The notes under the pieces are model-generated. The model did not search any database. It saw nothing but the letters and a program-made list of their open reading frames with translations, and was not told the origin of the DNA. From Bacillota bacterium (GTDB lineage Bacteria > Bacillota > Sulfobacillia > Thermaerobacterales > RSA17), in assembly GCA_017577485.2 (NCBI GenBank), contig PKRI02000005.1, positions 1,005 through 65,004 on the forward strand: a stretch of DNA of 64,000 nucleotides. The letters run 5' to 3'. Numbering within the stretch: position 1 is the first letter of the stretch; each line of letters opens with the position of its first letter. A program made the position numbers and the translations under genes. Below are positions 1 to 64,000 of the stretch, in pieces.

Positions 1-1829
1 ACCTCCACCAGGCCCAGGTAGGTTTCGGCCGCCGCCACCACGCGGTCGGCGCCGAAGGTCAGCTCCACGCCGCCGCCCAGGGTCATGCCGAAGGGCGCCA
101 CCACCACCGGCCGCGGGTGGAATCGCAGGCGCTGGTTCAGGCCCTGGAACAGGCGCACAACCGCGTCAAGCTCGTCCCACTCGCCCTCTTCGGCCAGGAA
201 GAGGATCTCCATCAGGTTGGCGCCCACGCAGAAGTTGGGGCGCACATGGCTTGAGATCACCAGGCCGCGCCAGTTGCGGGCGCTCTCGTCCAGCGCCACC
301 GATACGGCCTGCAGCATGTCGGCCCCGATGGCCTGCTTGGCCGAGTGGAAGTCCAGGTACAGCACCTCGTCGCCCAGGTCGTAAAGGGTGGCGCCGGCGT
401 TGCGGTAAACCACGCGGTTCTGCCGGGCCAGCCGCGCGGCGTCGATGACCCGCGGGTCTTCCGGGACGGCAATGACCTCGCCGCTGTAGGCGGCCTGGGT
501 CCGGGTCCCGTCGGTCCACCCGTAGAAGGCGCCGTGGGTCTCCGCCACCCGGCGGACCCATTCGGGGACCTGGTCGCCCTCCTGCTCCATGCGGGCCACC
601 GTCTCCCGCAGGCCCAGGGCGTCCCACAGCTCAAATGGACCCTGCTCCCAGCCGAAGCCCCACTTCATGGCCCGGTCGATGCCGGCGATGTCGTCGCTGA
701 TCTCGGGCGCTTTAGCCGCGGTGTAGAGCAGCACCCGCTTGGTCAGGGCCCAGGCGAAGCGCCCCGCGGCGTCGCCCGCGTTCACCAGGCGCCGCATCCG
801 CTCGGCGGGGTCGTCCAGGCCGGACACCGCCTGCAGGGAGACGGCCTGCAGCTTGCGCCGCGGCCGGTATTCCAGCGTGTCCAGGTCCAGCGCCAGGATC
901 TCGGTGCGGCCGTCCACCTTTTCCCGGCGGTAAAAGCCCTGACCGGACTTCTCGCCCAGCCAGCCCCGCTCCAGCATGGCCTCGAAGAAGGCGGGCAGGC
1001 GGAAGGCCTCGCGCTCGGCGGGATCACTGGTGGCTTCCTGCAGGTTGCGGGCCACGTTGGCGAACACGTCCAATCCGACGATGTCCAGGGTGCGGAAGGT
1101 GGCGCTCCTGGGCCGGCCCATGGGCGTGCCGGTGATGGTATCGACCTCGTCGGGGCCGAAACCGAACTCCCGCATCAGGTCCAGGGTGACCATCAGCCCG
1201 TAGCAGCCGATGCGGTTGGCGATGAAGTTGGGCGTGTCGCGGGCGATGACCACGCCCTTGCCCAGCCGGTCCTGGCCGAAGCGCCGGATCCGTTCCACCG
1301 CCTCGGGGTCGGTGTCGGCGGTGGGGATCACCTCCAGCAGCCGCAGGTACCGCGGCGGGTTGAAGAAGTGGGTGCCCAGGAAGCGGCGGCGCAGCGGCTC
1401 CGGCAGCGCCTGGGCGATGGCGGCGATGGAGATGCCCGAGGTGTTGGTGCTGAGCACGGCGTCGGGGCGAACGTGCCGGGCCGCCCGCGACCACAGCGCC
1501 TGCTTGGGCTCCAGCCGTTCCACTACGGCTTCGATGACCCAGTCGGCCTCGGCCAGGCGCGGCAGGTCGTCGTCGAAGTTGCCGGGACGCACCCGGTCGT
1601 AGGCCGACGGGTGCAGGGCGGGGGCCGGGTTCATGGTCCGCAGGCGCTGCAGGGCCTGGGCGGCCAGCCTGCTGCGGTCCCCGGGCTCCGGGGAACCGCC
1701 GCCGCCCGGTGCGGGAGGGACCAGGTCCAGCAGGTCGACGGTGCAGCCGAAACTGGCAAGCAGCACGGCGATCTGGGCGCCCATGGTTCCCGAGCCGAGG
1801 ACGGCGACGCGGCGAATGCGGTCAGGCAC
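1..1829 (-). CDS. fadN: Bifunctional 3-hydroxyacyl-CoA dehydrogenase / enoyl-CoA hydratase (FadN-like); 3' end runs off the left edge
   Basis: Absent from the ORF track because it is edge-truncated. My reverse-strand translation from GTG at 1829 gives VPDRIRRVAVLGSGTMGAQIAVLLA (Rossmann GxGxxG), HFFNPPRYLRLLEVIP and TPNFIANRIG (HADH signatures). Near the left edge it gives GANLMEI...PFGMTLGGGVEL (crotonase fold). RBS GAGGAGG at 1839-1845, 9 nt upstream. Confidence 0.85.
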   Translation of the reverse strand, partial: MPDRIRRVAVLGSGTMGAQIAVLLASFGCTVDLLDLVPPAPGGGGSPEPGDRSRLAAQALQRLRTMNPAPALHPSAYDRVRPGNFDDDLPRLAEADWVIEAVVERLEPKQALWSRAARHVRPDAVLSTNTSGISIAAIAQALPEPLRRRFLGTHFFNPPRYLRLLEVIPTADTDPEAVERIRRFGQDRLGKGVVIARDTPNFIANRIGCYGLMVTLDLMREFGFGPDEVDTITGTPMGRPRSATFRTLDIVGLDVFANVARNLQEATSDPAEREAFRLPAFFEAMLERGWLGEKSGQGFYRREKVDGRTEILALDLDTLEYRPRRKLQAVSLQAVSGLDDPAERMRRLVNAGDAAGRFAWALTKRVLLYTAAKAPEISDDIAGIDRAMKWGFGWEQGPFELWDALGLRETVARMEQEGDQVPEWVRRVAETHGAFYGWTDGTRTQAAYSGEVIAVPEDPRVIDAARLARQNRVVYRNAGATLYDLGDEVLYLDFHSAKQAIGADMLQAVSVALDESARNWRGLVISSHVRPNFCVGANLMEILFLAEEGEWDELDAVVRLFQGLNQRLRFHPRPVVVAPFGMTLGGGVELTFGADRVVAAAETYLGLVE

Positions 1830-1991
1830 GTCGGGGAGCCTCCTCGTGCGCCGAAGCGCAAACCTTCCAACCGTTCGGTAGGTCGAATTCTCGCCGGGCT
1901 CGGGGTTTCCCTTTTCATCTTGAGCGCGGGGCGGGCCTCCGGTCTGCTATGCTGTAAGCGCCGGCTTAAGGCAGGGGTGGGGGACGGGCGG

Positions 1992-3374
1992 TTGTTTGCT
2001 TGGCTCCTGTACGGAGGTTTCTCCCTGGCGGCGACGGCCGTGATGCTGGCGCTGCTGCTGGGCGCCGCCCGCCAGGGCAACCGGCGCGCGCGGCTCGTCA
2101 CCCTCACCATGGTGTGGCTTCTGCCGACGCACCTGCTGCTGGCCGTATCGGCCGTGGTCGCCCTGCTGGGGTGGGAGTGGGTTCACCCCTGGTGGCCTCT
2201 GGCCGACTGGGCGGCCCTGATGTTCATGGCCGGCCTGCTGCGGCTGGCCGTGGACGACTGGCTCGTGGCCGCCGGCCCCGGTGACGATCCGGCGCCGGCG
2301 CGGCGGCTCGCGAAACACCCGTGGGCCATCTACGTGCCGCCCGCGGTCCTGCTGCCCCTTTACCTGACCTGGTCCCTGGCGCCCCAGTCGGCCGTGGGGC
2401 GGCTGTGGTTCGGGCGCGCCGGCCACGACGGTGCGCTCCTGGTGGGGCTGAGCGCCATCTACATCCTGCTGGCCCTGCGGCTCTGGCGCGACGCCGCCCT
2501 GCAGCGCCCGGGCGCCCGCATCTGGCGCCGGGCCCTCCTGGTGGTAGTGGCGATCCACCTGGCCACCGAGGTCCTGGTGCCGCTGCTTCCCGACCGCATC
2601 CTGCCGGGCTGGCTGATCCAGACGGCCGCTGCGCTCCCGCATGCCATCGTGGTCCTGGGCTGTGCCGCCGGCAGCGCCGCGGACGGCCTGATCCGGCCTG
2701 GCCTGGCCGAGGGCATGGTGCGCTGGCTGACCGTGGTGACCGCCGCCGCCGTGGGCGTCGTGGGCGGCGGTGCCGTGGCACCCTTCGTGCCGGCTCCCTG
2801 GGATGCGACGCTGGCCGCCTTGAGCGGCGTGGTCCTCTTCGGGGCGACGGTGCAGGTCCTGCGGGCCTGGCTGGTATCCGCCGGCACCGGCGAGGACGTC
2901 CCGGCGCCGGCGGCGCCGGACGCGCACCCGGGGCTGTTCCTTGACCGGGCGGCGGCCGCCGCCGGGGCCGGTGCCGGGGCGGCATCGGCGCCGACCGGCA
3001 CGGCCAGGCTGCTGCTGGACGACCTGACCCCACGCCAGCGGGACGTGGTCCTGGCCGTCCTGGAGGGACTGAGCAACGCCGAGATCGCGGACCGGCTCTG
3101 CATCGCCGAGGTCACGGTCAAGAAGCACCTGACGGCGGTCTTTCAGAAACTGGGGGTATCCACCCGGGCCCAGTTGATCGCTTTCTGCTCCCGAGACGCG
3201 GCCCTGTGGACCTACCTGGCCGGATCGCCCGCCGGCTCTCCCCCCGGATCGCCCGCCGGCTCGCCGCCGCCCCTGCATCCCGGTGACCCGGCCGGCGGCC
3301 GGCGCCCGGCCGGAACCGGTCACCCCACCCCACCTGTTCACGACCACCTGGGACGGCCCGTGATTTTCGACTAA
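1992..3374 (+). CDS. Polytopic membrane protein with C-terminal LuxR/FixJ-type HTH domain
   Basis: This is the C-terminal two-thirds of track ORF 345..3374; the upstream part is antisense to fadN. It has many hydrophobic helices (LLYGGFSLAATAVMLALLLGAA, MVWLLPTHLLLAVSAVVALLGW, etc.). These are followed by LTPRQRDVVLAVLEGLSNAEIADRLCIAEVTVKKHLTAVFQKLGVSTRAQL (about 3024-3188). The TTG at 1992 with a G-rich RBS upstream is my best guess; ATG 2043 is an alternative. Confidence 0.7.
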   Translation: MFAWLLYGGFSLAATAVMLALLLGAARQGNRRARLVTLTMVWLLPTHLLLAVSAVVALLGWEWVHPWWPLADWAALMFMAGLLRLAVDDWLVAAGPGDDPAPARRLAKHPWAIYVPPAVLLPLYLTWSLAPQSAVGRLWFGRAGHDGALLVGLSAIYILLALRLWRDAALQRPGARIWRRALLVVVAIHLATEVLVPLLPDRILPGWLIQTAAALPHAIVVLGCAAGSAADGLIRPGLAEGMVRWLTVVTAAAVGVVGGGAVAPFVPAPWDATLAALSGVVLFGATVQVLRAWLVSAGTGEDVPAPAAPDAHPGLFLDRAAAAAGAGAGAASAPTGTARLLLDDLTPRQRDVVLAVLEGLSNAEIADRLCIAEVTVKKHLTAVFQKLGVSTRAQLIAFCSRDAALWTYLAGSPAGSPPGSPAGSPPPLHPGDPAGGRRPAGTGHPTPPVHDHLGRPVIFD

Positions 3375-3386
3375 GGTATTTCGTGG

Positions 3387-3427
3387 CGGCAGCCTGCCCG
3401 GCGTCCGGCACCGCTGCCGTGGTTTGT
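3387..3427 (+). terminator. Weak candidate intrinsic terminator after the LuxR-type gene
   Basis: 7-bp stem CGGCAGC (3387-3393) / GCTGCCG (3413-3419) followed by GTGGTTTGT. The loop is long and the T-tract poor. Confidence 0.3.
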
Positions 3428-3506
3428 CGGCAGGAGCCTGCACACCGGGCCGGGAACGCATGATGATTAGGAGCACAGTTGCAGCAACCCTGGGGAGGTT
3501 GAACTC

Positions 3507-4313
3507 TTGGGACTCCATGTGGCCGTGCTGATCAAGCAGGTGCTGGACCCTGAAGTCCCGGCCGCTCGCTTCCAGATCGACGCCTCGGGCAAGCGGCCCG
3601 CCGCGGGCATCGCCGGCGAGGTGCTGGGTCCGTACGAGCGCAACGCCCTGGAGGTGGCCCTGCAGCTGAAGGACGCCGGCGCGGCCGAGAAGGTTTCGGT
3701 GATCACCGCCGACGGGCAGGAGGCGGTGGAGTCGCTGCGCAAGGCGCTGGCCGTCCGGGCCGACCAGGCCGTGCTGGTGGACACCTCCGGTCACGACGAC
3801 CTGGACCCTGCCCAGACCGCCGAGATCCTGGCCCGCGCCGTCGAGAAACTGGGCGGCGTCGACCTGGTGGTGGCCGGCCGCCAGGCGGGCGACTGGGACC
3901 ATGGGCAGGTGGGCTACCTGGTGGCGGAGCGGTTGGGGTGGCCCTGCGTCTCCCTGGTGCAGCGCGCGGAGCTGGACGGCGGCGTGCTGCGGCTGACGCG
4001 GCAGGGCCCCGACGGCCGCGAGGTGGTGGAGGCGCGGCCGCCGCTGGTGGTGACCGTCACCAACGACGAGCGCAACGTGCTGCGGCTGCCGCGGGTCCAG
4101 GACCTGATGGCCTCCCGGCGCCAGCCCATCACCCAATGGTCGCCGGCGGACCTGGGCCTGGACGCCGCCGCCCTGGCGGACCTGGCCGGCGGCGAGGTGC
4201 TGCGGCTGCGGATCCCCGAGCGGGAGAGCCAGTGTGAATTCATCTCCGGCGACGACCCGGCCGAGGTGGCCGCCACGCTGGTCCGCCGGTTGAAAGAGTT
4301 GAAACTGCTGTGA
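3507..4313 (+). CDS. etfB: Electron transfer flavoprotein beta subunit
   Basis: TTG start with RBS GGGGAGG at 3492-3498. The sequence LHVAVLIKQVLDPEV...LVVAGRQAGDWDHGQVGYLVAERLGWPCVS is typical EtfB/FixA. The gene sits directly upstream of etfA. Confidence 0.9.
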   Translation: MGLHVAVLIKQVLDPEVPAARFQIDASGKRPAAGIAGEVLGPYERNALEVALQLKDAGAAEKVSVITADGQEAVESLRKALAVRADQAVLVDTSGHDDLDPAQTAEILARAVEKLGGVDLVVAGRQAGDWDHGQVGYLVAERLGWPCVSLVQRAELDGGVLRLTRQGPDGREVVEARPPLVVTVTNDERNVLRLPRVQDLMASRRQPITQWSPADLGLDAAALADLAGGEVLRLRIPERESQCEFISGDDPAEVAATLVRRLKELKLL

Positions 4314-4338
4314 TCCAGGCGCTGGGGGTGTTCCGTCG

Positions 4339-5298
4339 ATGATCGTCATCGCAGGTCGTGGTGGACAAGAACTCTCCAGGGCCCAGCGGGAACTGGTGAC
4401 GGTCGCCCGGCGCCTGGCCGGCGATCTGGGCAGCCAGGTGGCCTACCTGGCGGTGGGCCCGGAGGCCGAGGCGGCTGCCCGCCGTGCCGGCGCCTTCGGC
4501 ATCGGCCGGGCCGTCGCCATCGAGTTGAACGATGCGAGCGGTGCCGTGGAACCCATCATCGAGAACCTGGCTCAGGGTGCCCGGCGCCTGGGCGCGTCGG
4601 TGGTGCTGCTGGCCGCCGATCACCTGGGCGTGCAGGCCGGGCCGCGCCTGGCGGCGCGCCTGGGCGGGTCGGCCCTCAACGACGCGGTCGACGTCCGGGT
4701 CGAGGACGGGCGCGTGATCTGGACCCGGCCGGTCTTCGGCGGGAAGGCCCTGGCCGACGTGGTTCTGCGGCGTAGCCCGGCGGTGGTGACGGTTCGCTCC
4801 GGCGCCTTCGAGGCTGCCGAGGAGGGCGCGGGCGAAGCGGCCGTCGACGTGCTGGAGGCCGTCGCCGTCGATACCGCCGTCCGGGTCGTGCAGCGGGAGG
4901 AGGGCCGCCAGGAGGGCCCGCGCCTGGAGGAAGCCCGGGTGGTGGTCTCGGGCGGGCGCGGCCTCGGCGGGCCCGAAGGCTTCCAGCGACTGGCCGAGTT
5001 GGCGGAACTGCTGGGGGGTGCCGTCGGCGCCTCCCTGGCGGCGGTGGACGAGGGTTGGGCCCCGCCCGAATGGCAGGTGGGCCAGACCGGCAAGATGGTG
5101 GCGCCCGATGTCTACTTCGCCGTGGGCATCTCCGGCGCCAGCCAGCACCTGGCCGGGATCAGCGGGGCCAAGGCCGTGGTGGCCATCAACAAGAACCCGG
5201 ATGCTCCCATCTTCAAGGTCGCGAGGCTCGGGGTCGTCATGGAGTACGAAAAGCTGCTGCCGGCTCTGATCGAGGCGGTGAAGCGCGAGCTGGCCTGA
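4339..5298 (+). CDS. etfA: Electron transfer flavoprotein alpha subunit
   Basis: The C-terminal FAD-binding signature VVSGGRGLG...[27 protein letters not shown]...[13 protein letters not shown] is canonical EtfA. Confidence 0.9.
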
Positions 5299-5349
5299 GG
5301 CCCCGCCGGCCTGAGGCCGACACCATGACGACTGGAGGGTCAACGAGCC

Positions 5350-7461
5350 ATGACGTGGACGCTGGCGCAGGCAGCCAGTGAGGCGACCCGGGAAGTCCAG
5401 TGGAACACCGTCCCGGCCATGATCTGGCTGATGTACCTGTCCGCGGCCGCGGCCCTGGCCGTGTGCTGCTACGGCTTCTGGCGGCGGCTGCGGATCTGGC
5501 GCCTGGGCAAGCCGGAGATCCGCTGGGACCAGCCCTGGCGCCGGCTCAAACTGGTGTTCCGCGCGGCGCTGCTGCAGGCCAACCTCTTCCGGGACCGCAT
5601 CGCCGGCTTCATGCACATCAGCATGTACTTCTCGTTCATGCTGCTGCTGGTGGGGACCATGGTGGTGGCCATCCACCACGACCTGGGCATCCCCATCATG
5701 CGGGGCTACTTCTATCTGTACTTCCAGAGCCTGGTCCTGGACCTGGCCGGCGTGTGGTTCTGCGTGGGCTTGATCATCGCCCTCTGGCGCCGCTACGTGA
5801 TCCGGGTGCCCCGCCTGGAGCACGGCAATCCCGTGGACGGGCTGATCCTGGCGGCGTTCTTCGTGATCGTCGCCAGCGGTTATCCCGTCGAGGGGATTCG
5901 CCTGGTGGTCACCGGCGACATCTGGGCGCTCTGGTCGCCTTTTGGCTACCTGACGGGCCTGGCCCTGGCGTCCATCTGGGACGAGCCGACGCTGCTGGTG
6001 ATCCACCGGGTGATGTGGGTGGCCCACATGCTGTCCTGGCACGTGCTGCTGGCGGCCGTCCCCTTCACCAAGCTGGCCCACCTGGTCACCAGCCCCCTGA
6101 ACATCTTCTTCGCCAACCTGGAGGCGCGCAGCATCCCCGACCCGGTGAACTTCGAGGACGAGCAGGCCGTGGCCGTCCTGGGGATCCGCACGCCCTTCGA
6201 GATGACCTGGAAGCAGTTGATGGACCTGGACGCCTGTACCGAGTGCGGGTTGTGCCAGTCCCAGTGCCCGGCCTATGCCGAGGGCAAGCCGCTGTCGCCC
6301 AAGCGGGTGATCCTGGACCTGCGCGACCACATCCGGGCCAACGCCGACCGCTACCTGGCGGCGGGCCGGGCCCGGGCCGCCGGCCAGCAGGACGTGTTCG
6401 AGCAGATCATGGCCGAGATGCCGCCCCTGGCGCCCGACGTCATCAAGGCCGAGACCCTCTGGGCCTGCACCACCTGCCGGGCCTGCGAGAACATCTGCCC
6501 GGTGGAGATCGAGCATGTGCCGCTCATCCTGCAACTGCGGCAGAACCTGGCCATGGAACAGGCCCAGATGCCCGAGGGCGTGGCCGAGGCCGTGCAGGGC
6601 CTGGAGGTGCGGCAGCACCCCATCCGCGGCGCCACCACGGGCCGCACCGACTGGTACCGGGACCTGCCGGTGCGGGTGATGGCCGAGGTGGAGGATCCCG
6701 AGGAGATCGAAATCCTCTACTGGGTGGGCTGCGCCGCCGCCTACGACGAGCGGCTGCAGCGCATCGCCCGGGCGCTGGTGCGGGTCATGAACCGGGCCGG
6801 CGTCAGGTTCGCGGTGCTGGGCGACGAGGAGCAGTGCACCGGCGACGTGGCGCGGCGCACCGGCAACGAGTTCCACTACGACATGCTGGCGCGCGCCAAC
6901 ATCGAGACCCTGCAGCGGTACAAGGTGAAGCGCATCGTCGCCCACTGCCCCCACTGCCTGCAGACCCTGGGCAGCGACTACCGGCAGCTTGGCGGCTTCT
7001 TCGAGGTGGTCCACCACACCCAGTTCGTGCAGGAGTTGATCGACAGCGGGCGGCTCCAGTTGCCGGCGTCCCTTAAGGAAAAGATCACCTACCACGACCC
7101 CTGCTACCTGGGCCGCTACAACGGCGTGTTCGACGAACCCCGCGCCGTCCTGGACCGCCTGGGCGTCGAACGGGTGGAGATGACGCGTGCGGGCCGGCGC
7201 TCCTTCTGCTGCGGCGCCGGCGGCGGCCACGCCTTCTTCGAGGACCACGCCGGCGGCAAGATCAACCGCAACCGGGTCGAGGAAGCCGTGGCCACCGGCG
7301 CCGGTACCATCTGCACCGCCTGTCCCTTCTGCCTGCAGATGATGGAGGACGGGCTGCGCAGCGTCGGCGCCGCCGAGCAGGTGGCGGTCAAGGACTTCGT
7401 GGAGCTGGTGGACGAGGCGCTGGCCGCGGCGGAAGCCCAGCAGGAACCTGCGGCCCTGTGA
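5350..7461 (+). CDS. Membrane-anchored Fe-S oxidoreductase: NarI/DsrM-like heme-b TM domain fused to an HdrD/DsrK-like module (two 4Fe-4S motifs plus two CCG domains); candidate ETF:menaquinone oxidoreductase
   Basis: The N-terminus has about 5-6 TM helices with conserved His (FMHISMYFSF, AIHHDLG, VAHMLSWHVLL). Ferredoxin motifs are CTECGLCQSQCP (from 6235) and CTTCRACENICP. CCG-type Cys motifs are VGCAAAY, CPHC, HDPCYLGR, FCCGAGGG and CPFC. Confidence 0.85.
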   Translation: MTWTLAQAASEATREVQWNTVPAMIWLMYLSAAAALAVCCYGFWRRLRIWRLGKPEIRWDQPWRRLKLVFRAALLQANLFRDRIAGFMHISMYFSFMLLLVGTMVVAIHHDLGIPIMRGYFYLYFQSLVLDLAGVWFCVGLIIALWRRYVIRVPRLEHGNPVDGLILAAFFVIVASGYPVEGIRLVVTGDIWALWSPFGYLTGLALASIWDEPTLLVIHRVMWVAHMLSWHVLLAAVPFTKLAHLVTSPLNIFFANLEARSIPDPVNFEDEQAVAVLGIRTPFEMTWKQLMDLDACTECGLCQSQCPAYAEGKPLSPKRVILDLRDHIRANADRYLAAGRARAAGQQDVFEQIMAEMPPLAPDVIKAETLWACTTCRACENICPVEIEHVPLILQLRQNLAMEQAQMPEGVAEAVQGLEVRQHPIRGATTGRTDWYRDLPVRVMAEVEDPEEIEILYWVGCAAAYDERLQRIARALVRVMNRAGVRFAVLGDEEQCTGDVARRTGNEFHYDMLARANIETLQRYKVKRIVAHCPHCLQTLGSDYRQLGGFFEVVHHTQFVQELIDSGRLQLPASLKEKITYHDPCYLGRYNGVFDEPRAVLDRLGVERVEMTRAGRRSFCCGAGGGHAFFEDHAGGKINRNRVEEAVATGAGTICTACPFCLQMMEDGLRSVGAAEQVAVKDFVELVDEALAAAEAQQEPAAL

Positions 7462-7485
7462 ACGGGTGAGCCGGCGGCCCTGCCG

Positions 7486-8586
7486 TCAGCCGAAGGAGAG
7501 GCGCCGGCGCACCTGCTGCCGGCGCCCGTCCGCGGCGGCGCCGCCGGCCACCGCGGACACCCCGTTGAACGGCAGGTGCACCACCTGCCTCGGGGACGGT
7601 AGCGGGTCGCGGGCGGTGTAGATGCGCCCCTGGCGGAACAGGTTGTCGAACACGGGCACCAGGGCCGGGTCGAAGTGGCTGCCGGACTGCTCCCGCAGGT
7701 AGGCCAGCGCCCGTTCGGGATCCCAGGCCTGGCGGTACGGCCGGTCGCAGGTCAGAGCTTCGAAGACGTCGACCACGGCCAGGATCCTGGCGATCAGGGG
7801 GATGGCCGGGCCGGCCAGGCCGTCGGGGTAGCCGGTGCCGTCCCAGCGCTCGTGATGGTGGCGCACGCCCAGGGCGATCTGCCGGTAGTCCTCGGCCACC
7901 GACGCCAGCAGTTCGGCGCCCACGATGGTGTGCCGCCGCACCAGGGCCATCTCGTCCTCGGTCAGGGGACCGGGCTTGAGCAGGATGTTTTCGGGGATGG
8001 CGATCTTCCCCAGGTCGTGGAGCAGCCCGGCCCAGTACAGGTCGCGCAGTTCATGGGGGTCGAGGCCCAGCGCCTCGCCCATGGTGTAGGCGTTCAGGGC
8101 CACCCGCTCGCAGTGGCCGCCGGTGCCCTCGTCCCGGAGGGCCACCGAGCGGGCGAAGGCTTCCAGGGTGTGCGCATGGACGTGGTGGAGGCTGCGGGCC
8201 AGGGAATCCACGGCGTCCAGCCGCGAGCGCAGCAGGGTGCGCAGGCCGCCGGTCAGGCCCCCAACCAGGGCGAAGAAGAAGGTGCGGTAGACCCAGCCCA
8301 CGGTGGTCTGCGGCGTTCCGGAGGCGACGTCGAGGGGCATCCAGGGGCCGACGGCCAGGCCGGCGGCGATGCCGGCCAGGATCCCGCCGGGGAGACCGGC
8401 GGCAAAGGCGGCCAGGATCACGGGAATGTAAAGCACGTGCAGGTACGGGTAGCGCGTGCCGCCGGTCGCGTAGACGAACCACGTGGCCGCGGCCAGGAGC
8501 ACCGCCACCAGCAGCAGCTCAACCCGGCCGCGCCAGCGACCCTGCTTCTGGTCTCCCACCAGGCTGAGGATCATGCCCCGCCGCAA
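7486..8586 (-). CDS. Membrane-associated HD-GYP domain protein (probable c-di-GMP phosphodiesterase)
   Basis: TTG start at 8586 with RBS GGAGGTG 7 nt upstream. N-terminal TM helices are followed by HCERVA...AGLLHDLGKIAIP...HHERWDGTGYPDGL (HD and GYP motifs). Confidence 0.85.
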   Translation of the reverse strand: MRRGMILSLVGDQKQGRWRGRVELLLVAVLLAAATWFVYATGGTRYPYLHVLYIPVILAAFAAGLPGGILAGIAAGLAVGPWMPLDVASGTPQTTVGWVYRTFFFALVGGLTGGLRTLLRSRLDAVDSLARSLHHVHAHTLEAFARSVALRDEGTGGHCERVALNAYTMGEALGLDPHELRDLYWAGLLHDLGKIAIPENILLKPGPLTEDEMALVRRHTIVGAELLASVAEDYRQIALGVRHHHERWDGTGYPDGLAGPAIPLIARILAVVDVFEALTCDRPYRQAWDPERALAYLREQSGSHFDPALVPVFDNLFRQGRIYTARDPLPSPRQVVHLPFNGVSAVAGGAAADGRRQQVRRRLSFG

Positions 8587-8746
8587 TGGGGTCCACCTCC
8601 TGTCTTTGTCGTCGGTCGGCCGGGGGAATACGATTAGCGATTTCTGGTTGCGAGGGCGAAAATCCTTACGTTAGTATCGTTCCGGCTCTACTTAAGCCGG
8701 GAAGGCCCGGTGGTGCCGGGGCGGTCCGGCGGGGAGGTACAGCGAC

Positions 8747-9304
8747 GTGATTTCCACCAACGACCTGCGCAGCGGTCTGACCATCAACTTCGAAGACGGC
8801 GTTTACATGATCCTCGAGGCCGAACACGTCAAGCAGGGGCGGGGCTCCGCCTTCGTCAGGGTCCGCATGCGGAACGTCAAGACCGGCGCCACCATCAGCC
8901 GCACGCTGAGGGCCGGCGAGAAGGTCGAGCAGGCCGTCATCCAGAAGCGCGAGATGCAGTACCTCTACTCCAGCGGCGACGAGTACTACTTCATGGACAC
9001 GGAGACCTACGACCAGGTCCCCATCCGCGCCGAAGTGCTGGGCGACGCGCTGAAGTTCCTCAAGGAGAACATGGTGGTCCAGGTCCTGGAGTACGAGGGC
9101 AGCATCATCGGCGTGGAACTGCCCAACTCCGTGGAACTGCAGGTGGTCGAGACCGAGCCGGGCGTGCGGGGCGACACCGTCAGCGGCGGCACCAAGCCCG
9201 CCAAGCTGGAGACCGGCGCCGTGGTCCAGGTGCCGCTGTTCGTCAACACCGGCGACGTGATCCGGGTCGACACCCGCACCGGCCATTACCTGGGGCGCGT
9301 CTGA
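8747..9304 (+). CDS. efp: Translation elongation factor P
   Basis: Full-length similarity to Bacillus EF-P (MISTNDLRSGLTI..., VELQVVETEPGVRGDTVSGGTKPAKLETGAVVQVPLFVNTGDVIRVDTRTGHYLGRV). GTG start with GGGGAGG upstream. The loop tip reads KQGRG rather than KPGKG. Confidence 0.95.
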   Translation: MISTNDLRSGLTINFEDGVYMILEAEHVKQGRGSAFVRVRMRNVKTGATISRTLRAGEKVEQAVIQKREMQYLYSSGDEYYFMDTETYDQVPIRAEVLGDALKFLKENMVVQVLEYEGSIIGVELPNSVELQVVETEPGVRGDTVSGGTKPAKLETGAVVQVPLFVNTGDVIRVDTRTGHYLGRV

Positions 9305-9355
9305 GCCGGAGGTTGAGGCGGGCTGCCTGCCGAGACGTTCTGGACCGGCCTCGCC

Positions 9356-9808
9356 ATGGTGCTGATGGCCGTAGGCCTGATCGGGACCGTGGTCCCGGCG
9401 CTGCCGGGCGTGGCGCTGATCTTCGCCGGCGTGCTGGTCCACGCCTGGGGGACCGGCTTCACCGTGGTCAGCGGCCGGTTTGTGCTGGGCATGCTGGCCC
9501 TGACCGTGGCGGCCATGGCCGCCGACTACCTGACGGGCACCGTCATGGCCCGGCGGGCCGGCGCCTCGCGCTGGGGCGTGTGGGGCGCTTTCCTGGGCGG
9601 CGTGCTGGGGACGCTGGTGTTCGGACCCATCGGGCTGCTGGTGGGCCCGCTGCTGGGAGCGGTGGCCGGCGAGTTGCTGAGCGGCCGGAGCACCCAGCGG
9701 GCGGCCGAGGTGGGCTGGCGCGTGGTCGCCGGCGTCTGGATCGGCATCCTGCTGCAGATCGGCATCGGCCTGCTGATGGTGACGCTCTGGGCCGTGCGGG
9801 TGTTCTGA
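9356..9808 (+). CDS. Small integral membrane protein (DUF456-like)
   Basis: 150 aa with four hydrophobic segments and a Gly-rich pattern (GPIGLLVGPLLGAVAGELL) typical of the DUF456 family. The family name is from recollection only. Confidence 0.6.
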   Translation: MVLMAVGLIGTVVPALPGVALIFAGVLVHAWGTGFTVVSGRFVLGMLALTVAAMAADYLTGTVMARRAGASRWGVWGAFLGGVLGTLVFGPIGLLVGPLLGAVAGELLSGRSTQRAAEVGWRVVAGVWIGILLQIGIGLLMVTLWAVRVF

Positions 9809-9877
9809 CGGAGGGCGGTTTGAACGGCCCGGGATGGGTCGAAGCGGCGAACCTGCGGTGAGCAGGCGGTCATCCGG

Positions 9878-9910
9878 CGGCGCCGGCAGGAACCCGGCGC
9901 CGTTTTGTTG
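9878..9910 (+). terminator. Rho-independent terminator after efp / DUF456 gene
   Basis: Perfect 9-bp GC stem CGGCGCCGG (9878-9886) / CCGGCGCCG (9894-9902) with a 7-nt loop, followed by TTTTGTTG. Confidence 0.75.
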
Positions 9911-9920
9911 TAATGGATAT

Positions 9921-9936
9921 TTGAAGATTTGCTCAA
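9921..9936. promoter_or_regulatory. Candidate ArsR/SmtB-type operator upstream of the metal-efflux pair
   Basis: AT-rich island (GGATATTTGAAGATTTGCTCAATTGTTCG) in a GC-rich background. It contains the imperfect inverted repeat TTGAAG-N4-GCTCAA about 90 nt upstream of the ArsR-family gene. Confidence 0.3.
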
Positions 9937-10023
9937 TTGTTCGCCGCTTTGTCCGCATCGTGAACGCGGCCGCCGCAGGCGGGACCGCGGCGCCGCGAGC
10001 GATGGGATGCCAGTCCTGATGAG

Positions 10024-10368
10024 GTGCACGAGGAGGAGTGTGACGATCCCGTGAAGGCTGCCGCCGCGGAACCGGAGCCCCGGCCCGCAGGCGACGAGGT
10101 GGAGCGCCTGGCCGAGATCTTCGGGGCCATCGCCGATCCCACACGGATCCGCATCCTGACCGCCCTCAGCGCCGGCGAGCGGGCCGCCGGCGATCTGGCC
10201 CGGCTTGTGGGCCTGACGCCGTCGGCCGTATCCCACCAGCTTCGCCTGCTGCGCAACCTGCGCCTGGTGCGCAAGCGGCGCGTGGGGCGCCACGCCTACT
10301 ACGCGCTGGACGACGACCACGTGGTCCAACTGCTGCGCCAGGGCCTGGAGCACGTGCGCCATGGCTGA
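10024..10368 (+). CDS. ArsR/SmtB-family metalloregulator (alpha-5 site type, CzrA-like)
   Basis: The wHTH sequence is IFGAIADPTRIRILTAL...LARLVGLTPSAVSHQLRLLRNLRLV. There is no CVC in helix 3. C-terminal D/H ligands (LDDDHVVQLLRQGLEHVRH) are present. The gene overlaps the ATPase start. Confidence 0.85.
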   Translation: MHEEECDDPVKAAAAEPEPRPAGDEVERLAEIFGAIADPTRIRILTALSAGERAAGDLARLVGLTPSAVSHQLRLLRNLRLVRKRRVGRHAYYALDDDHVVQLLRQGLEHVRHG

Positions 10369-12598
10369 GGACGTGGTGGTCAGCCGCTACCGCGTGGCGG
10401 GCCTCACCTGCGCCGACTGCGCCGAGACGGTGCGGCGGGCGGTGTCGGCCGTGGAGGGCGTGGACGAGGTGGAGGTGTCCTTCGCCACCGGCCTGATGCG
10501 GGTGGCTCACCACCGCCCCGTTGACGCGGAGGTGGTGGCGGCGGTGCGGCGGGCCGGCTACCGGGCGGAACGGGTCGACGGCGCCGGTGCCGCCGCAGAG
10601 CACGGCGGCGAGGCCTGGTGGCGCGGGTCCCGGGCGCCGGCGACGCTGCTGTCGGGGCTGCTGGCGGCCGGCGGCTTCCTGGCCTCGACGCTGGAGGCCG
10701 GGCAGCCCTGGGCCGTGACGGCCTGGGCCGCGGCCATCGTCGTAGGCGGCCTGCGGCCCGCCCGGGGTGCCTGGACGGCGCTGCGCCAGCGGCACATCGA
10801 CATGAACGTCCTCATGACCCTGGCGGTCGTGGGCGCGGCGGCCATCGGCGAGTGGAGCGAGGGCGCCGCCGTGGTGTTCCTGTATTCCCTGGGAGAGCTG
10901 CTGGAGGAGGCCGCGGTCGCCGGCACCCGCCGGTCCATCCGCCACCTGATGAACCTGACGCCCCCCGAGGCCGAGGTGCTGCGCGACGGCCGGGTCGTGC
11001 CGGTGCCGGTGGCGGAAGTCCGGGTGGGCGAGCGGGTGCTGGTGCGGCCCGGCGGCCGCGTGCCGGTGGACGGGCGCATCGCCGCCGGCCGGGCCGCCCT
11101 CAACGAGGCCCCCATCACCGGCGAGGCCGCGGCCGTCGACAAGGGACCCGGCGACGAGGTCTTCGCCGGCACCGTCAGCGAGAACGGCTACCTGGAAGTG
11201 GACGCCCTCCGGGTGGCCGGCGACACCACCCTGAGCCGCATCATCCACATGGTGGAGGAGGCCCAGCAGCGGCGCGCCCGGGTCCAGCGCTGGATCGACG
11301 ACTTCGCCCGGCGCTACACGCCGGCGGTGGTGGCGGCCGCTGCCCTGGTGGCCGTGGTCCCGCCGCTTTGCGGGGCACCCTGGGAACCCTGGCTTTACCG
11401 GGGACTGGCGCTGCTGATCCTGGCCTGCCCCTGCGCGCTGGTGATCTCGACGCCGGTGGCGGTGGTCAGCGCCATCGGCCGCGCCGCCCGCTGGGGCGTG
11501 CTGATCAAGGGCGGTGCCCACCTGGAGGCCCTGAGCCGCGTGCGGGTGGTGGCCCTGGACAAGACCGGCACGCTGACCCTGGGCCGCCCCCAGGTAACGG
11601 ACGCGGTGCCGCTGGACGACGTGGCGCGGCTGGACGGGGCCGCGCCCGGCGCCCCCACCGACCGCCTGCTGGCCCTGGCCGCTGCGGCCCAGATGCCGTC
11701 GGAGCACCCGCTGGGGCGGGCCGTGGTGGCCGCGGCGCGGGCCCGGGGCCTCGAGCCGGCGCCGCCGGAATCCTTTGAGGTCTATCCGGGGCAGGGCGTC
11801 CGGGCCCGCGTCCAGGGCATGGACGTGGTGGTGGGCACCCTGGCTTTCGCAGCCGCCCAGGCCGGCCTGGACCCGTCCGCTGCCGCCGCTCCCGCCTCCG
11901 CCCTGGAGGCCGGGGGCAAGACCGTGGTGGCCGTGGCCCGCCTGGCCAGCCCCGGGCGTCCCGCCTGCTGGCTGGGCCTCATCGCCCTGGCCGACGAGAT
12001 CCGCCCCGGGGCGGCCGCGCTGATCAGCCGGCTGCGGGCGGCAGGGGTCCGCCGCATCGTCATGCTCACCGGCGACGCCGAGCCCGCCGCCCGCCGGGTG
12101 GCGGCGGCGGTGGGCATCGACGAGGTACGCTGCCGGCTGCTGCCGGAGGGCAAGATGCGGGCAATCGAGGCCCTGGAGGCGGAAGAGGGCGGCGGGGTCC
12201 TCTACGTGGGCGACGGCATCAACGACGCGCCGGCCCTGGCCCGGGCCTCGGTAGGGGTGGCCATGGGCGCGGCCGGCACCGCCGCCGCCGTGGAAACCGC
12301 CGGCGTGGTCCTGATGGGAGACGACCTGGACCGGCTGCCGCGGGCCCTGGACCTGGCCCGCCGGGCCCTGGGGGTCATCCGCCAGAACGTGGCGTTCTCG
12401 CTGGCGGTCAAGGCGGCGGCGCTGGTCCTGCTGGCGGCCGGCCGCCTGTCGCTGTGGCTGGCCATCGCCGCCGACACCGGCGCGACGCTGGTGGTCGTCG
12501 CCAACGGGCTGCGCCTGCTGCGGGCCCCCGCCGGTCACGAACGGCGGGCTCCGGAGCCGGCCGCCGACACCACCGCCCCCAGCCGCACCACGGCGTAG
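10361..12598 (+). CDS. Heavy-metal P1B-type ATPase (Zn/Cd/Co-type exporter)
   Basis: N-terminal HMA domain GLTCADCA, TM6 CPC motif (ACPCALVISTP), phosphorylation site DKTGTLT and hinge GDGINDAPAL. Confidence 0.92.
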   Translation: MAEDVVVSRYRVAGLTCADCAETVRRAVSAVEGVDEVEVSFATGLMRVAHHRPVDAEVVAAVRRAGYRAERVDGAGAAAEHGGEAWWRGSRAPATLLSGLLAAGGFLASTLEAGQPWAVTAWAAAIVVGGLRPARGAWTALRQRHIDMNVLMTLAVVGAAAIGEWSEGAAVVFLYSLGELLEEAAVAGTRRSIRHLMNLTPPEAEVLRDGRVVPVPVAEVRVGERVLVRPGGRVPVDGRIAAGRAALNEAPITGEAAAVDKGPGDEVFAGTVSENGYLEVDALRVAGDTTLSRIIHMVEEAQQRRARVQRWIDDFARRYTPAVVAAAALVAVVPPLCGAPWEPWLYRGLALLILACPCALVISTPVAVVSAIGRAARWGVLIKGGAHLEALSRVRVVALDKTGTLTLGRPQVTDAVPLDDVARLDGAAPGAPTDRLLALAAAAQMPSEHPLGRAVVAAARARGLEPAPPESFEVYPGQGVRARVQGMDVVVGTLAFAAAQAGLDPSAAAAPASALEAGGKTVVAVARLASPGRPACWLGLIALADEIRPGAAALISRLRAAGVRRIVMLTGDAEPAARRVAAAVGIDEVRCRLLPEGKMRAIEALEAEEGGGVLYVGDGINDAPALARASVGVAMGAAGTAAAVETAGVVLMGDDLDRLPRALDLARRALGVIRQNVAFSLAVKAAALVLLAAGRLSLWLAIAADTGATLVVVANGLRLLRAPAGHERRAPEPAADTTAPSRTTA

Positions 12599-14265
12599 CA
12601 GGCCAGGGCAGCCGCCAGCGCCGCCGCCCGGACGGTGCCGGGCCCGGCCAGCGGCGCCAGGGCCAGGCGGACCGCACCGCCGGCGGCCAGCCCCGCCGCG
12701 CCGGCCACCCAGGCGGGCACCACCGGCGCCAGGATGCCCAGGCCCAGCCCGCTGTAGTACCCGGCCAGGGCCAGGTCCAGCAGGGCGGCCGCGGCCGCCG
12801 CCGCCGTCAGCGAGATCACCACGGCATCGATCCCCAGGCCCATGCGGCTGCCCAGTACCACCAGCAGGCCGAGCCTCAGGCCCATCGTGGCGAAGTCCAC
12901 CACCATGGGCTCGGTGGCCCGTTCCAGTCCCCGGAGGACCGCCGCGGCCACGTGGTCCACGTACACCACGGCCGCCAGCAGTGCCAGCCGCTCCGCCAGC
13001 CGCCCGGCGGAGGGGTATCCCGCGCCGTCGCCTGTGAAGCCGAAGAGGACGGCGGTGAGCCACCCGCCGGCAAAGGCCAGCACCAGGGTGGTGAGGACCC
13101 CCAGGTCCGCCGTCAGGGTCAGGGCCCGCCGCACCCGGTGGTGGAGGAGGGCCGGCCGGTCGGTCACCTCGGCCACGCCGGGCACCAGGGTGTGGGTCAG
13201 GGCGTGGACCACCACGTTGGGCAGGAAGATGAGAGGCGAGGCCATGGCCGTCAACTCGCCGTAGGCTGCCACCGCTGCGCCCAGGGTGGCGCCGGACCGC
13301 TGCAGGGCCGCCGGGATCAGGGTGGCCTCGGCCAGCCGTTCCAGGCTCCAGGCCGCCCGCTGCAACCCCATGGGCACCGCCATGCGGACGACCCGGCTCA
13401 GGGTTTGGGGCTCACCGCCGGCCGCCGGCCGCGGTGCGCCCAGCGGCCGCAGGACCCAGGGCTCGGCCAGCAGCCGGCGGTAGGCGGTCCACAGCAGCAG
13501 GCAGCCCACGCCCTCCCCGATGATGAGGTTGATCATGACGATCCTGAGCCGGGCCTCGGCCCCCGCCGCGCCCGCCGAAGCCGCCCCCGATCCGCCCACG
13601 CCGGCCCAGCCCATCCCCGCCCAGCCCAGCAGCGCCGCCAGCACCAGCAGCCGCAGCATCTGCTCGCCCACCTGGGCCGAGACTACCGGCAGCACCCGCT
13701 GCTGCCCGAAGAACACGCCGCGGAGGGCGGCCGACACCACGGCCAGGGCCACCGCCGGCGCCAGCAGCGGCAGGGGCACCAGCTGCCTGGCCAGGTCCCA
13801 ACCGGCGCCGGGCGGGCTCCACCCGGTGGTGAGAATGGCGCCCAAGACCACCGCCAGCAAGGCCAGCGTCAGGGCGATGACCTGCACCACGAGCCGGCGG
13901 GTGTCGGCGGGGACCCCTTCGCTGCGCCGGCCGGCCACCACCCGGGACAGGGCGCTGGGCAGCCCCGCGATGAAGGGCAGCAGCACCGCGAAGTACAGCG
14001 ACATGGCCATCTGAAAGAGGCCCAGGGCCTCGGCGCCCAGGAAGCGGCTGAGGACCATCCGGTAGACCAGTCCCACGGCACGGTTGACGGCGTTGCCCAG
14101 CGCCAGCAGGCCGGTGGACCGCACCAGCGATCGGGGAGGGGTGCGGCGATGCGGCCCGGCCGGCGGCGGGCCGGCCGGGGAAGGACCGGCCGCGGTCCGG
14201 ATGGGAGGCCGAGGCCGCCTCCAGGCCGGCAGCCGGAACAGCAGGTGGATGGGGGGCATCCTCAT
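12535..14265 (-). CDS. spoVB: MOP-superfamily polysaccharide/lipid II-type flippase, SpoVB-like
   Basis: 576 aa and highly polytopic. The N-terminal pattern LLALGNAVNRAVGLVYRMVLSRFLGAEALGLFQMAMSLY matches SpoVB/MurJ-like proteins. RBS GGGAGGA is upstream of ATG 14265. The 3' end overlaps the ATPase gene by 64 nt (convergent). The symbol is tentative. Confidence 0.65.
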   Translation of the reverse strand: MRMPPIHLLFRLPAWRRPRPPIRTAAGPSPAGPPPAGPHRRTPPRSLVRSTGLLALGNAVNRAVGLVYRMVLSRFLGAEALGLFQMAMSLYFAVLLPFIAGLPSALSRVVAGRRSEGVPADTRRLVVQVIALTLALLAVVLGAILTTGWSPPGAGWDLARQLVPLPLLAPAVALAVVSAALRGVFFGQQRVLPVVSAQVGEQMLRLLVLAALLGWAGMGWAGVGGSGAASAGAAGAEARLRIVMINLIIGEGVGCLLLWTAYRRLLAEPWVLRPLGAPRPAAGGEPQTLSRVVRMAVPMGLQRAAWSLERLAEATLIPAALQRSGATLGAAVAAYGELTAMASPLIFLPNVVVHALTHTLVPGVAEVTDRPALLHHRVRRALTLTADLGVLTTLVLAFAGGWLTAVLFGFTGDGAGYPSAGRLAERLALLAAVVYVDHVAAAVLRGLERATEPMVVDFATMGLRLGLLVVLGSRMGLGIDAVVISLTAAAAAAALLDLALAGYYSGLGLGILAPVVPAWVAGAAGLAAGGAVRLALAPLAGPGTVRAAALAAALACYAVVRLGAVVSAAGSGARRS

Positions 14266-14444
14266 CGTCGTCCTCCCGCTGCGGGACGGAATCCCTAATG
14301 TGTATGCGCGGGTGGACGCCCGCCCGGCGCCGGGATCCGCCTCGGGATCCGGCGCCGGCGCGCCCCGCCGGACGCCTTGCGCGGGGTAGGCGGCGCCGCC
14401 CGCAGCGGCAGGAACCCCCGATCAGCCCTGGAACACCGATAGAC

Positions 14445-15572
14445 ATGGCCTACACTCCCTTTCTGGTCGAGCGCTGGATGTCGGCCCACGAGCAGCGGGC
14501 CCGCTTCAACCTGGGCGAGAGCGGCGTGCAGCCCCTGCGCCTGGGTGAACTGCTGGCCCTGGCCGAGGCTGCGGGCCGCACCGGGGCCCGCCGGGAACTG
14601 GATGAACTGGTGCTGACCTACGACGAAACCCCGGGCACCCTGGAATTGCGGCGGCGGGTGGCGGCCCTGTACGGGATCGAACCGGAAGAGGTGCTGATCA
14701 CCCAGGGCGCCATCGAGGCCAACTACCTGCTGTTCCGAGCGCTGGTGGAGCCGGGCGACGCGGTGGTCAGCATGTTCCCGGCCTACCAGCAGCTTTACAG
14801 CGCCGCCGCCATGGCGGGGGCCGAGGTGCGGCTGTGGCGGCTGCGGCCGGAGGACGGGTTCGTGCCCGACCTGCGGGCCCTGGAGCGCCTGCTGGACCGG
14901 CGGGTGCGCCTGATCGTCATCAACACGCCCCACAATCCCACGGGCACCGTGCTGGACGAGGCCGCGCTGCGGACCATCCTGGCCTGGGCCGAGGACATCG
15001 ACGCCCTGGTGCTGTGCGACGAGGCTTACCACGGTATCGTCCACGGGGGCGGGACAGTCCCGCCGGCGGCCCGGACCCTGAGTCCCAGGGCCGTGTCGGT
15101 GTCGACGCTGTCCAAGACCATGGGGCTGGCGGGGCTGCGCATCGGCTGGCTGGCGGCCACGCGGCCCATCGTGGAGCGGTGCTGGGGCTACCGCGATTAC
15201 GTCACCATTTCGGTGTCGCGCCTGAGCGACGCCCTGGCCTGCCTGGCCCTGGACCTGCGGCCGCAGTTGCTGGAGCGCGCCCGGGCCATCGTGGCTCGGA
15301 ACCTGGCGCAGATCGAGGTCTGGATGGAACGGCACGCCGGGGACTTCGAATGGGTGGCGCCCCGCGGCGGCATCGTCTGCTTCCCCCGGCTGCGCCGCAC
15401 CGCCGATTCCGAGGCGTTCTGCCGCGGCCTGATGGAGCAGGAGGGGGTGCTGCTGGTGCCCGGCAGCGCCTTCGAGATGCCCGATCGCGTGCGGATCGGC
15501 ATGGGCGAGGATCCCGGCGTGGTGGCCTCCGGGCTGGAGCGGGTGAGCCGGTACCTGGCCGGGAAGGGGTAG
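14445..15572 (+). CDS. Class I/II pyridoxal-phosphate aminotransferase
   Basis: Signatures include INTPHNPTG and SKTMGLAGLRIGW (PLP-lysine region). I moved the start to in-frame ATG 14445 (MAYTPFLVERW) because the upstream part of the track ORF is Arg/Pro junk. Confidence 0.8.
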   Translation: MAYTPFLVERWMSAHEQRARFNLGESGVQPLRLGELLALAEAAGRTGARRELDELVLTYDETPGTLELRRRVAALYGIEPEEVLITQGAIEANYLLFRALVEPGDAVVSMFPAYQQLYSAAAMAGAEVRLWRLRPEDGFVPDLRALERLLDRRVRLIVINTPHNPTGTVLDEAALRTILAWAEDIDALVLCDEAYHGIVHGGGTVPPAARTLSPRAVSVSTLSKTMGLAGLRIGWLAATRPIVERCWGYRDYVTISVSRLSDALACLALDLRPQLLERARAIVARNLAQIEVWMERHAGDFEWVAPRGGIVCFPRLRRTADSEAFCRGLMEQEGVLLVPGSAFEMPDRVRIGMGEDPGVVASGLERVSRYLAGKG

Positions 15573-15969
15573 CCGGGCCGGGGTGATGCGGGGCAGCCGG
15601 GCCGGGGGAACGGCCGGGCCGGTGTCCTCTGCGGTCTCCTCCGCAGTGCCCTCCGCGCCGGGGGGCGCCTGGGTCGCCGCTTAGGGACGGGGCAGGGTCC
15701 TTATCTGGAGTTCGTTGTTCCACTCTTGGTACAGTTCACAGTTCCTGGGTCCCGAAGGCGCCGAACAATACCGACCTTCGCCCTACTTCTGTTAACCTGA
15801 CCCCAGCCTGCCGCTTTCCGTAAACTCGCAGGTCCGATTGTGGACCACATCCCGCGCTCAGGCCCCTGCCGCCACGGAGCAGGTCCAAAATCGGCACTGG
15901 CCTCCGCGGATTGGACCGAAGCCGGCGGCCTTAACCGCCGCGGTCCCCGTCCGACCCTCCCGAACCCCC

Positions 15970-15999
15970 GTCATAAAGCCTGCGGACGACCCATAGGCA
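15970..15999 (+). promoter_or_regulatory. Candidate mother-cell (sigma-E-like) promoter for spoIIIA
   Basis: GTCATAAA-N14-CATAGGCA resembles the sporulation sigma-E pattern (..ATA.. at -35, CATA...T at -10). It lies about 25 nt upstream of the spoIIIAA start and its RBS GGAGGGA. Confidence 0.3.
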
Positions 16000-16024
16000 T
16001 GCACCGGACGGAGGGACAGGTCCG

Positions 16025-17209
16025 GTGGCGATGGCCCGGCGCGTTGACAGCAGGCTTGACAGCCCCGCGGTCCCGGCGGGGACCCACGGGGTCCCAGGCC
16101 CGGCAACAGACCGCCCGCCGGTACAACCCGTGCCCAAGCGCCGGCAGGACGGTGGTGCGCTCCACCCCGGCGCCGCGGTCGACAACCCGCCGGTGCGCGA
16201 CGATCTGGCGGAACTGCTGCCGTGGCTGGCCCCGCCCGTGGCGCGGGCCCTGGCGGGCCTGTCGCCGGACGTCAGGGCCGGTGTGGAAGAGGTGCGGCTC
16301 CGCGCCGGACGCCCCCTGGAAGTGGTGACGGCTGCAGGCGGCCGGTTCGTGGCGCCCGACGGGCAGACCGTCGACGAGGAGGACGAGGCCCTGCCGGTCA
16401 CGCCCGGCCTGCTCGAGCAGACCTGGCAGATTGCCTGCGAGGCGTCGGTCTACAGCCGCGTCGACGAAACCCGGCACGGCTACCTCACCCTGCCGGGGGG
16501 GCACCGGGTGGGCGTGTCCGGGCGCCTGCTGGTGGAGGACGGGCGTATCCGGCGCCTGCGCCACGTGGGAGGCCTGAATTTCCGCCTGGCCCGGGAGCGG
16601 CCCGGATGCGCCGACCCGGTCCTTGATGCCGTCTGGGAGGCCGCCGCCGCACTGCCCCGCCACACCCTGATCCTCTCGCCGCCCGGGGCCGGGAAGACCA
16701 CGCTGCTGCGGGACCTGGTGCGCCAGCTTTCGCGGGGCGTGCCGGCACGGGGCATTCCCGGGCTGCGGGTCAGCGTGGTCGACGAGCGGGGCGAGCTGGC
16801 CGCCTGCCGGGACGGTGTGCCCACCCGCGACGTCGGGCCCCGCACCGATGTGCTGGACGGCTGTCCCAAAGCGGCGGGCATCGAGATGGCCGTGCGGGCC
16901 CTCAACCCCCAGGTGGTGGCCTTTGACGAACTGGGCGGGGCCCGGGACGCCCTGGCCGTGGAGGAGGCCGCCCATGCCGGCGTGCGGGTGCTGGCCACCG
17001 CCCACGCCGCCGACGAGGTGGACCTGGCCCGGCGCCCTTCCCTGGCCCGGCTGGTCCGGCAGGGGCTGTTCCAGCGGGTGGTGGTGCTGACCAGCAGGCC
17101 GCGGCCGGGGACCGTGCGGTATGCCGGGCCTCCCCGGGTGCCGGGGACCCGATCCCGGGATGCGTGGCTCGTCCGCCGCATCAGCCTCGAGGGCCGGGGG
17201 CTGCCGTGA
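16025..17209 (+). CDS. spoIIIAA: Stage III sporulation protein AA (ATPase)
   Basis: Walker A LILSPPGAGKTTLLRDL, then VVDERGELA and VVAFDELG. It is the first gene of an eight-gene spoIIIA-type array. The GTG start has RBS GGAGGGA 7 nt upstream, and the N-terminus is longer than in Bacillus. Confidence 0.85.
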   Translation: MAMARRVDSRLDSPAVPAGTHGVPGPATDRPPVQPVPKRRQDGGALHPGAAVDNPPVRDDLAELLPWLAPPVARALAGLSPDVRAGVEEVRLRAGRPLEVVTAAGGRFVAPDGQTVDEEDEALPVTPGLLEQTWQIACEASVYSRVDETRHGYLTLPGGHRVGVSGRLLVEDGRIRRLRHVGGLNFRLARERPGCADPVLDAVWEAAAALPRHTLILSPPGAGKTTLLRDLVRQLSRGVPARGIPGLRVSVVDERGELAACRDGVPTRDVGPRTDVLDGCPKAAGIEMAVRALNPQVVAFDELGGARDALAVEEAAHAGVRVLATAHAADEVDLARRPSLARLVRQGLFQRVVVLTSRPRPGTVRYAGPPRVPGTRSRDAWLVRRISLEGRGLP

Positions 17210-17733
17210 GCGCCTGGCTGCGCCTGGCCGGCGCGGTCCTGCTGGTGGGCGCCGGCTGGGCCCTGGGGGCGGCGGCTGCCCAGCGTCACCGGAGGCGTCC
17301 CCAGGAACTGGCGGCCCTGCGGACCGCCGTCCAGGTGCTGCTGACCGAGATCGACGTGGGCCTGACCCCCCTGCCCGAGGCCCTGGCCCGGGCAGGGGCG
17401 GCGGTGGGGTACCCGGTGGCCGCCCTGTTCGACGCGGCCCGCGGGGCCCTGGCCGGCGGCCGGGGCATCACCGGCGCCGAGGCCTGGCGGCGGGCGCTGG
17501 ACGAAGCGGCGCCGCTCCTGGCCCTGAACGCCGAGGACTGGGACATCCTGGCCGGCCTGGGAGCCTGTCTCGGACGGTCCGACCGGCAGGATCAGCGCCG
17601 CCACCTGCAGCTGGCGGCGGCCCGCCTGGATGCCGCCGAGCGCCGTGCCCGCCAGGGCTGGGAAGACCGCAGCCGGGTGGCGGTCTACCTGGGGACCCTG
17701 GGCGGGGCGCTGCTGGCGGTGGCGCTGCTGTAG
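17206..17733 (+). CDS. spoIIIAB: Stage III sporulation protein AB
   Basis: GTGA start/stop overlap with spoIIIAA. One N-terminal TM helix and a C-terminal TM flank a helical domain. Position in the operon supports the call. Confidence 0.8.
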   Translation: MSAWLRLAGAVLLVGAGWALGAAAAQRHRRRPQELAALRTAVQVLLTEIDVGLTPLPEALARAGAAVGYPVAALFDAARGALAGGRGITGAEAWRRALDEAAPLLALNAEDWDILAGLGACLGRSDRQDQRRHLQLAAARLDAAERRARQGWEDRSRVAVYLGTLGGALLAVALL

Positions 17734-17868
17734 GGGTGCCGCCGGCCGCCGGCCGCGGGAGGACGGCGCACGGCAGCTGCCGGCCGGGTGGACGAACCCG
17801 GACCGGCGCCACCCGCAGGACGGGCTGATCCGAGGGACGGGCGCAGCCCGCAGGACGGGGGTAACCCG

Positions 17869-18066
17869 TTGGAGCTCAAGATCATCCTGCAGATCGCCGG
17901 GGTCGGCCTGCTGGTGGCCGTGCTCCACAGCGTCCTCCGGCAGGCGGGCAAGGAAGAGTACGGCCACGTCGTCACCGTGGCCGGCGTGATCATCGTGTTC
18001 TGGCTGGTGGTCAACGCGCTGCGGGACCTGTTCCGGGCCGTCACCACCATCTTTCAGCTCCAGTGA
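17869..18066 (+). CDS. spoIIIAC: Stage III sporulation protein AC
   Basis: 65-aa two-TM protein (LELKIILQIAGVGLLVAVLHSVLRQAGKEEYGHVVTVAGVIIVFWLVVNALRDLF). The start is trimmed to an in-frame TTG with a G-rich RBS. Confidence 0.8.
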   Translation: MELKIILQIAGVGLLVAVLHSVLRQAGKEEYGHVVTVAGVIIVFWLVVNALRDLFRAVTTIFQLQ

Positions 18067-18084
18067 CCCCTGGGGGGAGCCGCC

Positions 18085-18474
18085 GTGGGGATCGTCCAGG
18101 TCGTCGCCGTCGCCCTGCTGGCAGCGGTGGTCCTGGTGGTGGTGCGCCAGGCCCGTCCCGAGATGGCTGTTCCCCTGAGCCTGCTGGCGGGGGCGGCCCT
18201 GCTGATGTTCGTGCTGACCCGCGTGGGCGCTGTGGTGGGCCTGATCCAGGACCTGGCGGACCGGGCCCGCATCGAATCCCGGTACGCCGCCAGCCTGCTG
18301 AAGATCATCGGCATCGCCTATCTGGCCGAGTTCGGCGCCCAGGTCTGCCGCGACGCGGGGGAGGGGGCCCTGGCCGCCAAGGTCGAGCTTGCGGGCAAGG
18401 TGTTCATCCTGCTGCTGGCTGTCCCCATCATCCTGGCCGTGGTGGAAACCCTGCTGCGGCTGCTGCCGGCATGA
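18085..18474 (+). CDS. spoIIIAD: Stage III sporulation protein AD
   Basis: 129-aa polytopic protein containing KIIGIAYLAEFGAQVCRDAGEGALAAKVELAGK, typical of SpoIIIAD. Confidence 0.85.
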   Translation: MGIVQVVAVALLAAVVLVVVRQARPEMAVPLSLLAGAALLMFVLTRVGAVVGLIQDLADRARIESRYAASLLKIIGIAYLAEFGAQVCRDAGEGALAAKVELAGKVFILLLAVPIILAVVETLLRLLPA

Positions 18475-19727
18475 GGCGGGGCGCCGTGGTCGTGCTGGCG
18501 GCGGCGCTGGTTCTGGCCGGGGTCCCGGGCTGCCCGGCAGCCATGGTCTGCGCGCTTCCCCGCCAGGCGCGGGCCCAAGCGCCGGCTCCGGTGCTCCCAG
18601 GCGCCGGCGCGTCGTGGGCCGGGCTGGCCGACGAGGTCCGCCGCCTGGCCCAGGAACAGTACCAGGACCTGGACACCGCCGAGATGTTCCAGGTGGTGCG
18701 GCGGCTGCAGGAGCGCGCGGGCCAGGACCTGCCGGCCCTGGGGCCCGAGTTGATCCGGTCCGTCATCCGGGGCGAGGGGCTGCCCCTGGAGGCCGGTGAA
18801 CTGGCGGCGGCCGCCGCCAGGGTCTTCCTGGGCGCGGTGGTCGACAACGCCGCCCTGCTGGGGCAGCTGGTGCTGCTGGCGGTGCTGATGGCGGTGCTCA
18901 GGCTGCTGCAGACCGCCTTCGCCGGCGAGGCCGTGGCTGCCGCCGCCAACGCCGCCGTCTTCCTGGCCATGGTGGCCCTGGGCCTGGTGGCGCTGCGGGA
19001 CGCCTTCGCCACCGCGGCCGGCGTCATCAACGACCTGGTGGACTTCATGCTGGCCATGCTGCCGACCCTGGTCACGCTCATGGCCGGCACCGGCGCCTTC
19101 GTGTCGGCCGGCCTGCTCAGCCCCGTCTCCGTGGTCATGGTCAACGGCGTCGGCATGGTGGCGTCCCAGTGGGTGCTGCCCCTGATCTTCACGGGGACCG
19201 TCCTGCAGGTGGTCAACCACCTGCCCGGCCGCATACGCATCGAGCGGCTGGCGGCGCTGGTGCGGCAGGCGGGCGTGGTCCTGCTGAGCCTGGCCTTCGT
19301 GGTGTTCCTGGGCGTCATGAGCGTTCAGGGGGCCGCGGCGGGTGTGGCCGACGGCGTCCTGCTGCGGACCGCCAAGTTCGGCGCCGGCACCTTCATCCCC
19401 GTCCTGGGCGGCATGTTCGCCGATGCGGTGGAGCTGGTCATCGGCTCTTCCCTGCTGCTCAAGAACGCCCTGGGGATCTTCGGCCTGGTGGCGGTGGGGG
19501 CCGTGGCGGCGGTGCCGCTGCTCAAGGTCCTGGCCCTGGTGCTGGTGTTCCGGCTGGCGGCGGCGCTGGTGCAGCCGGTGGCCGACGGCTCCTTCGTGCA
19601 GGCCCTGGCGGCCATGAGCGACGGCCTGGTCCTGGCCGGGGTGACGGCCGGCGCCGTGGCCCTGATGTTCTTCCTGGCCCTGGCGGTGCTGGTGGGGGTC
19701 GGCAACGCCGCCGTGATGCTGCGGTGA
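18471..19727 (+). CDS. spoIIIAE: Stage III sporulation protein AE
   Basis: ATGA overlap with spoIIIAD. It has a signal-like N-terminus followed by multiple TM helices. The start is taken at ATG 18471 inside track ORF 18063..19727. Confidence 0.85.
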   Translation: MRRGAVVVLAAALVLAGVPGCPAAMVCALPRQARAQAPAPVLPGAGASWAGLADEVRRLAQEQYQDLDTAEMFQVVRRLQERAGQDLPALGPELIRSVIRGEGLPLEAGELAAAAARVFLGAVVDNAALLGQLVLLAVLMAVLRLLQTAFAGEAVAAAANAAVFLAMVALGLVALRDAFATAAGVINDLVDFMLAMLPTLVTLMAGTGAFVSAGLLSPVSVVMVNGVGMVASQWVLPLIFTGTVLQVVNHLPGRIRIERLAALVRQAGVVLLSLAFVVFLGVMSVQGAAAGVADGVLLRTAKFGAGTFIPVLGGMFADAVELVIGSSLLLKNALGIFGLVAVGAVAAVPLLKVLALVLVFRLAAALVQPVADGSFVQALAAMSDGLVLAGVTAGAVALMFFLALAVLVGVGNAAVMLR

Positions 19728-20476
19728 CGGCTGCGCTGGCCGCCTGGGTGGGGCGGGTGGTGGTGGTGCTGGTGGCCGCCGCCGTGGTGGACCTGGCCCT
19801 GCCCTCGGGCAGCCTCCGCCGGTACGTGGACGTGGTGGTGGGCCTCGTGGTGCTGGTGACGGTGCTGCAGCCGGTGCTGGACTGGCTGGGCGCCGACCTC
19901 CAGGCCGACATCGCCGCCGCCGAGGTGTGGCTGGAGCAGGGCCTGACCGGCACGCCCGGCGCCGAGCTCCGGGGCCCGGGCGAGGCTCGCTGGCGGCAGG
20001 CAGTCCGGGAGGAGTTCGCCGGGCGGGTGGCGGCGGCGGTTCGCCAGGGCCTGGCGCGGGACCTCGGGATCCAGGCGGAAGTGGCCGTGGAACTGGCCGC
20101 GGACCCCGCCTCCGGGGCCGGCGCCGGCTGGGACCCGCCGCCCCTGGAGCGGGTGGTGGTGCGCGTGACCGGCGCGGCGGCGGGGGACGCCCGGACCGGC
20201 AGCGGCACCGCCGCCATCAGCGCCGCCGGTCCCGCGCCGGTGCAGGTGGAGCCGATCCGGGTGCGGGTTCCCGCCGCGGCCGGAACGCCCGGGGAGGCCC
20301 CGGGGCAGGACCCGGCGCCGGTGCCCGCAGCGGTGCAGCCGGGCGAGGGTACGGAGGGCGGCGCCGCGACCGCGGGCGGCGCCTCAGCGGCTGACCGCAT
20401 CCGCGCCTGGGTGGCCGGCGTTCTGGGCATCGACCCCGGCCAGGTGACCGTGACGGCCGAGGAGGTGGGACCGTGA
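19724..20476 (+). CDS. spoIIIAF: Stage III sporulation protein AF
   Basis: GTGA overlap with spoIIIAE. Two N-terminal TM helices (VVVVLVAAAVVDLALP, VVVGLVVLVTVLQP) are followed by a soluble domain. Position in the operon supports the call. Confidence 0.75.
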   Translation: MTAALAAWVGRVVVVLVAAAVVDLALPSGSLRRYVDVVVGLVVLVTVLQPVLDWLGADLQADIAAAEVWLEQGLTGTPGAELRGPGEARWRQAVREEFAGRVAAAVRQGLARDLGIQAEVAVELAADPASGAGAGWDPPPLERVVVRVTGAAAGDARTGSGTAAISAAGPAPVQVEPIRVRVPAAAGTPGEAPGQDPAPVPAAVQPGEGTEGGAATAGGASAADRIRAWVAGVLGIDPGQVTVTAEEVGP

Positions 20477-21135
20477 CCGAACGCCGCGGGCCGGGCAGTG
20501 CGGGCCCGGCGGGCCTGGCGGGCCTGCTGCCGGCCCTGCAGCGGCTGTCGCCGGCCGAGCGCCGGCGCCTGGTGTGGATCGTCGCGGCGGGGCTGCTGGG
20601 AGTGGCGCTGCTGATGGCGGCCCAGTTCCTGGACGGCGCCGGCGTCAAGCCCGGGGCCGGCACCACGACCGACACCCCGCCGCCCGGCGCCGTCCTCAGC
20701 GGCGCGCCGCTGCCGGACGCCTACGCCGACCTGGCTCAACTGGAAGCGGCCCTGTCGGCGCGCCTGGCGGAGGTGCTGTCGCGGGTCGAGGGCGCCGGCC
20801 GGGTCCACGCCTGGGTGACGGTGGTTGCTGGTGCCGAGCGGGTCTTTGCCCGCGAAAGCGACGACACCCGGCGGCTCAGCCGCGAGGTCGACGCCCAGGG
20901 CGGGCAGCGGGAGGTGGAGGAGACCACCAGCCGCTCCCAGCTGGCCACCGCCGCCGCCGGCGGCGGCGACCCGCCGGTGATCTCGGTCCGGGCCGGTCAG
21001 ATCCGGGGCGTGCTGGTGGTGGCCGAGGGGGCGGGGGACCCCCTGGTCCGGATGCGGCTGCAGAGGGCGGTGGAAGCGGTCCTGGGGGTGCCCGCCCACC
21101 GCGTGCAAGTCCTCAGCGGAAAGGATGACGGTTGA
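20473..21135 (+). CDS. spoIIIAG: Stage III sporulation protein AG
   Basis: GTGA overlap. One TM helix precedes a C-terminal ring-forming domain (GAGRVHAWVTVVAG...IRGVLVVAEGAGDPLVRMRLQRAVEAVLGVPAHRVQVL). Confidence 0.85.
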   Translation: MTERRGPGSAGPAGLAGLLPALQRLSPAERRRLVWIVAAGLLGVALLMAAQFLDGAGVKPGAGTTTDTPPPGAVLSGAPLPDAYADLAQLEAALSARLAEVLSRVEGAGRVHAWVTVVAGAERVFARESDDTRRLSREVDAQGGQREVEETTSRSQLATAAAGGGDPPVISVRAGQIRGVLVVAEGAGDPLVRMRLQRAVEAVLGVPAHRVQVLSGKDDG

Positions 21136-21764
21136 CCATGGTGATGTCGCGCAGGTCCCCCCTGCGGTTGATCCTGTTCCTGGCCCTGGTGGCGGCGCTG
21201 GTGGCCTACGTCGTCACCCAGTGGACCGACTGGCAGCAGCAGACCCTGCTGGACAACTTCTGGGACCCGGAGACGGTGGTGGTGGTGCCCGGCGACGGCG
21301 AGGCGGCGGGCGGCACGGCGGGAGAGGCTGCGCCCGGCGGGACCGGGGAAGAGGCGGCCGGAGGCGACACATCCCCCGCCTTGTCCACCGACGTGCGCAG
21401 CGTCCAGGACCCGGCCTTCTTCGTGGACGCCCGCATCGAGCGGGAGCAGGCCCGCAGCCGCCGCATCGAGCTCCTGGAGGGCCTGGTCGCCAACCCGGAG
21501 GTCAACGAGGAGACCCGACGGCGGGCCGAGGAGGAACTGGTGACCCTCAGCCGGCGCATCAGCCAGGAAGCCGAGATCGAGAGCCTGATCCGCGCCCGGG
21601 GATTCGAGGAGGTGCTGGTGTACCTCTACGACGAGGCGGCGGTGGTCATCGTCAACGCCGCCCAGTTGACCGAAGCCCAGGTGGCGCAGGTGGCCGACGC
21701 GGTGCACCGGGTGGCTTCGGTGCCGGTGTCGTCCATCAGCGTCATGGCCCGTCCCGGCCCGTGA
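21132..21764 (+). CDS. spoIIIAH: Stage III sporulation protein AH
   Basis: N-terminal TM helix, an acidic linker and a C-terminal YscJ/FliF-like domain (FFVDARIEREQARSRRIELL...EEVLVYLYDEAAVVIVNA). It is the last gene of the operon. Confidence 0.85.
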   Translation: MTMVMSRRSPLRLILFLALVAALVAYVVTQWTDWQQQTLLDNFWDPETVVVVPGDGEAAGGTAGEAAPGGTGEEAAGGDTSPALSTDVRSVQDPAFFVDARIEREQARSRRIELLEGLVANPEVNEETRRRAEEELVTLSRRISQEAEIESLIRARGFEEVLVYLYDEAAVVIVNAAQLTEAQVAQVADAVHRVASVPVSSISVMARPGP

Positions 21765-21797
21765 CTTATATAATAGGGTGACTGCTCGCCTGACGAG

Positions 21798-22373
21798 GTG
21801 ATGGCCTTGAGCGAAGAGCGCGACCGTCTGCCGGGCGGTGACGCGTCCGGCGGGGCCCAGGGCGACGTGCCCGCGGCTGCCGGCGAGGCCGAGGCCGATG
21901 TTCTCGGGGCGTCGGCCGCCGGGGCCGAGGGCGACGCGGCCGGCGAAGCCGCCGCCGTGGAGGAGGCCCCGCCCCGGGAGGTCCCGCTGCCGGGCTTCGA
22001 CGCATCCGGCGACGTGGGCCACGTGCGCATCAGCGACGAGGTGGTGGGGGTCATCGCCGGGATCGCCGCCACCGAGGTGGAAGGCGTCGTGGGCATGGCG
22101 GGCGGCCTGGTGGGCGGCATCACCGAGATGCTGGGGCGCCGCAACCTGGCCAAGGGCGTCCGCGTCGAGGTGGGCGAGCGCGAGGCGGCCATCGACCTCT
22201 ACATCATCGTCGAGTACGGGGTGCGGATCCCGCGGGTGGCCCAGCGGGTCCAGGAGAACGTCAAGCGGGCCGTCGAGAGCATGACCGGGCTCGAAGTGGT
22301 CAGCGTGAACATTCATATTCAAGGGGTGGCGTTTCCCAGCGAAGAAAAGGGACATGAGACACGGGTGCGCTGA
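21798..22373 (+). CDS. asp23: Asp23/Gls24-family (alkaline shock) protein with an acidic Ala/Gly-rich N-terminal extension
   Basis: Core sequence VRISDEVVGVIAGIAATEVEGVVGMAGG...VRVEVGEREAAIDLYIIVEYGVRIPRVAQRVQENVKRAVESMTGLEVVSVNIHIQGV. A perfect TATAAT lies at 21769-21774. The exact start (GTG 21798, ATG 21801 or TTG 21807) is uncertain. Confidence 0.85.
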   Translation: MMALSEERDRLPGGDASGGAQGDVPAAAGEAEADVLGASAAGAEGDAAGEAAAVEEAPPREVPLPGFDASGDVGHVRISDEVVGVIAGIAATEVEGVVGMAGGLVGGITEMLGRRNLAKGVRVEVGEREAAIDLYIIVEYGVRIPRVAQRVQENVKRAVESMTGLEVVSVNIHIQGVAFPSEEKGHETRVR

Positions 22374-22408
22374 GGACGTGCCGCCGGTGCGATGGGGGGA
22401 AGCGCGGC

Positions 22409-22951
22409 ATGGGCGTGTTCGACCAGATCATCCTGGCCGTCTACACGATCTGCCTGGCCGCGGTGTCGGCGCTGGTGGTCCTGGCGGCGCTGGGCTGGCA
22501 GGTGCCGCTGGAACGGTTCGTCAACGAGGCGCTGCGGGTGCCCGAGGGCCGGTGGGCCACGGGGATCCTGGCAGCGCTGTTCTTTGTCTCCAGCGTGCGG
22601 CTGCTGGGCCTGGTGTTCCGCCGGCGGGGACCGGGCCAGACCCTGGTGCGTGAGACCGAACTGGGCCAGGTGGCCATCGCCCTGACCGCCGTGGAGAACC
22701 TGGTGAACCGGGTGGGCCGGCAGGTCGAGGGCGTGCGCGACCTGACGGCCCGGGTCGAGGCCGGCGACAGCGGGGTGCGCATCCGCATCCGGGCCGCGGT
22801 GGCCGGCAGCGCCGCCGTCCCCCACCTCACTGCCGAGATGCAGCGGGTGGTCCAGCAGCAGGTGCGGCAGGTGGTCGGCGTCGAGGTCGAGCAGGTGGCG
22901 GTGACCGTGGCCGACATCGGCGCCGAAGGGCGCAGGCGCCGGCTGGATTAA
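22409..22951 (+). CDS. amaP: Alkaline-shock-response membrane anchor protein (AmaP-like)
   Basis: Two N-terminal TM helices precede an Asp23-like soluble part. It lies immediately downstream of asp23, as in other Firmicutes. Confidence 0.7.
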   Translation: MGVFDQIILAVYTICLAAVSALVVLAALGWQVPLERFVNEALRVPEGRWATGILAALFFVSSVRLLGLVFRRRGPGQTLVRETELGQVAIALTAVENLVNRVGRQVEGVRDLTARVEAGDSGVRIRIRAAVAGSAAVPHLTAEMQRVVQQQVRQVVGVEVEQVAVTVADIGAEGRRRRLD

Positions 22952-22975
22952 CGCCGCCGGGAGCGGGATGAGGCC

Positions 22976-23218
22976 ATGGACCGGCGAGAGGACCTGAAGG
23001 CCCTCTGGGAGGACGTGTGGCCCCGGCACGCCGGCAAGATCACCGGCGCGGCCCTGGGCCTGATCTTCGGCGTGCTGGTAAAATGGGTCGGGTTGTTCTG
23101 GACCCTGTTCATCGCCGCCACCACCTGGATAGGCTACAGCCTGGGCGCCCGCCTCGACGACGGAACCCTGGACGCTTCCGAATGGTGGGAACGGATCAGG
23201 GCCCGCACCCGACGCTGA
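22976..23218 (+). CDS. Small integral membrane protein (DUF2273-like)
   Basis: 80 aa with two TM helices (GAALGLIFGVLVKWVGLFWTLFIAATTWIGY). It is the third member of the conserved asp23-amaP-DUF2273 trio. Confidence 0.65.
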   Translation: MDRREDLKALWEDVWPRHAGKITGAALGLIFGVLVKWVGLFWTLFIAATTWIGYSLGARLDDGTLDASEWWERIRARTRR

Positions 23219-23234
23219 TCCCGGAGGGAACGCC

Positions 23235-23705
23235 ATGCACCGCCGCCGGGCCAGGGCCGCCGTACTGGCCGCCCTCTACCAATGGGATCTGGTTGGACAA
23301 GACCTGGACGCAGCGCTGGCCGAATCCCTGGCGGCAGCGGGGCTCTCCGGCGAGGCCGCCGAGTTCGCCCGGCGCCTGGCCTTCACCGTCCGCGACCACC
23401 GGGCAGCCATCGACCGCCTCATCGCCCAGCTGGCCATCGGCTGGCGGGTGGAGCGGATGGCGGTGGTGGACCGCAACATCCTGCGCATGGGCGTGGCCGA
23501 ACTGGTCTACAGCGGCGACGTGCCCGTCAACGTGGCCATCAACGAAGCCGTGGAACTGGCCAAGGTCTACAGCAACCCCGAGGCAGCCAGGTTCGTCAAC
23601 GGCATCCTGGGCGAGCTGGCCCGCCGGAGGGTCAGGGAGCCTGTAACCGCCGGGGATGCCGGAACCAGCGAAGGAGTTGAGTCCCATGGCCGCCCAGATC
23701 CTTGA
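23235..23705 (+). CDS. nusB: Transcription antitermination factor NusB
   Basis: RRRARAAVLAALYQWDL...VDRNILRMGVAELVY..DVPVNVAINEAVELAKVY...ARFVNGILG is canonical NusB. Confidence 0.93.
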   Translation: MHRRRARAAVLAALYQWDLVGQDLDAALAESLAAAGLSGEAAEFARRLAFTVRDHRAAIDRLIAQLAIGWRVERMAVVDRNILRMGVAELVYSGDVPVNVAINEAVELAKVYSNPEAARFVNGILGELARRRVREPVTAGDAGTSEGVESHGRPDP

Positions 23706-24573
23706 CGGCCGGGCGCTGGCCGACCGCGTCCGCCAGGAGGTGGCCGCCCGGGTGGCCGACTTCCGCTCGTCCACCGGCATCACCCCGGGACTGGCCGTGG
23801 TCCTGGTGGGCGACGACCCGGCGTCCCAGGTCTACATCCGCGCCAAGATGCGGGAGTGCGAGCGCGCGGGCCTGCGGGCCGAACTGCACCACCTGCCCGC
23901 CGACGCCCGCCAGGATGCGGTGGAGGCCAAGCTCCGCGAGTTGAACAGCGACCCCGACGTCCACGGCATCCTGCTGCAGTGGCCGGTCCCGTCCGGGCTG
24001 GACTACGGCCAGTTGATCGAGGCCATCGCCCCCATCAAGGACGTGGACGGCTTCCATCCGGTCAACGCCGGGCGCCTGCTGGAGGGCCGGCCGCGCTTCG
24101 TGCCCTGCACGCCGCTGGGTATCCTGCGGCTGCTGGAAGCCTACGACATCCCGGTGGCGGGACGGCACGCGGTGGTGGTGGGCCGCTCGCCCATCGTCGG
24201 CCGGCCCATGGCTGCGCTGCTTCTGGCCCACGACGCCACCGTCACCATCTGCCATTCGAAGACCCCGGACCTGGCGTCGTTCACCCGCCAGGCCGACGTG
24301 CTGGTGGTGGCCGTGGGGCGGCCGGGGCTCATCGGTCCCCAGCACGTCAAACCCGGCGCCGCCGTCATCGACGTGGGCATCAATCGCCTGCCGGGCGGGC
24401 GCCTGGTGGGCGACGTGGACTTCGAGGCGGTGCGGGACGTGGCCGGGTGGATCACCCCGGTGCCGGGCGGGGTCGGTCCCATGACGGTGGCCATGCTGCT
24501 GCACAACACCTGCGAGGCGGCGCGATGGATCACGCAAGGATCCTCACCGTCCACGAACTCACCCGGTATGTGA
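23686..24573 (+). CDS. folD: Bifunctional methylenetetrahydrofolate dehydrogenase / methenyl-THF cyclohydrolase
   Basis: AQILDGRALA...PGLAVVLVGDDPASQVYIRAK...DVDGFHP.N.G...VVVGRSPIVGRPMAALLL...ATVTICHSKT...PVPGGVGPMT. The start is set at ATG 23686 behind RBS AAGGAG. Confidence 0.93.
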   Translation: MAAQILDGRALADRVRQEVAARVADFRSSTGITPGLAVVLVGDDPASQVYIRAKMRECERAGLRAELHHLPADARQDAVEAKLRELNSDPDVHGILLQWPVPSGLDYGQLIEAIAPIKDVDGFHPVNAGRLLEGRPRFVPCTPLGILRLLEAYDIPVAGRHAVVVGRSPIVGRPMAALLLAHDATVTICHSKTPDLASFTRQADVLVVAVGRPGLIGPQHVKPGAAVIDVGINRLPGGRLVGDVDFEAVRDVAGWITPVPGGVGPMTVAMLLHNTCEAARWITQGSSPSTNSPGM

Positions 24574-25802
24574 AGGGCCTGCTGGAGTCCGACCCCGGCC
24601 TGCGGGACGTGTGGGTGCAGGGCGAGATCTCCAACTTCAAGCACCACACCTCGGGCCACATGTACTTCACGCTCAAGGATGACCGCGCCCAGATCCGCTG
24701 CGTCATGTTCCGCAGCGCCAACATGCGGCTGCGCTTTGTGCCCGAGAACGGCATGGAGGTCATCGCCCGCGGGCAGGTCAGCGTCTACGAGCGCGACGGC
24801 CAGTACCAGCTTTACGTGCAGGTGATGGAGCCCCGGGGCGTGGGCGCGCTGCACGTGGCCTTCGAGCAGTTGAAGGCGCGCCTGGAAGCCGAGGGACTCT
24901 TCGACCCGGCCCGCAAGCGGCCGCTGCCGCGGCTGCCGCGCCGCGTGGGCATCGTGACGTCGCCCACCGGCGCCGCCCTGCGCGACATCATCCGGGTGGC
25001 CCGCCGCCGCTTCCCCAACATCACGCTGGTGGTGGCGCCGGTGCTGGTCCAGGGCGACGAGGCGCCGCCCCAGGTGATCCGCGCCATTGAACTGCTCAAC
25101 CAGCACGGGCGCGTAGACGTCATCATCGTGGGCCGCGGCGGCGGTTCCCTGGAGGATCTGTGGGCTTTCAACGACGAAGGCGTGGCCCGGGCCATTGCCG
25201 CCTCGGCGGTGCCGGTGGTGTCGGCGGTGGGCCACGAGACCGACTTCACCATTGCGGACTTCGTCGCCGACGTGCGGGCGCCGACGCCCTCGGCGGCCGC
25301 GGAACTGGTGGTCCCCAGCCGGGCGGAACTGGCCGGGACGGTGGCGGGCCTGGCCAGCCGTCTGGTGGGCGCGCTGCACCACCGGCGGCGCCTGAACCGT
25401 GAGCGCTGGCGGCGGATCACGTCGTCGCGGGTCTTCCGCCGGCCCTTCGACCGGGTGTATCAGGAGCGCCAGCGGCTGGACGATCTGGTGCGCCGCGCGC
25501 AGGCCGCCGTGATCCGCGGCATCGAACGGCGGCGGGAACGCCTGGCCGGCGCCGCCGGGCGCCTGGACGCCCTGAGCCCGCTGGCGGTGCTGGGCCGCGG
25601 CTACAGCATCGCCCACCGGCGGACGGACGGGGCGGTGGTGAAGTCGGTGGCGGCGGTTTCGGCCGGGGACGCGCTGGACCTGTGGGTGGCCGACGGGATC
25701 ATCGACTGCAGGGTGGCGGGGGTCGTGCAGAGGCCGCTGCCCGGGGTGAGGGAGGCGGGCGATGGACGCGGGAGCCATGAACGCCGCCGGGCAGGCGCCT
25801 GA
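24525..25802 (+). CDS. xseA: Exodeoxyribonuclease VII large subunit
   Basis: ILTVHELTRYVKGLLESDPGLRDVWVQGEISNFKHHTSGHMYFTLKD...VGIVTSPTGAALRDI...IVGRGGGSLEDLWAFNDE. The start is ATG 24525 inside track ORF 23856..25802. Confidence 0.93.
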   Translation: MDHARILTVHELTRYVKGLLESDPGLRDVWVQGEISNFKHHTSGHMYFTLKDDRAQIRCVMFRSANMRLRFVPENGMEVIARGQVSVYERDGQYQLYVQVMEPRGVGALHVAFEQLKARLEAEGLFDPARKRPLPRLPRRVGIVTSPTGAALRDIIRVARRRFPNITLVVAPVLVQGDEAPPQVIRAIELLNQHGRVDVIIVGRGGGSLEDLWAFNDEGVARAIAASAVPVVSAVGHETDFTIADFVADVRAPTPSAAAELVVPSRAELAGTVAGLASRLVGALHHRRRLNRERWRRITSSRVFRRPFDRVYQERQRLDDLVRRAQAAVIRGIERRRERLAGAAGRLDALSPLAVLGRGYSIAHRRTDGAVVKSVAAVSAGDALDLWVADGIIDCRVAGVVQRPLPGVREAGDGRGSHERRRAGA

Positions 25803-26046
25803 CTTCGAGCAGGCGCTGGCGGCGCTGGAAAAGATCGTGGACCGCCTGGAGCGCGAGGATCTGAGCCTGGAGCAGGCGCTGGCCCTGTTCGAGGAGGGCA
25901 TCGGCCTGGCCCGGTTCTGTTCCCAGCGCCTGGACGAGGCCGAGCGCAAGATCGAACTCCTGGTGGAGCAGCACGGCCAGGTCATCCTGGCCGCCGCGCC
26001 CGAGTTCGAGGTGAGCGATGAGCGAGCCCAGGATTCCCCGGCTTGA
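25762..26046 (+). CDS. xseB: Exodeoxyribonuclease VII small subunit
   Basis: [64 protein letters not shown] is 6 nt upstream. Confidence 0.9.
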
Positions 26047-26938
26047 CCTGAGCGAGACGTTCCAGGCGCGCTACGAGGCTTACCGGCGGCGGGTGGAGGA
26101 CGGCCTGGAGCGGCTGCTGCCGGCGGCGTCCCGCTGGCCCGAGCCCATCCACGAGGCCATGCGCTACGCGGTGTTTTCGGGCGGCAAGCGGCTGCGGCCG
26201 GTGCTGACGCTGGCCGCCTGCGAGCTGGCCGGGGGCAGCGTCGAGGCGGCGCTGCCGGCGGCCTGCGCCGTGGAACTGGTGCACACGTACTCGCTGGTCC
26301 ACGACGACCTGCCGGCCATGGACGACGACGACATGCGGCGCGGCCGGCCGACGGTGCACGTGGCCTACGATGAGGCCACCGCCATCCTGGCGGGCGACGC
26401 CCTGCTGACCCTGGCCTTCACCGTCCTGGCCGACCCGGACGGCCCGCTGACGCCCGCCGTTGCCCTGCGCATCGCGTTCGAGCTGGGTACCGCCGCCGGC
26501 ACCGCCGGGCTCATCGCCGGGCAGGTGGCCGATCTGGCCGCCGAGGGTGCCGCCGTCGACGGCCGGGAGCTGGAGCGCATCCACCGCCACAAGACGGGGG
26601 CGCTGTTCCGGGCCTGCGCCCGGATCGGCGCCATCGCCGCCGGCGCCGGACCGGCCGACGTGGAGCGGCTCTCCCGTTTTGCCGACGAATTCGGCCTGGC
26701 TTTCCAGATCACCGACGACATCCTGGACGTGGTGGGCGACGAGGCGGCCACCGGCCGACCCGCCGGCAGCGATGAGCGCCGCGGCAAGACCACCTTCGCC
26801 AGCCTGTACGGCGTGGAGACGGCGCGGCGCCTGGCGGTGGAGGCGGCGCAGCGGGCGGCGGCGGAACTGGAACCTTTCGGCGCCCGGGCCGGCTTCCTGC
26901 GCGACCTGGCGTTTTTCGCCGTCAGCCGCAGCGGCTGA
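26018..26938 (+). CDS. ispA: Farnesyl/geranyl diphosphate synthase
   Basis: First and second Asp-rich motifs are [19 protein letters not shown] and [16 protein letters not shown] is also present. Confidence 0.93.
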
Positions 26939-26980
26939 CGGGCCGGGCAGCACTTGCGTCCGGGAACGAGGCCGCGACCG

Positions 26981-26988
26981 TGTATAAT
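26981..26988 (+). promoter_or_regulatory. -10 element (TG-TATAAT) for the large ncRNA
   Basis: TGTATAAT at 26981-26988, 43 nt after the ispA stop, in an otherwise GC-rich context. I found no convincing -35 at canonical spacing. Confidence 0.45.
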
Positions 26989-27009
26989 GGACACTGACAA
27001 CCGGGTTTG

Positions 27010-27682
27010 ACGGCAGGTGGTGGCAGTATCCTAGTCCGGCCGCCTTCCTGAAGGCGGGCCTAAAAATCCGCCGTCGGGCACATCGATGAAGTTCCTGGTG
27101 CCGGCCGCTGACGCCCAGTCGGGGGTCGGTGCTGGGAGTTAAGAGGGTGGGGCGATCTGCAAAGGCATGCAGGCGTTGACCCTACCCTCGCGGAGGCCCA
27201 AGTGCGTAGCCGACGGCCGCGGTCACGGCGGCGTCCGGCCGCCGGCCGCGGACCCGAGGCTATGGCTTGGGGTATGAACCTGCACGCGGGATGACTGTGT
27301 GCAGCGTAGCCTGCCCTGAGTGGGGCGTGGCGGATGGACCCGTGAAGCGCGCCGACCGCAGGGCCCGCGGAAGGCGCGTTTGGGCCGAAACCCGTCCTGC
27401 AAAACGGGCTAGGGAATGGTGAGCCGGCCGGGGAAAACCTCTAGGCTGTCCCGCAACGGGTCGTCTGCCGGGGATTAAAGTGTGTGCTAAGTGGTAATCT
27501 AGCCCCCTCTAAGTACCGGGAACGCCGGCTCCGGCCGGCGGGACCGGAACGGCGACGGGAGGGGCGCGGTCTGAAAGGGAAACCGCCGGGTCGGCAACGC
27601 CCGGTGACCGCGCGGGAAAGCCTGCTAGACCTAAGCCACAGCGTCTACCCGGCAGGCGCACCACCTGCATCCTTTTTTCAAT
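27010..27682 (+). ncRNA. ole: Large structured non-coding RNA, OLE (ornate, large, extremophilic) class candidate
   Basis: The 26939-27707 interval has no credible ORF. A perfect 10-bp closing helix pairs 27013-27022 (GCAGGTGGTG) with 27659-27668 (CACCACCTGC). Nested hairpins include 27040-27046/27051-27057 (CCTG loop), 27564-27570/27607-27613 and 27586-27590/27600-27604. AT-rich islands occur at 27473-27515. A T6 run lies at 27673-27678. The synteny folD-xseA-xseB-ispA-[RNA]-4TM protein-tlyA matches the published OLE locus. Confidence 0.75.
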
Positions 27683-27707
27683 GGGTCGTCACGCTGGAAG
27701 GGCCTGA

Positions 27708-28307
27708 ATGAAGCGCTCCAACAGCAAGTCCAACGTGGATTGGCGGCGCGCCGTAACCATCGGCGTGCTGACCTTTTTTGTGGCCGTCGCCTTCGCCTTT
27801 CCCTCGGGCCGGGCCACGGAAACCCTGGGCCTGTTCCCGGCGGTCCTGACGCTGCTGGTGATCATCCTGGTGGGCATCGCCTTCGACATCGTGGGCGTGG
27901 CGGCGGCGGCGGCCGACGAGAAGCCCTTCCACGCCATGGCGGCGGCCGACCGGCCCGGCGCCCGCCAGGCCATCTGGATCGTCCGCAACGCCGACGCGGT
28001 GGTGTCGTTCTGCAACGACGTGGTGGGCGACGTGGCGGGTACCTTGAGCGGTGCCGCCGGCGCCGCCATCGTGGTGCGGGTCCTGGCGCTGCGGCCCGGG
28101 CTGGACGAGACGCTCATGTCGGTGCTGATGGTGGGACTGGTGGCGGCGCTGACGGTGGGCGGCAAAGCCGCCGGCAAGGGCTTCGCCCTGAACCAGTCCA
28201 CCAACATCGTCTACGCGGCGGCCCGGGTGCTTCACATCCTGGAGAAGGCCGGCCTGGTGCGGCTGCAGGTGCGCCGGTCGCGGCGGCCGGCGCGCAACGC
28301 CCACTGA
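27708..28307 (+). CDS. oapA: OLE-associated membrane protein A candidate (four TM helices)
   Basis: 199 aa with four predicted TM helices (AVTIGVLTFFVAVAFAF; LFPAVLTLLVIILVGIAFDIVGV; VVSFCNDVVGDVAGTLSGAAGAAIVV; LMSVLMVGLVAALTVGG). It starts 26 nt after the RNA's T-run, behind RBS GGAAGGG. The position is identical to oapA in OLE loci. Confidence 0.7.
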   Translation: MKRSNSKSNVDWRRAVTIGVLTFFVAVAFAFPSGRATETLGLFPAVLTLLVIILVGIAFDIVGVAAAAADEKPFHAMAAADRPGARQAIWIVRNADAVVSFCNDVVGDVAGTLSGAAGAAIVVRVLALRPGLDETLMSVLMVGLVAALTVGGKAAGKGFALNQSTNIVYAAARVLHILEKAGLVRLQVRRSRRPARNAH

Positions 28308-28310
28308 GCC

Positions 28311-29168
28311 ATGGACGGGTCCCGGGGCGGCCCGCCGGAGTCGCCGGCGCCGCGTTCCCACCGCCGGCGCCTGGATGTGCTGCTGGTGGAGCGGGGGCTG
28401 TTCCCGTCGCGGGCCCGGGCCCAGGCGGCGGTGCTGGCCGGGCATGTGTACGTGGACGGCCGCCCTGCCTCCAAGCCCGGCGAGATGGTGGCCGCCGGCG
28501 CCCACCTGGAGGTGCGCGGCGACCCGGTGCCCTACGCCAGCCGCGGCGGCCTCAAGCTGGCCCACGCGCTGGACGTGTTCGGCATCGACGCGGCGGGGCG
28601 GGTGGCGGTGGACGTGGGGGCGTCCACGGGCGGTTTCACCGACGTGCTGCTGCAGCGCGGCGCCCGCCGTGTTTACGCCGTGGACGTGGGCTACGGCCAG
28701 CTGGCCTGGCGCCTCCGCAGCGATCCCCGCGTGACGGTCATGGACCGCACCAACGCCCGTCACCTGGCGCCGGAGATGTTCCCGGAGCGGCCGGACCTGG
28801 CCGTGGTGGACGTCAGCTTCATCTCGGTGGCCAAGATCCTGCCCGCCCTGGCGCGGGTGCTGGTGCCGCCCGGCGACGTGGTGTCGCTGGTCAAGCCCCA
28901 GTTCGAGGCCGGTCCTGAGCGGGTGGGCAAGGGCGGCGTGGTCCGCGACGCCGGGGTCCACCTGGAGGTGATGGTGCGCCTGGCCCGGGAGGCCCGGTCC
29001 CAGGGCTTTGCCGTGCGGGCCATGACCTGGTCGCCGGTGCGGGGCGGCGCCGGCAACCTGGAATTCTTCCAGTGGTGGTCCCTGGACGCCGCCGGCGGCC
29101 TTGAGGGGCCGGCGCTGGAGGAGGAGGCGCGCCGTGCCGTCCGGGAAGGCTGGGAGCGGGTAACCTGA
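28311..29168 (+). CDS. tlyA: TlyA-family 16S/23S rRNA (cytidine-2'-O)-methyltransferase
   Basis: S4 domain (RLDVLLVERGLFPSRARAQAAVLAGHVYVDG), SAM motif VDVGASTGGFTD and LVKPQFEAG. Confidence 0.9.
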   Translation: MDGSRGGPPESPAPRSHRRRLDVLLVERGLFPSRARAQAAVLAGHVYVDGRPASKPGEMVAAGAHLEVRGDPVPYASRGGLKLAHALDVFGIDAAGRVAVDVGASTGGFTDVLLQRGARRVYAVDVGYGQLAWRLRSDPRVTVMDRTNARHLAPEMFPERPDLAVVDVSFISVAKILPALARVLVPPGDVVSLVKPQFEAGPERVGKGGVVRDAGVHLEVMVRLAREARSQGFAVRAMTWSPVRGGAGNLEFFQWWSLDAAGGLEGPALEEEARRAVREGWERVT

Positions 29169-29298
29169 GGGCTCGTGAGCGGGTCGGCCTGAGGATTCCC
29201 GAGCGGGTGATCCCAGGCCTCCGGAGAGGGTGACCCGGGCCCCCGTCGAATGCGCCCCGGTAACGGCGGCGACCCCCGCAGAAGAGAGGGTTCGGTCG

Positions 29299-30546
29299 AT
29301 GAACATTCGCGTGCTGCTGCTGCTGTTCATGGCGCACCTGCTTACCGATTTCGGACAGGGATCCATCCCCATCGTGGGCCAGTACCTGCGGGATACGGCC
29401 GGGCTCACCCTGAGCCAGGTGGGCACCCTCACGCTGGTCAGTTCCCTGCTTTCGGCGGTGGTCCAGCCGCTGGTGGGCATCTACAGCGACCGGGCCCGCA
29501 ACGGCTGGATGATCCCCCTGGGCCTGGCGGCGGTGGGCGCCGGGGTCTGGGGGTTGGCCCACGCCTCCACCTATGCCTGGCAGCTGTTCTTCGTGGCGCT
29601 GACGGGTGTGGGCGTGGCCACCTTCCACCCCGAAGGGATGCGGGCGGCCCACTACGCTTCGGGAGGCCGCACCACGGGCATGTCCATCTTCCAGGTGGGC
29701 GGCAACGCCGGCTACGGCCTGGGCCCGGCGGCGGCCGGGGCCGCCATCGCCGCGGCAGGCCTGGCGGGCATGACCTGGATCGCCGTGCCGCCGCTGCTGT
29801 GGGCGCTGGTGATGATCGTCAGCCTGCCGGCGGTCCGGGCCCTGTGGGAGCGCCGCGCGGCGGTCGCCGCGGCGGCCTCGACGGCGGGCGCCGGGGAGAG
29901 CGGGGAACCCGGGGATCTCACGGGGCGCGGTAAGCCGGCCCCGAGCCGTGCCGGGCAGCCTTCCGCCCCGTCCCAGGACCGCTGGGGTCCCGCCGCCATG
30001 GTGCTGACGGTGGTGGCCCTGCGGGCTGCCTTCCAGTTCGGCCTGACCACGTTCCTTCCCATCTACTACGTGGAGGTCCGGGGCGGCGACCCTGCCCGCT
30101 CGGGCCTGGTGCTGTCTCTCTACCTGCTGGTGGGCGCCCTGGGCACTCTGGTGACGGGGCCCATCGCCGACCGCATCGGTCCCCGCCGCTACATGGCGCT
30201 GGCCATGGCCCTGCTGCCGGTGCTGCACCTGGCCACCCTGGCGACGCCGGGCAGCTGGATGCTGCTGTTCCTGGCGCTGCAGGGCTTTTTCCTGGTGTCC
30301 CAGTACGCCGTCAGCGTGGTGCTGAACCAGCTTTACGTGCCCAATCACCTGGCGCTGGTTTCGGGTCTCAACGTGGGCCTGGGCATCACCGTGGGCGGCA
30401 TCGGCGCCGCCACGGCCGGGTGGATCGCCGACGCCGTGGGACTGGTGCCGACGCTGATGGGCATGTCGGTCCTGCCGGTCATCGCCACGGTGCTGGCCGT
30501 GCGGCTGCCCGAGCCGCAGCCGGAGCCGGCGGCCCACACGGCGTGA
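29299..30546 (+). CDS. fsr: MFS transporter of the Fsr (fosmidomycin-resistance) family
   Basis: From memory of E. coli Fsr, AHLLTDFGQG matches SHLLNDMIQS and VVQPLVGIYSDR matches LLQPVVGYWTDK. FHPEGMRAAHYASGGRTTGMSIFQVGGNAGYGLGP matches FHPESSRVARMASGGRHGLAQSIFQVGGNFGSSLGP. The start is moved to ATG 29299. Confidence 0.75.
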   Translation: MNIRVLLLLFMAHLLTDFGQGSIPIVGQYLRDTAGLTLSQVGTLTLVSSLLSAVVQPLVGIYSDRARNGWMIPLGLAAVGAGVWGLAHASTYAWQLFFVALTGVGVATFHPEGMRAAHYASGGRTTGMSIFQVGGNAGYGLGPAAAGAAIAAAGLAGMTWIAVPPLLWALVMIVSLPAVRALWERRAAVAAAASTAGAGESGEPGDLTGRGKPAPSRAGQPSAPSQDRWGPAAMVLTVVALRAAFQFGLTTFLPIYYVEVRGGDPARSGLVLSLYLLVGALGTLVTGPIADRIGPRRYMALAMALLPVLHLATLATPGSWMLLFLALQGFFLVSQYAVSVVLNQLYVPNHLALVSGLNVGLGITVGGIGAATAGWIADAVGLVPTLMGMSVLPVIATVLAVRLPEPQPEPAAHTA

Positions 30547-30607
30547 TGACCCCCGGGCGCCAGGGTCCGGCAGCGCCGCCGTCGTAGAGCCGGGGTGAGG
30601 GATCGCC

Positions 30608-31384
30608 ATGGCGGAGCGTTGGGTCGACCTCAACTGCGACATGGGCGAGAGTTTCGGCGCCTACGGGCTGGGCCGGGACGACGAGATGCTGGAACTCATC
30701 ACCTCGGCCAACATCGCCTGCGGCTTCCACGCCGGCGACCCCCGGGTCATGGAGCGCACGGTGACCCGCGCCGCCGAGCGGGGCGTGGGCATCGGGGCCC
30801 ACGTGGGCTTCCCGGATCTGGTGGGCTTCGGCCGGAGGCCGCTGGCCGCCTCGGCGGCCGAGGTGCGCACCGACGTCCTGTACCAGGTGGGGGCGGTGTT
30901 CGCCTTCTGCCGGGCCCTCGGGGTGCCGCTGCAGCACGTCAAGCCCCACGGAGCCCTCTACAACATGGCCCTCCGGGACCGGGCGCTGGCCGAGGCCGTG
31001 GCCCAGGCCGTGGCCGCCTTCGACCGGGACCTGATCCTGGTGGCCCCGAAGGGCTCGGAACTGGCCCTGGCGGGAGAACGGGCCGGCCTGCCGGTGGCCT
31101 ACGAGGGTTTTGCCGACCGCAACTACAATCCCGACGGCACGCTGGTGGACCGCTCCCGCCCCGACGCCGTCATCGCCGACGCCGGCCTGGCCGCCCGGCG
31201 GGTGGTCCGCATGGTCACCGAAGGGGTGGTGGAGGCCGTCGACGGCACCGTCATCCCGCACCCCGTCCACACCGTGTGCATCCACGGCGACAACCCCGAG
31301 GCCGTGGCCCTGGCGCGGGCCGTGCGGCGCCGCCTGGAGGAAGCGGGGGTCCGGGTGGCGCCCATGGGCCGGGTCCGGGGATGA
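30608..31384 (+). CDS. pxpA: 5-oxoprolinase subunit A (LamB/YcsF family)
   Basis: VDLNCDMGESFG...SANIACGFHAGDP..M...GAHVGFPD..GFGRR...KPHGALYN are canonical PxpA motifs. Confidence 0.9.
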   Translation: MAERWVDLNCDMGESFGAYGLGRDDEMLELITSANIACGFHAGDPRVMERTVTRAAERGVGIGAHVGFPDLVGFGRRPLAASAAEVRTDVLYQVGAVFAFCRALGVPLQHVKPHGALYNMALRDRALAEAVAQAVAAFDRDLILVAPKGSELALAGERAGLPVAYEGFADRNYNPDGTLVDRSRPDAVIADAGLAARRVVRMVTEGVVEAVDGTVIPHPVHTVCIHGDNPEAVALARAVRRRLEEAGVRVAPMGRVRG

Positions 31385-32262
31385 CGGCGGGCCGGTCGGG
31401 CCGGGCGGGGGAGGACCCCGGCGGCGTCCGCGTGGCGCCGGCCGGCGACCAGGGCGTCTACGTCTACTTCCCGCAGCGCATCGATCCCGAGGTGAGCCGG
31501 CGGGTGCGGCGCCTGGCCCAGGCGCTGCGGCAGCCGGAGGCCCGGCGGCGCGGCATCCGCGAGGCGGTGCCGGCCTACGCATCGGTGTACGTGATCTTCG
31601 ACCCGCTCCAGACCGACCACCGGCAGGTGGCCCGGTACTGCCGGCGCCTGCTGGCCGGGGACGCCGGCGGCCAGGAGCCGCCGGCCCGGCGCTTCCGGAT
31701 CCCCGTGGTCTACGGCGGCCGGTACGGCCCCGACCTGGAGGTCGTGGCCCGCCACACCGGGCTCACGCCGGACCAGGTGGTGCGGCTGCACGCCGGCACC
31801 GACTATTTCGTTTACTTCACCGGCTTCTCGCCGGGTTTCCCCTTCCTGGGCGGGATGTCGCCGCGCCTGGCGGTGCCGCGGCGGGTTACGCCCCGAACCC
31901 GGGTGCCGGCCGGCTCGGTGGGCATCGCCGGCCGGCAGACCGGCATCTACCCCGTGGACAGCCCCGGCGGCTGGAACCTGATCGGCCGTACGCCGGTGGC
32001 CCTGTTCCACCCCGACCGCGACCCGCCGGCGCTGCTGGCCGCCGGGGATTACGTGCGCTTCGAGCCGGTGAGCCCCGACGTCTACCGGGAGATCGAGGCG
32101 GCCGCGGCGGCCGGCGCGTACCAACTCCGGCCCGAACCCGTCGGATCCGGCGGCCGGGCGGTGCATGACGCAGCCGGGGATGCGGCGACCGGTGACGCCG
32201 CGCCCGGCGGGGCGGCCGCCGGGGACGCGGCGGGCCGGGGGCGGGAGGAGGAGTCCCGGTGA
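31381..32262 (+). CDS. pxpB: 5-oxoprolinase subunit B (KipI / allophanate hydrolase subunit 1 family)
   Basis: ATGA overlap with pxpA. Signatures include VPAYASVYVIFDP, IPVVYGG..GPDL, YFTGFSPGFPFLGG and GIAGRQTGIYPVDSPGGWNLIGRTP. Confidence 0.88.
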   Translation: MTAGRSGRAGEDPGGVRVAPAGDQGVYVYFPQRIDPEVSRRVRRLAQALRQPEARRRGIREAVPAYASVYVIFDPLQTDHRQVARYCRRLLAGDAGGQEPPARRFRIPVVYGGRYGPDLEVVARHTGLTPDQVVRLHAGTDYFVYFTGFSPGFPFLGGMSPRLAVPRRVTPRTRVPAGSVGIAGRQTGIYPVDSPGGWNLIGRTPVALFHPDRDPPALLAAGDYVRFEPVSPDVYREIEAAAAAGAYQLRPEPVGSGGRAVHDAAGDAATGDAAPGGAAAGDAAGRGREEESR

Positions 32263-33563
32263 CCCCGGGAACCCCGGGCATCCAGGTGCTGGAGCCGGGC
32301 CTGCAGACCACCGTTCAGGACCTGGGCCGCCACGGGCGCCAGGACCTGGGTGTCTCGCCCGCCGGCGCCGCCGACCCCGCCGCCCTGATCCTGGGCAACC
32401 GGCTGGTGGGCAACCCCATCGACGCCGCGGGCCTTGAGGTCACGCTGGTAGGACCCGCGCTGCGCTTCGACGTGGACGCCTGGGTGGCCGTCACCGGCGC
32501 CGACCTGGGGGCGGTCCTGGACCGGCACCCGCTGCCCCCGGGCACGGCGGTGCCGGTCCGGGCGGGTCAGGTGCTGCGCTTCCGGGGCGGGACCCGGGGC
32601 TGCCGCGCGTACGTGTGCGTGGCCGGGGGCATCGACGTGCCCCCGGTGCTGGGCAGTCGCTCCACCGATCTGGTGGGCCGCCTGGGCGGGCCCGACGGGC
32701 AGGGCCGGCCGCTGCGGGCCGGCGACCGCCTGGCGGTGGGCGCAGGGGGCTTCCGGGGCCCGGACACCGTGGTGCGCCAGGCCCGCTGGCGCTTCGTGCC
32801 GGACCGCTTCGTGGCGCGGGTGGTGGTGGGACCCCACCGCGACCACTTCAGCGCCGGAGCGCTGGAAACGTTCTTCGGCAGCGAGTACACGGTGACGCCG
32901 GCGTCGGACCGCACCGGGCTGCGCCTGTCGGGCCCCGCCGTGCCCCGGGCGGCGGGGGAGATCCTTTCGGAAGGCCAGGCCCTGGGCGCCGTCCAGATCC
33001 CGCCCGACGGCCAGCCCATCGTGCTGCTGGCGGGCCGGGCCACCGTGGGCGGCTATCCCAAGCTGGGCGTGGTGATCACCCCCGACGTGGCGCTGCTGGG
33101 CCAGGCCCGGCCGGGCGACACCATCCGCTTCGCGCCCATCGACCCCGCCGAGGCGGTGGCCGTCTACCGGGACTGGTGGCGGCAGCTGATGAGCGGCGAG
33201 GTGGTGGTGGAGCGGGATGCCGCCGTCCGCTCGCCGCTGGACGGCACTTTCTACAGCCGCCCTTACCGCGGCGCGGCGCCCTTCGTGAGGCCTGGCGACC
33301 CGGTGGAGCCGGGAACCGTGGTGGGCGTCGTGGAGGTAATGCAGACGTTCTTCGATGTGCGGGCCGGGTTCGCCGGCACCGTCGGGAACCTGCGGGTCGC
33401 CGACGGTGAGCGGGTGGCCGCCGGCCAGGTGCTGATGACCATGGTGCCGGCGGGGGCTAGCGGGCCAGCAGGGCCGCGGCCACCAGGATCAGGATCAACG
33501 CCAGGCTGGTGGCCTGGTCGACCACCTGGGCCGCCGGCGGGCCCGGGTCCACGGGGCGGCTGA
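32259..33563 (+). CDS. pxpC: 5-oxoprolinase subunit C (KipA / allophanate hydrolase subunit 2 family) fused to a C-terminal biotinyl/lipoyl-like domain
   Basis: The PxpC core shows IQVLEPGLQTTVQDLGR.G....GV..AGAAD, ASDRTGLRL.G and TVGGYPKLGVVI. Residues about 325-395 (VRSPLDGTFY...VVGVVEVMQTFFDVRAGFAGTVGNLRVADGERVAAGQVLMTM) have a BCCP-like fold pattern. The Pro/Gly-rich tail overlaps the convergent gene at 33457-33738. Confidence 0.85.
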   Translation: MTPGTPGIQVLEPGLQTTVQDLGRHGRQDLGVSPAGAADPAALILGNRLVGNPIDAAGLEVTLVGPALRFDVDAWVAVTGADLGAVLDRHPLPPGTAVPVRAGQVLRFRGGTRGCRAYVCVAGGIDVPPVLGSRSTDLVGRLGGPDGQGRPLRAGDRLAVGAGGFRGPDTVVRQARWRFVPDRFVARVVVGPHRDHFSAGALETFFGSEYTVTPASDRTGLRLSGPAVPRAAGEILSEGQALGAVQIPPDGQPIVLLAGRATVGGYPKLGVVITPDVALLGQARPGDTIRFAPIDPAEAVAVYRDWWRQLMSGEVVVERDAAVRSPLDGTFYSRPYRGAAPFVRPGDPVEPGTVVGVVEVMQTFFDVRAGFAGTVGNLRVADGERVAAGQVLMTMVPAGASGPAGPRPPGSGSTPGWWPGRPPGPPAGPGPRGG

Positions 33564-33738
33564 CTACCCGCCGCTTGAGCCAGTCCTCCACGGGGCCCAC
33601 GATCAGCAGGCCGGCCAGCAGCAGCATGGGCACCACGGCGCCCTGGTGAAGCAGGCGCAGGACGGCCACCGCCGCCAGGGCCAGGGCTGCCGCCAGGTTC
33701 AGCCGCCGCAGCAGCCGCACCACAGCGCGCGCGTCCAT
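33457..33738 (-). CDS. Small hypothetical membrane protein
   Basis: 93 aa with 2-3 hydrophobic helices (LNLAAALALAAVAVL, VVPMLLLAGLLIVGPV, TSLALILILVAAALL). A strong RBS GGGAGGTGGGAG lies just upstream of ATG 33738. Confidence 0.55.
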   Translation of the reverse strand: MDARAVVRLLRRLNLAAALALAAVAVLRLLHQGAVVPMLLLAGLLIVGPVEDWLKRRVVSRPVDPGPPAAQVVDQATSLALILILVAAALLAR

Positions 33739-33907
33739 GGACTCCCACCTCCCGCGGGATCTGTATGCCCCTGGCGTCCGGTCCAGGTGGGGCCTGCGGC
33801 CCGAGAAGAAGACGGCGGCACCCCGCCGCCTGCGAGGTGCCGCCGTCGATGCGCCGGCTGCCGGCAGGGGCGGCCCGGCCCGGCGGGCCGCCCCGGGGGT
33901 ACCGGCC

Positions 33908-35110
33908 TCAGCGCCGGATCTCGATCCACTGCTCGGTGATCTCGGTGACGGTGCCGTCGATGGAGGCGTGGAAGGAGTTGGAGAAGCCTTCGGCCGCCGG
34001 CCGGGCGATGAGATCGCCCTTCTTCACGGCCTGGCCCACCTCCACCACCGGCACCGCCGGCTTGACGATGGCGAAGTCCGGGTTGTCCTGCAGGCGCACC
34101 CGCACCACCGCCGGCTCCAGCACCTTGCTGGGCGCCTGCTGGTGCTGCTCCTTGGGCTCCTTGGGATAACCCTGCCGGTTGCCGATGGTGCGCACGTCGC
34201 CGCGCTTGGGGTCGGCGTAGTTGGGGTCGATGACCAGCAGCGAGTTGGTGCGCTTGGTCACCGAGTAGGAGCGGGGATCCTCGATGATCGAGAACCACCC
34301 CGGCCCGCCGTCCACCACCACGAAGCCCCGCTCCTGGATCTCGTCCAGGGGCATGCCCGCCTCTTCAAACAGGTCGGCGGCCGGCGTGCCCACGGGCACA
34401 TCCACGAAGATATGCTTCGGGGTCTCGCCGTACACGTGGACGTACTTCATGGTCACCGGCTCGCCCCGGGTCAGGAGCTTGTACATGTTCCAGAGGGTTT
34501 CGGTGTTGCTGACCACGAAGCCGTGGTCCGTGGCCAGGTCGCGGGCGGCCAGCCTGACGCCGCAGGTGTTGAGGATCAGCGCCTGCTCCTTGCCGAAGGC
34601 GTACTGGTCGTCGGTGTAGGCGAAGAGGATCTTCTCCTCCACCTCGGACAGGTTGACCACGTTGCCCCTTCCCCGCACGTCGAACACCCGGGCGCCGGTG
34701 GCCTCCTCCAGCGGCAGGAACCACTCGCGGTCCTTCCACTTGGGTGCGATGATGATCTTCTGGAAGCCCCACTCCAGCAGGAAGTTGTAGAGTTCCGCAA
34801 ACTCCTCGGGGTGCGCCTTGTGCAGCCACTTGTCGATGTAGTAGCCGGGTTCGCTCTCCTGGGCGTTGGTGATGTGGTAGGGAAGGGGCTTGACGTACTT
34901 GGCGTAGGTGGGGAACCCGGCGCCGCCGGAGCCGGCCACGCCGCCTTCCTTCAGGACCTCCGCCAGGGGGCGTCCCCGCAGGCTCTCGACCACCTGCAGC
35001 GACCTGGTCACTGCCACCGCCATCATCTCCCTGTCAGCCAGTGCTCCGAAGTTCGTTCGGAAACCGGGTGAAACCGGCGCAGAAAGGACCCGCCCGCGGG
35101 CCAAGGCCAT
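33908..35110 (-). CDS. RnfC/NqrA/NuoF-like (Complex1_51K plus SLBB-type) protein lacking Fe-S motifs, with the RnfC_N barrel-sandwich domain at the C-terminus
   Basis: GVAGSGGAGFPTYAKY matches the RnfC/NuoF GGAGFPT motif, and NAQESEPGYYIDKWL matches NAAECEPY..D. The C-terminal VEVGQAVKKGDLIARPAAEGFSNSFHASIDGTVTEI matches the RnfC N-terminal hybrid-barrel motif. Only one Cys is present in the core. The start is uncertain (ATG 35110, 35026 or 35023, or TTG 35137). Confidence 0.65.
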   Translation of the reverse strand: MALARGRVLSAPVSPGFRTNFGALADREMMAVAVTRSLQVVESLRGRPLAEVLKEGGVAGSGGAGFPTYAKYVKPLPYHITNAQESEPGYYIDKWLHKAHPEEFAELYNFLLEWGFQKIIIAPKWKDREWFLPLEEATGARVFDVRGRGNVVNLSEVEEKILFAYTDDQYAFGKEQALILNTCGVRLAARDLATDHGFVVSNTETLWNMYKLLTRGEPVTMKYVHVYGETPKHIFVDVPVGTPAADLFEEAGMPLDEIQERGFVVVDGGPGWFSIIEDPRSYSVTKRTNSLLVIDPNYADPKRGDVRTIGNRQGYPKEPKEQHQQAPSKVLEPAVVRVRLQDNPDFAIVKPAVPVVEVGQAVKKGDLIARPAAEGFSNSFHASIDGTVTEITEQWIEIRR

Positions 35111-35179
35111 TTTCGCAAAAGCCTTTGGGGCTTGCAACCAAGCCGCCCGGCGGCCGCTGGCCGGCCCGGGGCGCCGGCG

Positions 35180-35362
35180 TCAGTGGTCGTGCCGCGGCGG
35201 CCCGCCGGGCTGCAGGTAGCGCTCCGGGTCGGCCTCGAACTGCCGGCGGCAGTGGGGGCAGCAGAACCAGTACACCCGGCCCCGGTACTCCAGGCGCTCG
35301 GCGCCCAGGTCCTCGGCCAGGGCCTCGTCGATCTCCATGCCGCACACCGGGTCCACGGCCAC
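35180..35362 (-). CDS. YHS/TRASH-domain small metal-binding protein
   Basis: The pattern DPVCGMEI...YRGRVYWFCCPHCRRQFEADPERY is the YHS-domain Cys pattern. GTG start with RBS GGGAGGTGA 6 nt upstream. Confidence 0.8.
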   Translation of the reverse strand: MAVDPVCGMEIDEALAEDLGAERLEYRGRVYWFCCPHCRRQFEADPERYLQPGGPPRHDH

Positions 35363-35421
35363 CGTCCGTCACCTCCCGCCCGCGCTGCCGGCCTCCGGGG
35401 TCCCGGCCGGGGAAGCGGTCC

Positions 35422-36273
35422 TCAGCGGCCGCGCGGCCGGGCCGGTCCGGGCTGCGGCTCGCGCTCGTAGGGGATGGGGATGTACTGCACCGACGGCCGC
35501 TGCTGGGCCGGTTGGGGATACAGGTCCATCAGCGTGTAGACTTCCGGGGGCATGCCGGTGCTGACGGGCAGGCCCATGCGCTGGGCCTCCTCCACGCTGA
35601 TGGGGTAGTCGTGGGTCCACCGCCCGCTGGCCAGGACCGAGGCCACCGTTTCCGCTTTCTCCCTGGGCATGCCGTTGGCGGTGGTGATCTCGACCACCAG
35701 CTGGCGCACCTGCGCCAGGGCCTTGCGCGCCATTTCCGCCCGGATCACCGTCTCGTCGGATACCTCGGCGATGGGCTTGGCCTCCAGCACCCTGAGGATG
35801 TCGGCCGCGGCGTAGCCGCCGATCTGCGGGTCCACGGGGCCCAGCACGGCGTTGTCGTCCATGACGATCTCGTCGGCGGCCAGCGCCAGCAGCGTCCCAC
35901 CGCTCATGGCGTAGTGGGGGATGAACACCGTCACCTTCCCCCGGTGCCGGACCAGGGCCTGGGCGATCTGCTCGGCGGCCAGCACCAGGCCTCCGGGCGT
36001 GTGCAGGACCAGGTCCAGGGGCATCTCGGGCGGCGTCAGCTTGATGGCCCGCAGCACCCGCTCCGAGTCGTCGATGTCGATGTAGCGGGTGACCGGGATG
36101 CCCAGCAGCGACACCGACTCCTGGCGGTGGATGAGGGTGATCACGCGGCTGCCGCGCTTGCGCTCAAGCTGCCGGATGATGGCCAGGCGCTGAGACTGGC
36201 GGATCCGCTGCTGCAGCATGGGGGTCAGCACGGAGAACAGGAAAAACAGCCAGATGAGGCTGGCCAGGTCCAT
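35422..36273 (-). CDS. ClpP-fold membrane-anchored serine protease (SDH / SppA-related family)
   Basis: An N-terminal TM helix (LASLIWLFFLFSVLTPML) precedes ITLIHRQE, LHTPGGLVLAAEQIA and IPHYAMSGGTLLALAADEIVM. The start is trimmed to ATG 36273 behind RBS GGAGGGTGA. Confidence 0.75.
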   Translation of the reverse strand: MDLASLIWLFFLFSVLTPMLQQRIRQSQRLAIIRQLERKRGSRVITLIHRQESVSLLGIPVTRYIDIDDSERVLRAIKLTPPEMPLDLVLHTPGGLVLAAEQIAQALVRHRGKVTVFIPHYAMSGGTLLALAADEIVMDDNAVLGPVDPQIGGYAAADILRVLEAKPIAEVSDETVIRAEMARKALAQVRQLVVEITTANGMPREKAETVASVLASGRWTHDYPISVEEAQRMGLPVSTGMPPEVYTLMDLYPQPAQQRPSVQYIPIPYEREPQPGPARPRGR

Positions 36274-36442
36274 CGGATCACCCTCCACCAGCATTATCGT
36301 CCCACCTGGCTGCCAACGCCAGGACGGGCCCTGGGCCTCTAAAGGACTTTCGGGCCGGATCCCGGGCGGAGCCGGGCCCGTCCCGGAGGCGGGGCCGGCG
36401 GCTGCGGCAGGCCTGGGCCGCCCGGCGGCGTAGCAGGGAAGT

Positions 36443-37156
36443 GTGACGGTGCTGCCCAGGGCCGTCGTCTTCGACTTCGACGGCACCATCATCGACACCG
36501 AGAGCCCCGAGTACCGGTCCTGGTCCGAGGTCTACCGCCGCTTCGGGCTGGAACTGCCGCTGGACCGCTGGGCCCAGGGCGTGGGCGCCGCCTGGGGCAT
36601 CTTCGATCCCCTGGACGACCTGGAGCGGCGCCTGGGCACCGCCCTGGACCGCGAGGCGGTGGCCGCGTGGCGGGCGCAGCGGGACCGGCAGCTGATCCTG
36701 GCCGAGGGCGTCCGTCCCGGCATCCTGGATCTGCTGGCCGAGATGGCGCAGCACGGCATTCCCGCAGCCATCGCCTCCAGTTCGCCGCGATCCTGGGTGG
36801 ATGAGCACCTGGCCCGGCTGGGCCTGGAGCGGTACTTCCCGGTGATCTGCACCATCGACGACGGGGTCCCTGCCAAGCCCGCTCCCGACCTCTACCAGCT
36901 GGCGTGCCGGCGCCTGGGGGTGGAGCCGTCCCTGGCCCTGGCCATCGAGGACTCGCCCAACGGCGCGATGGCCGCGCGGTCGGCGGGCCTGCCCTGCGTG
37001 GTGGTTCCCAACCAGGTGACGGCGCTGCTGTCCTTCCCCGAGCACCAGGTGGTCCTGGAAACCCTCCAGGGCGTCAGCCTGGCCCGCCTGTGGCGGGCGG
37101 CCGCCGGGGATGGTTCCCGGCCCGGGGACGGTTACCGTCGGGACCCGGCGCCGTGA
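36443..37156 (+). CDS. HAD-superfamily hydrolase (beta-phosphoglucomutase-like subfamily IA)
   Basis: Motif I VVFDFDGTIIDTE, motif II ASSS and motif III/IV KPAPDLY...AIEDSPNGAMAARSAG. Confidence 0.85.
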   Translation: MTVLPRAVVFDFDGTIIDTESPEYRSWSEVYRRFGLELPLDRWAQGVGAAWGIFDPLDDLERRLGTALDREAVAAWRAQRDRQLILAEGVRPGILDLLAEMAQHGIPAAIASSSPRSWVDEHLARLGLERYFPVICTIDDGVPAKPAPDLYQLACRRLGVEPSLALAIEDSPNGAMAARSAGLPCVVVPNQVTALLSFPEHQVVLETLQGVSLARLWRAAAGDGSRPGDGYRRDPAP

Positions 37157-37288
37157 CCCCCTGCGGCCAGCCTGGGACTGAGACCTTCGCCGCCCACCCG
37201 ACCCCTCATGGCATGGGATGGGGCCCGGCCGGGGCGAACACCACGACCGCCGGAACACCCACCCCCACCCTGCAGGTGAATTTCGAAA

Positions 37289-37315
37289 CGAGTCGTATAC
37301 GATTTCATGTACGAA
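37289..37315. promoter_or_regulatory. Operator-like AT-rich motif, copy 1 (upstream of livH-like gene)
   Basis: CGAGTCGTATACGATTTCATGTACGAA contains the perfect palindrome TCGTATACGA (37293-37302) followed by the related TCATGTACGA. It matches the copy at 43660-43686 at 25 of 27 positions. Confidence 0.6.
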
Positions 37316-37356
37316 GTTTTTTCGGCTCAGCATCAAGACGAAGCAGGGGATTGCGT

Positions 37357-38256
37357 ATGTCACTTGAGCAGAGGCTCATCCAGCTTCTTGCCACCGGCAT
37401 CAGCAACGGGGCCATCTACGCCCTGCTGGGCCTGGGCCTGGTGGTGGTCTACAGCACCACCCGCATCGTCAACGTGGCCATCGGCGAGTTCGCCACCTTC
37501 GGCGCCCTGATCACCGTCAGCCTGCTGGCGGCCGGCGTGCCCTTCCCGGTGGCCATCCCGGCGGCGCTGGCGGCGGTGATGGTGCTGGCCGCCGGCGTGT
37601 ACCGGGTGGCCCTGCAGCCGGCCCGGCAGAAGAGCGCCGGGGGCCTGACGCTGCTGATCATCAGCATCGCCCTGCACCTGGCCCTCAAGGGCGTCGCCCT
37701 GATCCTCTGGGGCACCCGGTCCTACACCCTGCCGGCGTTCACGCCGGGCACCGTCAGGATCTCCCTGGCGGTGCTGCAGAAGCAGCACCTCTGGATCCTG
37801 GGGCTGGCCGCGCTGGTGATGCTGGCCCTGTGGTTGGGGTTCAACTACACGGTGCGGGGGCGGGCGCTGCGGGCGTCGGCGGTCAACCCGGTGGGCGCGC
37901 GGCTCATGGGCATCCCCGTCATGGCCATGGGCGGGGCGGCCTTCGCCCTGAGCGCGGGCCTGGCGGCCCTGAGCGGCGTCATGATCACGCCGCTGTCCCT
38001 GGCCACCTACGACATGGGCTTCATGCTGGGCCTCAAGGGCTTCGTGGGCGCGGTCCTGGCCGGCCTGCACAATTACCCGGTCACGGTGCTGGGCTGCCTG
38101 TTCCTGGGTGTGGTCGAAGCCATGGCGGCCGGCCTGCTGCCTTCGGGTTACCGGGATGCCGTGGCCTTCATCATGCTCATCGCCGTCCTGCTCTGGCGGG
38201 CGCTGCCCGCGCTGCGTCACGGCGTGCTCTACAGTGAGGAGGCGGTCCGCGAATGA
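37357..38256 (+). CDS. livH: Branched-chain-amino-acid-type ABC transporter permease (LivH family)
   Basis: LIQLLATGISNGAIYALLGLGLVVVYSTTRIVNVAIGEF..., RALRASAVNP..A.LMGI. The start is ATG 37357 inside track ORF 36904..38256. Confidence 0.88.
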   Translation: MSLEQRLIQLLATGISNGAIYALLGLGLVVVYSTTRIVNVAIGEFATFGALITVSLLAAGVPFPVAIPAALAAVMVLAAGVYRVALQPARQKSAGGLTLLIISIALHLALKGVALILWGTRSYTLPAFTPGTVRISLAVLQKQHLWILGLAALVMLALWLGFNYTVRGRALRASAVNPVGARLMGIPVMAMGGAAFALSAGLAALSGVMITPLSLATYDMGFMLGLKGFVGAVLAGLHNYPVTVLGCLFLGVVEAMAAGLLPSGYRDAVAFIMLIAVLLWRALPALRHGVLYSEEAVRE

Positions 38257-41075
38257 CGGGCTCAACAGCCGCCGCGCCGGGCCGGCATTACCGGTGGCTG
38301 GCCGCCGCCGGCCTGGTGCTGTGGGCCGTCCTGCCGCTGCTGCTGGCCGGCCGGCTGTCGCTGTCGATCTTCATCCTCATCTACCTGTACGCCACCATCG
38401 CCATCGGGCTCAGCCTGCTGGCCGGGTACGCCGGCCAGGTGTCCCTGGGCCAGGCCGCCTTCTACGGGCTGGGCGCCTACATCACCGGCATCCTGACCGT
38501 CCACGCCGGCCTGTCGCCCTGGCTGTCGTTCCCCGCCGCGGTGCTGGGCACCGGCCTGCTGGCCTACGTGGTGGGCGCGCCGATCCTGATGCTGCGGGGC
38601 CACTACCTGGTGGTGGGGACCCTGGGCCTCAACATCGTGGTCACCGTGCTGTTCCGCCAGCTGTACGGGCTCACCGGCGGTCCCAGCGGCCTGACCGGCA
38701 TCCTGCCCTTCAGCATCGGTGACGTGGTCCTGCGGGGCAACGTGGTCTATTACTACGCCTCGGGCCTCTTGATGCTGGCGGCGGCCTGGATGTCGTCCAA
38801 CCTGATCCGTTCCCGCTTCGGCCGCGCGCTGCAGGCCATCCACGCCAGCGAGACGGCCGCCGAGAGCGCCGGCATCGATCCCACCCGTCACAAGCTTCTG
38901 GTCTTCGTGTGGAGCGCGGTGCTGGCGGCGGCGGCCGGGGCCATGTACGCCCATTACGTCGGGTTCATCAGTCCCTCGCCCTTCGGCTTTGAGTTCTCCG
39001 TGCAGCTTCTGATGATGGCGGTCATCGGCGGCATCGCCTCGGTGCCGGGCGCCGTCCTGGGCGCGGCGCTGGCCGTGCTGCTGCGGGAAGGGCTGCGCAG
39101 CGTGATCCCGCTGCTGGTGGGCGCCAGCGCCGCCGAGTACGAGATCGTGGTCTTCGGCGTGCTGCTGGCGGCCGTGGTGATCCTGAGCCCCGAGGGGCTC
39201 TGGCCGCGGATCAGCCGCTGGCTGGACCGGGTTCTGGCCGGGCGCCCGGCGGCCGCCGGGGCCGGGTCCGGTGTCCCTGCCCGCCAGCCCGTGCCCCCGA
39301 TGGGGAACGTGGTCCGCCTGCCCCAGGATGCGGCCGCCCGGGCCGCCGCCCCGCACGGCAGCCCGGCGCCGGCGAACCCCGCTGCCGCCAACCCTGCGCC
39401 GGTGCGCGTGCTGCCGGGTCCCGCGGCGAACACGGCCGCCAACCCGGGTGCCGCCAACCCGGCGGCTGCGAGCACGGCTGCCGGGAACCCGGGCGGCGGG
39501 CCCGCCGGCTCCCGCGAGCCGCTGCTGAAGGTGGAAGGGTTGACCCGGCGCTTCGGCGGCCTGGTGGCGGTCCGCGACCTGTCCTTCGAGGTGTACCCCG
39601 GCGAGATCTTTGCCATCATGGGCCCCAACGGCGCCGGCAAGACCACGCTCTTCAACATGATTTCGGGCGTGCTCAGGCCCACCTCGGGCCGCATCCTGCT
39701 GGACGGCCGCCCCATCGACGGCCTGCCGGCCCACCGCGTGGCTGCCCTGGGCGTGGCCCGCACGTTCCAGACCCCGAGGCTTTTCCCGCTGCTGGACGCG
39801 GCCGAGAACGTGATGGTGGGCCTGCACCAGCACCTGCGCGCGGGCTTCGCCGTTTCCGCGCTGCGCATGACTGGGCGTGAAGAGGCCGCGGCCCGGTCCC
39901 GGGCTCTGGACGCCCTGGTCCAGGTGGGCAGCCCGGAACTGGCGCCGCAGCCGGTGGATGCACTGCCCTTCGGCGCCCACCGCATGATCGAGCTGGCGCG
40001 GGCGCTGGCGGCTCGGCCCCGCCTGCTGCTGCTGGATGAGCCGGCGTCAGGCCTCACCGGTGCCGAGCGCCAGGAACTGGCCCGGCTGATCCGCCAGGTG
40101 AGGGATGCCGGCGTCACCGTCATCCTGGTGGAGCACGATGTGCCTTTCCTGATGCAGCTGGCCGACCGCGTGCTGGTGGTCCACCACGGGGAGGCCATCG
40201 CCCAGGGCCTGCCGGGGCAGGTTCGCCGCGACCCACGGGTGATCGCCGCGTACCTGGGCGACGAGCAGGGCGGCGGCGACGACGGGGCGCCTCTGGACGG
40301 GGCCGCCGAGGCGAAGGCTCCCGACGCGATCCTGGAAGTTTCGAGCCTGTCGGCCGGGTACGGCCGGGTGCCCGTGCTGCGGGACGTGTCCTTCCAGGTG
40401 GGCGCCGGCGAGATCGTGGCGGTGCTGGGCGCCAACGGGGCCGGTAAGACCACGCTGATGCGGGCCGTCTGCGGCCTGCTGCCCGCCACCGGCAGCGTCC
40501 GGTACGAGGGCCGGGAAGTGCTGGGGCTGCCGGCGGAGCGCATCTCGGAACTGGGCATCGCCCTGGTGCCGGAGCGCCGGCAGTTGTTCGACACCATGTC
40601 GGTGGAGGACAACCTGATCCTGGGCGCCTACACCAGGTTCCGGGGCCGCGGAACCGACCCCGGCGCCGCCGCCGTTGCGCGGGACCTCCGGCATGTTTAC
40701 GACCTGTTCCCGATCCTTCACGAGAAGCGCCACCAGCCGGCCCGGTCGCTGTCCGGCGGGCAGCAGCAGATGCTGGCCATCGGGCGGGCCCTGATGGCCA
40801 GGCCGCGGGTGCTGCTGCTGGATGAGCCGCTGCTGGGCCTGGCGCCTCTGGTGGTGGCCGACATCCTCAACGTCATCCGCCGCATGCGTGATGACGGCCT
40901 GGCGGTGGTGCTGGTGGAGCAGAACGCAGCCACGGTTCTGCCCATCTGCGACCGGGCCTATGTCCTGGAGGCCGGGCGCATCGCCCTGTCGGGCGAGGCC
41001 CGGAGGCTCCGTCGCGCCCCGGAACTCCAGGCCGTGTTCCTGGGCGGGGCAGTGGGCGGGGAGGTGAGACGCTGA
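38253..41075 (+). CDS. Fusion protein: LivM-type permease plus LivG-type ATPase plus LivF-type ATPase in one 940-aa ORF
   Basis: This is a single uninterrupted track ORF. The LivM part shows GYAGQVSLGQAAFYGLGAY and RALQAIHASETAAESAGI. An Ala/Asn/Pro linker follows (about 39330-39510). NBD1 has GPNGAGKTT, FGAHRMIELARAL and LLLLDEPASGL. NBD2 has GANGAGKTT, LSGGQQQMLAIGRAL and LLLLDEPLLGL. Confidence 0.85.
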   Translation: MTGSTAAAPGRHYRWLAAAGLVLWAVLPLLLAGRLSLSIFILIYLYATIAIGLSLLAGYAGQVSLGQAAFYGLGAYITGILTVHAGLSPWLSFPAAVLGTGLLAYVVGAPILMLRGHYLVVGTLGLNIVVTVLFRQLYGLTGGPSGLTGILPFSIGDVVLRGNVVYYYASGLLMLAAAWMSSNLIRSRFGRALQAIHASETAAESAGIDPTRHKLLVFVWSAVLAAAAGAMYAHYVGFISPSPFGFEFSVQLLMMAVIGGIASVPGAVLGAALAVLLREGLRSVIPLLVGASAAEYEIVVFGVLLAAVVILSPEGLWPRISRWLDRVLAGRPAAAGAGSGVPARQPVPPMGNVVRLPQDAAARAAAPHGSPAPANPAAANPAPVRVLPGPAANTAANPGAANPAAASTAAGNPGGGPAGSREPLLKVEGLTRRFGGLVAVRDLSFEVYPGEIFAIMGPNGAGKTTLFNMISGVLRPTSGRILLDGRPIDGLPAHRVAALGVARTFQTPRLFPLLDAAENVMVGLHQHLRAGFAVSALRMTGREEAAARSRALDALVQVGSPELAPQPVDALPFGAHRMIELARALAARPRLLLLDEPASGLTGAERQELARLIRQVRDAGVTVILVEHDVPFLMQLADRVLVVHHGEAIAQGLPGQVRRDPRVIAAYLGDEQGGGDDGAPLDGAAEAKAPDAILEVSSLSAGYGRVPVLRDVSFQVGAGEIVAVLGANGAGKTTLMRAVCGLLPATGSVRYEGREVLGLPAERISELGIALVPERRQLFDTMSVEDNLILGAYTRFRGRGTDPGAAAVARDLRHVYDLFPILHEKRHQPARSLSGGQQQMLAIGRALMARPRVLLLDEPLLGLAPLVVADILNVIRRMRDDGLAVVLVEQNAATVLPICDRAYVLEAGRIALSGEARRLRRAPELQAVFLGGAVGGEVRR

Positions 41076-41148
41076 TCCGGTTCCTGAACGGTGACCGTCG
41101 TAGCGCTGTGCGCCAGCGCCGGTAATCGTGTCGAGGGGGGTACCGCCT

Positions 41149-42435
41149 TTGCGGAGGACAGTCTGGCGAAAGGTTTTCGGGGTCTGTCTCCTGATCCTGG
41201 CGCTGATCCTCACCGCCTGCGGCGGCGGTGGCGGCGGGACCGGTGGTTCCGGCGGCGGGAGCACCGGCGGTACGGGCAGCTCCGGTGGGACCGGCGGCTC
41301 CGGCGGCGACCAGGGCGGCCAGGGGACCGGCAGCGCCACGCCGATCCGCATCGGCCTGGTGTTCTCGATCACCGGGAACTCCAGCTCGCTGGGTGAGCCC
41401 GAGCGGAATACGGCGGAATTGTTCAAGGGCGACTGGACCGAGATCAACGGCCATCCCATCGAGTGGATCATCGAGGACGACCAGTCGGATCCCACCCAGG
41501 CCGTGGTGACGGTCCAGAGGCTGATCGAAGAGGACCAGGTGGCGGCGGTGGTCTGCTGCACCATCAGCCCGTCCAGCATGGCCATCCTGGACGTGGTCCA
41601 GCAGGCCGGCGTGCCCAACATCTCGGTGGCCGCTTCGGCCGCCATCGTCGAGCCCGTCAACGAGCGCTACTGGGTGTTTAAGACGCCGCAGAACGACGCG
41701 CTGATGATCGACATCATGACGGATTACATGGTGGCCCAGGGGCACCGCCGCATCGCCTTCATCGGCTTCAACGACGCCTACGGCGATGGGGGCCGCGTTG
41801 AGCTGGAGCGGCTGGCTCCGGGCAAGGGCCTCGAGATCGTGGCGGTGGAGTCCTTCGCCCGCGATGACACCGACACCACCGCCCAGGTCACCCGCATGGC
41901 CGCCCAGAATCCCGACGCTTTCCTGGTCTGGGCCATCCCGCCCGGGGCCAACGTGGCGCACCGGAACATCTATGACCTGCAGCTGCCCCAGCCCATTTAC
42001 CAGAGCCACGGCGTGGCCAACCGCCAGTTCATTGAACTGGGCGGCGACTCGGTGGAAGGGACGCTGATGCCGGCGGGCAAGCTGCTGGTGGCCGACCAGC
42101 TGCCCGACGATGACCCGCAGAAGGAACTGCTGCTGGCTTACCGCGACCGGTACGAGGCCCGCTACGGCCAGGGGACGGCCAACACCTTCGGCGGCCACGC
42201 CTGGGACGCCATGGCCATCCTGGCCCACGTGATCGAGAACGTCCTGAACGCCGGCGGTGATCCGGCCGACCTGCCCGCCTTCCGGGCGGCCATCCGCGAC
42301 GAGCTGGAGCGGGTGCAGGAGTTCGTGGGCATCTCCGGCATTTTCAACTACAGCGCCGGCGATCATCACGGCCTGGACCACAGGGCCGGCACCATGATCA
42401 CCATCCAGAACGGGAACTGGCAGATTCTCCCCTGA
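41149..42435 (+). CDS. LivK/LivJ-type periplasmic-binding lipoprotein (Leu/Ile/Val-binding family)
   Basis: The signal peptide carries the lipobox LILTAC-G and is followed by a long Gly/Ser/Thr linker. A type-I PBP core follows (IRIGLVFSITG...EDDQSDP..AV...L). The start is trimmed to TTG 41149 behind RBS GAGGGGGG. Confidence 0.85.
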   Translation: MRRTVWRKVFGVCLLILALILTACGGGGGGTGGSGGGSTGGTGSSGGTGGSGGDQGGQGTGSATPIRIGLVFSITGNSSSLGEPERNTAELFKGDWTEINGHPIEWIIEDDQSDPTQAVVTVQRLIEEDQVAAVVCCTISPSSMAILDVVQQAGVPNISVAASAAIVEPVNERYWVFKTPQNDALMIDIMTDYMVAQGHRRIAFIGFNDAYGDGGRVELERLAPGKGLEIVAVESFARDDTDTTAQVTRMAAQNPDAFLVWAIPPGANVAHRNIYDLQLPQPIYQSHGVANRQFIELGGDSVEGTLMPAGKLLVADQLPDDDPQKELLLAYRDRYEARYGQGTANTFGGHAWDAMAILAHVIENVLNAGGDPADLPAFRAAIRDELERVQEFVGISGIFNYSAGDHHGLDHRAGTMITIQNGNWQILP

Positions 42436-42456
42436 CGGGAACCTGCCGCGGCACCC

Positions 42457-42496
42457 GGGCCCCTGCCCACCGGCGGCAGGGGCCCGGTGTCCTTTG
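42457..42496 (+). terminator. Strong GC hairpin after the binding-protein gene (candidate terminator)
   Basis: Perfect 11-bp stem GGGCCCCTGCC (42457-42467) / GGCAGGGGCCC (42475-42485) with a 7-nt loop, followed by GGTGTCCTTTG. The T-tract is weak. Confidence 0.5.
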
Positions 42497-42559
42497 CCGG
42501 GTGCGCTGGGGCGGGCGCTGCCGGGGAGGCAGGGCGTGCGGGACGGAGGTAGGAATGGC

Positions 42560-43549
42560 GTGACGACGGGCACGGTATGGACCGATCCGCGCTTTCCGGG
42601 CGTGTCGTGCAGGCGGGTGGGGCCGGAGGCGCTGGACATGCTCCTGGAACTCAAGACCCGGCTGCAGCAGGACTACCTGCCGGACGCGCTGCCGGACTGG
42701 CTCAGGGACAGCCCCGGCGGCGTTTACGCCTACTACTATGAGGACCAACTCTGCGGCCTCTGCAGCATCCACATCCCGCGCCCCGGGGAGGCCTGGCTGC
42801 GGGGCAAGCGCATCGCCCTGGGCTTCGAGGGCAAGGGCATCGGCACGGCTACGGCGGTCTTTGAAATGGAGGAAGCCCGCCGGCTGGGTGCCCGGGTGGC
42901 CCGGCTGATCACGGAGGTGGGCAACGCCGCCGTCCACCGCATGATGCGGGAGAAACTGGGCTTTCGGGACATGGGCCGCTGGTGGGTGGCGGAGGGGCTG
43001 AACCCCGCCGCGCTGGGCCGGACGGGCACCGAACCCGGCGCCCCGGCGGTGGCGGTGCTGGCGCCCGGCCGTCCCGCCGACGGGGACGCGGCGAAGGCCC
43101 TGGCCGGCCTGGGGCCGCTGCTGGCCAGGCACGCCGGGGCCTGCGGCCTGGACGACCCGCAGCAGGGGGGTGAGCGCCCCGAGCAGCCCTGCTGGGGCCT
43201 TTGGGCCACCCTGGACGATCCCTACACGCTGGCCGGCTTCGGCCCCCAGGAACTGGAGGAAGCGCTGCGGGCCGGTTCCACCCTGGCGGTGGCAGGGCCG
43301 CCGTCGGCGCCCCGGGGCCTGGCCCTGCTGACGCCTTCGGAGGGATGGGGCCCGATCCTGCGGCTGTTCGTTGGGGCCGACGAAGCTGCCGTGGCCGCGC
43401 TGCGCGCATGGCTCCGGTCCCTGGACACCGGCCGCCTGGTGGCCAGCCTGCCCGCCGTCCACGCGGCGGCGCTGCTGGGCACGTCCCCTGAAGCCCTGAC
43501 GGAACGGGGCGGCACGCTCTTCGTGCTGTACCAGCAGGATCTGGCGTGA
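42560..43549 (+). CDS. GNAT-family N-acetyltransferase domain protein with an uncharacterised C-terminal half
   Basis: GTG start behind RBS GGAGGT (9-nt spacing). Acetyl-CoA motif-A-like sequence RIALGFEGKGIGTATAVFEMEEARRLGARVARLITEVGNAAVHRMMREKLGF. I do not recognise the C-terminal 200 aa. Confidence 0.6.
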   Translation: MTTGTVWTDPRFPGVSCRRVGPEALDMLLELKTRLQQDYLPDALPDWLRDSPGGVYAYYYEDQLCGLCSIHIPRPGEAWLRGKRIALGFEGKGIGTATAVFEMEEARRLGARVARLITEVGNAAVHRMMREKLGFRDMGRWWVAEGLNPAALGRTGTEPGAPAVAVLAPGRPADGDAAKALAGLGPLLARHAGACGLDDPQQGGERPEQPCWGLWATLDDPYTLAGFGPQELEEALRAGSTLAVAGPPSAPRGLALLTPSEGWGPILRLFVGADEAAVAALRAWLRSLDTGRLVASLPAVHAAALLGTSPEALTERGGTLFVLYQQDLA

Positions 43550-43659
43550 GGTCGGTGCTGGCCGGTCGGCTGGGGTATCGTTCCTGGTCGTGATCCGGCG
43601 GCTCTGGCGGCGTATCCACCTGGCGGGCCGGGCGGGTCCGGGCAGGGAAGCAGCCCGGC

Positions 43660-43686
43660 CGAGTCGTATATGATTTCATGTATGAA
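43660..43686. promoter_or_regulatory. Operator-like AT-rich motif, copy 2 (overlapping the gntR start)
   Basis: CGAGTCGTATATGATTTCATGTATGAA matches the copy at 37289-37315 at 25 of 27 positions. It overlaps both candidate ATG starts (43670 and 43682) of the GntR-family gene. Confidence 0.6.
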
Positions 43687-44356
43687 CAAGCAGGAACGGG
43701 CCTACGCCGTCATCCGCGAGCGCATCATCGAAGGGGTCTACGGTCCGGGGTACCGCCTGGTGATCGACCAGCTGGCCCGGGAACTGGGCGTCAGCGCCCT
43801 GCCGGTCCGCGAGGCCATCCGCCGCCTGGAGGCCGAGGGATGGGTGGTCTTCCGCCCCAATGCCGGCGCCCAGGTGGCGCCGGTGGACCCCCAGCAGTGG
43901 GTGGAAACCATGGAGGTCCTGGCCGTGCTGGAGGGGGCGGCCACCTCCGCGGCGGCGCCCCACATCACGCCCGGCGACGTGGACCGGCTGCGGCAGATCA
44001 ACGACGCGATGCTGGCGGCGCTGGACGGCCACGACCTGCAGGCCTTCAGCGATCTCAATCGCCGCTTCCATTTCACCATCTACCGGCGGTGCCCCAACCA
44101 GTACCTGGTGGATGTGCTCACCCAGGCCTGGGACCGCCTGGACCAGATGCGCCGCACCATCTTCCACATCATCCCCAGCCGCGGCCGGGCTTCGTGCCTC
44201 GAGCACCAGCAGATCATCGACCTGCTGGCGGCGGGGACGCCGGCCGAAGAGATCGAGCGCGTGGTGCGCCAGCACAAGCAGCAGACCGTTGAGGCTTATC
44301 GCCGGAGGGCGGGGGCGCCCACCGCCGCCATCCAGGCCGGGAAAGGAGACGACTGA
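43682..44356 (+). CDS. GntR-family transcriptional regulator (FadR/FCD subfamily)
   Basis: The wHTH sequence is YAVIRERIIEGVYGPGYRLVIDQLARELGVSALPVREAIRRLEAEGWV. An FCD-type helical C-domain follows (NRRFHFTIYRRCPNQYLVDVL). The track start at 43670 is equally possible. There is no clear RBS, so the mRNA may be leaderless or have a short leader. Confidence 0.85.
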   Translation: MNKQERAYAVIRERIIEGVYGPGYRLVIDQLARELGVSALPVREAIRRLEAEGWVVFRPNAGAQVAPVDPQQWVETMEVLAVLEGAATSAAAPHITPGDVDRLRQINDAMLAALDGHDLQAFSDLNRRFHFTIYRRCPNQYLVDVLTQAWDRLDQMRRTIFHIIPSRGRASCLEHQQIIDLLAAGTPAEEIERVVRQHKQQTVEAYRRRAGAPTAAIQAGKGDD

Positions 44357-44358
44357 GC

Positions 44359-45357
44359 TTGCAGCGCAGGGATCCCTCCCGCCTGCGGGGGTCCATCGTG
44401 CCCATGGTGACCCCGTTCCGCGAGGACGGGAGCATCGACGACCGGACGCTGGTGGACCTGATCGAATGGCAGATCGAGAGCGGGAGCCACGGCATCTCGG
44501 TCACGGGCACCACCGGTGAGCCCAGTTCGCTGTCGCTGGAGGAACGGGAACACGTCATGGAGGTGGCGGCCCGGGCCGTGGCCGGCCGGGTGCCTTTCGT
44601 GCCCGGTACCGGCACCAACAACCTGGACGAAACCATCCGCCTGACGCGGGTGGCCGAGAAGCTGGGCGCCGACGCGGCCCTGGTGATCGTCCCTTATTAC
44701 AACCGGCCTTCCCAGGAGGGGCTCTACCGCTACTTCCGGGCACTTCACGACGCGGTGGAGATCCCCATCATCATCTACAACATCCCCGGGCGCACCGCCG
44801 TCAACATGGAGCCGGCGACCATGGCCCGGCTGCGCCGGGACTGCCGCAGGATCATCGGGGCCAAGGAGTCCAACAAGGACTTCGAGCACGTCAGCAAGGT
44901 GCTCCACCAGTGCGGGCGGGACTTCCTGGTTTACAGCGGCATCGAGCTGCTGTGCTACCCGATGCTGGCCATCGGCGGCGCGGGGCACGTCAGCGCCACG
45001 GGCAACGTCTTCCCCCGCGAGGTGGCGGACCTCTACAACCTGGTGGCTGCCGGGCGCTGGGCCGAGGCCATCGACCTTCATTATTTCCTGCTGCCCATGA
45101 ACGAGGCGCTGTTCCTGGAGACCAACCCGGGACCCCTAAAGTGGGTCCTGGCCCAGATGGGCAAGATCAAGCCGGTCTGGCGGCCGCCGCTGTGCGAGCC
45201 GTCCCCGGAGAACCAGCAGCGGATCCGGGCGGTGATGGCGTCGTACGGGCTGCTGCCGGCGGCGCCGGGGGACGCTGCGGGCAGCGCGGCGCAGGCCGGC
45301 GGCGACGGCCGGGCCGGCGGCGCGGCCGGCACGGGCGGCGAGGGTGGTCGGGCATGA
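44359..45357 (+). CDS. DapA/DHDPS-family class I (Schiff-base) aldolase/synthase
   Basis: GSIVPMVTPF.EDGSID, GISVTGTTGE..SLS..E, VPYYNRPSQEGLY.YF and IIYNIPGRT are present. A catalytic Lys is expected in IIGAKESN. The substrate is unknown. Confidence 0.8.
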   Translation: MQRRDPSRLRGSIVPMVTPFREDGSIDDRTLVDLIEWQIESGSHGISVTGTTGEPSSLSLEEREHVMEVAARAVAGRVPFVPGTGTNNLDETIRLTRVAEKLGADAALVIVPYYNRPSQEGLYRYFRALHDAVEIPIIIYNIPGRTAVNMEPATMARLRRDCRRIIGAKESNKDFEHVSKVLHQCGRDFLVYSGIELLCYPMLAIGGAGHVSATGNVFPREVADLYNLVAAGRWAEAIDLHYFLLPMNEALFLETNPGPLKWVLAQMGKIKPVWRPPLCEPSPENQQRIRAVMASYGLLPAAPGDAAGSAAQAGGDGRAGGAAGTGGEGGRA

Positions 45358-46103
45358 AGCAGGCCCGTTTCCTGTCCCGCGGGCGGCTTCACATGGGCCG
45401 GCTGGTGGAGCCCGGCGTCCTGGTGGACGAGGGGGGACGGGCCCACCGGGAGGACGACGTCACCTTCCTGCCGCCGGTGGAGCCCGGCAAGGTCATCGGC
45501 CTGGCGCTGAACTTCGCCGACCACGCCGCGGAACTGAACATGCAGTCCCCCGAGGAACCGGCCCTCTTCTTCAAGCCGGGCAACACCCTGGTGGGCCACC
45601 GCGCCCCGGTGGTCTATCCCCGGGGCGTCCAGTTCATGCATTACGAGGTGGAACTGGCGGTGGTCATCGGCTGCCGCTGCCGCCGGGTGGACGAGTCGCG
45701 GGCCTTCGATGTGGTCAAGGGCTACACCATCGCCAACGACGTCACGGTTCGCGATTTCGTACACAACTTCTACCGGCCGCCGGTACGGGCCAAGGGGTTC
45801 GACACCTTCGGCCCCATGGGGCCCTACCTGGTCACGGCCGACGAGGTCGAGGATCCCCACCGGCTGGGCCTCCGGGCCTACGTCAACGGTGAACTGCGGC
45901 AGGAAGGGAACACCGCGCAGATGCTGCGCAAGATCCCGGAGTTGATCGCCTTCATCACCAGTTTCATGACCCTGGACCCCGACGACGTGATCCTGACCGG
46001 CACGCCGAAGGGCATCTCCCACGTGCGGCCGGGCGACGTGATGCGCCTGGAGATCGACGGCCTCGGCGCGCTGGAAAACCCGGTCATCGCCGAGGAGGGG
46101 TAG
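45354..46103 (+). CDS. Fumarylacetoacetate hydrolase (FAH) family hydratase/isomerase/decarboxylase
   Basis: ATGA overlap with the upstream gene. Signatures include KVIGLALNFADHAAE, FFKPGNTLVGH, YEVELAVVIG, ANDVTVRD, KGFDTFGPMGP and DVILTGTPKG. Confidence 0.85.
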   Translation: MKQARFLSRGRLHMGRLVEPGVLVDEGGRAHREDDVTFLPPVEPGKVIGLALNFADHAAELNMQSPEEPALFFKPGNTLVGHRAPVVYPRGVQFMHYEVELAVVIGCRCRRVDESRAFDVVKGYTIANDVTVRDFVHNFYRPPVRAKGFDTFGPMGPYLVTADEVEDPHRLGLRAYVNGELRQEGNTAQMLRKIPELIAFITSFMTLDPDDVILTGTPKGISHVRPGDVMRLEIDGLGALENPVIAEEG

Positions 46104-46104
46104 C

Positions 46105-47562
46105 ATGGCGGTGCGAACGGGCGCGGAGTTTATCGAGAACCTGCGGACGGCGCCCCGAGATGTGCAGGTCCACGGGGAGCGGCTGCGCAGCGGCATCGCC
46201 GACCACCCGGCCTTCCGCAGCCTGGTCCGGTCGTACGCGCGGCTCTACGACCTGCAGCACGAGCCCGCGCTGCGCGACATCATGACCTACCCGTCGCCCA
46301 CCAGCGGCGAGCCGGTGGGCGTGTCGTTCCTGATGCCCCAGACCCGTGAGGACCTGGAAAAGCGCAGCCGCATGATCAAGGTGTGGGCCGACCACAGCTT
46401 CGGCATGCTGGGCCGGACCGCCGACTACCTCAACGCCGCCGTCATGGCCATGGCCGGTGCCGCCGACTGGTTCGCCGCCGCCGACCGCCGCTTCGGCGAG
46501 AACATCCGGAAGTATTACGAGTACATCCGCGAGAACGACCTGCTGCTGACCCACACGCTGATCAATCCCCAGGCCAACCGGTCGCAGGGGCCGTCGGGCC
46601 AGGCCGATCCCTACCTGGCGGCCCGCATCGTGCGGGAGACCGACCGCGGCATCGTGATCCGCGGGGCGCGGATGCTGGCCACCCTGGGGCCCATCGCCGA
46701 CGAGATCATGGTCTTCCCCTCGACACTGCTGAAGGCCCGGCCCGAGGACGCGCCCTACTCCTACGCCTTCGCCATCCCGTGCGACACGCCGGGCCTGCGC
46801 TTCATCTGCCGCGAGTCCTTCGACTACGGCCGGGGCACCTTCGACCACCCGCTGGGGTCCCGTTTCGACGAGAACGACGCGGTGGTCATCTTCGACGACG
46901 TCGAGGTGCCCTACGAGCGCTGCTTCATGATCGGGCACCCCGAACTGTGCAACGCGCTCTACAGCGAGACCACCGCCGTGGTGCACATGACCCACCAGGT
47001 GGTGGTCAAGAACATCGCCAAGACCGAGTTCATCCTGGGCCTGGTGTCGCTGCTGACCGACGCCATTCAAATTGAGAGGTTCCAGCACGTCCAGGAGAAG
47101 ATCGCCGAGGTCATCATCGCGCTGGAGTTCCTGCGGTCGGCCCTGCGGCGGGCCGAGGTGGACGCGGCTCCCAACCGCTGGGGCGTGATGACGCCGGCCT
47201 GGCCGCCCCTCAATGCGGCCCGCAACTGGTACCCGAAGATCTACCCGCGTTTCGTGGAGATCATCAAGCAGCTGGGCGCCAGCGGCCTGATGCAGATCCC
47301 CACGGAGGCCGACGTCTTCGGGGACGCCCGGGACGACGTGGAGCGCTACATGCAGGCGGCGACCCTGGGCGGCGTGGAGCGGGTCAAGCTGTTCCGGCTG
47401 GCCTGGGACGTGGCCATCTCGGCCTTCGGCAACCGCCAGGCCCTTTACGAGTACTTCTTCTTCGGCGACCCGGTGCGGATGGCCGGCGCCCTGGTCAACA
47501 GCTACGACCGCAAGCCGTACATGGAGCGGGTGCGGGAGTTCCTGGCCGGGGACGGGTGGTAA
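46105..47562 (+). CDS. hpaB: 4-hydroxyphenylacetate 3-monooxygenase oxygenase component family (HpaB-like, two-component flavin monooxygenase)
   Basis: 485 aa. Signatures include RTGAEFIENLR, VYDLQHEP and TADYLNAAVMAM. The overall length and pattern resemble Thermus-type HpaB. Confidence 0.8.
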   Translation: MAVRTGAEFIENLRTAPRDVQVHGERLRSGIADHPAFRSLVRSYARLYDLQHEPALRDIMTYPSPTSGEPVGVSFLMPQTREDLEKRSRMIKVWADHSFGMLGRTADYLNAAVMAMAGAADWFAAADRRFGENIRKYYEYIRENDLLLTHTLINPQANRSQGPSGQADPYLAARIVRETDRGIVIRGARMLATLGPIADEIMVFPSTLLKARPEDAPYSYAFAIPCDTPGLRFICRESFDYGRGTFDHPLGSRFDENDAVVIFDDVEVPYERCFMIGHPELCNALYSETTAVVHMTHQVVVKNIAKTEFILGLVSLLTDAIQIERFQHVQEKIAEVIIALEFLRSALRRAEVDAAPNRWGVMTPAWPPLNAARNWYPKIYPRFVEIIKQLGASGLMQIPTEADVFGDARDDVERYMQAATLGGVERVKLFRLAWDVAISAFGNRQALYEYFFFGDPVRMAGALVNSYDRKPYMERVREFLAGDGW

Positions 47563-47675
47563 GGCTCCTTTCGACCTTCCAGCGGCGGGCCTGTGCAATA
47601 TACGGGCCATTCGGCTCTAAAGTCCGAGGAAGCGGCCCGCCCCGTGCATTGTAAGGGCCCTTGTGCCCCAAAAAT

Positions 47676-47704
47676 CGCCCGCCCCCCAGGGCAAGGGTCG
47701 GGCG
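47676..47704. terminator. Bidirectional terminator hairpin between convergent hpaB and pterin dehydratase genes
   Basis: The stem CGCCCGCCCC / GGGTCGGGCG has one mismatch. It is flanked by AAAAAT (47670-47675; this gives ATTTTT on the minus strand) and by GGTTTT (47711-47716) on the plus strand. Confidence 0.6.
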
Positions 47705-47802
47705 GGACCCGGTTTTAACGGCAGAACGGACCTTATTGTGCACAGAACGGGGCGCTTCGGCCCCGTTTACAGCGTTTGTGGTCGTATCGTGCACGGTGGG
47801 CG

Positions 47803-48195
47803 TCAGGCGGGCCCGTTGCCGTACATGGCGTCGGTCTTGGCGGCCATGATGAGGTCGTTCATGTGCAGGTCCTGGATTTTGTGCGTCCACCAGTCCACGG
47901 TCACGCGCCCCCATTCCAGCACCAGGCGGGGGTGGTGACCCTCCCGCTCGGCCAGTTCCGCCACGCGGTTGGTGAAGTCCAGCGCCTCGGCGAAGTCCTT
48001 GAAGGTGAAGATCCGGCGCAGCCTGCGAGAACCGCCGTCCACCAGCACGGTCCAGTCAGGGATCTGGGACCGGTACCGCGCCAGTTCCTCGGCGGTCACC
48101 GCCGGCGCACCCGCCTGGCAGGGCACGCAGCGCCCCGCCGCCAGCTGCCCGCCGGGGTCGATGTCCCCGCTGCCGCTGCGTTCGCTGTCGGACAT
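47803..48195 (-). CDS. phhB: Pterin-4a-carbinolamine dehydratase (PCD/DCoH)
   Basis: FKDFAEALDFTNRVAELAEREGHHPRLVLEWGRVTVDWWTH is the PCD signature. The start is trimmed to ATG 48195 behind RBS GGGAGGAGG. Confidence 0.85.
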   Translation of the reverse strand: MSDSERSGSGDIDPGGQLAAGRCVPCQAGAPAVTAEELARYRSQIPDWTVLVDGGSRRLRRIFTFKDFAEALDFTNRVAELAEREGHHPRLVLEWGRVTVDWWTHKIQDLHMNDLIMAAKTDAMYGNGPA

Positions 48196-48240
48196 GGGTT
48201 GCCTCCTCCCGCCGGCCATCCAGGCCCGTAATACCGCCCT

Positions 48241-48735
48241 TCAGCGGGCCTGACCCCTGGCGGCGCCGTCCTTCCGGCCTGCAGTGGGGGCGACTCCTCC
48301 CCTGCCCGCAGCCCGCAGCACCGTCCACGAGAAGAACACCACCGCCGCGAAGGCGATCAGGGCCAGGAAGGGCACGGTCACGAAGCCCAACCAGTTGAGG
48401 GGATCGTCGGTGCACGGGACCCCGCCGCTGCACATGGCCGCGTCGTGCAGGGCCGGCACCTTCTGCAGCAGGTAGTGGTAAATCGAGATGCTTCCGCCGA
48501 TGCCGGCCAGGGTCAGGCTGTAGGGCGCGACGCCCTCGTCGCCGCGGTAGGCGGCGATGCCCAGCATCACCGCCAGCGGGTACATGAAGATCCGCTGGAA
48601 CCAGCACAGGACGCAGGGAACGAACCCCGCAACCTCGCTCAGGTACAGGCTGCCCAGGGTGGCCACCAGGGAAAACAGCCACGCCAGGTACAGCGCGTAA
48701 GGCTGGAGCCGTTCCTGCCAGGTCACCACGCTCAA
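48241..48735 (-). CDS. bdbC: Disulfide bond formation protein (DsbB/BdbC family)
   Basis: Four TM helices, the CxxC motif in [15 protein letters not shown] and a second Cys pair (CSGGVPC). Confidence 0.85.
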
Positions 48736-49472
48736 CCGTCACCCTGTTCGGATCCCTGTGGTTCCTGCGGCTGCTGTCCCTGCTCGGCCAGGGCCGCGTC
48801 GATGGCTGCGCTGATGGCTTCCAGCGACCACGTCACCTCTTGCCCGTTGACGAACACGGTGGGCACCGCGTTGACACCGAGGCGCCGGCCAATCTGAAGG
48901 TCTGTCTGGACCCGGTCCCGGTACGTGCGGCTGTCGATGGCCTCTTCCAGCGCCTCGAAGTCCAGATGCGGCGCCACTTCCCGCGCCAGATCCAGGAGGA
49001 ATTCCTTGGTGGCCCACTGCTGGCTCTCCGGCCCCTGGCGCTGGTACAGGGCTTCATAAAAGGCCCAGAAGGCTTCCGGGTCCTGGTCGTAGACGGCCTC
49101 GGCCGCTGCCGCCGCCGTGTACGAATCGGGTCCGATGAAGGCGTAGTTGATAAAGTAGAACCGGGCCTTGCCCGTGTCGATGTAGGCCTCCTTCAGCCCG
49201 GGATAAACCTCCCTGGCGAACTGGGCGCAGTAGGGGCACTTGAAGTCGCCGAACTCCACCACGGCCACGGGGGCCGAGGGATCGCCCGCCATGGGCTGCG
49301 ACTCCAGGACGAAGGGGTCGCCGTCCGCGCCCACCGGGGGCTGCTGGGTGATGTATCCCACCACAAACAGCGCTACGATCGCCGCCACCACCACCGTGCC
49401 GATCACCATGCGGCGGCGGATCATCGCCTCCTGCCGGCGCTGCGCCTGCTGCTTGCCAGTCCGTGCGGCCAT
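48732..49472 (-). CDS. bdbD: Thiol-disulfide oxidoreductase (DsbA/BdbD family), membrane-anchored
   Basis: An N-terminal TM anchor precedes VVEFGDFKCPYCAQF (CPYC active site) and VPTVFVNGQ (cis-Pro loop). The start is ATG 49472 behind RBS GGGAGGT. There is a 4-nt overlap with bdbC. Confidence 0.88.
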   Translation of the reverse strand: MAARTGKQQAQRRQEAMIRRRMVIGTVVVAAIVALFVVGYITQQPPVGADGDPFVLESQPMAGDPSAPVAVVEFGDFKCPYCAQFAREVYPGLKEAYIDTGKARFYFINYAFIGPDSYTAAAAAEAVYDQDPEAFWAFYEALYQRQGPESQQWATKEFLLDLAREVAPHLDFEALEEAIDSRTYRDRVQTDLQIGRRLGVNAVPTVFVNGQEVTWSLEAISAAIDAALAEQGQQPQEPQGSEQGDG

Positions 49473-49523
49473 GGGCCTACCTCCCGGATGTGACCAGGTT
49501 CTCTTTCGTAACTGAATTCCTTT

Positions 49524-49553
49524 TCGAAGCCTACCACGTCGAAGCCTACCACG
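49524..49553. repeat. Perfect tandem duplication, 2 x 15 bp (TCGAAGCCTACCACG)
   Basis: Read directly in the divergent bdbD / znuA intergenic region, 52-81 nt upstream of the bdbD start. Confidence 0.9.
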
Positions 49554-49683
49554 GGAGGAGGCCCCGTCCAAGCCACCCGCCCGCCGCCGCACCGGGCTTG
49601 ACGGCGCCAATAATTGCGCACCATAGTAGATAAGAAAATTCGCAAGATCGCCGGCGGCGCCGGACGGGAGGGGGAGGACGAAC

Positions 49684-50784
49684 GTGGGTTCAGCGCGGCG
49701 TGCCGTTCCGGCGGCGATGCTGGCGGTGGTCCTGGCGGCGGTGCTGGCTGCGGCGGGCTGCGGAAACCTGCGTTCGCCCGGGGACCGCGAAGCCCCCGGG
49801 GGCCGGGAATCGCCGGAAGGGCCGGCCTCCGGCGGACGGGTGCGCATCGTGACCACGGTTTTCGCCCTGGGCGAGTTTGCCGGCGCCGTGGGCGGGGACC
49901 GGGTGGCTGTGGAATACCTGGTCCCGGCCGGTGGGCACGCCCACGAGTTTGAACCGACGCCCCGGGACCTGGAGCGGATCCTGGACGCCGACATTTTTCT
50001 TTACAACGGGGCGGGTTTCGAGCCGTGGGTGGAGCACATGCTCGCCCGGGTGCAGGGCGCCCGCGTCCGGGCCGTCGATGCCAGTCAGGGTATCGACCTG
50101 CTGGAGGCGGGGGGCCTTGAAGCCGGCGAGCCGGACGAAGCCGGCGGGGGAAGCGGCACCGGCGGCACCGGTGTGGCCGGCGGGGCCGTGGATCCCCACG
50201 TCTGGCTGGACCCGCTGCGGGCCGCCCGGCAGGTGTCCGTGATCGCCGACGCCGTGGCGGCCGTCGACCCCGCCGGCGCGGCGGCGTACCGGGCCAACAG
50301 AGATGCTTACGTCCGGCGGCTGGAAGAACTGGACCGCCGGTGGGCGGCTGCCCTGGAGGGCTGCCGGGTGCGCGACTTTGTCGCCGAGCACGGCGCCTAC
50401 GGGTACCTGGCGGATCGCTACGGCCTGCGGCAGGTGGCGGTGACGGGCCTGGCCTCGGACCAGGACCCCACGCCCCGGCGCCTGGCCGAGATCGCCGCGT
50501 TGATGGCGGAGCGGGGCATCGGCGTCGTCTACCGGGAACCGGGCTCGACGACCGGCGTTGCCGAGGCCCTGGCCGCCGAAACGGGGGCCCGGGTCCTGCT
50601 GCTGGACCCTCTGGAAACGCCGGGGGCGGCAGCCGCGGTTGGGGCCGGAGCGGGAGCCGCAGCTCGGGCGGGGGCGGGAGCCACCCCCGGCGCCGCGGCG
50701 GAAGCCCCGGGGGAAGCGTACCTGGCCGTCATGGAGCGGAACCTGGAAGCGCTGGCGCAGGGCCTGGACTGCGCCAGCCGGTGA
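49684..50784 (+). CDS. znuA: Metal (zinc-type) ABC transporter substrate-binding lipoprotein, cluster A-I
   Basis: Lipobox LAAAGC. Signatures include TTVFALGEFA, GGHAHEFEPTPRD, VDPHVWLDP and AEHGAYGYLA. GTG start behind GGGGGAGGA. The flexible loop is acidic and Gly-rich rather than His-rich. Confidence 0.85.
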   Translation: MGSARRAVPAAMLAVVLAAVLAAAGCGNLRSPGDREAPGGRESPEGPASGGRVRIVTTVFALGEFAGAVGGDRVAVEYLVPAGGHAHEFEPTPRDLERILDADIFLYNGAGFEPWVEHMLARVQGARVRAVDASQGIDLLEAGGLEAGEPDEAGGGSGTGGTGVAGGAVDPHVWLDPLRAARQVSVIADAVAAVDPAGAAAYRANRDAYVRRLEELDRRWAAALEGCRVRDFVAEHGAYGYLADRYGLRQVAVTGLASDQDPTPRRLAEIAALMAERGIGVVYREPGSTTGVAEALAAETGARVLLLDPLETPGAAAAVGAGAGAAARAGAGATPGAAAEAPGEAYLAVMERNLEALAQGLDCASR

Positions 50785-50800
50785 GGAGATGACCGTCCCC

Positions 50801-51259
50801 ATGGGTGACCAGCGGCTCGACGACCTCATGGCCCGGCTGCGGGCGGCCGGCTTCAGGGGCACGCCCCAGCGGCGGGCCATCCTCCAGGTGCTGCTGGCCT
50901 CGCCGCGGCACCTGACGGCCCAGGAGGTGTTCAACCAGGTGCGGGACTCCTTCCCCGACCTGAGCCTGGACACCGTCTACCGGACCCTGCGCACCCTGGC
51001 CCAGCTCGGCATCGCCTGCCAGTCGCACCTGCACACGCGCCACGCCCACCGCTTCTCGCTGGCGGCGGCCGGCGACCACCACCATCACCTGATCTGCATC
51101 CACTGTGGCCGCTCGGTGGAGTTCGCCGAGTGCGCCGTGCAGGCGTCGCTGGCCCAGGTGGCCCGGCGCCACGGCTTCGCCCTCACCGGGCACGCCCTGG
51201 AGATCTACGGCTACTGCGGCGACTGCCGGCGGGATGGGGGTGAAGCCGGTGAGGGCTGA
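50801..51259 (+). CDS. zur: Fur-family metalloregulator (Zur-like)
   Basis: Signatures include GFRGTPQRRAILQVLL...HLTAQEVF, HHHHLICIHCGRSVEF and GYCGDC (structural Zn CxxC pairs). ATG 50789 is an alternative start. The gene is embedded between znuA and znuC. Confidence 0.85.
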   Translation: MGDQRLDDLMARLRAAGFRGTPQRRAILQVLLASPRHLTAQEVFNQVRDSFPDLSLDTVYRTLRTLAQLGIACQSHLHTRHAHRFSLAAAGDHHHHLICIHCGRSVEFAECAVQASLAQVARRHGFALTGHALEIYGYCGDCRRDGGEAGEG

Positions 51260-52025
51260 AGACGCCGGCCCGGTCCTTTCGCTGGAGGACATCCATTTCA
51301 GCTACGGCGGGCAGCCGGTGCTGGAGGCCGTCAGCCTGCGCCTGGAGCGGGGGATGTTCCTGGGCCTGATCGGGCCCAACGGCAGCGGCAAGACCACGCT
51401 GCTCAAGATCGCCCTGGGCCTGCTCCGTCCCCAGCAGGGCACGGTGCGCTGGTTCGGCCGGCCCCTGGTGCGCCCGGGCCAGTTCGGGGCGCGCATCGCC
51501 TACGTGCCCCAACTGTCCCAGGCCTATGTCCGGCCGTTTCCCATCACGGTCCGGGAACTGGTGCTGGCGGGCCGGGTCCCGCGGCGGGGACTGCTGCGCC
51601 CCCTGAACCGCGCCGACCGGGACGCGGTGGACCGGGCCCTGGCGGCGGTGGGCATGGAGGACCGGGCCGAGGCGCGGCTCAGCGACCTGTCGGGCGGGCA
51701 GCAGCAGCGGGCCTTCATCGCCCGGGCCCTGGCGGCCGACGCGGAGGTCCTGCTGCTGGACGAGCCCATGGCGGGCATCGACGCCGCCGCCCAGGAGCGG
51801 TTCTACGACCTGCTGGCCCGCCTCCAGCGGGAAACGGGCCGGACGGTGATGATGGTTTCCCACGACCTGGCCGCCATCACCGGGCGCGTCACCCACCTGG
51901 CCTGCCTCAACCGCCGGCTCATCTGCCAGGGACCGGTGACCGACGTGGCCGGCGATCCCCAGGCCCTGAGCCGCACTTTCGGCGACCTGCGTTTGATCGC
52001 CCACAGCCACGGGGAGGCGTCGTGA
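51234..52025 (+). CDS. znuC: Zinc-type ABC transporter ATP-binding protein
   Basis: Walker [10 protein letters not shown], signature [15 protein letters not shown] and Walker [13 protein letters not shown]. Confidence 0.88.
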
Positions 52026-52864
52026 CGGTGGACGGGCTGCTGCAGGCGGCGGCGTCCCTGCCCGGACCGCTGGGCCTGGACTTCATGCAGCGGGCCTACC
52101 TGGCCGGCCTGGTGGCCGGGGTGGCCGCCCCGGTCATCGGGACCTTCCTGGTGCTGCGCCGCCTGTCGCTGCTGGCCGACGGCCTGGGCCACGCGGCCTT
52201 TGCGGGGGTGGCCGGCGCCCTGCTGCTGGGCGCCAACCCGGTGTTGGGCGCGCTGGCCGCGGCGGTGCTGGGGTCCCTGGGCATCGAGCGGCTGCGGTCC
52301 GCCGGCCGCGCTCCAGGCGACGCCGCCGTGGCCATTTACGCCTCCCTGGGTCTGGGCGCCGGCCTGGTGCTGGCCAGGCTGGCCGGCGCCGGCAATATCG
52401 ACCTGTTCGGGTACCTCTTCGGGTCGCTGGTCACGGTGCGGCCCGGCGACGCGGCGCTGCTGGCGGCCATGGGCGCCCTGGTCGTGGCCGGAGTGGCCGC
52501 CTTCTACAAGGAACTGCTGGCGCTGGTGGTGGACGAGGAGACCGCGCTGGCCTCGGGCCTGCCGGTGGCCTGGCTCAACCGGGGCCTGGCCGTGCTGGCG
52601 GCGGTGACGGTGGTGGTGGCCATGCGCGTGGTGGGTGTGCTGCTGGTGGCGGCGCTGATGGTGCTGCCGGTGACGGCGGCGCTGCAGGTGGCCCGCGGCC
52701 TCGGCCGCACCCTGCTTTACGCGGCGGCCTTCAGCACGGCCAGCGTGCTGGCGGGGCTGACCCTGGCTTACTACCTGGACGTGCCGGCCGGCGCCATGAT
52801 CGTCGTGACCTGTGCCGCCGCCTGGGCCCTCGTTTCGGCTGCCGCCGGGCGCCGGGCTTCGTGA
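52022..52864 (+). CDS. znuB: Zinc-type ABC transporter permease (ABC-3 family)
   Basis: GTGA overlap with znuC. A polytopic protein with [42 protein letters not shown]. Confidence 0.88.
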
Positions 52865-52941
52865 CGGCTTTCGAAAGGAAGAGCGGCCTGCATCGAGGAA
52901 TCCGATACGAAAGGAGGCTGTGTTGTCGAGGAGGGTGGCAG

Positions 52942-54273
52942 GTGATCTGGAATCCCGAATGCGAAACCATGGATCGCACACAGCTCCAACGCCTGCAGTT
53001 GGAGCGGCTGCGGCAGGTGCTGGAACGGACTTATCATCGAGTTCCCTTCTACCGGCGCCGGTTCGAGGAAGCCGGGGTCACGCCGGACGACCTGCGCAGC
53101 CTCGAGGACCTGGCCCGTTTCCCCTTCACGGTTAAACAGGACCTGCGCGACAATTACCCCTTCGGGCTTTTCGCGGAACCCCTCAGCAACGTGGCCCGCA
53201 TCCACGGCTCCAGCGGCACCAAGGGCAAGCCGACGGTGGTCGGCTACACCCGCAACGACCTGGACGTCTGGGCTGAAGTCTGCGCCCGCTCGCTGGGCTG
53301 CGCCGGCGCCGAGCCCGGGCACATCCTGCATAACGCCTACGGCTACGGCCTCTTCACCGGCGGCCTGGGCATGCACTACGGCGCCGAGAAGATGGGCGTG
53401 ACGGTGGTTCCCGCCTCGGGCGGCTTCACCCAGCGGCAGATCACCCTGCTGCAGGACTTCCAGCCCCACGGCATCTGCTGCACGCCGTCCTACGCCCTGA
53501 ACCTGGCGGAGCACATGCGGGAGGCGGGGGTGGACACCTCCAGGCTCAGCCTGCGCTACGGCATCTTCGGCGCCGAACCCTGGACCGAGGAACTGCGCCG
53601 GCAGATCGAGGACGAACTGCACCTGCACGCCGTGGACATCTACGGCCTCAGCGAGGTCATCGGTCCGGGCGTGGCCTGCGAGTGCTGGGAAGAAAAGCGG
53701 GGCGCCCACATCTTCGAGGATCACTTCCTGGTGGAGGTCATCAACCCTGAGACCGGCGAGCCGGTGCCCGACGGCGAGGACGGCGAGCTGGTCTTCACGA
53801 CCCTCACCAAGGAAGCCTTCCCCGTCATCCGCTACCGCACCGGCGACATCGCTGCGCTGGTGTCGGAGCCCTGCGCCTGCGGCCGCACCTTCCGCCGCAT
53901 GACCCGGGTCAAGGGGCGGGCCGACGACATGCTGATCATCCGCGGCGTCAACGTCTTCCCCTCGGAGATCGAGCGGGTGCTGCTGGGGGTGCCCGAGGTG
54001 GCCCCCCACTACCAGGTGGTGGTGGACCGGCAGGGCAGCCTGGACCAGTTGACGGTCCAGGTGGAGGTGACGCCCGCCGTCTGGGCCGAGATCGGCGACG
54101 ACGACGGCGCCGGGTCGGAGGGCCTGCGCCGGCTGCAGCAGCGCCTGGAGCACCGGCTGCTGCAGGAACTGACGGTGCGGGTCCGGGTGGACCTGAAGCC
54201 GCCGCGCACGGTGCCGCGCAGCGAGGGGAAGGCCGTCCGCATCGTCGACCTGCGGCGGCAGCAGGCGTCATGA
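52942..54273 (+). CDS. paaK: Phenylacetate-CoA ligase
   Basis: Signatures include [38 protein letters not shown] (P-loop), YGLSEV, YRTGD and [18 protein letters not shown] start behind GAGGAGGG. Confidence 0.9.
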
Positions 54274-54830
54274 TCTCGCTGCCCGCGCCGCTGGTGGAGC
54301 GGTTCCGGTCCGATCCCTACGCCCGCTTCATGGGCTTCGAACTGGTGGCGGCAGGGCCCGGCTATGCCCGGGTGGAGGCCCGGGTGACCCCCGACGTGTT
54401 CAACTTCGCCGGCGTGCCCCACGGGGGTTTCGTGTTCAGCCTGGCCGACTACGCCTTTGCCGTGGCCAGCAACAGCCACGGCCGCGTGGCGGTGGCCACC
54501 AGCGTGTCCATCCAGTTCATGCGGGCGGCGTCGGCAGGTGACAGGCTGGTGGCCGAGGCCCGCCGGCTTCGGGCCGGCCGGTCCGCCGGGTTCTACGAAA
54601 TGCGGGTGCTGGACGGTTCCGGCCAGGAAATCGCCCACTGCCTGGGCGTGGTCCACCGCAGCGAGCGGCCGCTGGTGGATTCCCCGCCGAAAGACGCGCT
54701 GCAGGACGGGGTCGCGCCGGTCCCGTGGCCGTCGGAGCAGCAGGCCGGAGGTCCATCCGCCGGCCAGGCGGCACCCGGTGCACCGGGTGCCGGCCCCGGG
54801 GCTCCCCACGGGCCGGCGAGCCAGGTGTGA
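54270..54830 (+). CDS. paaI: PaaI-type hotdog-fold acyl-CoA thioesterase with a Pro/Gly/Ala-rich tail
   Basis: ATGA overlap with paaK. Signatures include [34 protein letters not shown] and [11 protein letters not shown]. Confidence 0.85.
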
Positions 54831-54837
54831 AGCGGGC

Positions 54838-56124
54838 GTGAGCGTGGACGTCCCTCGAGGCGGCGGCGCCGGCGGGCATCCCACCGCCCCGGCCGCCGCA
54901 GCCCGCCTGCACCGGGGCTACCTGGTGCTGGCGGCGCTGATGCTGGTGACCATGGCCGCCGTGGGGTTCGGCCGCTTCGCCTACACCGTCATCCTGCCGT
55001 CCATGCGCGAGGGCCTGAACCTCACCCGCAGCCAGATGGGCTTCGTGGCCACCGGCAACCTGACCGGCTACCTGGGCCTGGCCCTGCTGGGGGGGCTGGC
55101 GGCCTCGCGGTGGGGTTCCCGGAGGGTGATCCTGGCGGGGCTGGCGGCAGCCGCCGCCGGCATGCTGCTGACGGGCGCCGCCGGCGATTTTGCCGGGGCG
55201 CTGCTGGGCCGCACCCTGACGGGCCTGGGCAGCGGGGCGGCCTACATTCCCGCCGCCAGCCTGGTGTCGGCCTGGTTTGCCGCCCAGCGCCGCGGGGCGG
55301 CCACCGGCGTGGTGGTGGCCGGCAACGGCCTGGGCCTGACGGTTTCCGGCTTCCTGCTGCCGCCCGTGCTGGGGGCCGATGTGGACGGCTGGCGCACGGC
55401 GTGGTTCGCGCTGGCCGGGGCGGCCGCGGTCATCACGCTGCTGGCGGCGGTGGCGGTGCGCGACAGGCCGGAAGACCTGGGGCTCACGCCTCTGGGCGGC
55501 GGTTCCGACGAATCCGCCGCCCCGGCGGGTGCGGCCGCCGCGGCCGCCGGGCCGGCGGCAGGGATCTCGGCGCTGCGCTGGATCGGCCTGGCCTACACGC
55601 TGTGGGGCGGCGCTTACATCATTTACGTTACCTTCTTCGCGGCGGCGCTGGTGGAAGGCCGCGGGCTGGCGGAAGCCGCCGCGGGCCGCCTGTGGGCCGA
55701 GGCGGGCCTGGTCAGCATCCTCAGCGGCATCCTGGCCGGCGCCGCGTCGGACCGCTGGGGGAGGCACCGGGCCCTGGCGGTCGTGCTGGCGGTGCAGGCC
55801 GTGGGCTTTGCCGCCCTGGCCCTCGGCACAGGCCTGGCCTGGTACCGCCTGTCGGCGGTGCTCTACGGGTTGACGGCCTGGGGCGTTCCCGGCCTGGTGG
55901 CGGCCGCCGCCGGCGACTATGCCGGTCCGGCCCGGGCGGCGGCCGCCCTGGGCGTGCTGACCGTGGGGTTCGGCGTGGGGCAGGCGGTGGGCCCCAGCAT
56001 CGGCGGCCTGATCATCGACCACTGGGGCGGCTACACGCCGGCCCTGCTGCTGGCGGCTGCAGTCAACCTGCTGGCGGCGGCCGCCGCCGGGGCGGCTGGA
56101 GGCGCAGGCCGGGCACGGGCCTAG
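54838..56124 (+). CDS. MFS transporter (YbfB/YjiJ-like)
   Basis: About 12 TM helices. Signatures include FGRFAYTVILPSMREGLNLTRSQMGFVATGNLTGYL and LTGLGSGAAYIP. The start is GTG 54838 inside track ORF 54457..56124. Confidence 0.8.
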   Translation: MSVDVPRGGGAGGHPTAPAAAARLHRGYLVLAALMLVTMAAVGFGRFAYTVILPSMREGLNLTRSQMGFVATGNLTGYLGLALLGGLAASRWGSRRVILAGLAAAAAGMLLTGAAGDFAGALLGRTLTGLGSGAAYIPAASLVSAWFAAQRRGAATGVVVAGNGLGLTVSGFLLPPVLGADVDGWRTAWFALAGAAAVITLLAAVAVRDRPEDLGLTPLGGGSDESAAPAGAAAAAAGPAAGISALRWIGLAYTLWGGAYIIYVTFFAAALVEGRGLAEAAAGRLWAEAGLVSILSGILAGAASDRWGRHRALAVVLAVQAVGFAALALGTGLAWYRLSAVLYGLTAWGVPGLVAAAAGDYAGPARAAAALGVLTVGFGVGQAVGPSIGGLIIDHWGGYTPALLLAAAVNLLAAAAAGAAGGAGRARA

Positions 56125-56288
56125 CCCAGGAAGCCGCGCAGCATCCAGTACCGGCGTTCCTCCAGGTCGCGCTCGCGCCGCCACTGGCGGTTCAGCAGCC
56201 AGCGGTTCAGCGCCCGTTCCAGGGTCTCGGGACTCCTTTCCGGTCGGGCTCGGTCTTGCCGGTTCCGGGGGTCGTGCTGGCGCCACAT
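56121..56288 (-). CDS. Hypothetical 55-aa basic/Trp-rich protein downstream of a LexA-box promoter
   Basis: Below the track's size cut-off. My translation is MWRQHDPRNRQDRARPERSPETLERALNRWLLNRQWRRERDLEERRYWMLRGFLG. RBS AAAGGAG lies 11 nt upstream. Its stop shares the CTAG with the convergent MFS gene stop. I recognise no homology. Confidence 0.3.
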   Translation of the reverse strand: MWRQHDPRNRQDRARPERSPETLERALNRWLLNRQWRRERDLEERRYWMLRGFLG

Positions 56289-56371
56289 GGCGCGTGAAAC
56301 TCCTTTCCCGCTGCCGCGCCGCCGCGCGGCTTCCTGGAATCCTGCCTAGCCTTTCCGGGTCCAGCCTGATA

Positions 56372-56391
56372 CGAACACATGTTCGTGTCAA
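56372..56391 (-). promoter_or_regulatory. LexA (Cheo) box abutting a consensus -35 hexamer
   Basis: CGAACACATGTTCG (56372-56385) fits the Gram-positive SOS box CGAAC-N4-GTTCG perfectly. On the minus strand, TTGACA (56386-56391) immediately precedes it and TATCAG follows. Confidence 0.6.
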
Positions 56392-56425
56392 GGGCGGCTG
56401 TTGTGCCGCCCCGGCCGGGCAGCGG

Positions 56426-56469
56426 GTGAAAAAGCAAACCCGCCGCCCGGCGGTGAATGGACGGCGGGT
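56426..56469 (-). terminator. Rho-independent terminator (minus strand) downstream of the DASS transporter gene
   Basis: The minus strand reads ACCCGCCG...CGGCGGGT (56469-56462 / 56445-56438), with an inner CCGCC-GGGC-GGCGG option. This is followed by TTTGCTTTTTC. Confidence 0.65.
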
Positions 56470-56694
56470 CTCGGTTCCGGTGTGGGACGGAGTTCTAACG
56501 GTGCGACAGGCAGCAGGGGTCCCAACCCGGGGCAGACCCGACGCCCACGGCGAGGGCGGTGATCATCCGGCCGCCGGCCGGCATCTTACCGCCGCTGATG
56601 TTGCCCATATCCACCGTGAAGCGGCCCCCCTTCCGGGTTGGTGACGGGGAGAATTCTACCGGGTTCCCGGCTGCCGGGCAAGGGGGGTGCCCTG

Positions 56695-58473
56695 TCAGGG
56701 AACCAGCGGCCAGAAGTGCAGGAGCAGGGGCACGGCCATCAGCCCCGTCAGCAGCGTCAGGGGCAGACCGACCCGCAGGTAGTCGGCAAACCGGTATCCC
56801 CCGGGGCCCATGACGATGACGTTGACCTGGTGGCCCACCGGGGTGAGGAAGGCGCTGGAGGCGGCGACGGCCACCGCCATCAGCAGGGGATCGGGAGCCA
56901 CCTCCATCCCGGCGGCGGTATGGATGGCCACCGACCCTGCCAGCACGGCGGCGGGTTTGGCGCCGATCAGGTTGGTCAGCAGGGTGGTGGCCGCGAAAAA
57001 CAGCGCCACCGCCTGCCAGCCTCCCGCGCCGGCCGCCGCCTCCGACAGCAGCCGGCCCAGGTATGCCGCGCCGCCGCTGGCTTCCAGGGCGGTCCCGTAA
57101 GGCAGCATCGACCCGATCAGCACCAGCACCGGCCAGTCCACGGCGGCGTAGGCCCGCCGGGGCGACACCACGCCCAGGGCCACCATCAGCAGGGCGGCGG
57201 CCAGGAAGGCGATCTCGAAGGGCAGGATGCCGGCGACGATGGCCGCCACGGCGCCCACCAACACGCCCAGCGTCAGGGCCGCCGGGGCCGCGGTGCCCAG
57301 CCGGACACCGCGGTCCGGCAGCGGGAGCAGGTCGAACCGGCGGACGACCTGCCGCAGGGCCTCAGGCCGGCCCTGCAGCAGCAGCACGTCGCCGGGCTGG
57401 AAGCGGATGCTGGCCACCCGGGCCGCCGGCCGCGCGCCCAGCCGGGACACCGCCAGCAGGTTGACGCCGAAGCGCTGCCGCAGGTTCAGGTCGCGGACCG
57501 TCTGGTCCACGACCCCCGACCCCGGGCCCACCACCACCTCGGCCAGGTCCACGGGACCGCCCCGCAGCGTCTGCTCCACGTCCTTCTGGGGCACCAGTTC
57601 CACGCCGGCCTGGTCCACGAAGCGGGTCAACTGCTGGGAGTCGGCGGTGATCACCAGCAGGTCGCCGGGACGGATCTCCTGGTAAGGCGGCGGCATGGGT
57701 TGGACCTGCCCGTCCCGCACCAGGCCGATGACGGTCACCTCGGCCTCGGCCAGGGTGCCCGCGTAGGCCAGCGGCCGGCCCGCCAGGGGCGATGACGGCG
57801 TTACCCGCACCTCGGTCACGTAGTCGCGGATGTCGAAGGAGTCGGCCCGGTCTCCGGCGGCTTCCCGGGCGGGCGCCAGGCGCCACCCCACCAGGCCCAG
57901 GAACAGGGCGCCGGCCAGCGCCACGGGCAGCCCCACCCAGGTGTAGTCGAAGAGGGCGAAGGGGCGTCCCACGGCCTCGGCCCGCAGCGAGGCGATGATG
58001 ATGTTGGCGGGGGTGCCGATCAGGGTGATCATGCCGCCCAGCAGCGACCCGTAGGCCACGGGCATCAGCAGCCGTGAGGCCGGCAGTTTCAGCCGGCGTG
58101 CGGTGCGGACCACCGCCGGCATCATGGCCGCCAGGGCGCCGGTGTCGTTCATGAAGCCGGAGATGGCGGTCACCGTGCCCACCAGCGCCGGCACCCGCAG
58201 CCAGGGGCGCCGCACCCGGTCCAGCAGGCCCGCGACCAGGTCCACGGCCCGGGAGGCCTGCAGCGCCTCGCCCACCACCAGCACCGCCGCCACCGTCACC
58301 ACCGCCGGGTGGCCGAAGCCGGCCACCGCCTCGGCAGGCGACAGGATGCCGGCCGCCGCCAGGGCCAGAAGGCCGGCCAGGCCGATCATGTCGTAGCGCC
58401 AGCGTCCCGCGGCCATGGCCGCCAGCACCGCCAGGATCACCGCGAACACGTACCACATGGCCCACGAGGTCAC
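56695..58473 (-). CDS. SLC13/DASS-family anion transporter with two central TrkA-C (RCK_C) domains
   Basis: 592 aa. TM bundles at the N- and C-termini flank two repeats (VTEVRVTPSSPLAGRPL...EVTVIGLVRDG and LAEVVVGPGSGVVDQTVRDL...GVNLLAVSR). Confidence 0.85.
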   Translation of the reverse strand: MTSWAMWYVFAVILAVLAAMAAGRWRYDMIGLAGLLALAAAGILSPAEAVAGFGHPAVVTVAAVLVVGEALQASRAVDLVAGLLDRVRRPWLRVPALVGTVTAISGFMNDTGALAAMMPAVVRTARRLKLPASRLLMPVAYGSLLGGMITLIGTPANIIIASLRAEAVGRPFALFDYTWVGLPVALAGALFLGLVGWRLAPAREAAGDRADSFDIRDYVTEVRVTPSSPLAGRPLAYAGTLAEAEVTVIGLVRDGQVQPMPPPYQEIRPGDLLVITADSQQLTRFVDQAGVELVPQKDVEQTLRGGPVDLAEVVVGPGSGVVDQTVRDLNLRQRFGVNLLAVSRLGARPAARVASIRFQPGDVLLLQGRPEALRQVVRRFDLLPLPDRGVRLGTAAPAALTLGVLVGAVAAIVAGILPFEIAFLAAALLMVALGVVSPRRAYAAVDWPVLVLIGSMLPYGTALEASGGAAYLGRLLSEAAAGAGGWQAVALFFAATTLLTNLIGAKPAAVLAGSVAIHTAAGMEVAPDPLLMAVAVAASSAFLTPVGHQVNVIVMGPGGYRFADYLRVGLPLTLLTGLMAVPLLLHFWPLVP

Positions 58474-59714
58474 GGTCCCGCCTCCAGGCCCAAACGCCGC
58501 AGGTCGCGGAACAGCCGCAGCCGCTCCTCATAGGGCACGGTGCTGCGGGGCGACGGGTTGGGAGCCAGGAACTCCAGGATGCCGGCCACGGTCTGCCGCG
58601 GCTGCAGCCCCCAGGCCACGGGCGCCGACCGGGCAAGCCCGGCGTAGGCCCGGTACACCTGCTTGCCCAGGAGGGCCACCACCCGCGGGCGGTAATCGGC
58701 CATCTTCCGCCGCAGGTCCCGGGCCGCCGCCAGCATCTCGTCCCAGTCCAGGTCGGCCTCACCGCGGGTGGGCCGGCTGACCAGGTTGGTGATGCCGATG
58801 CCCCAGCGCGGCAGCAGGCGGTCATCCGAAGGGGCCAGTTGACGGGGCGTGAAGCCGGCCTCGGCCAGGAGCCGCCAGAAGTGGTTGGCGGGTCCGGCGA
58901 AATGATGGCCGGCGGCGGCGCTGTGGCGCCCGGGGTTGAGGCCCACGAACACCACCGCCAGGCCCGGCGCCAGCACGTCGGGGACCGACTGCCGCTGCCA
59001 GGTCAGCGCCCGCAGTTCCGCCAGCACCGGCATCTCCTCCAGGGCCCGGGCGGGAAGCCGGTCCCAGTCAATGCCTTCGGGCCGCGGCCGCCGGCTGCCG
59101 GTGACGATGACCTCGTCCGGGGTGACCACGTAGTCCACCACCAGGTCGTGGTCGCCGGCCTCCAGGTCCTCCACGATCTGGGCGGGATGCACCGTGGTGG
59201 CCACGGGAATGTGGGGGTAGCCCAGTTCGCGCAGGATGGCGTACTCCAGGTCGCCGTATCCTTCGCCCTTGCCGGCCCGGTCGCCGCCGCGGGTCACCGC
59301 CACCGAGCCGGTGACGATCAGGTCGATGGGCGGCCGCTCCCGGGCCAGTTCCGCCAGGGTTACCGGCCGGCCGTAGCGGGCGGCGTGGCTCAGCGATGCG
59401 GCTCGCGCCAGTTCGCCCGGGGGCACGTCCTGGGGACGGATGCGCAGGAAGGCGCCCCGCAGCCGGGGCGTAGGAATGTACAGGGTCTTGCCGTCGGCCA
59501 GCGCCGCCCGGCGGACCGGCAGCTGCGGCGCGTCGGGGTTGACCTTGACGCCCCGTGCCCGGCGGTACACGTCCAGCTGGCGCAGGCGCCGGGCCGCCGC
59601 CTCGGCTCCCCGGAAGTTGGGGATGCGGCCCTCGATGGGGAAGGGGAACCGGGCGGCGCCCAGCCGCCTCAGTTCCGCGTACACCCGGCGCCGGGCCTGG
59701 TCCTTGCTGGTCAC
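58470..59714 (-). CDS. Fusion protein: 5-formyltetrahydrofolate cyclo-ligase-family domain plus G:T/U mismatch-specific uracil-DNA glycosylase (Mug) domain
   Basis: The N-terminal half shows GRIPNFRGAEAAA, VNPDAPQ, GKTLYIPTP, IDLIVTGSVAVTRGGDRAGKGEGYGDLEYA and DHDLVVDYVVTPDEVI. The C-terminal half shows LAPGLAVVFVGLNPGRHSAAAGHHFAGPANHFWRLL..AGFT, ITNLVSRPT and LAPNPSPRS, which aligns with E. coli Mug from memory. Confidence 0.8.
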   Translation of the reverse strand: MTSKDQARRRVYAELRRLGAARFPFPIEGRIPNFRGAEAAARRLRQLDVYRRARGVKVNPDAPQLPVRRAALADGKTLYIPTPRLRGAFLRIRPQDVPPGELARAASLSHAARYGRPVTLAELARERPPIDLIVTGSVAVTRGGDRAGKGEGYGDLEYAILRELGYPHIPVATTVHPAQIVEDLEAGDHDLVVDYVVTPDEVIVTGSRRPRPEGIDWDRLPARALEEMPVLAELRALTWQRQSVPDVLAPGLAVVFVGLNPGRHSAAAGHHFAGPANHFWRLLAEAGFTPRQLAPSDDRLLPRWGIGITNLVSRPTRGEADLDWDEMLAAARDLRRKMADYRPRVVALLGKQVYRAYAGLARSAPVAWGLQPRQTVAGILEFLAPNPSPRSTVPYEERLRLFRDLRRLGLEAGP

Positions 59715-59821
59715 GGACTCCCTCCCTGAGGGTTCGTCTTCTTCTCTTAGGCGGTGGGCTCCACAACCCTACCGGCGATTGCCTGGGCCGCCGCCCTGCG
59801 TTAAGGTTGGGAGCAGAGGGA

Positions 59822-60919
59822 ATGGAGGTGCCGGTATTGCGCTACACCATCACTGGCGACGCGCCTGCCGGTTTTGCCCGTCAACTTCAGGAAGGTTTGC
59901 GCATGGTGCTTCAGCTTCACGGTCATGAACCGGTCGCTCCCGACGACGAAGATCTGGGCCTGGCCGTCCAGTTCCTTGACCCCGGCGACCTCAAGCCCTT
60001 CCGCCGCAAGTCGCGGGGCACCTTCGTGGTGACCGTCGTCGAGGGGCCTCCGGTGGACCGCGTGCTGGAAAACTGCTATCCCATGCTGGTCCGGACCCTC
60101 TCCAACCTGTTCATCTACGTGGCCGACGAGGCCGAGGGCCGCACCATGCACTTCGTCACGCCGGAGCTGGGCCACTACACCGTCACCTACGATCCCGACC
60201 ACGAGATGGAGTTTTTCCAGGAGGTCTACCAGCGCTTGAGCCCGCTGGCCACCTCCCGGTTCGTGCTGGACAACATTTTCGTGCCCGACCTGCCGCGGGA
60301 GTTGTGGGACGGCGACGAGCACACCCGGGCCCTGCGGGAAGCCGGCAAGCGGCTGCAGGCGCTGGACCTGCTGCCCGCGCCCTTCCCTCTGGACAAGTAC
60401 CTGCCCCCGCGGGAACTGCGGCACCTGCGCAGGCTCTACGGCATCGGGGGCCTGTCCTACGGAAACCTCAGCGTCCGCCGCGACGAGAAGACCTTCTGGA
60501 TGAGCGCCAGCGGCGTCGACAAGTCCAACCTGGAGGTCATCGGCCGCGACATCCTGCTGGTGGTGGACTATGACGCCGAGAAGCAGGCCATGGTCCTCAG
60601 CGTGCCGGCCGACCGGGAGCCGCGGCGGGTGTCGGTGGACGCCATCGAGCACTACATGATCTACCGGGAGCATCCCGAGGTGGGCGCCATCGTCCACGTG
60701 CACGCCTGGATGGACGGCGTGCCGTCCACCCAGATCAACTACCCCTGCGGTACCTACGAACTGGCCACGGCGGTGGCCGAACTGGTGCGGCAGGCGCCTG
60801 ACCCGTCGCGGGCGGTGATCGGCCTGCGCAACCACGGCCTGACCATCACAGGGCGCAGCCTGGACGACATCTTCGAGCGCATCGAGGGCCGCATCCAGCG
60901 CGAGGTGCCGATGACCTGA
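59822..60919 (+). CDS. Class II aldolase/adducin-domain protein with an about 190-aa uncharacterised N-terminal domain
   Basis: The C-terminal half shows FWMSASGVDKSNL, VSVDAIEHYMIYREHPEVGAIVHVH and GLRNHGLTITGRSLDD. The start is ATG 59822 inside track ORF 59555..60919. Confidence 0.75.
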   Translation: MEVPVLRYTITGDAPAGFARQLQEGLRMVLQLHGHEPVAPDDEDLGLAVQFLDPGDLKPFRRKSRGTFVVTVVEGPPVDRVLENCYPMLVRTLSNLFIYVADEAEGRTMHFVTPELGHYTVTYDPDHEMEFFQEVYQRLSPLATSRFVLDNIFVPDLPRELWDGDEHTRALREAGKRLQALDLLPAPFPLDKYLPPRELRHLRRLYGIGGLSYGNLSVRRDEKTFWMSASGVDKSNLEVIGRDILLVVDYDAEKQAMVLSVPADREPRRVSVDAIEHYMIYREHPEVGAIVHVHAWMDGVPSTQINYPCGTYELATAVAELVRQAPDPSRAVIGLRNHGLTITGRSLDDIFERIEGRIQREVPMT

Positions 60920-60942
60920 ACGGCAGGGAAGGGGAGGCGGCG

Positions 60943-61743
60943 GTGCTGGCTCCCGGCCTGGTCATGCCGCCCGACGACCTCGAGCCGCCGGGCCGGGGCT
61001 TCCGGGTCACCTGCCTGGGCCGGGCCGGTTCGTACCCGGCGCCGGGCGAGGCCACCACGGGCTACCTGGTTTCCACCGGCACCACCCACGTGCTGGTGGA
61101 CTGCGGCGCCGGCGTGCTGGCCAACCTGCTGCGGGTGCTGCCGCCCTGGCGCCTGGCGGCCCTGATCCTGACCCACGCCCATCCGGACCACGTCAGCGAC
61201 CTGGTGGTGCTGCCCCACCTGATCGAGTGGGTGGCCTGGCGGCGCCTGTCCCAGCGCCGGCCGCTGCCGGTCTACGCGGCGCCGGAGACCGCCGCTTCCC
61301 TGGAGCGGCTCCTGGATGACCCCACCCTGGAAGTGCACCCCCTGGCCGCCGCCGAGGCCCGCGGCATCGGCGACCTGGCCGTCCGCTGCGCCCGGGTGGA
61401 GCACCCGGTGGAGACGTGGGCGGTGCGGCTGGAGCACGGCGGCGCGTCCTTCGTCTTCAGCGCCGACACCGGCCCCACGCCCGCGCTGGCCGGCCTGGCC
61501 CGGGAAGCCGACCTGTTCGTGTGCGAGGCGACCCTGCCCGACGAGATGGCCGATCGGGCCGGCCACATCGGCCACCTGACGCCGGCCCTGGCCGCCCAGG
61601 CCGCCGCCGAGGCCGGCGCCCGCCGCCTGCTGCTGACCCACATCGCCATGGGCTTCGACCCCGACCGGTTCGCGGCCGCTGCGGCCGCCGCCGGGCCCGT
61701 CCCCGTGGAGCCGGCCCGGCCGCTGGAGACCTACCCGGTCTGA
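60943..61743 (+). CDS. MBL-fold metallo-hydrolase
   Basis: LVDCGAG, the HxHxDH motif LTHAHPDHVSD, FSADTG and THI. GTG start behind GGGGAGG. Confidence 0.85.
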   Translation: MLAPGLVMPPDDLEPPGRGFRVTCLGRAGSYPAPGEATTGYLVSTGTTHVLVDCGAGVLANLLRVLPPWRLAALILTHAHPDHVSDLVVLPHLIEWVAWRRLSQRRPLPVYAAPETAASLERLLDDPTLEVHPLAAAEARGIGDLAVRCARVEHPVETWAVRLEHGGASFVFSADTGPTPALAGLAREADLFVCEATLPDEMADRAGHIGHLTPALAAQAAAEAGARRLLLTHIAMGFDPDRFAAAAAAAGPVPVEPARPLETYPV

Positions 61744-61842
61744 GCCGCCCGCCGCCTGCCCGCCGCGCCCGCACCCCGCGCCAAGCCGCTGTGCTCGTTG
61801 CTATACTCGTTAGAGAGCCAGGCCCCGGGGGAGGGTTGGGAC

Positions 61843-62583
61843 GTGAGGGGCGGGGAGCACGCCTTCGAGGCTGTCGTCTTCGACCTGGGCCTCACGCTGA
61901 TCCGCTATCCCCGGGAGCAGATCATGGGCGGCCTGCTCGAGCGCCTGGGCCGTCCCGTGGAAGCCGGACGCCTGGCGGCCGCCTACTACCGGACGGACAA
62001 GTACTTCATGCGGGAACATCCCGGCCTGCTGGCCCAGGACCCCCGCACCTACTATTCCCGTTACCTGGAGCGGCTGTTCGCTGAACTGGACCTGGACCTG
62101 GATCCCCGCCGGGTGGCGGAGATGATGTTCTCCCAGCCGCGGCCCCGGGCCGACTGGGAGCCTTACCCCGAAACCCGCGCGGTGCTGGAGGACCTGCGTG
62201 CCCGGGGCTACCGCCTGGGGCTGGTGTCCAACTGGGACGCGTCGGGGCCGGCCACCGTGGCGCGCCTGGGCCTGGACCGGCTGCTGGACGCGGCGCTGTT
62301 TTCGGCCCTGGAGGGCGTGGCCAAACCCGACCCCGAGATCTTCCGCCGGGCCGCCCGCCGCCTGGGCTTGCCCGCCGGCCGCATCCTCTACGTCGGCGAC
62401 AACTACCACGACGATGCCCCGGGCGCCCTGGCCGCGGGGTTCCGCTTCGTGCTGATCGACCGGCTGCCCCACGTGGACTGCGGGGAGACCTGGGACTGCC
62501 CCGTGGTCCATGACCTGTGGGGCGTGGTGCGATACCTGGAGGAGGGACGGGGCGGCGGCCCCGCCGCGGGGGCCGCCCGCTGA
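61843..62583 (+). CDS. HAD-superfamily hydrolase (subfamily IA)
   Basis: AVVFDLGLTLI (motif I), LVSNWD (motif II), KPDPEIF and VGDNYHDDAPGALAAG (motifs III/IV). The start is trimmed to GTG 61843 behind GGGGAGGG. The track start is TTG 61798. Confidence 0.8.
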   Translation: MRGGEHAFEAVVFDLGLTLIRYPREQIMGGLLERLGRPVEAGRLAAAYYRTDKYFMREHPGLLAQDPRTYYSRYLERLFAELDLDLDPRRVAEMMFSQPRPRADWEPYPETRAVLEDLRARGYRLGLVSNWDASGPATVARLGLDRLLDAALFSALEGVAKPDPEIFRRAARRLGLPAGRILYVGDNYHDDAPGALAAGFRFVLIDRLPHVDCGETWDCPVVHDLWGVVRYLEEGRGGGPAAGAAR

Positions 62584-62609
62584 CCGCCGCCCAGCCTGGA
62601 GGTGCAGCG

Positions 62610-64000
62610 ATGCGCGCGAGGAGTCTTGCCACGAGGGCCGGCCGGCGCCGGACGGCGGCAGCGGCGGTGACCGCGGCGGCGCTGTGGCTGGCCGCCTGCG
62701 GTACTCCCGGCTCCGGCCCCGGGGGCGGGAGCGCCGGCGGCCCGGGAGCGGCTCCGGCGGACCCCGGCCCGGCCGCGGCGGAACCCCGCCACGGGGGGAC
62801 GCTGGTGGTGGCGGTGCCCGTGGAGCCGCCCAACGGGTTCGATCCCCACAAGGTGGAGGCCGCCGCCGCCTTCGAGATCGCCGTCAACTTTTTCGACACG
62901 CTGGTCCGGGCGTCGCCCGACGGCCGGATCGTGCCGGGCCTGGCGGAATGGTGGGAAGTATCCGAGGACGGGAGGACTTATACCTTCATCCTTCGTGACA
63001 ACGCCCGCTTCCACAACGGCCGGCCGGTGACGTCCCGCGACGCGGCCTTCAGCCTCCGGCGCATCCTGGACGAGGCCACCGGCGCCCCGCGCCGGGCCGA
63101 TTACGCCTCCATCGTCGAGATCGAGACGCCCGACGACCGCACGCTGGTCCTGCGCACCGCCGACTACGACGCGGCGCTGCTGGCCAACCTGGCCAACCTC
63201 AACGCCGCCGTCGTGCCGGAAGAGGCGGTGGACACGCTGTCCAACCGGCCCGTGGGCAGCGGGCCCTTCCGCTTCGCCGCCTGGGAACCCGGCTCACGGA
63301 TCATCCTGGAGCGGTTCGACGACTACTGGGACGGCGACCTGCCGTACCTGGACCGGGTGGAGTTCCGGTTCATCGACAACCCGGCCACGGCCCTGGCGGC
63401 GCTGCAGGCCGGCGACATCCACCTGATTCCCCGCATGACCGGCAGCGACGCCCTCATGCTGGAGGCGGACCCGGCCTTCAAGGTGGTGTCGGGTCCCCAG
63501 AACCTGGTCCAGTTGATGGCCATCAACAACGCGGCGGAGCCCTTCGACGACCCGCGGGTGCGGCAGGCCATCCTCCACGCCGTGGACCGCCAGGCCATCA
63601 TCGCCGGCGCCTCCTGGGGCTTCGGGACGCCCATCGCCACCCACATGACGCCGGTGCTGCCCTTCTACAATCCGGCCACCGAGCAGGTTTATCCCCACGA
63701 CCCGGACCGGGCCCGGGCGCTGCTGCGGGAAGCCGGCTACGAGCAGGGCCTGGAGGCGGTCCTGACCCTGCCCGAGCCCTACTCCCTGCACATCCAGTCC
63801 GGCGAGATCATCGCCGAGCAGCTGGAGGCGGTAGGCATCCGGCTCCGACTGGAGGTGGTGGAGTGGGGAACCTGGCTGGAACGGGTCTACGGCGACCGGC
63901 AGTTCCAGTTGACCATCATCGGGCATACGGGGCGCCTGGACCCCGACGCCCTGCTGGGGCGCTACGCCTCCGATCACGGCAGCAACTACTTCAGCTACAA
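62610..64000 (+). CDS. ABC transporter substrate-binding lipoprotein, family 5 (peptide/nickel type); 3' end runs off the right edge
   Basis: Absent from the track because it is edge-truncated. My translation is MRARSLATRAGRRRTAAAAVTAAALWLAACG (lipobox), then GGTLVVAV...FDPHK and LVRASPDGRIVPGLAEWWEVSEDGRTYTFILRDNARFHNGRPVTSRD. RBS GGAGGTG is 6 nt upstream. Confidence 0.85.
   Translation, partial: MRARSLATRAGRRRTAAAAVTAAALWLAACGTPGSGPGGGSAGGPGAAPADPGPAAAEPRHGGTLVVAVPVEPPNGFDPHKVEAAAAFEIAVNFFDTLVRASPDGRIVPGLAEWWEVSEDGRTYTFILRDNARFHNGRPVTSRDAAFSLRRILDEATGAPRRADYASIVEIETPDDRTLVLRTADYDAALLANLANLNAAVVPEEAVDTLSNRPVGSGPFRFAAWEPGSRIILERFDDYWDGDLPYLDRVEFRFIDNPATALAALQAGDIHLIPRMTGSDALMLEADPAFKVVSGPQNLVQLMAINNAAEPFDDPRVRQAILHAVDRQAIIAGASWGFGTPIATHMTPVLPFYNPATEQVYPHDPDRARALLREAGYEQGLEAVLTLPEPYSLHIQSGEIIAEQLEAVGIRLRLEVVEWGTWLERVYGDRQFQLTIIGHTGRLDPDALLGRYASDHGSNYFSY

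Follow-up and report, generated by a model that had tools for sequence, protein, structure and literature searches.

We found that the 769-nt gap downstream of ispA in the window, a 64-kb stretch of DNA from an uncultured Bacillota lineage, very probably (about 96%) encodes a functional, full-length OLE RNA, and that the gene following it encodes the membrane partner of this RNA, OapA. The window OLE is an ordinary representative of this known family, apart from one small additional hairpin specific to the lineage. All coordinates below refer to the + strand.

OLE RNA in the ispA-oapA gap

The ispA gene (farnesyl diphosphate synthase, 26018–26938; NF045485, 338 bits; PF00348) ends with a stop codon at 26936–26938, and the next ATG is located at 27708, reproducing the gap bounds given in a preliminary description of this DNA. 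That description had found no plausible ORF in the 769 nt between them. ORFs of 51–75 aa do exist there; their GC3 values of 0.61–0.73, versus 0.93–0.94 for ispA, oapA and tlyA, are those of non-coding DNA, so the claim stands and a coding reading of the gap was dropped. The GC content of the gap was 67%, versus 72.4% for the whole window.

An OLE-class structured RNA had been proposed for this gap, with a search by the Rfam OLE covariance model as the way to check it. We ran cmscan with Rfam 15 and obtained OLE (RF01071) at 27002–27680 as the sole match in the whole window. It scored 397.2 bits (gathering score, 50) with E 3.4e-113, so that the structure lies far outside what chance would give. 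The match covered model positions 1–616 of 616 and was not truncated. The alignment had no deletions over model positions 279–385, indicating that P7–P9 are present and that the RNA is of the full-length type. The strongly conserved OLE blocks GCAGUAUCCUAGUC, CCUAAAAAUCCGCC, GGGCACAUCGAUGAAGU, GGAUUAAAGUG, CUAAGUGGUAAUC, AAAGGGAAACCGCC and GACCUAAGCC were all present in the alignment, and such blocks served as anchors for the length comparison among homologs. The AT-rich stretch around 27473–27515, earlier guessed to be conserved, turned out to be the GGAUUAAAGUG to CUAAGUGGUAAUC block, which is invariant in the Rfam consensus. Three local helices noted previously (27040–27046/27051–27057, 27564–27570/27607–27613 and 27586–27590/27600–27604) were each perfectly complementary.

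From P1 to P1, the window OLE measured 656 nt. Its core, from GCAGUAU to GACCUAAG, was 605 nt long, the longest among about 54 OLEs measured (median 565). The extra core length came from two insertions, at 27212–27257 and 27511–27549. These two hairpin insertions also account for the bit score of the window copy, which lay at the low end of the 381–522 bits that RF01071 gave on ten comparison loci. The insertion at 27212–27257 is a GC-rich extension of a variable-length stem, seen as an insert in the Rfam alignment (46 nt versus 15 in the consensus). The anchor-to-anchor segment holding it was 54 nt in the window and 11–122 nt (median 25) in homologs, and we regard the extension as ordinary, unremarkable stem-length variation.

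A 10-bp long-range helix had also been claimed. It needed a separate test, because the Rfam consensus structure leaves both termini unpaired. The 5' strand GCAGGUGGUG (27013–27022) and the 3' strand CACCACCUGC (27659–27668) were complementary at 10 of 10 positions. The large majority of 53 OLE homologs had a 7–12-bp helix in the same register, located directly 5' of GCAGUAU and 11 nt past the conserved UUUACYC block. In an alignment of 40 lineages, 84.6% of the helix cells were paired, versus 35–56% when the partner was slid by 1–3 columns, and 11 of the 12 pairs showed compensatory changes on both sides. The covariation score was 0.616, a value reached by 0 of 500 shuffles; slid controls gave at most 0.25. 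Thus, the helix is real and covaries over these 40 lineages. Going by the text description in PMC3413148, however, it appears to correspond to the P1 closing stem already named there.

Putative expression signals were found on both sides of the RNA. The sequence TGTATAAT, reported to open the interval, was found at 26981–26988 and contains a perfect TATAAT −10 box (26983–26988) about 24 nt 5' of P1. The element (C/G)TGTATAATG was kept in all five lineage relatives having upstream sequence, while the flanking bases had diverged. A sigma-70 promoter scan returned no full site, and no convincing −35 element was found. A dedicated ole promoter just 5' of P1 has been shown experimentally in B. halodurans (PMC3413148), and the conserved TATAAT box fits the role of a putative ole promoter consistent with it. 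At the other end, the small hairpin 27652–27656/27664–27668 and the T6 tract (27673–27678), described earlier as closing the interval, were present and were also flagged by a terminator scan; among relatives, the U-rich tail showed loose conservation only. In the Rfam structure, the 5' arm of this hairpin is engaged in a long helix (27462–27472/27648–27658), and its 3' arm is the 3' strand of P1. The classical terminator reading of the small hairpin plus T6 was therefore rejected, since both arms are used by conserved OLE helices; the hairpin would form only transiently or as an alternative structure competing with the native fold. The T6 tract after P1 may still be a weak intrinsic terminator or mark the 3' end. 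The weak hairpin, or P1, together with the U-tract would probably terminate most transcripts, and read-through past P1 would supply oapA mRNA. A Shine-Dalgarno-like site for oapA, GGAAGGG, is located at 27696–27702, and this element (GGAAGGAC/GAAAGGAC) was retained in relatives.

We compared the locus with those of its relatives. Between the window and three relatives (L087, L089 and L090), the OLE sequences were 93–94% identical, whereas ispA, oapA and tlyA were 79–85% identical; for the more distant L095, the values were 80% for OLE and 56–68% for the flanking genes. The OLE RNA is under stronger nucleotide-level constraint than the neighbouring coding genes, which argues against the view that this copy is a decaying, non-functional relic with lost dxs linkage and an altered OapB site. 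The low bit score, the replacement of the P13 bulge and the loss of dxs (both described below) would suit such a relic. However, the score is explained by the two hairpin insertions, the full model is covered with its conserved nucleotides intact, and conservation extends to P1, the GNRA loops and the promoter box; we consider a relic very improbable. We give still less credence to the idea that the gap holds no stand-alone ncRNA and is instead either an extended, structured 5' leader of the riboswitch or attenuator kind or a coding region for small proteins. Its position directly 5' of oapA and its terminator-like element would agree with a leader, and the existence of the 51–75-aa ORFs with small proteins; against these stand the end-to-end OLE match, the occurrence of OLE as a discrete, stable and abundant RNA in B. 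halodurans (PMC3413148), and the non-coding GC3 of the ORFs. A functional OLE RNA is thus the preferred reading.

OapA and its gene neighbourhood

The oapA gene (27708–28307) starts with an ATG that is separated from the 3' end of the OLE match by 27 nt. It encodes a 199-aa, four-helix membrane protein with a DxxxD motif (D104–D108) and a basic C-terminal tail. In the literature, OapA is defined as the product of the gene that directly follows ole. The protein spans the membrane with four helices, carries a DxxxD motif, adopts a CNNM-like fold akin to that of MpfA/CorB and has a cluster of basic residues on its cytoplasmic side (PMC11332333, PMC12265935; for the motif definition, PMC11332333). 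The preliminary description had taken the 199-aa protein as OapA and had proposed a BLASTP comparison. With the OapA sequence of the 2025 cryo-EM paper (Supplementary Table 4, PMC12286853), BLASTP gave 49% identity over 135 aa (E 7e-34), and the window motif NDVVGD aligned with NDVIGD of the published protein. Residues D104 and D108 were invariant in 24 diverse homologs. Hydrophobic windows were located at residues 12–36, 35–71, 105–128 and 130–157, and an AlphaFold2 model (pLDDT 75, pTM 0.65) placed four long helices at 12–39, 42–68, 95–128 and 134–162. Thus, the earlier identification was borne out, and the protein shows each sequence and fold feature of OapA; its sole difference from published OapA, which is likewise about 200 aa long, is sequence divergence.

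The model was also searched against the PDB by fold. Ranks 1–6 were all CNNM/CorB/CorC proteins, including CorB (7M1T/7M1U) and CorC (7CFF/7CFG), with probabilities of 0.94–1.00, TMq of 0.43–0.55 and weak E-values of 0.03–0.75. Searching the PDB with a sequence profile yielded nothing better than noise (E above 0.3), and Pfam and NCBIfam scans of the protein gave zero domains, with CNNM (PF01595) below threshold. Pfam and NCBIfam have no curated OapA model, so the identity of the protein was shown by the other means described above. A CNNM relationship of the window OapA is therefore suggested at the fold level only, with weak E-values. MpfA/CorB/CNNM Mg2+ transporters share the transmembrane-domain fold, with 7M1T, 7M1U and 7CFF as the top matches. 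The window OapA differs from them in having no CBS or CorC domains, four helices versus three in CorB, and a DxxxD motif. An assignment as such a transporter was rejected, because PF01595 stayed below threshold and the protein is too short for a CBS pair plus CorC_HlyC domains.

Homologs of the 199-aa protein numbered 921 in a large protein collection, some of them labelled CNNM or DUF21 by their sources. We examined 80 homolog loci, which came from GTDB species representatives among the matches listed. By nhmmer, OLE was located directly upstream of the oapA homolog in 77 of the 80, and one of the three remaining loci simply has no upstream DNA. The best GTDB-representative OapA among the matches listed was 50% identical to the window protein; these matches lay outside the window's own lineage, whose close relatives were gathered by exact-protein look-ups. 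Identical proteins occur in several 'Bacillota bacterium' MAGs and in one 'Thermaerobacter sp.' deposit; public deposits of the organism annotate OapA as 'hypothetical protein'.

The gene order in the window is efp, spoIIIA operon, asp23/amaP, nusB, folD, xseA, xseB, ispA, OLE, oapA, tlyA, MFS transporter and pxpABC. The run efp...nusB-folD-xseAB-ispA is classic Bacillota synteny and the usual setting of OLE; with the spoIIIA operon, this B. subtilis-like order places the host within the Bacillota range of OLE. Domain scans upheld the claimed context folD-xseA-xseB-ispA-ole-oapA-tlyA, with tlyA (rRNA 2'-O-methyltransferase, 28311–29168; TIGR00478, 257 bits) starting 4 nt after oapA. The absence of dxs had also been reported correctly, and this arrangement is unusual, being shared by only about 4% of the loci compared. 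Of the 80 homolog loci, taken from the matches listed, about 70 had the oapA-dxs arrangement, and only two Tissierellaceae MAGs (L049 and L080) had oapA-tlyA without dxs. In all close relatives of the window, dxs was missing between oapA and tlyA. When a putative DXS (the ORF that follows oapA in L061) served as tblastn query, the 64 kb gave no match. Neither tblastn with published OapC and bS21 nor Pfam scans covering 40 window ORFs revealed another OLE-RNP partner or MpfA in the 64 kb. For OapB and OapC this is expected, since their genes are normally unlinked to ole.

A lineage-specific hairpin at the P13 bulge

P13 is the primary OapB site and consists of a stem, one bulged nucleotide, 2 bp and a GNRA tetraloop, the last of these docking into P12.2 (PMC7936274). 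The single-nucleotide bulge, 2 bp below the tetraloop, is highly conserved, is critical for OapB binding in B. halodurans and was called 'a major specificity determinant' for OapB; in the crystal structure, the bulged base is extrahelical (PMC7936274). Following PMC7936274, we assigned P13 to 27505–27563 from the lineage consensus and single-sequence folds, with a base stem at 27505–27510/27558–27563 and a 2-bp top carrying a GCGA (GNRA) loop at 27550–27557. The base stem was invariant in the window lineage. The top, CG-GCGA-CG, was retained, with a loop of GCGA, GUGA or GCAA among relatives, always GNRA. The single-nucleotide bulge was absent as such, and its position was taken by a 39-nt hairpin branch (27511–27549). 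This branch contains CCGG (27516–27519/27544–27547) and CGCCGGC (27523–27529/27534–27540) stems and a UCCG loop, and its folding energy was −25.6 kcal/mol (z = −3.5).

Anchor distances placed the insertion within the window lineage. The distance from CUAAGUGGUAAUC to AAAGGGAAACCGCC was 74 nt in the window and 73–96 nt in 7 of 7 close relatives, whose OapA is 63–90% identical to that of the window, versus 34–37 nt in 68 of 68 other OLEs. Across the lineage, the inserted hairpin was 39–62 nt long and variable in sequence. The standard P13 with a one-nucleotide bulge fits the reference OLEs, including that of Thermaerobacter marianensis. A metagenome scan for an enlarged P13 segment returned the window lineage and two unrelated OLEs, L097 (56% GC) and L098 (41% GC), which matched Rfam OLE at 419 and 381 bits, respectively, and carried an 18–20-nt mini-hairpin at the same P13 position. 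The P13 bulge is thus a recurrent insertion point, as is structurally plausible given the extrahelical position of the bulged base in the crystal.

Alternatively, the branch could be a product of misassembly, or a random insertion that plays no structural part. Its covariation is weak: RNAalifold on the seven lineage sequences, which align poorly, gave double changes in 2 of 9 predicted stem pairs, and 3 of the 7 hairpins had z-scores of only about −1. Against these readings, at least 10 independent assemblies, made from different samples, contain the branch, and two unrelated lineages have an analogous insertion at this very point. The position of the branch is constant, and it can always fold into a hairpin while varying in sequence and length (39–62 nt) between an invariant base stem and an invariant GNRA top. 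We therefore consider either origin unlikely and favour a structured branch.

We found no description of the P13 hairpin insertion in the text of the OLE papers that we read. Replacement of the bulge by a 39–62-nt hairpin may make P13 a three-way junction that keeps its GNRA loop. If undescribed, this junction would mark a permissive, solvent-exposed point of the RNP and would predict a co-adapted OapB or OapB-independent folding; we put this proposal forward tentatively, as possible rather than probable.

Comparison with known OLE systems and implications

The window OLE resembles the OLEs of Halalkalibacterium halodurans and Clostridium acetobutylicum in its full covariance-model match, conserved blocks and P1 closure. 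It shares with the full-length class the P12.2/P13/P14/P15 junction, two GNRA loops, a proximal promoter and the ispA-oapA position. It departs from that class in its 656-nt P1-to-P1 length, the 46-nt GC-rich stem extension, the 39-nt P13 hairpin and its 67% GC. Lineage-specific departures, some at the OapB site in P13, are also known from OLE 'variant 1' and 'variant 2' (Fernando & Breaker 2024). These variants are reductions, with P7–P9 shortened or lost and the P13 tip lost, whereas the window RNA is full-length and has an addition in P13. Variant 1 lacks the whole OapB site, indicating that the P13 bulge is not family-defining.

Thermaerobacter marianensis DSM 12885 (CP002344), a thermophilic member of the Bacillota, is similar to the window in its very high GC content (locus 74%) and in the order folD-xseA-xseB-ispA-OLE-oapA. 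In its OLE (445 bits), P13 is of the standard form, with a one-nucleotide bulge where the window has the hairpin, and the locus keeps dxs between oapA and tlyA, unlike the window. Its OapA is only about 50% identical to that of the window and has a long C-terminal tail. A special value of the window as a very-high-GC, thermophile-like OLE, as suggested earlier, was overstated, because this cultured organism already provides a standard OLE and the family is catalogued, with OLE reported in 2,822 GTDB genomes (PMC11332333). Recent OLE consensus models comprise 1,517 unique sequences (PMC12054373).

Work on OLE function and partners (PMC3413148, PMC7936274, PMC9723947, PMC11332333, PMC12265935, PMC12286853) allows a conditional outline for this lineage, by analogy with H. 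halodurans and Clostridium. OLE would be transcribed from its own promoter, fold and dimerise. OapA, a CNNM-like putative divalent-cation transporter, would anchor the RNA to or in the membrane. With OapA, OapB and OapC, the RNA would form an RNP that helps cells to withstand stress, for example from alcohol, cold, too much Mg2+ or poor carbon sources. In the uncultured window lineage, this RNP would carry an extra hairpin in place of the bulged P13 nucleotide and would retain the GNRA loop recognised by OapB.

The main worth of the analysis is correct annotation: a known RNA accounts for the 769-nt gap, and a 'hypothetical protein' is OapA. The window OLE is detectable by standard annotation tools. 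Two features go beyond routine annotation, namely the hairpin branch that occupies the OapB bulge site of P13 and the lost oapA-dxs linkage, and neither offers a better test of the biochemical function of OLE than the available model organisms. That dxs is missing from an otherwise near-universal oapA-dxs pair indicates that this linkage is dispensable. The hairpin insertions at the P13 bulge in three lineages show a place where OLE accepts extra sequence, which could be of use in tagging or engineering the RNA. These natural insertions also bear on how strictly OapB requires the bulge.

Genes accompanying the OLE locus

The remainder of the window (1-64000) consists of ordinary housekeeping genes. 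It encodes ETF alpha/beta with a CCG/Fe-S protein, an HD-domain protein, EF-P, ArsR with a P-type ATPase, the spoIIIA operon, pxpABC, a branched-chain amino-acid ABC transporter, HpaB, Fur and a CitMHS transporter. Genes for OapB, OapC, bS21 and MpfA were not found among the scanned ORFs of the window (1-64000). Three ORFs, at 16480-17967 (−), 1210-1602 (+) and 2459-3121 (−), had no Pfam match; their GC3 values of 0.88-0.95 resembled those of this genome's genes. The first, of 495 aa, lies on the minus strand in the region expected for the plus-strand spoIIIA genes and may be spurious.

Within codons 1-25 of oapA, a scan also flagged a terminator-like element (27744-27779) in which T6 follows a GC-rich hairpin of 10 bp. 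Since this T-run codes for the conserved LTFF in the first transmembrane helix of OapA, the resemblance to a terminator is probably coincidental.

Gene order and OapA homologs in other genomes

Apart from the window, oapA was followed directly by tlyA, with no dxs between them, at only two loci among 80 genomes, both in Tissierellaceae MAGs (L049 and L080), in which dxs appears to have been independently lost from the OLE cluster or relocated. The gap between ispA and oapA is 769 nt in the window, whereas it is ~1040 nt in Thermaerobacter marianensis (CP002344), where a GC-rich spacer of ~340 nt with no called gene (locus L100, 2960-3300) separates the ispA stop from the OLE start.

At three comparison loci (L035, L084 and L101, the last at 4001-4777), the OapA homolog lacked an upstream OLE; these homologs could represent orphan paralogs of OapA, or relatives independent of OLE. 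One of them, the 258-aa P0072 (GCA_030019365.1), adjoins ETF/CCG genes and has an upstream spacer of just 125 nt.

P1 junction and P13 bulge

At 27013-27035, where P1 meets the first conserved block, the RNA of this lineage carries one additional G (GGUGGUGGCAGUAU). The junction, GUGGYGCAGUAU, is otherwise invariant, and the window lineage departs from it by this single G. Rfam aligned GGUGGUGGCAGUAU without a gap; therefore, P1 of the window is shifted by one nucleotide relative to other OLE RNAs.

Two unrelated metagenomic OLE RNAs, L097 (7171-7250; contig 56% GC; Rfam 419 bits) and L098 (671-752; contig 41% GC; Rfam 381 bits), each contained a mini-hairpin at the P13 bulge. These hairpins are 18-20 nt long, compared with 39 nt for the window branch (27511-27549), and occupy the identical position. 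Because all three RNAs carry a hairpin there, the P13 bulge is an insertion point used repeatedly in OLE RNAs.

Follow-up and report, generated by a model that had tools for sequence, protein, structure and literature searches.

The window analyzed here (i.e., the whole 64,000-nucleotide stretch taken from contig PKRI02000005.1 of the Bacillota assembly GCA_017577485.2) carries a Liv-type importer operon, followed by an acetyltransferase gene and a catabolic operon headed by a gntR regulator gene, with all window features described below lying on the + strand. The importer operon begins with a livH-type permease gene (37357–38256; 299 aa; PF02653, 100 bits), the product of which is 85% identical to LivH of MAG GCA_036381855.1 (L064) and 58% identical to that of Thermaerobacter marianensis. 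The second gene (38253–41075) encodes a 940-aa protein in which a LivM permease (PF02653) is fused to the LivG and LivF ATPases (two PF00005 domains, matching the LivG and LivF models), and L064, L066, and T. marianensis possess the same LivM-LivG-LivF fusion. The third gene (41128–42435) encodes a substrate-binding lipoprotein of the aromatic-acid clade of Peripla_BP_6 (PF13458, 159 bits). The best PDB matches of this binding protein are 3sg0, 4dqd, 3ukj, 3tx6, and 4jb0 (CouP), with E-values from 1e-67 to 1e-57, whereas E. coli LivJ (1z15) is matched at 2e-9 only; 4JB0 is the ferulate-bound form of CouP (PMC3610893). By its sequence, the protein falls among the aromatic-acid binders (e.g., CouP) and not with LivJ, and the importer's substrate class is likely to be an aromatic carboxylate, which would provide a likely assignment for a Liv-type importer of the kind that annotation pipelines call "branched-chain amino acid".

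A terminator-like hairpin with a 13-bp stem (42455–42487) closes the transporter operon, and a similar GC-rich hairpin is located 3′ of the binding-protein gene in L064. Between the two units lies a GNAT-like acetyltransferase gene (42494–43549, start uncertain; PF00583, 36.8 bits), the counterpart of which directly precedes gntR in L058, L061, L063, and L075 but lies 3′ of the binding-protein gene in L064. Since it has no copy of the motif described below in front of it, this gene is probably not part of the regulon proposed here.

The gntR gene (43682–44356) encodes a FadR-subfamily (FCD) GntR regulator of 224 aa with the N-terminus MNKQERAY, composed of a GntR winged helix-turn-helix (residues 4–65; PF00392, 62.1 bits against a cut-off of 27) and an FCD domain (residues 75–198; PF07729, 92.8 bits against a cut-off of 24.3). 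Its nearest solved structures are the FCD regulators 7xp0, McbR (4p9f), and TM0439 (3fms), with E-values from 7e-19 to 4e-14. Downstream follow hpaI, for a DapA-fold 2,4-dihydroxyhept-2-ene-1,7-dioate aldolase (44359–45357; TIGR02313, 433.9 bits against a cut-off of 396.7), a gene for an HpaG-C-type isomerase/decarboxylase of the FAH family (45354–46103; TIGR02303, 335.2 bits against 276.4), and hpaB, for the oxygenase component of 4-hydroxyphenylacetate 3-monooxygenase (46105–47562; TIGR02309, 671.9 bits against 480.2). Having passed these curated equivalog cut-offs, the catabolic genes are classified as members of the 4-hydroxyphenylacetate/homoprotocatechuate pathway. While the first-pass annotation had considered the substrate of these genes not to be obvious, it is in fact fairly obvious, given the curated 4-hydroxyphenylacetate models that are passed and the similarity of the binding protein to aromatic-acid binders.

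Other pathway members reside elsewhere in the genome. An HpaD gene (G000:C46:3247-4143; TIGR02295, 422.1 bits against a cut-off of 321.4) adjoins a second HpaB-1 gene, and the motif was absent both from the 107-nt promoter region of this second hpaB-hpaD locus and from all of contig C46. Judged by motif occurrence, this locus is outside the regulon, which covers only part of the pathway. No HpaE or HpaC was found in the genome at the curated cut-offs (best scores of 517.5 vs. 638 bits and 53.7 vs. 206 bits, respectively). The genome does have generic aldehyde dehydrogenases as well as a flavin-reductase-like gene (in an assembly that is 97.6% complete), and the hpa pathway may be complete via such non-orthologous enzymes.

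A 27-nt motif in front of livH and at the start of gntR

Two near-identical 27-mers are present in the window, i.e., CGAGTCGTATACGATTTCATGTACGAA at 37289–37315 (copy 1) and CGAGTCGTATATGATTTCATGTATGAA at 43660–43686 (copy 2), which agree at 25 of 27 positions and, as the first-pass annotation had already pointed out, differ only by C/T exchanges inside TAYGA. No match arose in 100 shuffles of the window with dinucleotides preserved, which rules out the chance recurrence that had been called very unlikely at the outset. Throughout the assembly (2,009,463 bp, 97.6% complete) these were the only two copies, with the next-best 27-mers carrying at least 8 mismatches. The genome-wide PWM search that had been proposed likewise returned the two copies as the only strong sites (45.5 and 42.5 bits, with the next site, on another sequence, at 20.1 bits). 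The motif is thus not a repeat dispersed over many unrelated loci. Its G+C content amounts to 41% (11/27) in copy 1, as claimed for the motif as a whole, and to 33% (9/27) in copy 2, against 72% for the genome.

The perfect 10-bp palindrome TCGTATACGA, followed after TT by the related decamer TCATGTACGA, is present as originally described, although the 27-mer is better described as a pair of abutting 12-mers, GTCGTATAYGAT and TTCATGTAYGAA. Box 1 and box 2 correspond to GTCGTATACGAT (37292–37303) and TTCATGTACGAA (37304–37315) in copy 1, and to GTCGTATATGAT (43663–43674) and TTCATGTATGAA (43675–43686) in copy 2. The consensus derived from 20 boxes is wTCrTATAyGAw, a 12-bp palindrome, and similarity between the copies ends abruptly at both edges of the 27-mer. 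Copy 1 is indeed upstream of livH, with 41 nt (instead of the 42 nt previously counted) separating it from the ATG at 37357. Copy 2 does span the two candidate in-frame ATG codons of gntR (43670 and 43682), as well as an out-of-frame ATG at 43678.

Both copies also appear to hold promoter elements. In copy 1, a putative –10 hexamer of the livH promoter (TACGAT, 37298–37303) lies within box 1, while box 2 covers the predicted +1 (about 37310–37312). The –35 region contains a GCAGGTG box (37272–37278) that poorly resembles TTGACA and is the same in the window and L064, with the adjoining bases differing. A Shine-Dalgarno-like CAGGGGA (37344–37350) could be read directly 6 nt before the livH ATG, and CAGGGGATT at this Shine-Dalgarno is kept in L064. 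In copy 2, the putative –10 hexamer of the gntR promoter (TATGAT, 43669–43674) again lies within box 1, and a AGGGAAGC box occupies the –35 position (43644–43651), 11 nt upstream of box 1. Its AGGGAA is fixed in five lineages in the midst of variable neighboring bases, and is unlike TTGACA.

A simple sigma-70 scan revealed no consensus promoter at either window site, nor in G008 or G003, and the –35 regions of the window (GGTGAA and GGAAGC) are poor. The only consensus promoter that it revealed was in G005 (TTGGCA-18-TATGAT), with the –10 inside box 1 and homologous to the TATGAT of gntR copy 2, and the gntR promoter of G008 reads TTGACA-17-TACGGT. Since the scan revealed no consensus promoter in the window, the promoter calls there rest on homology and spacing. 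The overlap of the boxes with the –10 hexamer and the +1 points to repression. The initial label "operator-like" is incomplete, as the 27-mer also holds the putative –10 hexamer.

The presence of a suitably spaced TAnnnT hexamer in front of the gntR ATG, together with conserved but non-canonical –35-region boxes (AGGGAAGC and GCAGGTG) that suggest unusual promoter recognition, would also suit a 27-mer that is just a duplicated core promoter (–10 plus discriminator, possibly dependent on an activator or read by an alternative sigma factor), by which the two operons share promoter strength without a dedicated repressor site. We consider this quite improbable, given that two abutting dyad-symmetric boxes are unexpected for a promoter alone, that only two sites exist in the genome, and that distant orthologues keep the palindrome at varying distances and in differing promoter contexts, once even inverted.

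With regard to the gntR start codon, the N-terminus of GntR aligns from residue 1 with that of G008, in which an ATG preceded by an RBS gives MNKQERAY. The corresponding start codon in the window (43682–43684) is situated within box 2 of copy 2, 7 nt from the TATGAT at 43669–43674 and without a Shine-Dalgarno, which constitutes leaderless-type anatomy (defined as a –10 hexamer 6–8 nt upstream of a start codon that lacks a Shine-Dalgarno). The AGGGAAGC box is the sole purine-rich box upstream of the gntR ATG, and was rejected as its RBS because it is too distant (its spacing to the ATG codons at 43670 and 43682 being 18 and 30 nt, respectively). An RBS-led in-frame start further upstream was likewise discarded, as no in-frame ATG, GTG, or TTG occurs between the stop at 43550 and position 43670. 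Moreover, a 12-nt insertion in L077 leaves the operator ATG in frame.

Of the two differences between the copies, TACGAA (copy 1) vs. TATGAA (copy 2) supplies the ATG in box 2, and TACGAT (copy 1) vs. TATGAT (copy 2) brings the latter nearer to the –10 consensus. Since box 2 itself supplies the gntR ATG, a leaderless gntR mRNA is plausible. The leader of Thermaerobacter gntR measures about 90–130 nt and is missing in the window lineage, and if such a leader of ca. 100 nt was lost, box 2 (TTCATGTAYGAA) would have become joined directly to the ATGAAC at the beginning of the coding region. We see an even chance that box 2, the transcription start, and the gntR start codon have in this way become one sequence in this lineage, yielding a leaderless and self-repressed gntR mRNA. 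If true, this would be a natural operator under the joint constraint of protein binding, promoter function, and coding and, under the direction of rearrangement that we infer, an example of an operator being copied as an operon splits. This overlap of a leaderless start codon with an operator is the only unusual detail of the proposed system, the remainder being textbook local repression.

Conservation of the two sites among relatives

The livH site is retained at 26 of 27 positions in L064, amid diverged flanks, and the gntR site is fixed except for one R position in five lineages whose GntR proteins are 69–100% identical. Compared with the flanking sequence, each site has been subject to purifying selection. 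Further away, G003, G005, G008, and G016 each have one strong composite site upstream of gntR, and G007 has one on a contig (C157) apart from that of its truncated gntR, its position relative to gntR being unconfirmed. Among 16 further class-level gntR loci, 11 have exactly one box reaching 15 bits or more, located upstream of gntR in every case, compared to a shuffle expectation of 0.5 box hits in total for these loci. Actinobacterial GntR orthologues (47–50% identical) also have ATCATATGCGAT-type boxes at the start of their operons, and the winged helix-turn-helix region is highly conserved across the orthologues compared. An operator (wTCrTATAyGAw) is thereby defined for the group of GntR orthologues found with gntR-hpaI-hpaG modules of Bacillota and Actinobacteria, which could improve regulon annotation.

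The link between transporter and hpa genes recurs in other gene arrangements. T. marianensis has a co-oriented gntR-hpaI-hpaG-hpaE-hpaB-hpaD-livH-livMGF-SBP cluster with a single site, and no further boxes were found within this cluster. Since large gaps inside the cluster leave room for internal promoters, it is only a candidate for a single operon. The unrelated MAG G041 has exactly two strong sites genome-wide, located on different contigs, one being 75 nt upstream of gntR-hpaI-hpaG-hpaE-hpaB-hpaD and the other 45 nt upstream of livH-livMGF-SBP. A divergent MarR-family gene and a glyoxalase/extradiol dioxygenase gene share the intergenic region in which the latter site lies, and a second regulator could take part there.

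Because the two window copies are direct repeats that bracket livH-livMGF-SBP-GNAT at a distance of 6.4 kb, they might alternatively be scars without regulatory role, left by the insertion or recombination of the livH-to-GNAT segment. In line with such an origin, close relatives vary in having either the transporter or a MatE gene at this place, and three additional bases (CGA) as well as an A in box 2 are common to the two copies but absent from the L058 orthologue. However, L058 itself lacks the transporter while keeping the GNAT gene and a single site, which is not the expected product of repeat recombination, and single-copy relatives keep the same sequence at gntR. The selection acting on both window sites also argues against mere scars, as does the location of the two G041 sites on different contigs. 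In view of the gene orders in L058 and L064 and of the unlinked sites in G041, a cassette-boundary scar was rejected, and we regard this origin without regulatory role as extremely improbable. Moreover, an origin by duplication would go along with operator function rather than take its place.

Predicted repression by GntR and comparison with known systems

The most probable explanation, and in our view a likely one, is that GntR represses its own hpa operon and the aromatic-acid importer operon via the paired 27-bp promoter/operators and is relieved by an acid of the pathway. Each 27-mer would then be a compact control region consisting of a sigma-A-type –10 hexamer (TAYGAT) and two boxes, with box 1 (GTCGTATAYGAT) as the primary 12-bp palindromic operator containing the –10 hexamer, and the abutting box 2 (TTCATGTAYGAA) as a second operator box covering the transcription start. 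By binding both boxes as dimers, GntR (43682–44356) would block RNA polymerase and repress both gntR-hpaI-hpaG-hpaB and livH-livMGF-SBP. Occupancy of the FCD domain by 4-hydroxyphenylacetate, 3,4-dihydroxyphenylacetate, or a downstream acid would release the repressor and lead to the joint induction of uptake and of part of the homoprotocatechuate pathway. In contrast to the single-site cluster in T. marianensis, the transporter of the window lineage is located upstream as a separate operon and has a control-region copy to itself. GntR autoregulation and co-regulation of the importer with the catabolic genes had already been put forward in the first-pass annotation, and every in-silico test supports this proposal (i.e., uniqueness, footprints, orthologue boxes, and the recurring transporter-hpa link). 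For an uncultured relative of Thermaerobacter with a very high G+C content, a testable regulon of one repressor and two operons is thereby proposed that would serve the use of 4-hydroxyphenylacetate. Its repressor and operator, coming from a thermophile-related lineage, could be employed as a biosensor for 4-hydroxyphenylacetate or homoprotocatechuate.

The predicted repressor shares its PF00392 and PF07729 domain pair with the FadR-subfamily FCD repressors (GntR, HypR, LldR, and PdhR groups; Suvorova et al. 2015, PMC4494728), the effectors of which are typically carboxylic acids. Operators of this subfamily are A/T-rich palindromes of the form NyGTNxACNy with x = 2–3, and weaker extra boxes have been described 7–12 nt from the site center (PMC4494728). 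Box 1 fits this form with x = 2, its GT/AC arms being 2 nt apart (TCGT-AT-ACGA), and the extra box is located 12 nt from the center. As for local repressors of the subfamily, one site precedes the regulator's own operon and another the transporter operon. Differences are that the outer arm reads TC/GA here vs. the usual TKGT/ACMA, that CT/AG takes the place of the canonical GT/AC dinucleotides in the Thermaerobacter boxes (TCCTATAGGA), and that the target pathway is that of 4-hydroxyphenylacetate. No characterized GntR-type hpa regulator was found in the literature searched, the scope of which was without most subscription journals and RegPrecise.

On the transporter side, the binding protein is a close relative (E-value of about 1e-58) of that of CouPSTU, the Liv-type hydroxycinnamate importer of Rhodopseudomonas palustris (PMC3610893; PDB 4JB0, 4JB2, and 4F8J). 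Both systems combine a binding protein of the Peripla_BP_6 fold family with a HAAT-type permease and ATPase set and a link to aromatic-acid catabolism. In the window, however, LivM, LivG, and LivF are fused in one 940-aa protein, and control is putatively exerted by GntR, whereas CouPSTU is controlled by the MarR-type CouR. Judging from the gene context, hydroxyphenylacetates are more plausible ligands of the window importer than coumarate or ferulate.

A parallel is offered by BphS, a GntR-family protein that represses an operon of biphenyl meta-cleavage genes via several operator boxes around the promoter and is relieved by a pathway intermediate. BphS nevertheless belongs to another orthologous group and differs in its pathway and operator sequence.

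The role proposed here for GntR is in the hpa-meta operon of E. coli W and Yersinia performed by HpaR, a MarR-type protein characterized as a local repressor of homoprotocatechuate meta-cleavage that is relieved by pathway aromatics (PMC7180172). This precedent, together with the MarR-family gene beside the livH-proximal site of G041, would agree with the 27-mer being a true operator that is bound by another regulator (e.g., a MarR/HpaR-like protein), its adjacency to gntR then being coincidental. Such a regulator is quite improbable, since the box accompanies the gntR orthologue in nearly all genomes examined (including those without a nearby MarR gene), no MarR gene lies beside either window site, and the shape of the box fits a GntR-family palindrome. 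GntR itself is not a member of the HpaR family, as it has only GntR and FCD domains and no MarR winged-helix domain. Compared to HpaR, it belongs to an unrelated family and has another operator and another gene set, the latter including a DapA-type HpaI (TIGR02313), an HpaB of the HpaB-1 type (TIGR02309), and uptake by an ABC importer. In E. coli, 4-hydroxyphenylacetate is instead taken up by the MFS permease HpaX.

Two copies of a composite motif

The 27-nt motif lies on the plus strand at 37289–37315 (CGAGTCGTATACGATTTCATGTACGAA, copy 1, before livH) and 43660–43686 (CGAGTCGTATATGATTTCATGTATGAA, copy 2, at the gntR start). The positions, strand and agreement at 25 of 27 positions given by the first-pass annotation, with both mismatches being C/T, proved exact upon re-reading. 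No further copy with at most three mismatches was present in the window, and shuffled windows yielded no match (0/100 shuffles), in line with the earlier view that chance recurrence was very unlikely. In the whole source assembly (2,009,463 bp, 101 contigs, 72% G+C, 97.6% completeness; the window being positions 1005–65004 of contig C24), no third 27-mer was found, and runner-up 27-mers carried at least eight mismatches. The genome search with a position weight matrix that had been proposed (24 bp) likewise scored the two sites at 45.5 and 42.5 bits, vs. at most 20.1 bits for any other sequence. Taken together, the few-mismatch search, the shuffles and the genome-wide gap in scores indicate that the motif is real, well beyond chance and not dispersed; a dispersed repeat is ruled out by the mere two copies in the assembly. 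The motif observation was thus confirmed, and its regulatory interpretation is supported in silico by the comparisons below.

Two adjoining 12-mers give the best reading of each copy: box 1 (GTCGTATAYGAT, with a core, TCGTATACGA, that is perfectly palindromic in copy 1) and box 2 (TTCATGTAYGAA, of the form TTC-N6-GAA). The consensus wTCrTATAyGAw emerged when 20 boxes (10 sites, seven genomes) were pooled with their reverse complements; T2, C3, G10 and A11 are near-invariant around a TATA centre. Just one other perfect TCGTATACGA decamer occurs in the genome (contig C66, position 11694); taken as a 12-mer (CTCGTATACGAC), this match reaches no more than 13.9 bits, and a second box is absent.

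Similarity between the copies stops abruptly at the 27-mer borders. The window copies share two features not found in the close relative L058, namely CGA preceding box 1 and an A within box 2, which hints at duplication or concerted change. Gene order also differs among these loci: HAD-MatE-GNAT-gntR without the transporter in L058 (MatE efflux gene between the HAD hydrolase and GNAT genes, region 4076–5419), MatE-livH-livMGF-SBP-GNAT in L064 of the metagenome-assembled genome GCA_036381855.1 (MatE upstream of livH, 1–303), and HAD-livH-livMGF-SBP-GNAT-gntR without MatE in the window (compared stretch 37157–37356).

Conservation at gntR and at the transporter

Copy 1 precedes a livH-type permease gene (37357–38256; PF02653), a 940-aa LivM-LivG-LivF fusion (38253–41075; PF02653 and two PF00005), a Peripla_BP_6 binding lipoprotein (41128–42435; PF13458), a terminator-like hairpin with a 13-bp stem (42455–42487) and a GNAT-like gene (42494–43549; PF00583). 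The fusion recurs among relatives, being 899 aa long in L064 and 896 aa in locus L066 of G041 and present also in Thermaerobacter marianensis; it is a stable trait of this transporter clade, not an assembly artefact. Copy 2 marks the start of gntR (43682–44356; PF00392 and PF07729, FCD).

The gntR site is constant but for one R position across five lineages (GntR 69–100% identical), in surrounding intergenic DNA that has diverged. One strong composite site per genome was located upstream of gntR in T. marianensis DSM 12885, G005 and G008 (all from the same order as the window genome; GntR 61–64% identical to that of the window) and in G016 (47%). G007 has one strong site on contig C157 and a truncated gntR on another contig, so that its placement relative to gntR is unconfirmed. 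Among 201 genomes sampled from the class, 23 encode a gntR orthologue. The gntR-hpaI-hpaG order was kept in 13 of 16 new loci, and exactly one 12-mer of at least 15 bits (e.g., ATCATATATGAT, ATCGTATACGAT or ATCGTATAGGAT) was present in 11 of the 16, each time upstream of gntR, vs. 0.5 hits in total in block shuffles of the 16 loci; the suggested comparison across orthologous operons thus supports a link between the boxes and this GntR. Orthologues in Actinokineospora and other actinobacteria (47–50% identical) reside within hpa-like clusters, with ATCATATGCGAT-type boxes ca. 40 nt upstream of the operon's first gene, and the wHTH segment is almost invariant across all compared orthologues.

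Autoregulation by GntR and its co-regulation of uptake and catabolism, as proposed initially, are supported in silico by three further arrangements. In T. marianensis, gntR-hpaI-hpaG-hpaE-hpaB-hpaD-livH-livMGF-SBP are all co-oriented behind a single composite site 134 nt upstream of gntR, and the cluster contains no other box; given some large intergenic gaps, a single transcript is only presumptive. In GCA_036381855.1, whose binding protein is 87% identical to that of the window, GAGTCGTATATGATTTCATGTACGAA is retained 41 nt upstream of livH amid differing flanks, and gntR sits on a separate contig (L077) with its own site. G041 (GCA_014896375.1, congeneric with G016) has two strong sites, located 75 nt upstream of gntR-hpaI-hpaG-hpaE-hpaB-hpaD (contig C12) and 45 nt upstream of livH-livMGF-SBP (contig C34). 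The intergenic region of the latter operator is shared by a divergent MarR-family gene and by a glyoxalase/extradiol-dioxygenase gene (L066 5661–6161 and 4687–5673, minus strand), and a second regulator may therefore act there, resulting in dual regulation. As judged from these sites, the predicted GntR regulon persists whether its genes are linked, split or unlinked.

Promoter overlap and the gntR start codon

A promoter scan of G005 revealed TTGGCA-18-TATGAT, with the –10 hexamer being the right half of box 1, and G008 has TTGACA-17-TACGGT at the same position. By homology, the window –10 hexamers would be TACGAT (37298–37303) and TATGAT (43669–43674), placing box 2 at about –6 to +6. The –35 hexamers are poor at both window promoters. 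A conserved AGGGAAGC box (43644–43651; AGGGAA invariant in five lineages) occupies the gntR –35 position and a conserved GCAGGTG box (37272–37278; common to the window and L064) that of livH, both unlike TTGACA. Since repressor dimers bound to both boxes would occlude RNA polymerase, repression is the likely sign of regulation. This reading is supported by the operator rule of the FadR subfamily, i.e., GT/AC palindromes with 2–3 nt spacing and weaker additional boxes 7–12 nt from the centre (PMC4494728).

The window regulator belongs to the GntR/FCD family, as its domains and operator shape both fit, and the system is predicted to work like FadR-subfamily local repressors. It is not of the HpaR/MarR family, although it would do the equivalent job of the MarR-type HpaR of E. 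coli; no characterised GntR-type hpa regulator was found in the literature searched, coverage of which was incomplete. It would thus be a local repressor of a familiar type, here at hpa genes, in which the overlap of operator and start codon stands out as the sole unusual detail.

GntR aligns from residue 1 (MNKQERAY) with its G008 orthologue, where an RBS-preceded ATG gives the identical N-terminus. In the window the corresponding ATG (43682) is situated 7 nt past TATGAT, within box 2 and without a Shine-Dalgarno sequence, and there is no start codon in frame 5′ of 43670. The "MISC" N-terminal extension from gene callers (P0001, P0002, P0004) is simply a translation of the two boxes. One inter-copy difference creates the start codon, since copy 2 reads TATGAA for the TACGAA of copy 1; the other changes TACGAT into TATGAT. 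Thermaerobacter relatives have leaders of 90–130 nt with good RBSs, and the window lineage has none. This start anatomy fits a leaderless gntR mRNA. In L077 (ca. 380–402), a 12-nt insertion (ATGAACAGGCAC) resembling a duplicated ATGAAC start region separates box 2 from the annotated gntR start, with the operator ATG staying in frame.

Pathway and probable substrate

Downstream of gntR, HpaI (DapA fold, 44359–45357; TIGR02313, 433.9 bits vs. a cut-off of 396.7), HpaG-C (45354–46103; TIGR02303, 335.2 vs. 276.4) and HpaB (46105–47562; TIGR02309, 671.9 vs. 480.2) all exceed curated cut-offs, and this "catabolic trio" is therefore part of the 4-hydroxyphenylacetate/homoprotocatechuate pathway, replacing the first-pass view that the substrate was not obvious. 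In this pathway type HpaI is expected to be a DapA-like aldolase, so its presence is no oddity. FCD regulators usually respond to carboxylic acids, which makes 4-hydroxyphenylacetate, homoprotocatechuate or a later acid the likely inducer. The binding protein matched the solved aromatic-acid binders 3sg0, 4dqd, 3ukj, 3tx6 and 4jb0 (E 1e-67 to 1e-58; 4JB0 being ferulate-bound CouP of R. palustris, PMC3610893) and E. coli LivJ at only E 2e-9. In silico, these data support refining the regulon substrate to hydroxyphenylacetate-type aromatic acids.

HpaE and HpaC were not found at curated cut-off in the 97.6% complete assembly. A second HpaB-1 (689 bits) is paired with a ring-cleavage HpaD on contig C46 (3160–5892, minus strand), next to a divergent Crp/Fnr-like regulator, PaaX and paaA/C/D (6000–10437, plus strand). 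The motif was not found at this HpaB-1/HpaD locus, so this genome divides its hpa pathway between at least two loci that are predicted to be differently regulated.

Finally, a pterin-4a-carbinolamine dehydratase gene is located just 3′ of hpaB in the opposite orientation (47803–48219, minus strand), and another lies a few kb from the G041 transporter (L066 16007–16291). These neighbours may point to a connection with phenylalanine/tyrosine hydroxylation, a step that would feed into the hpa route.
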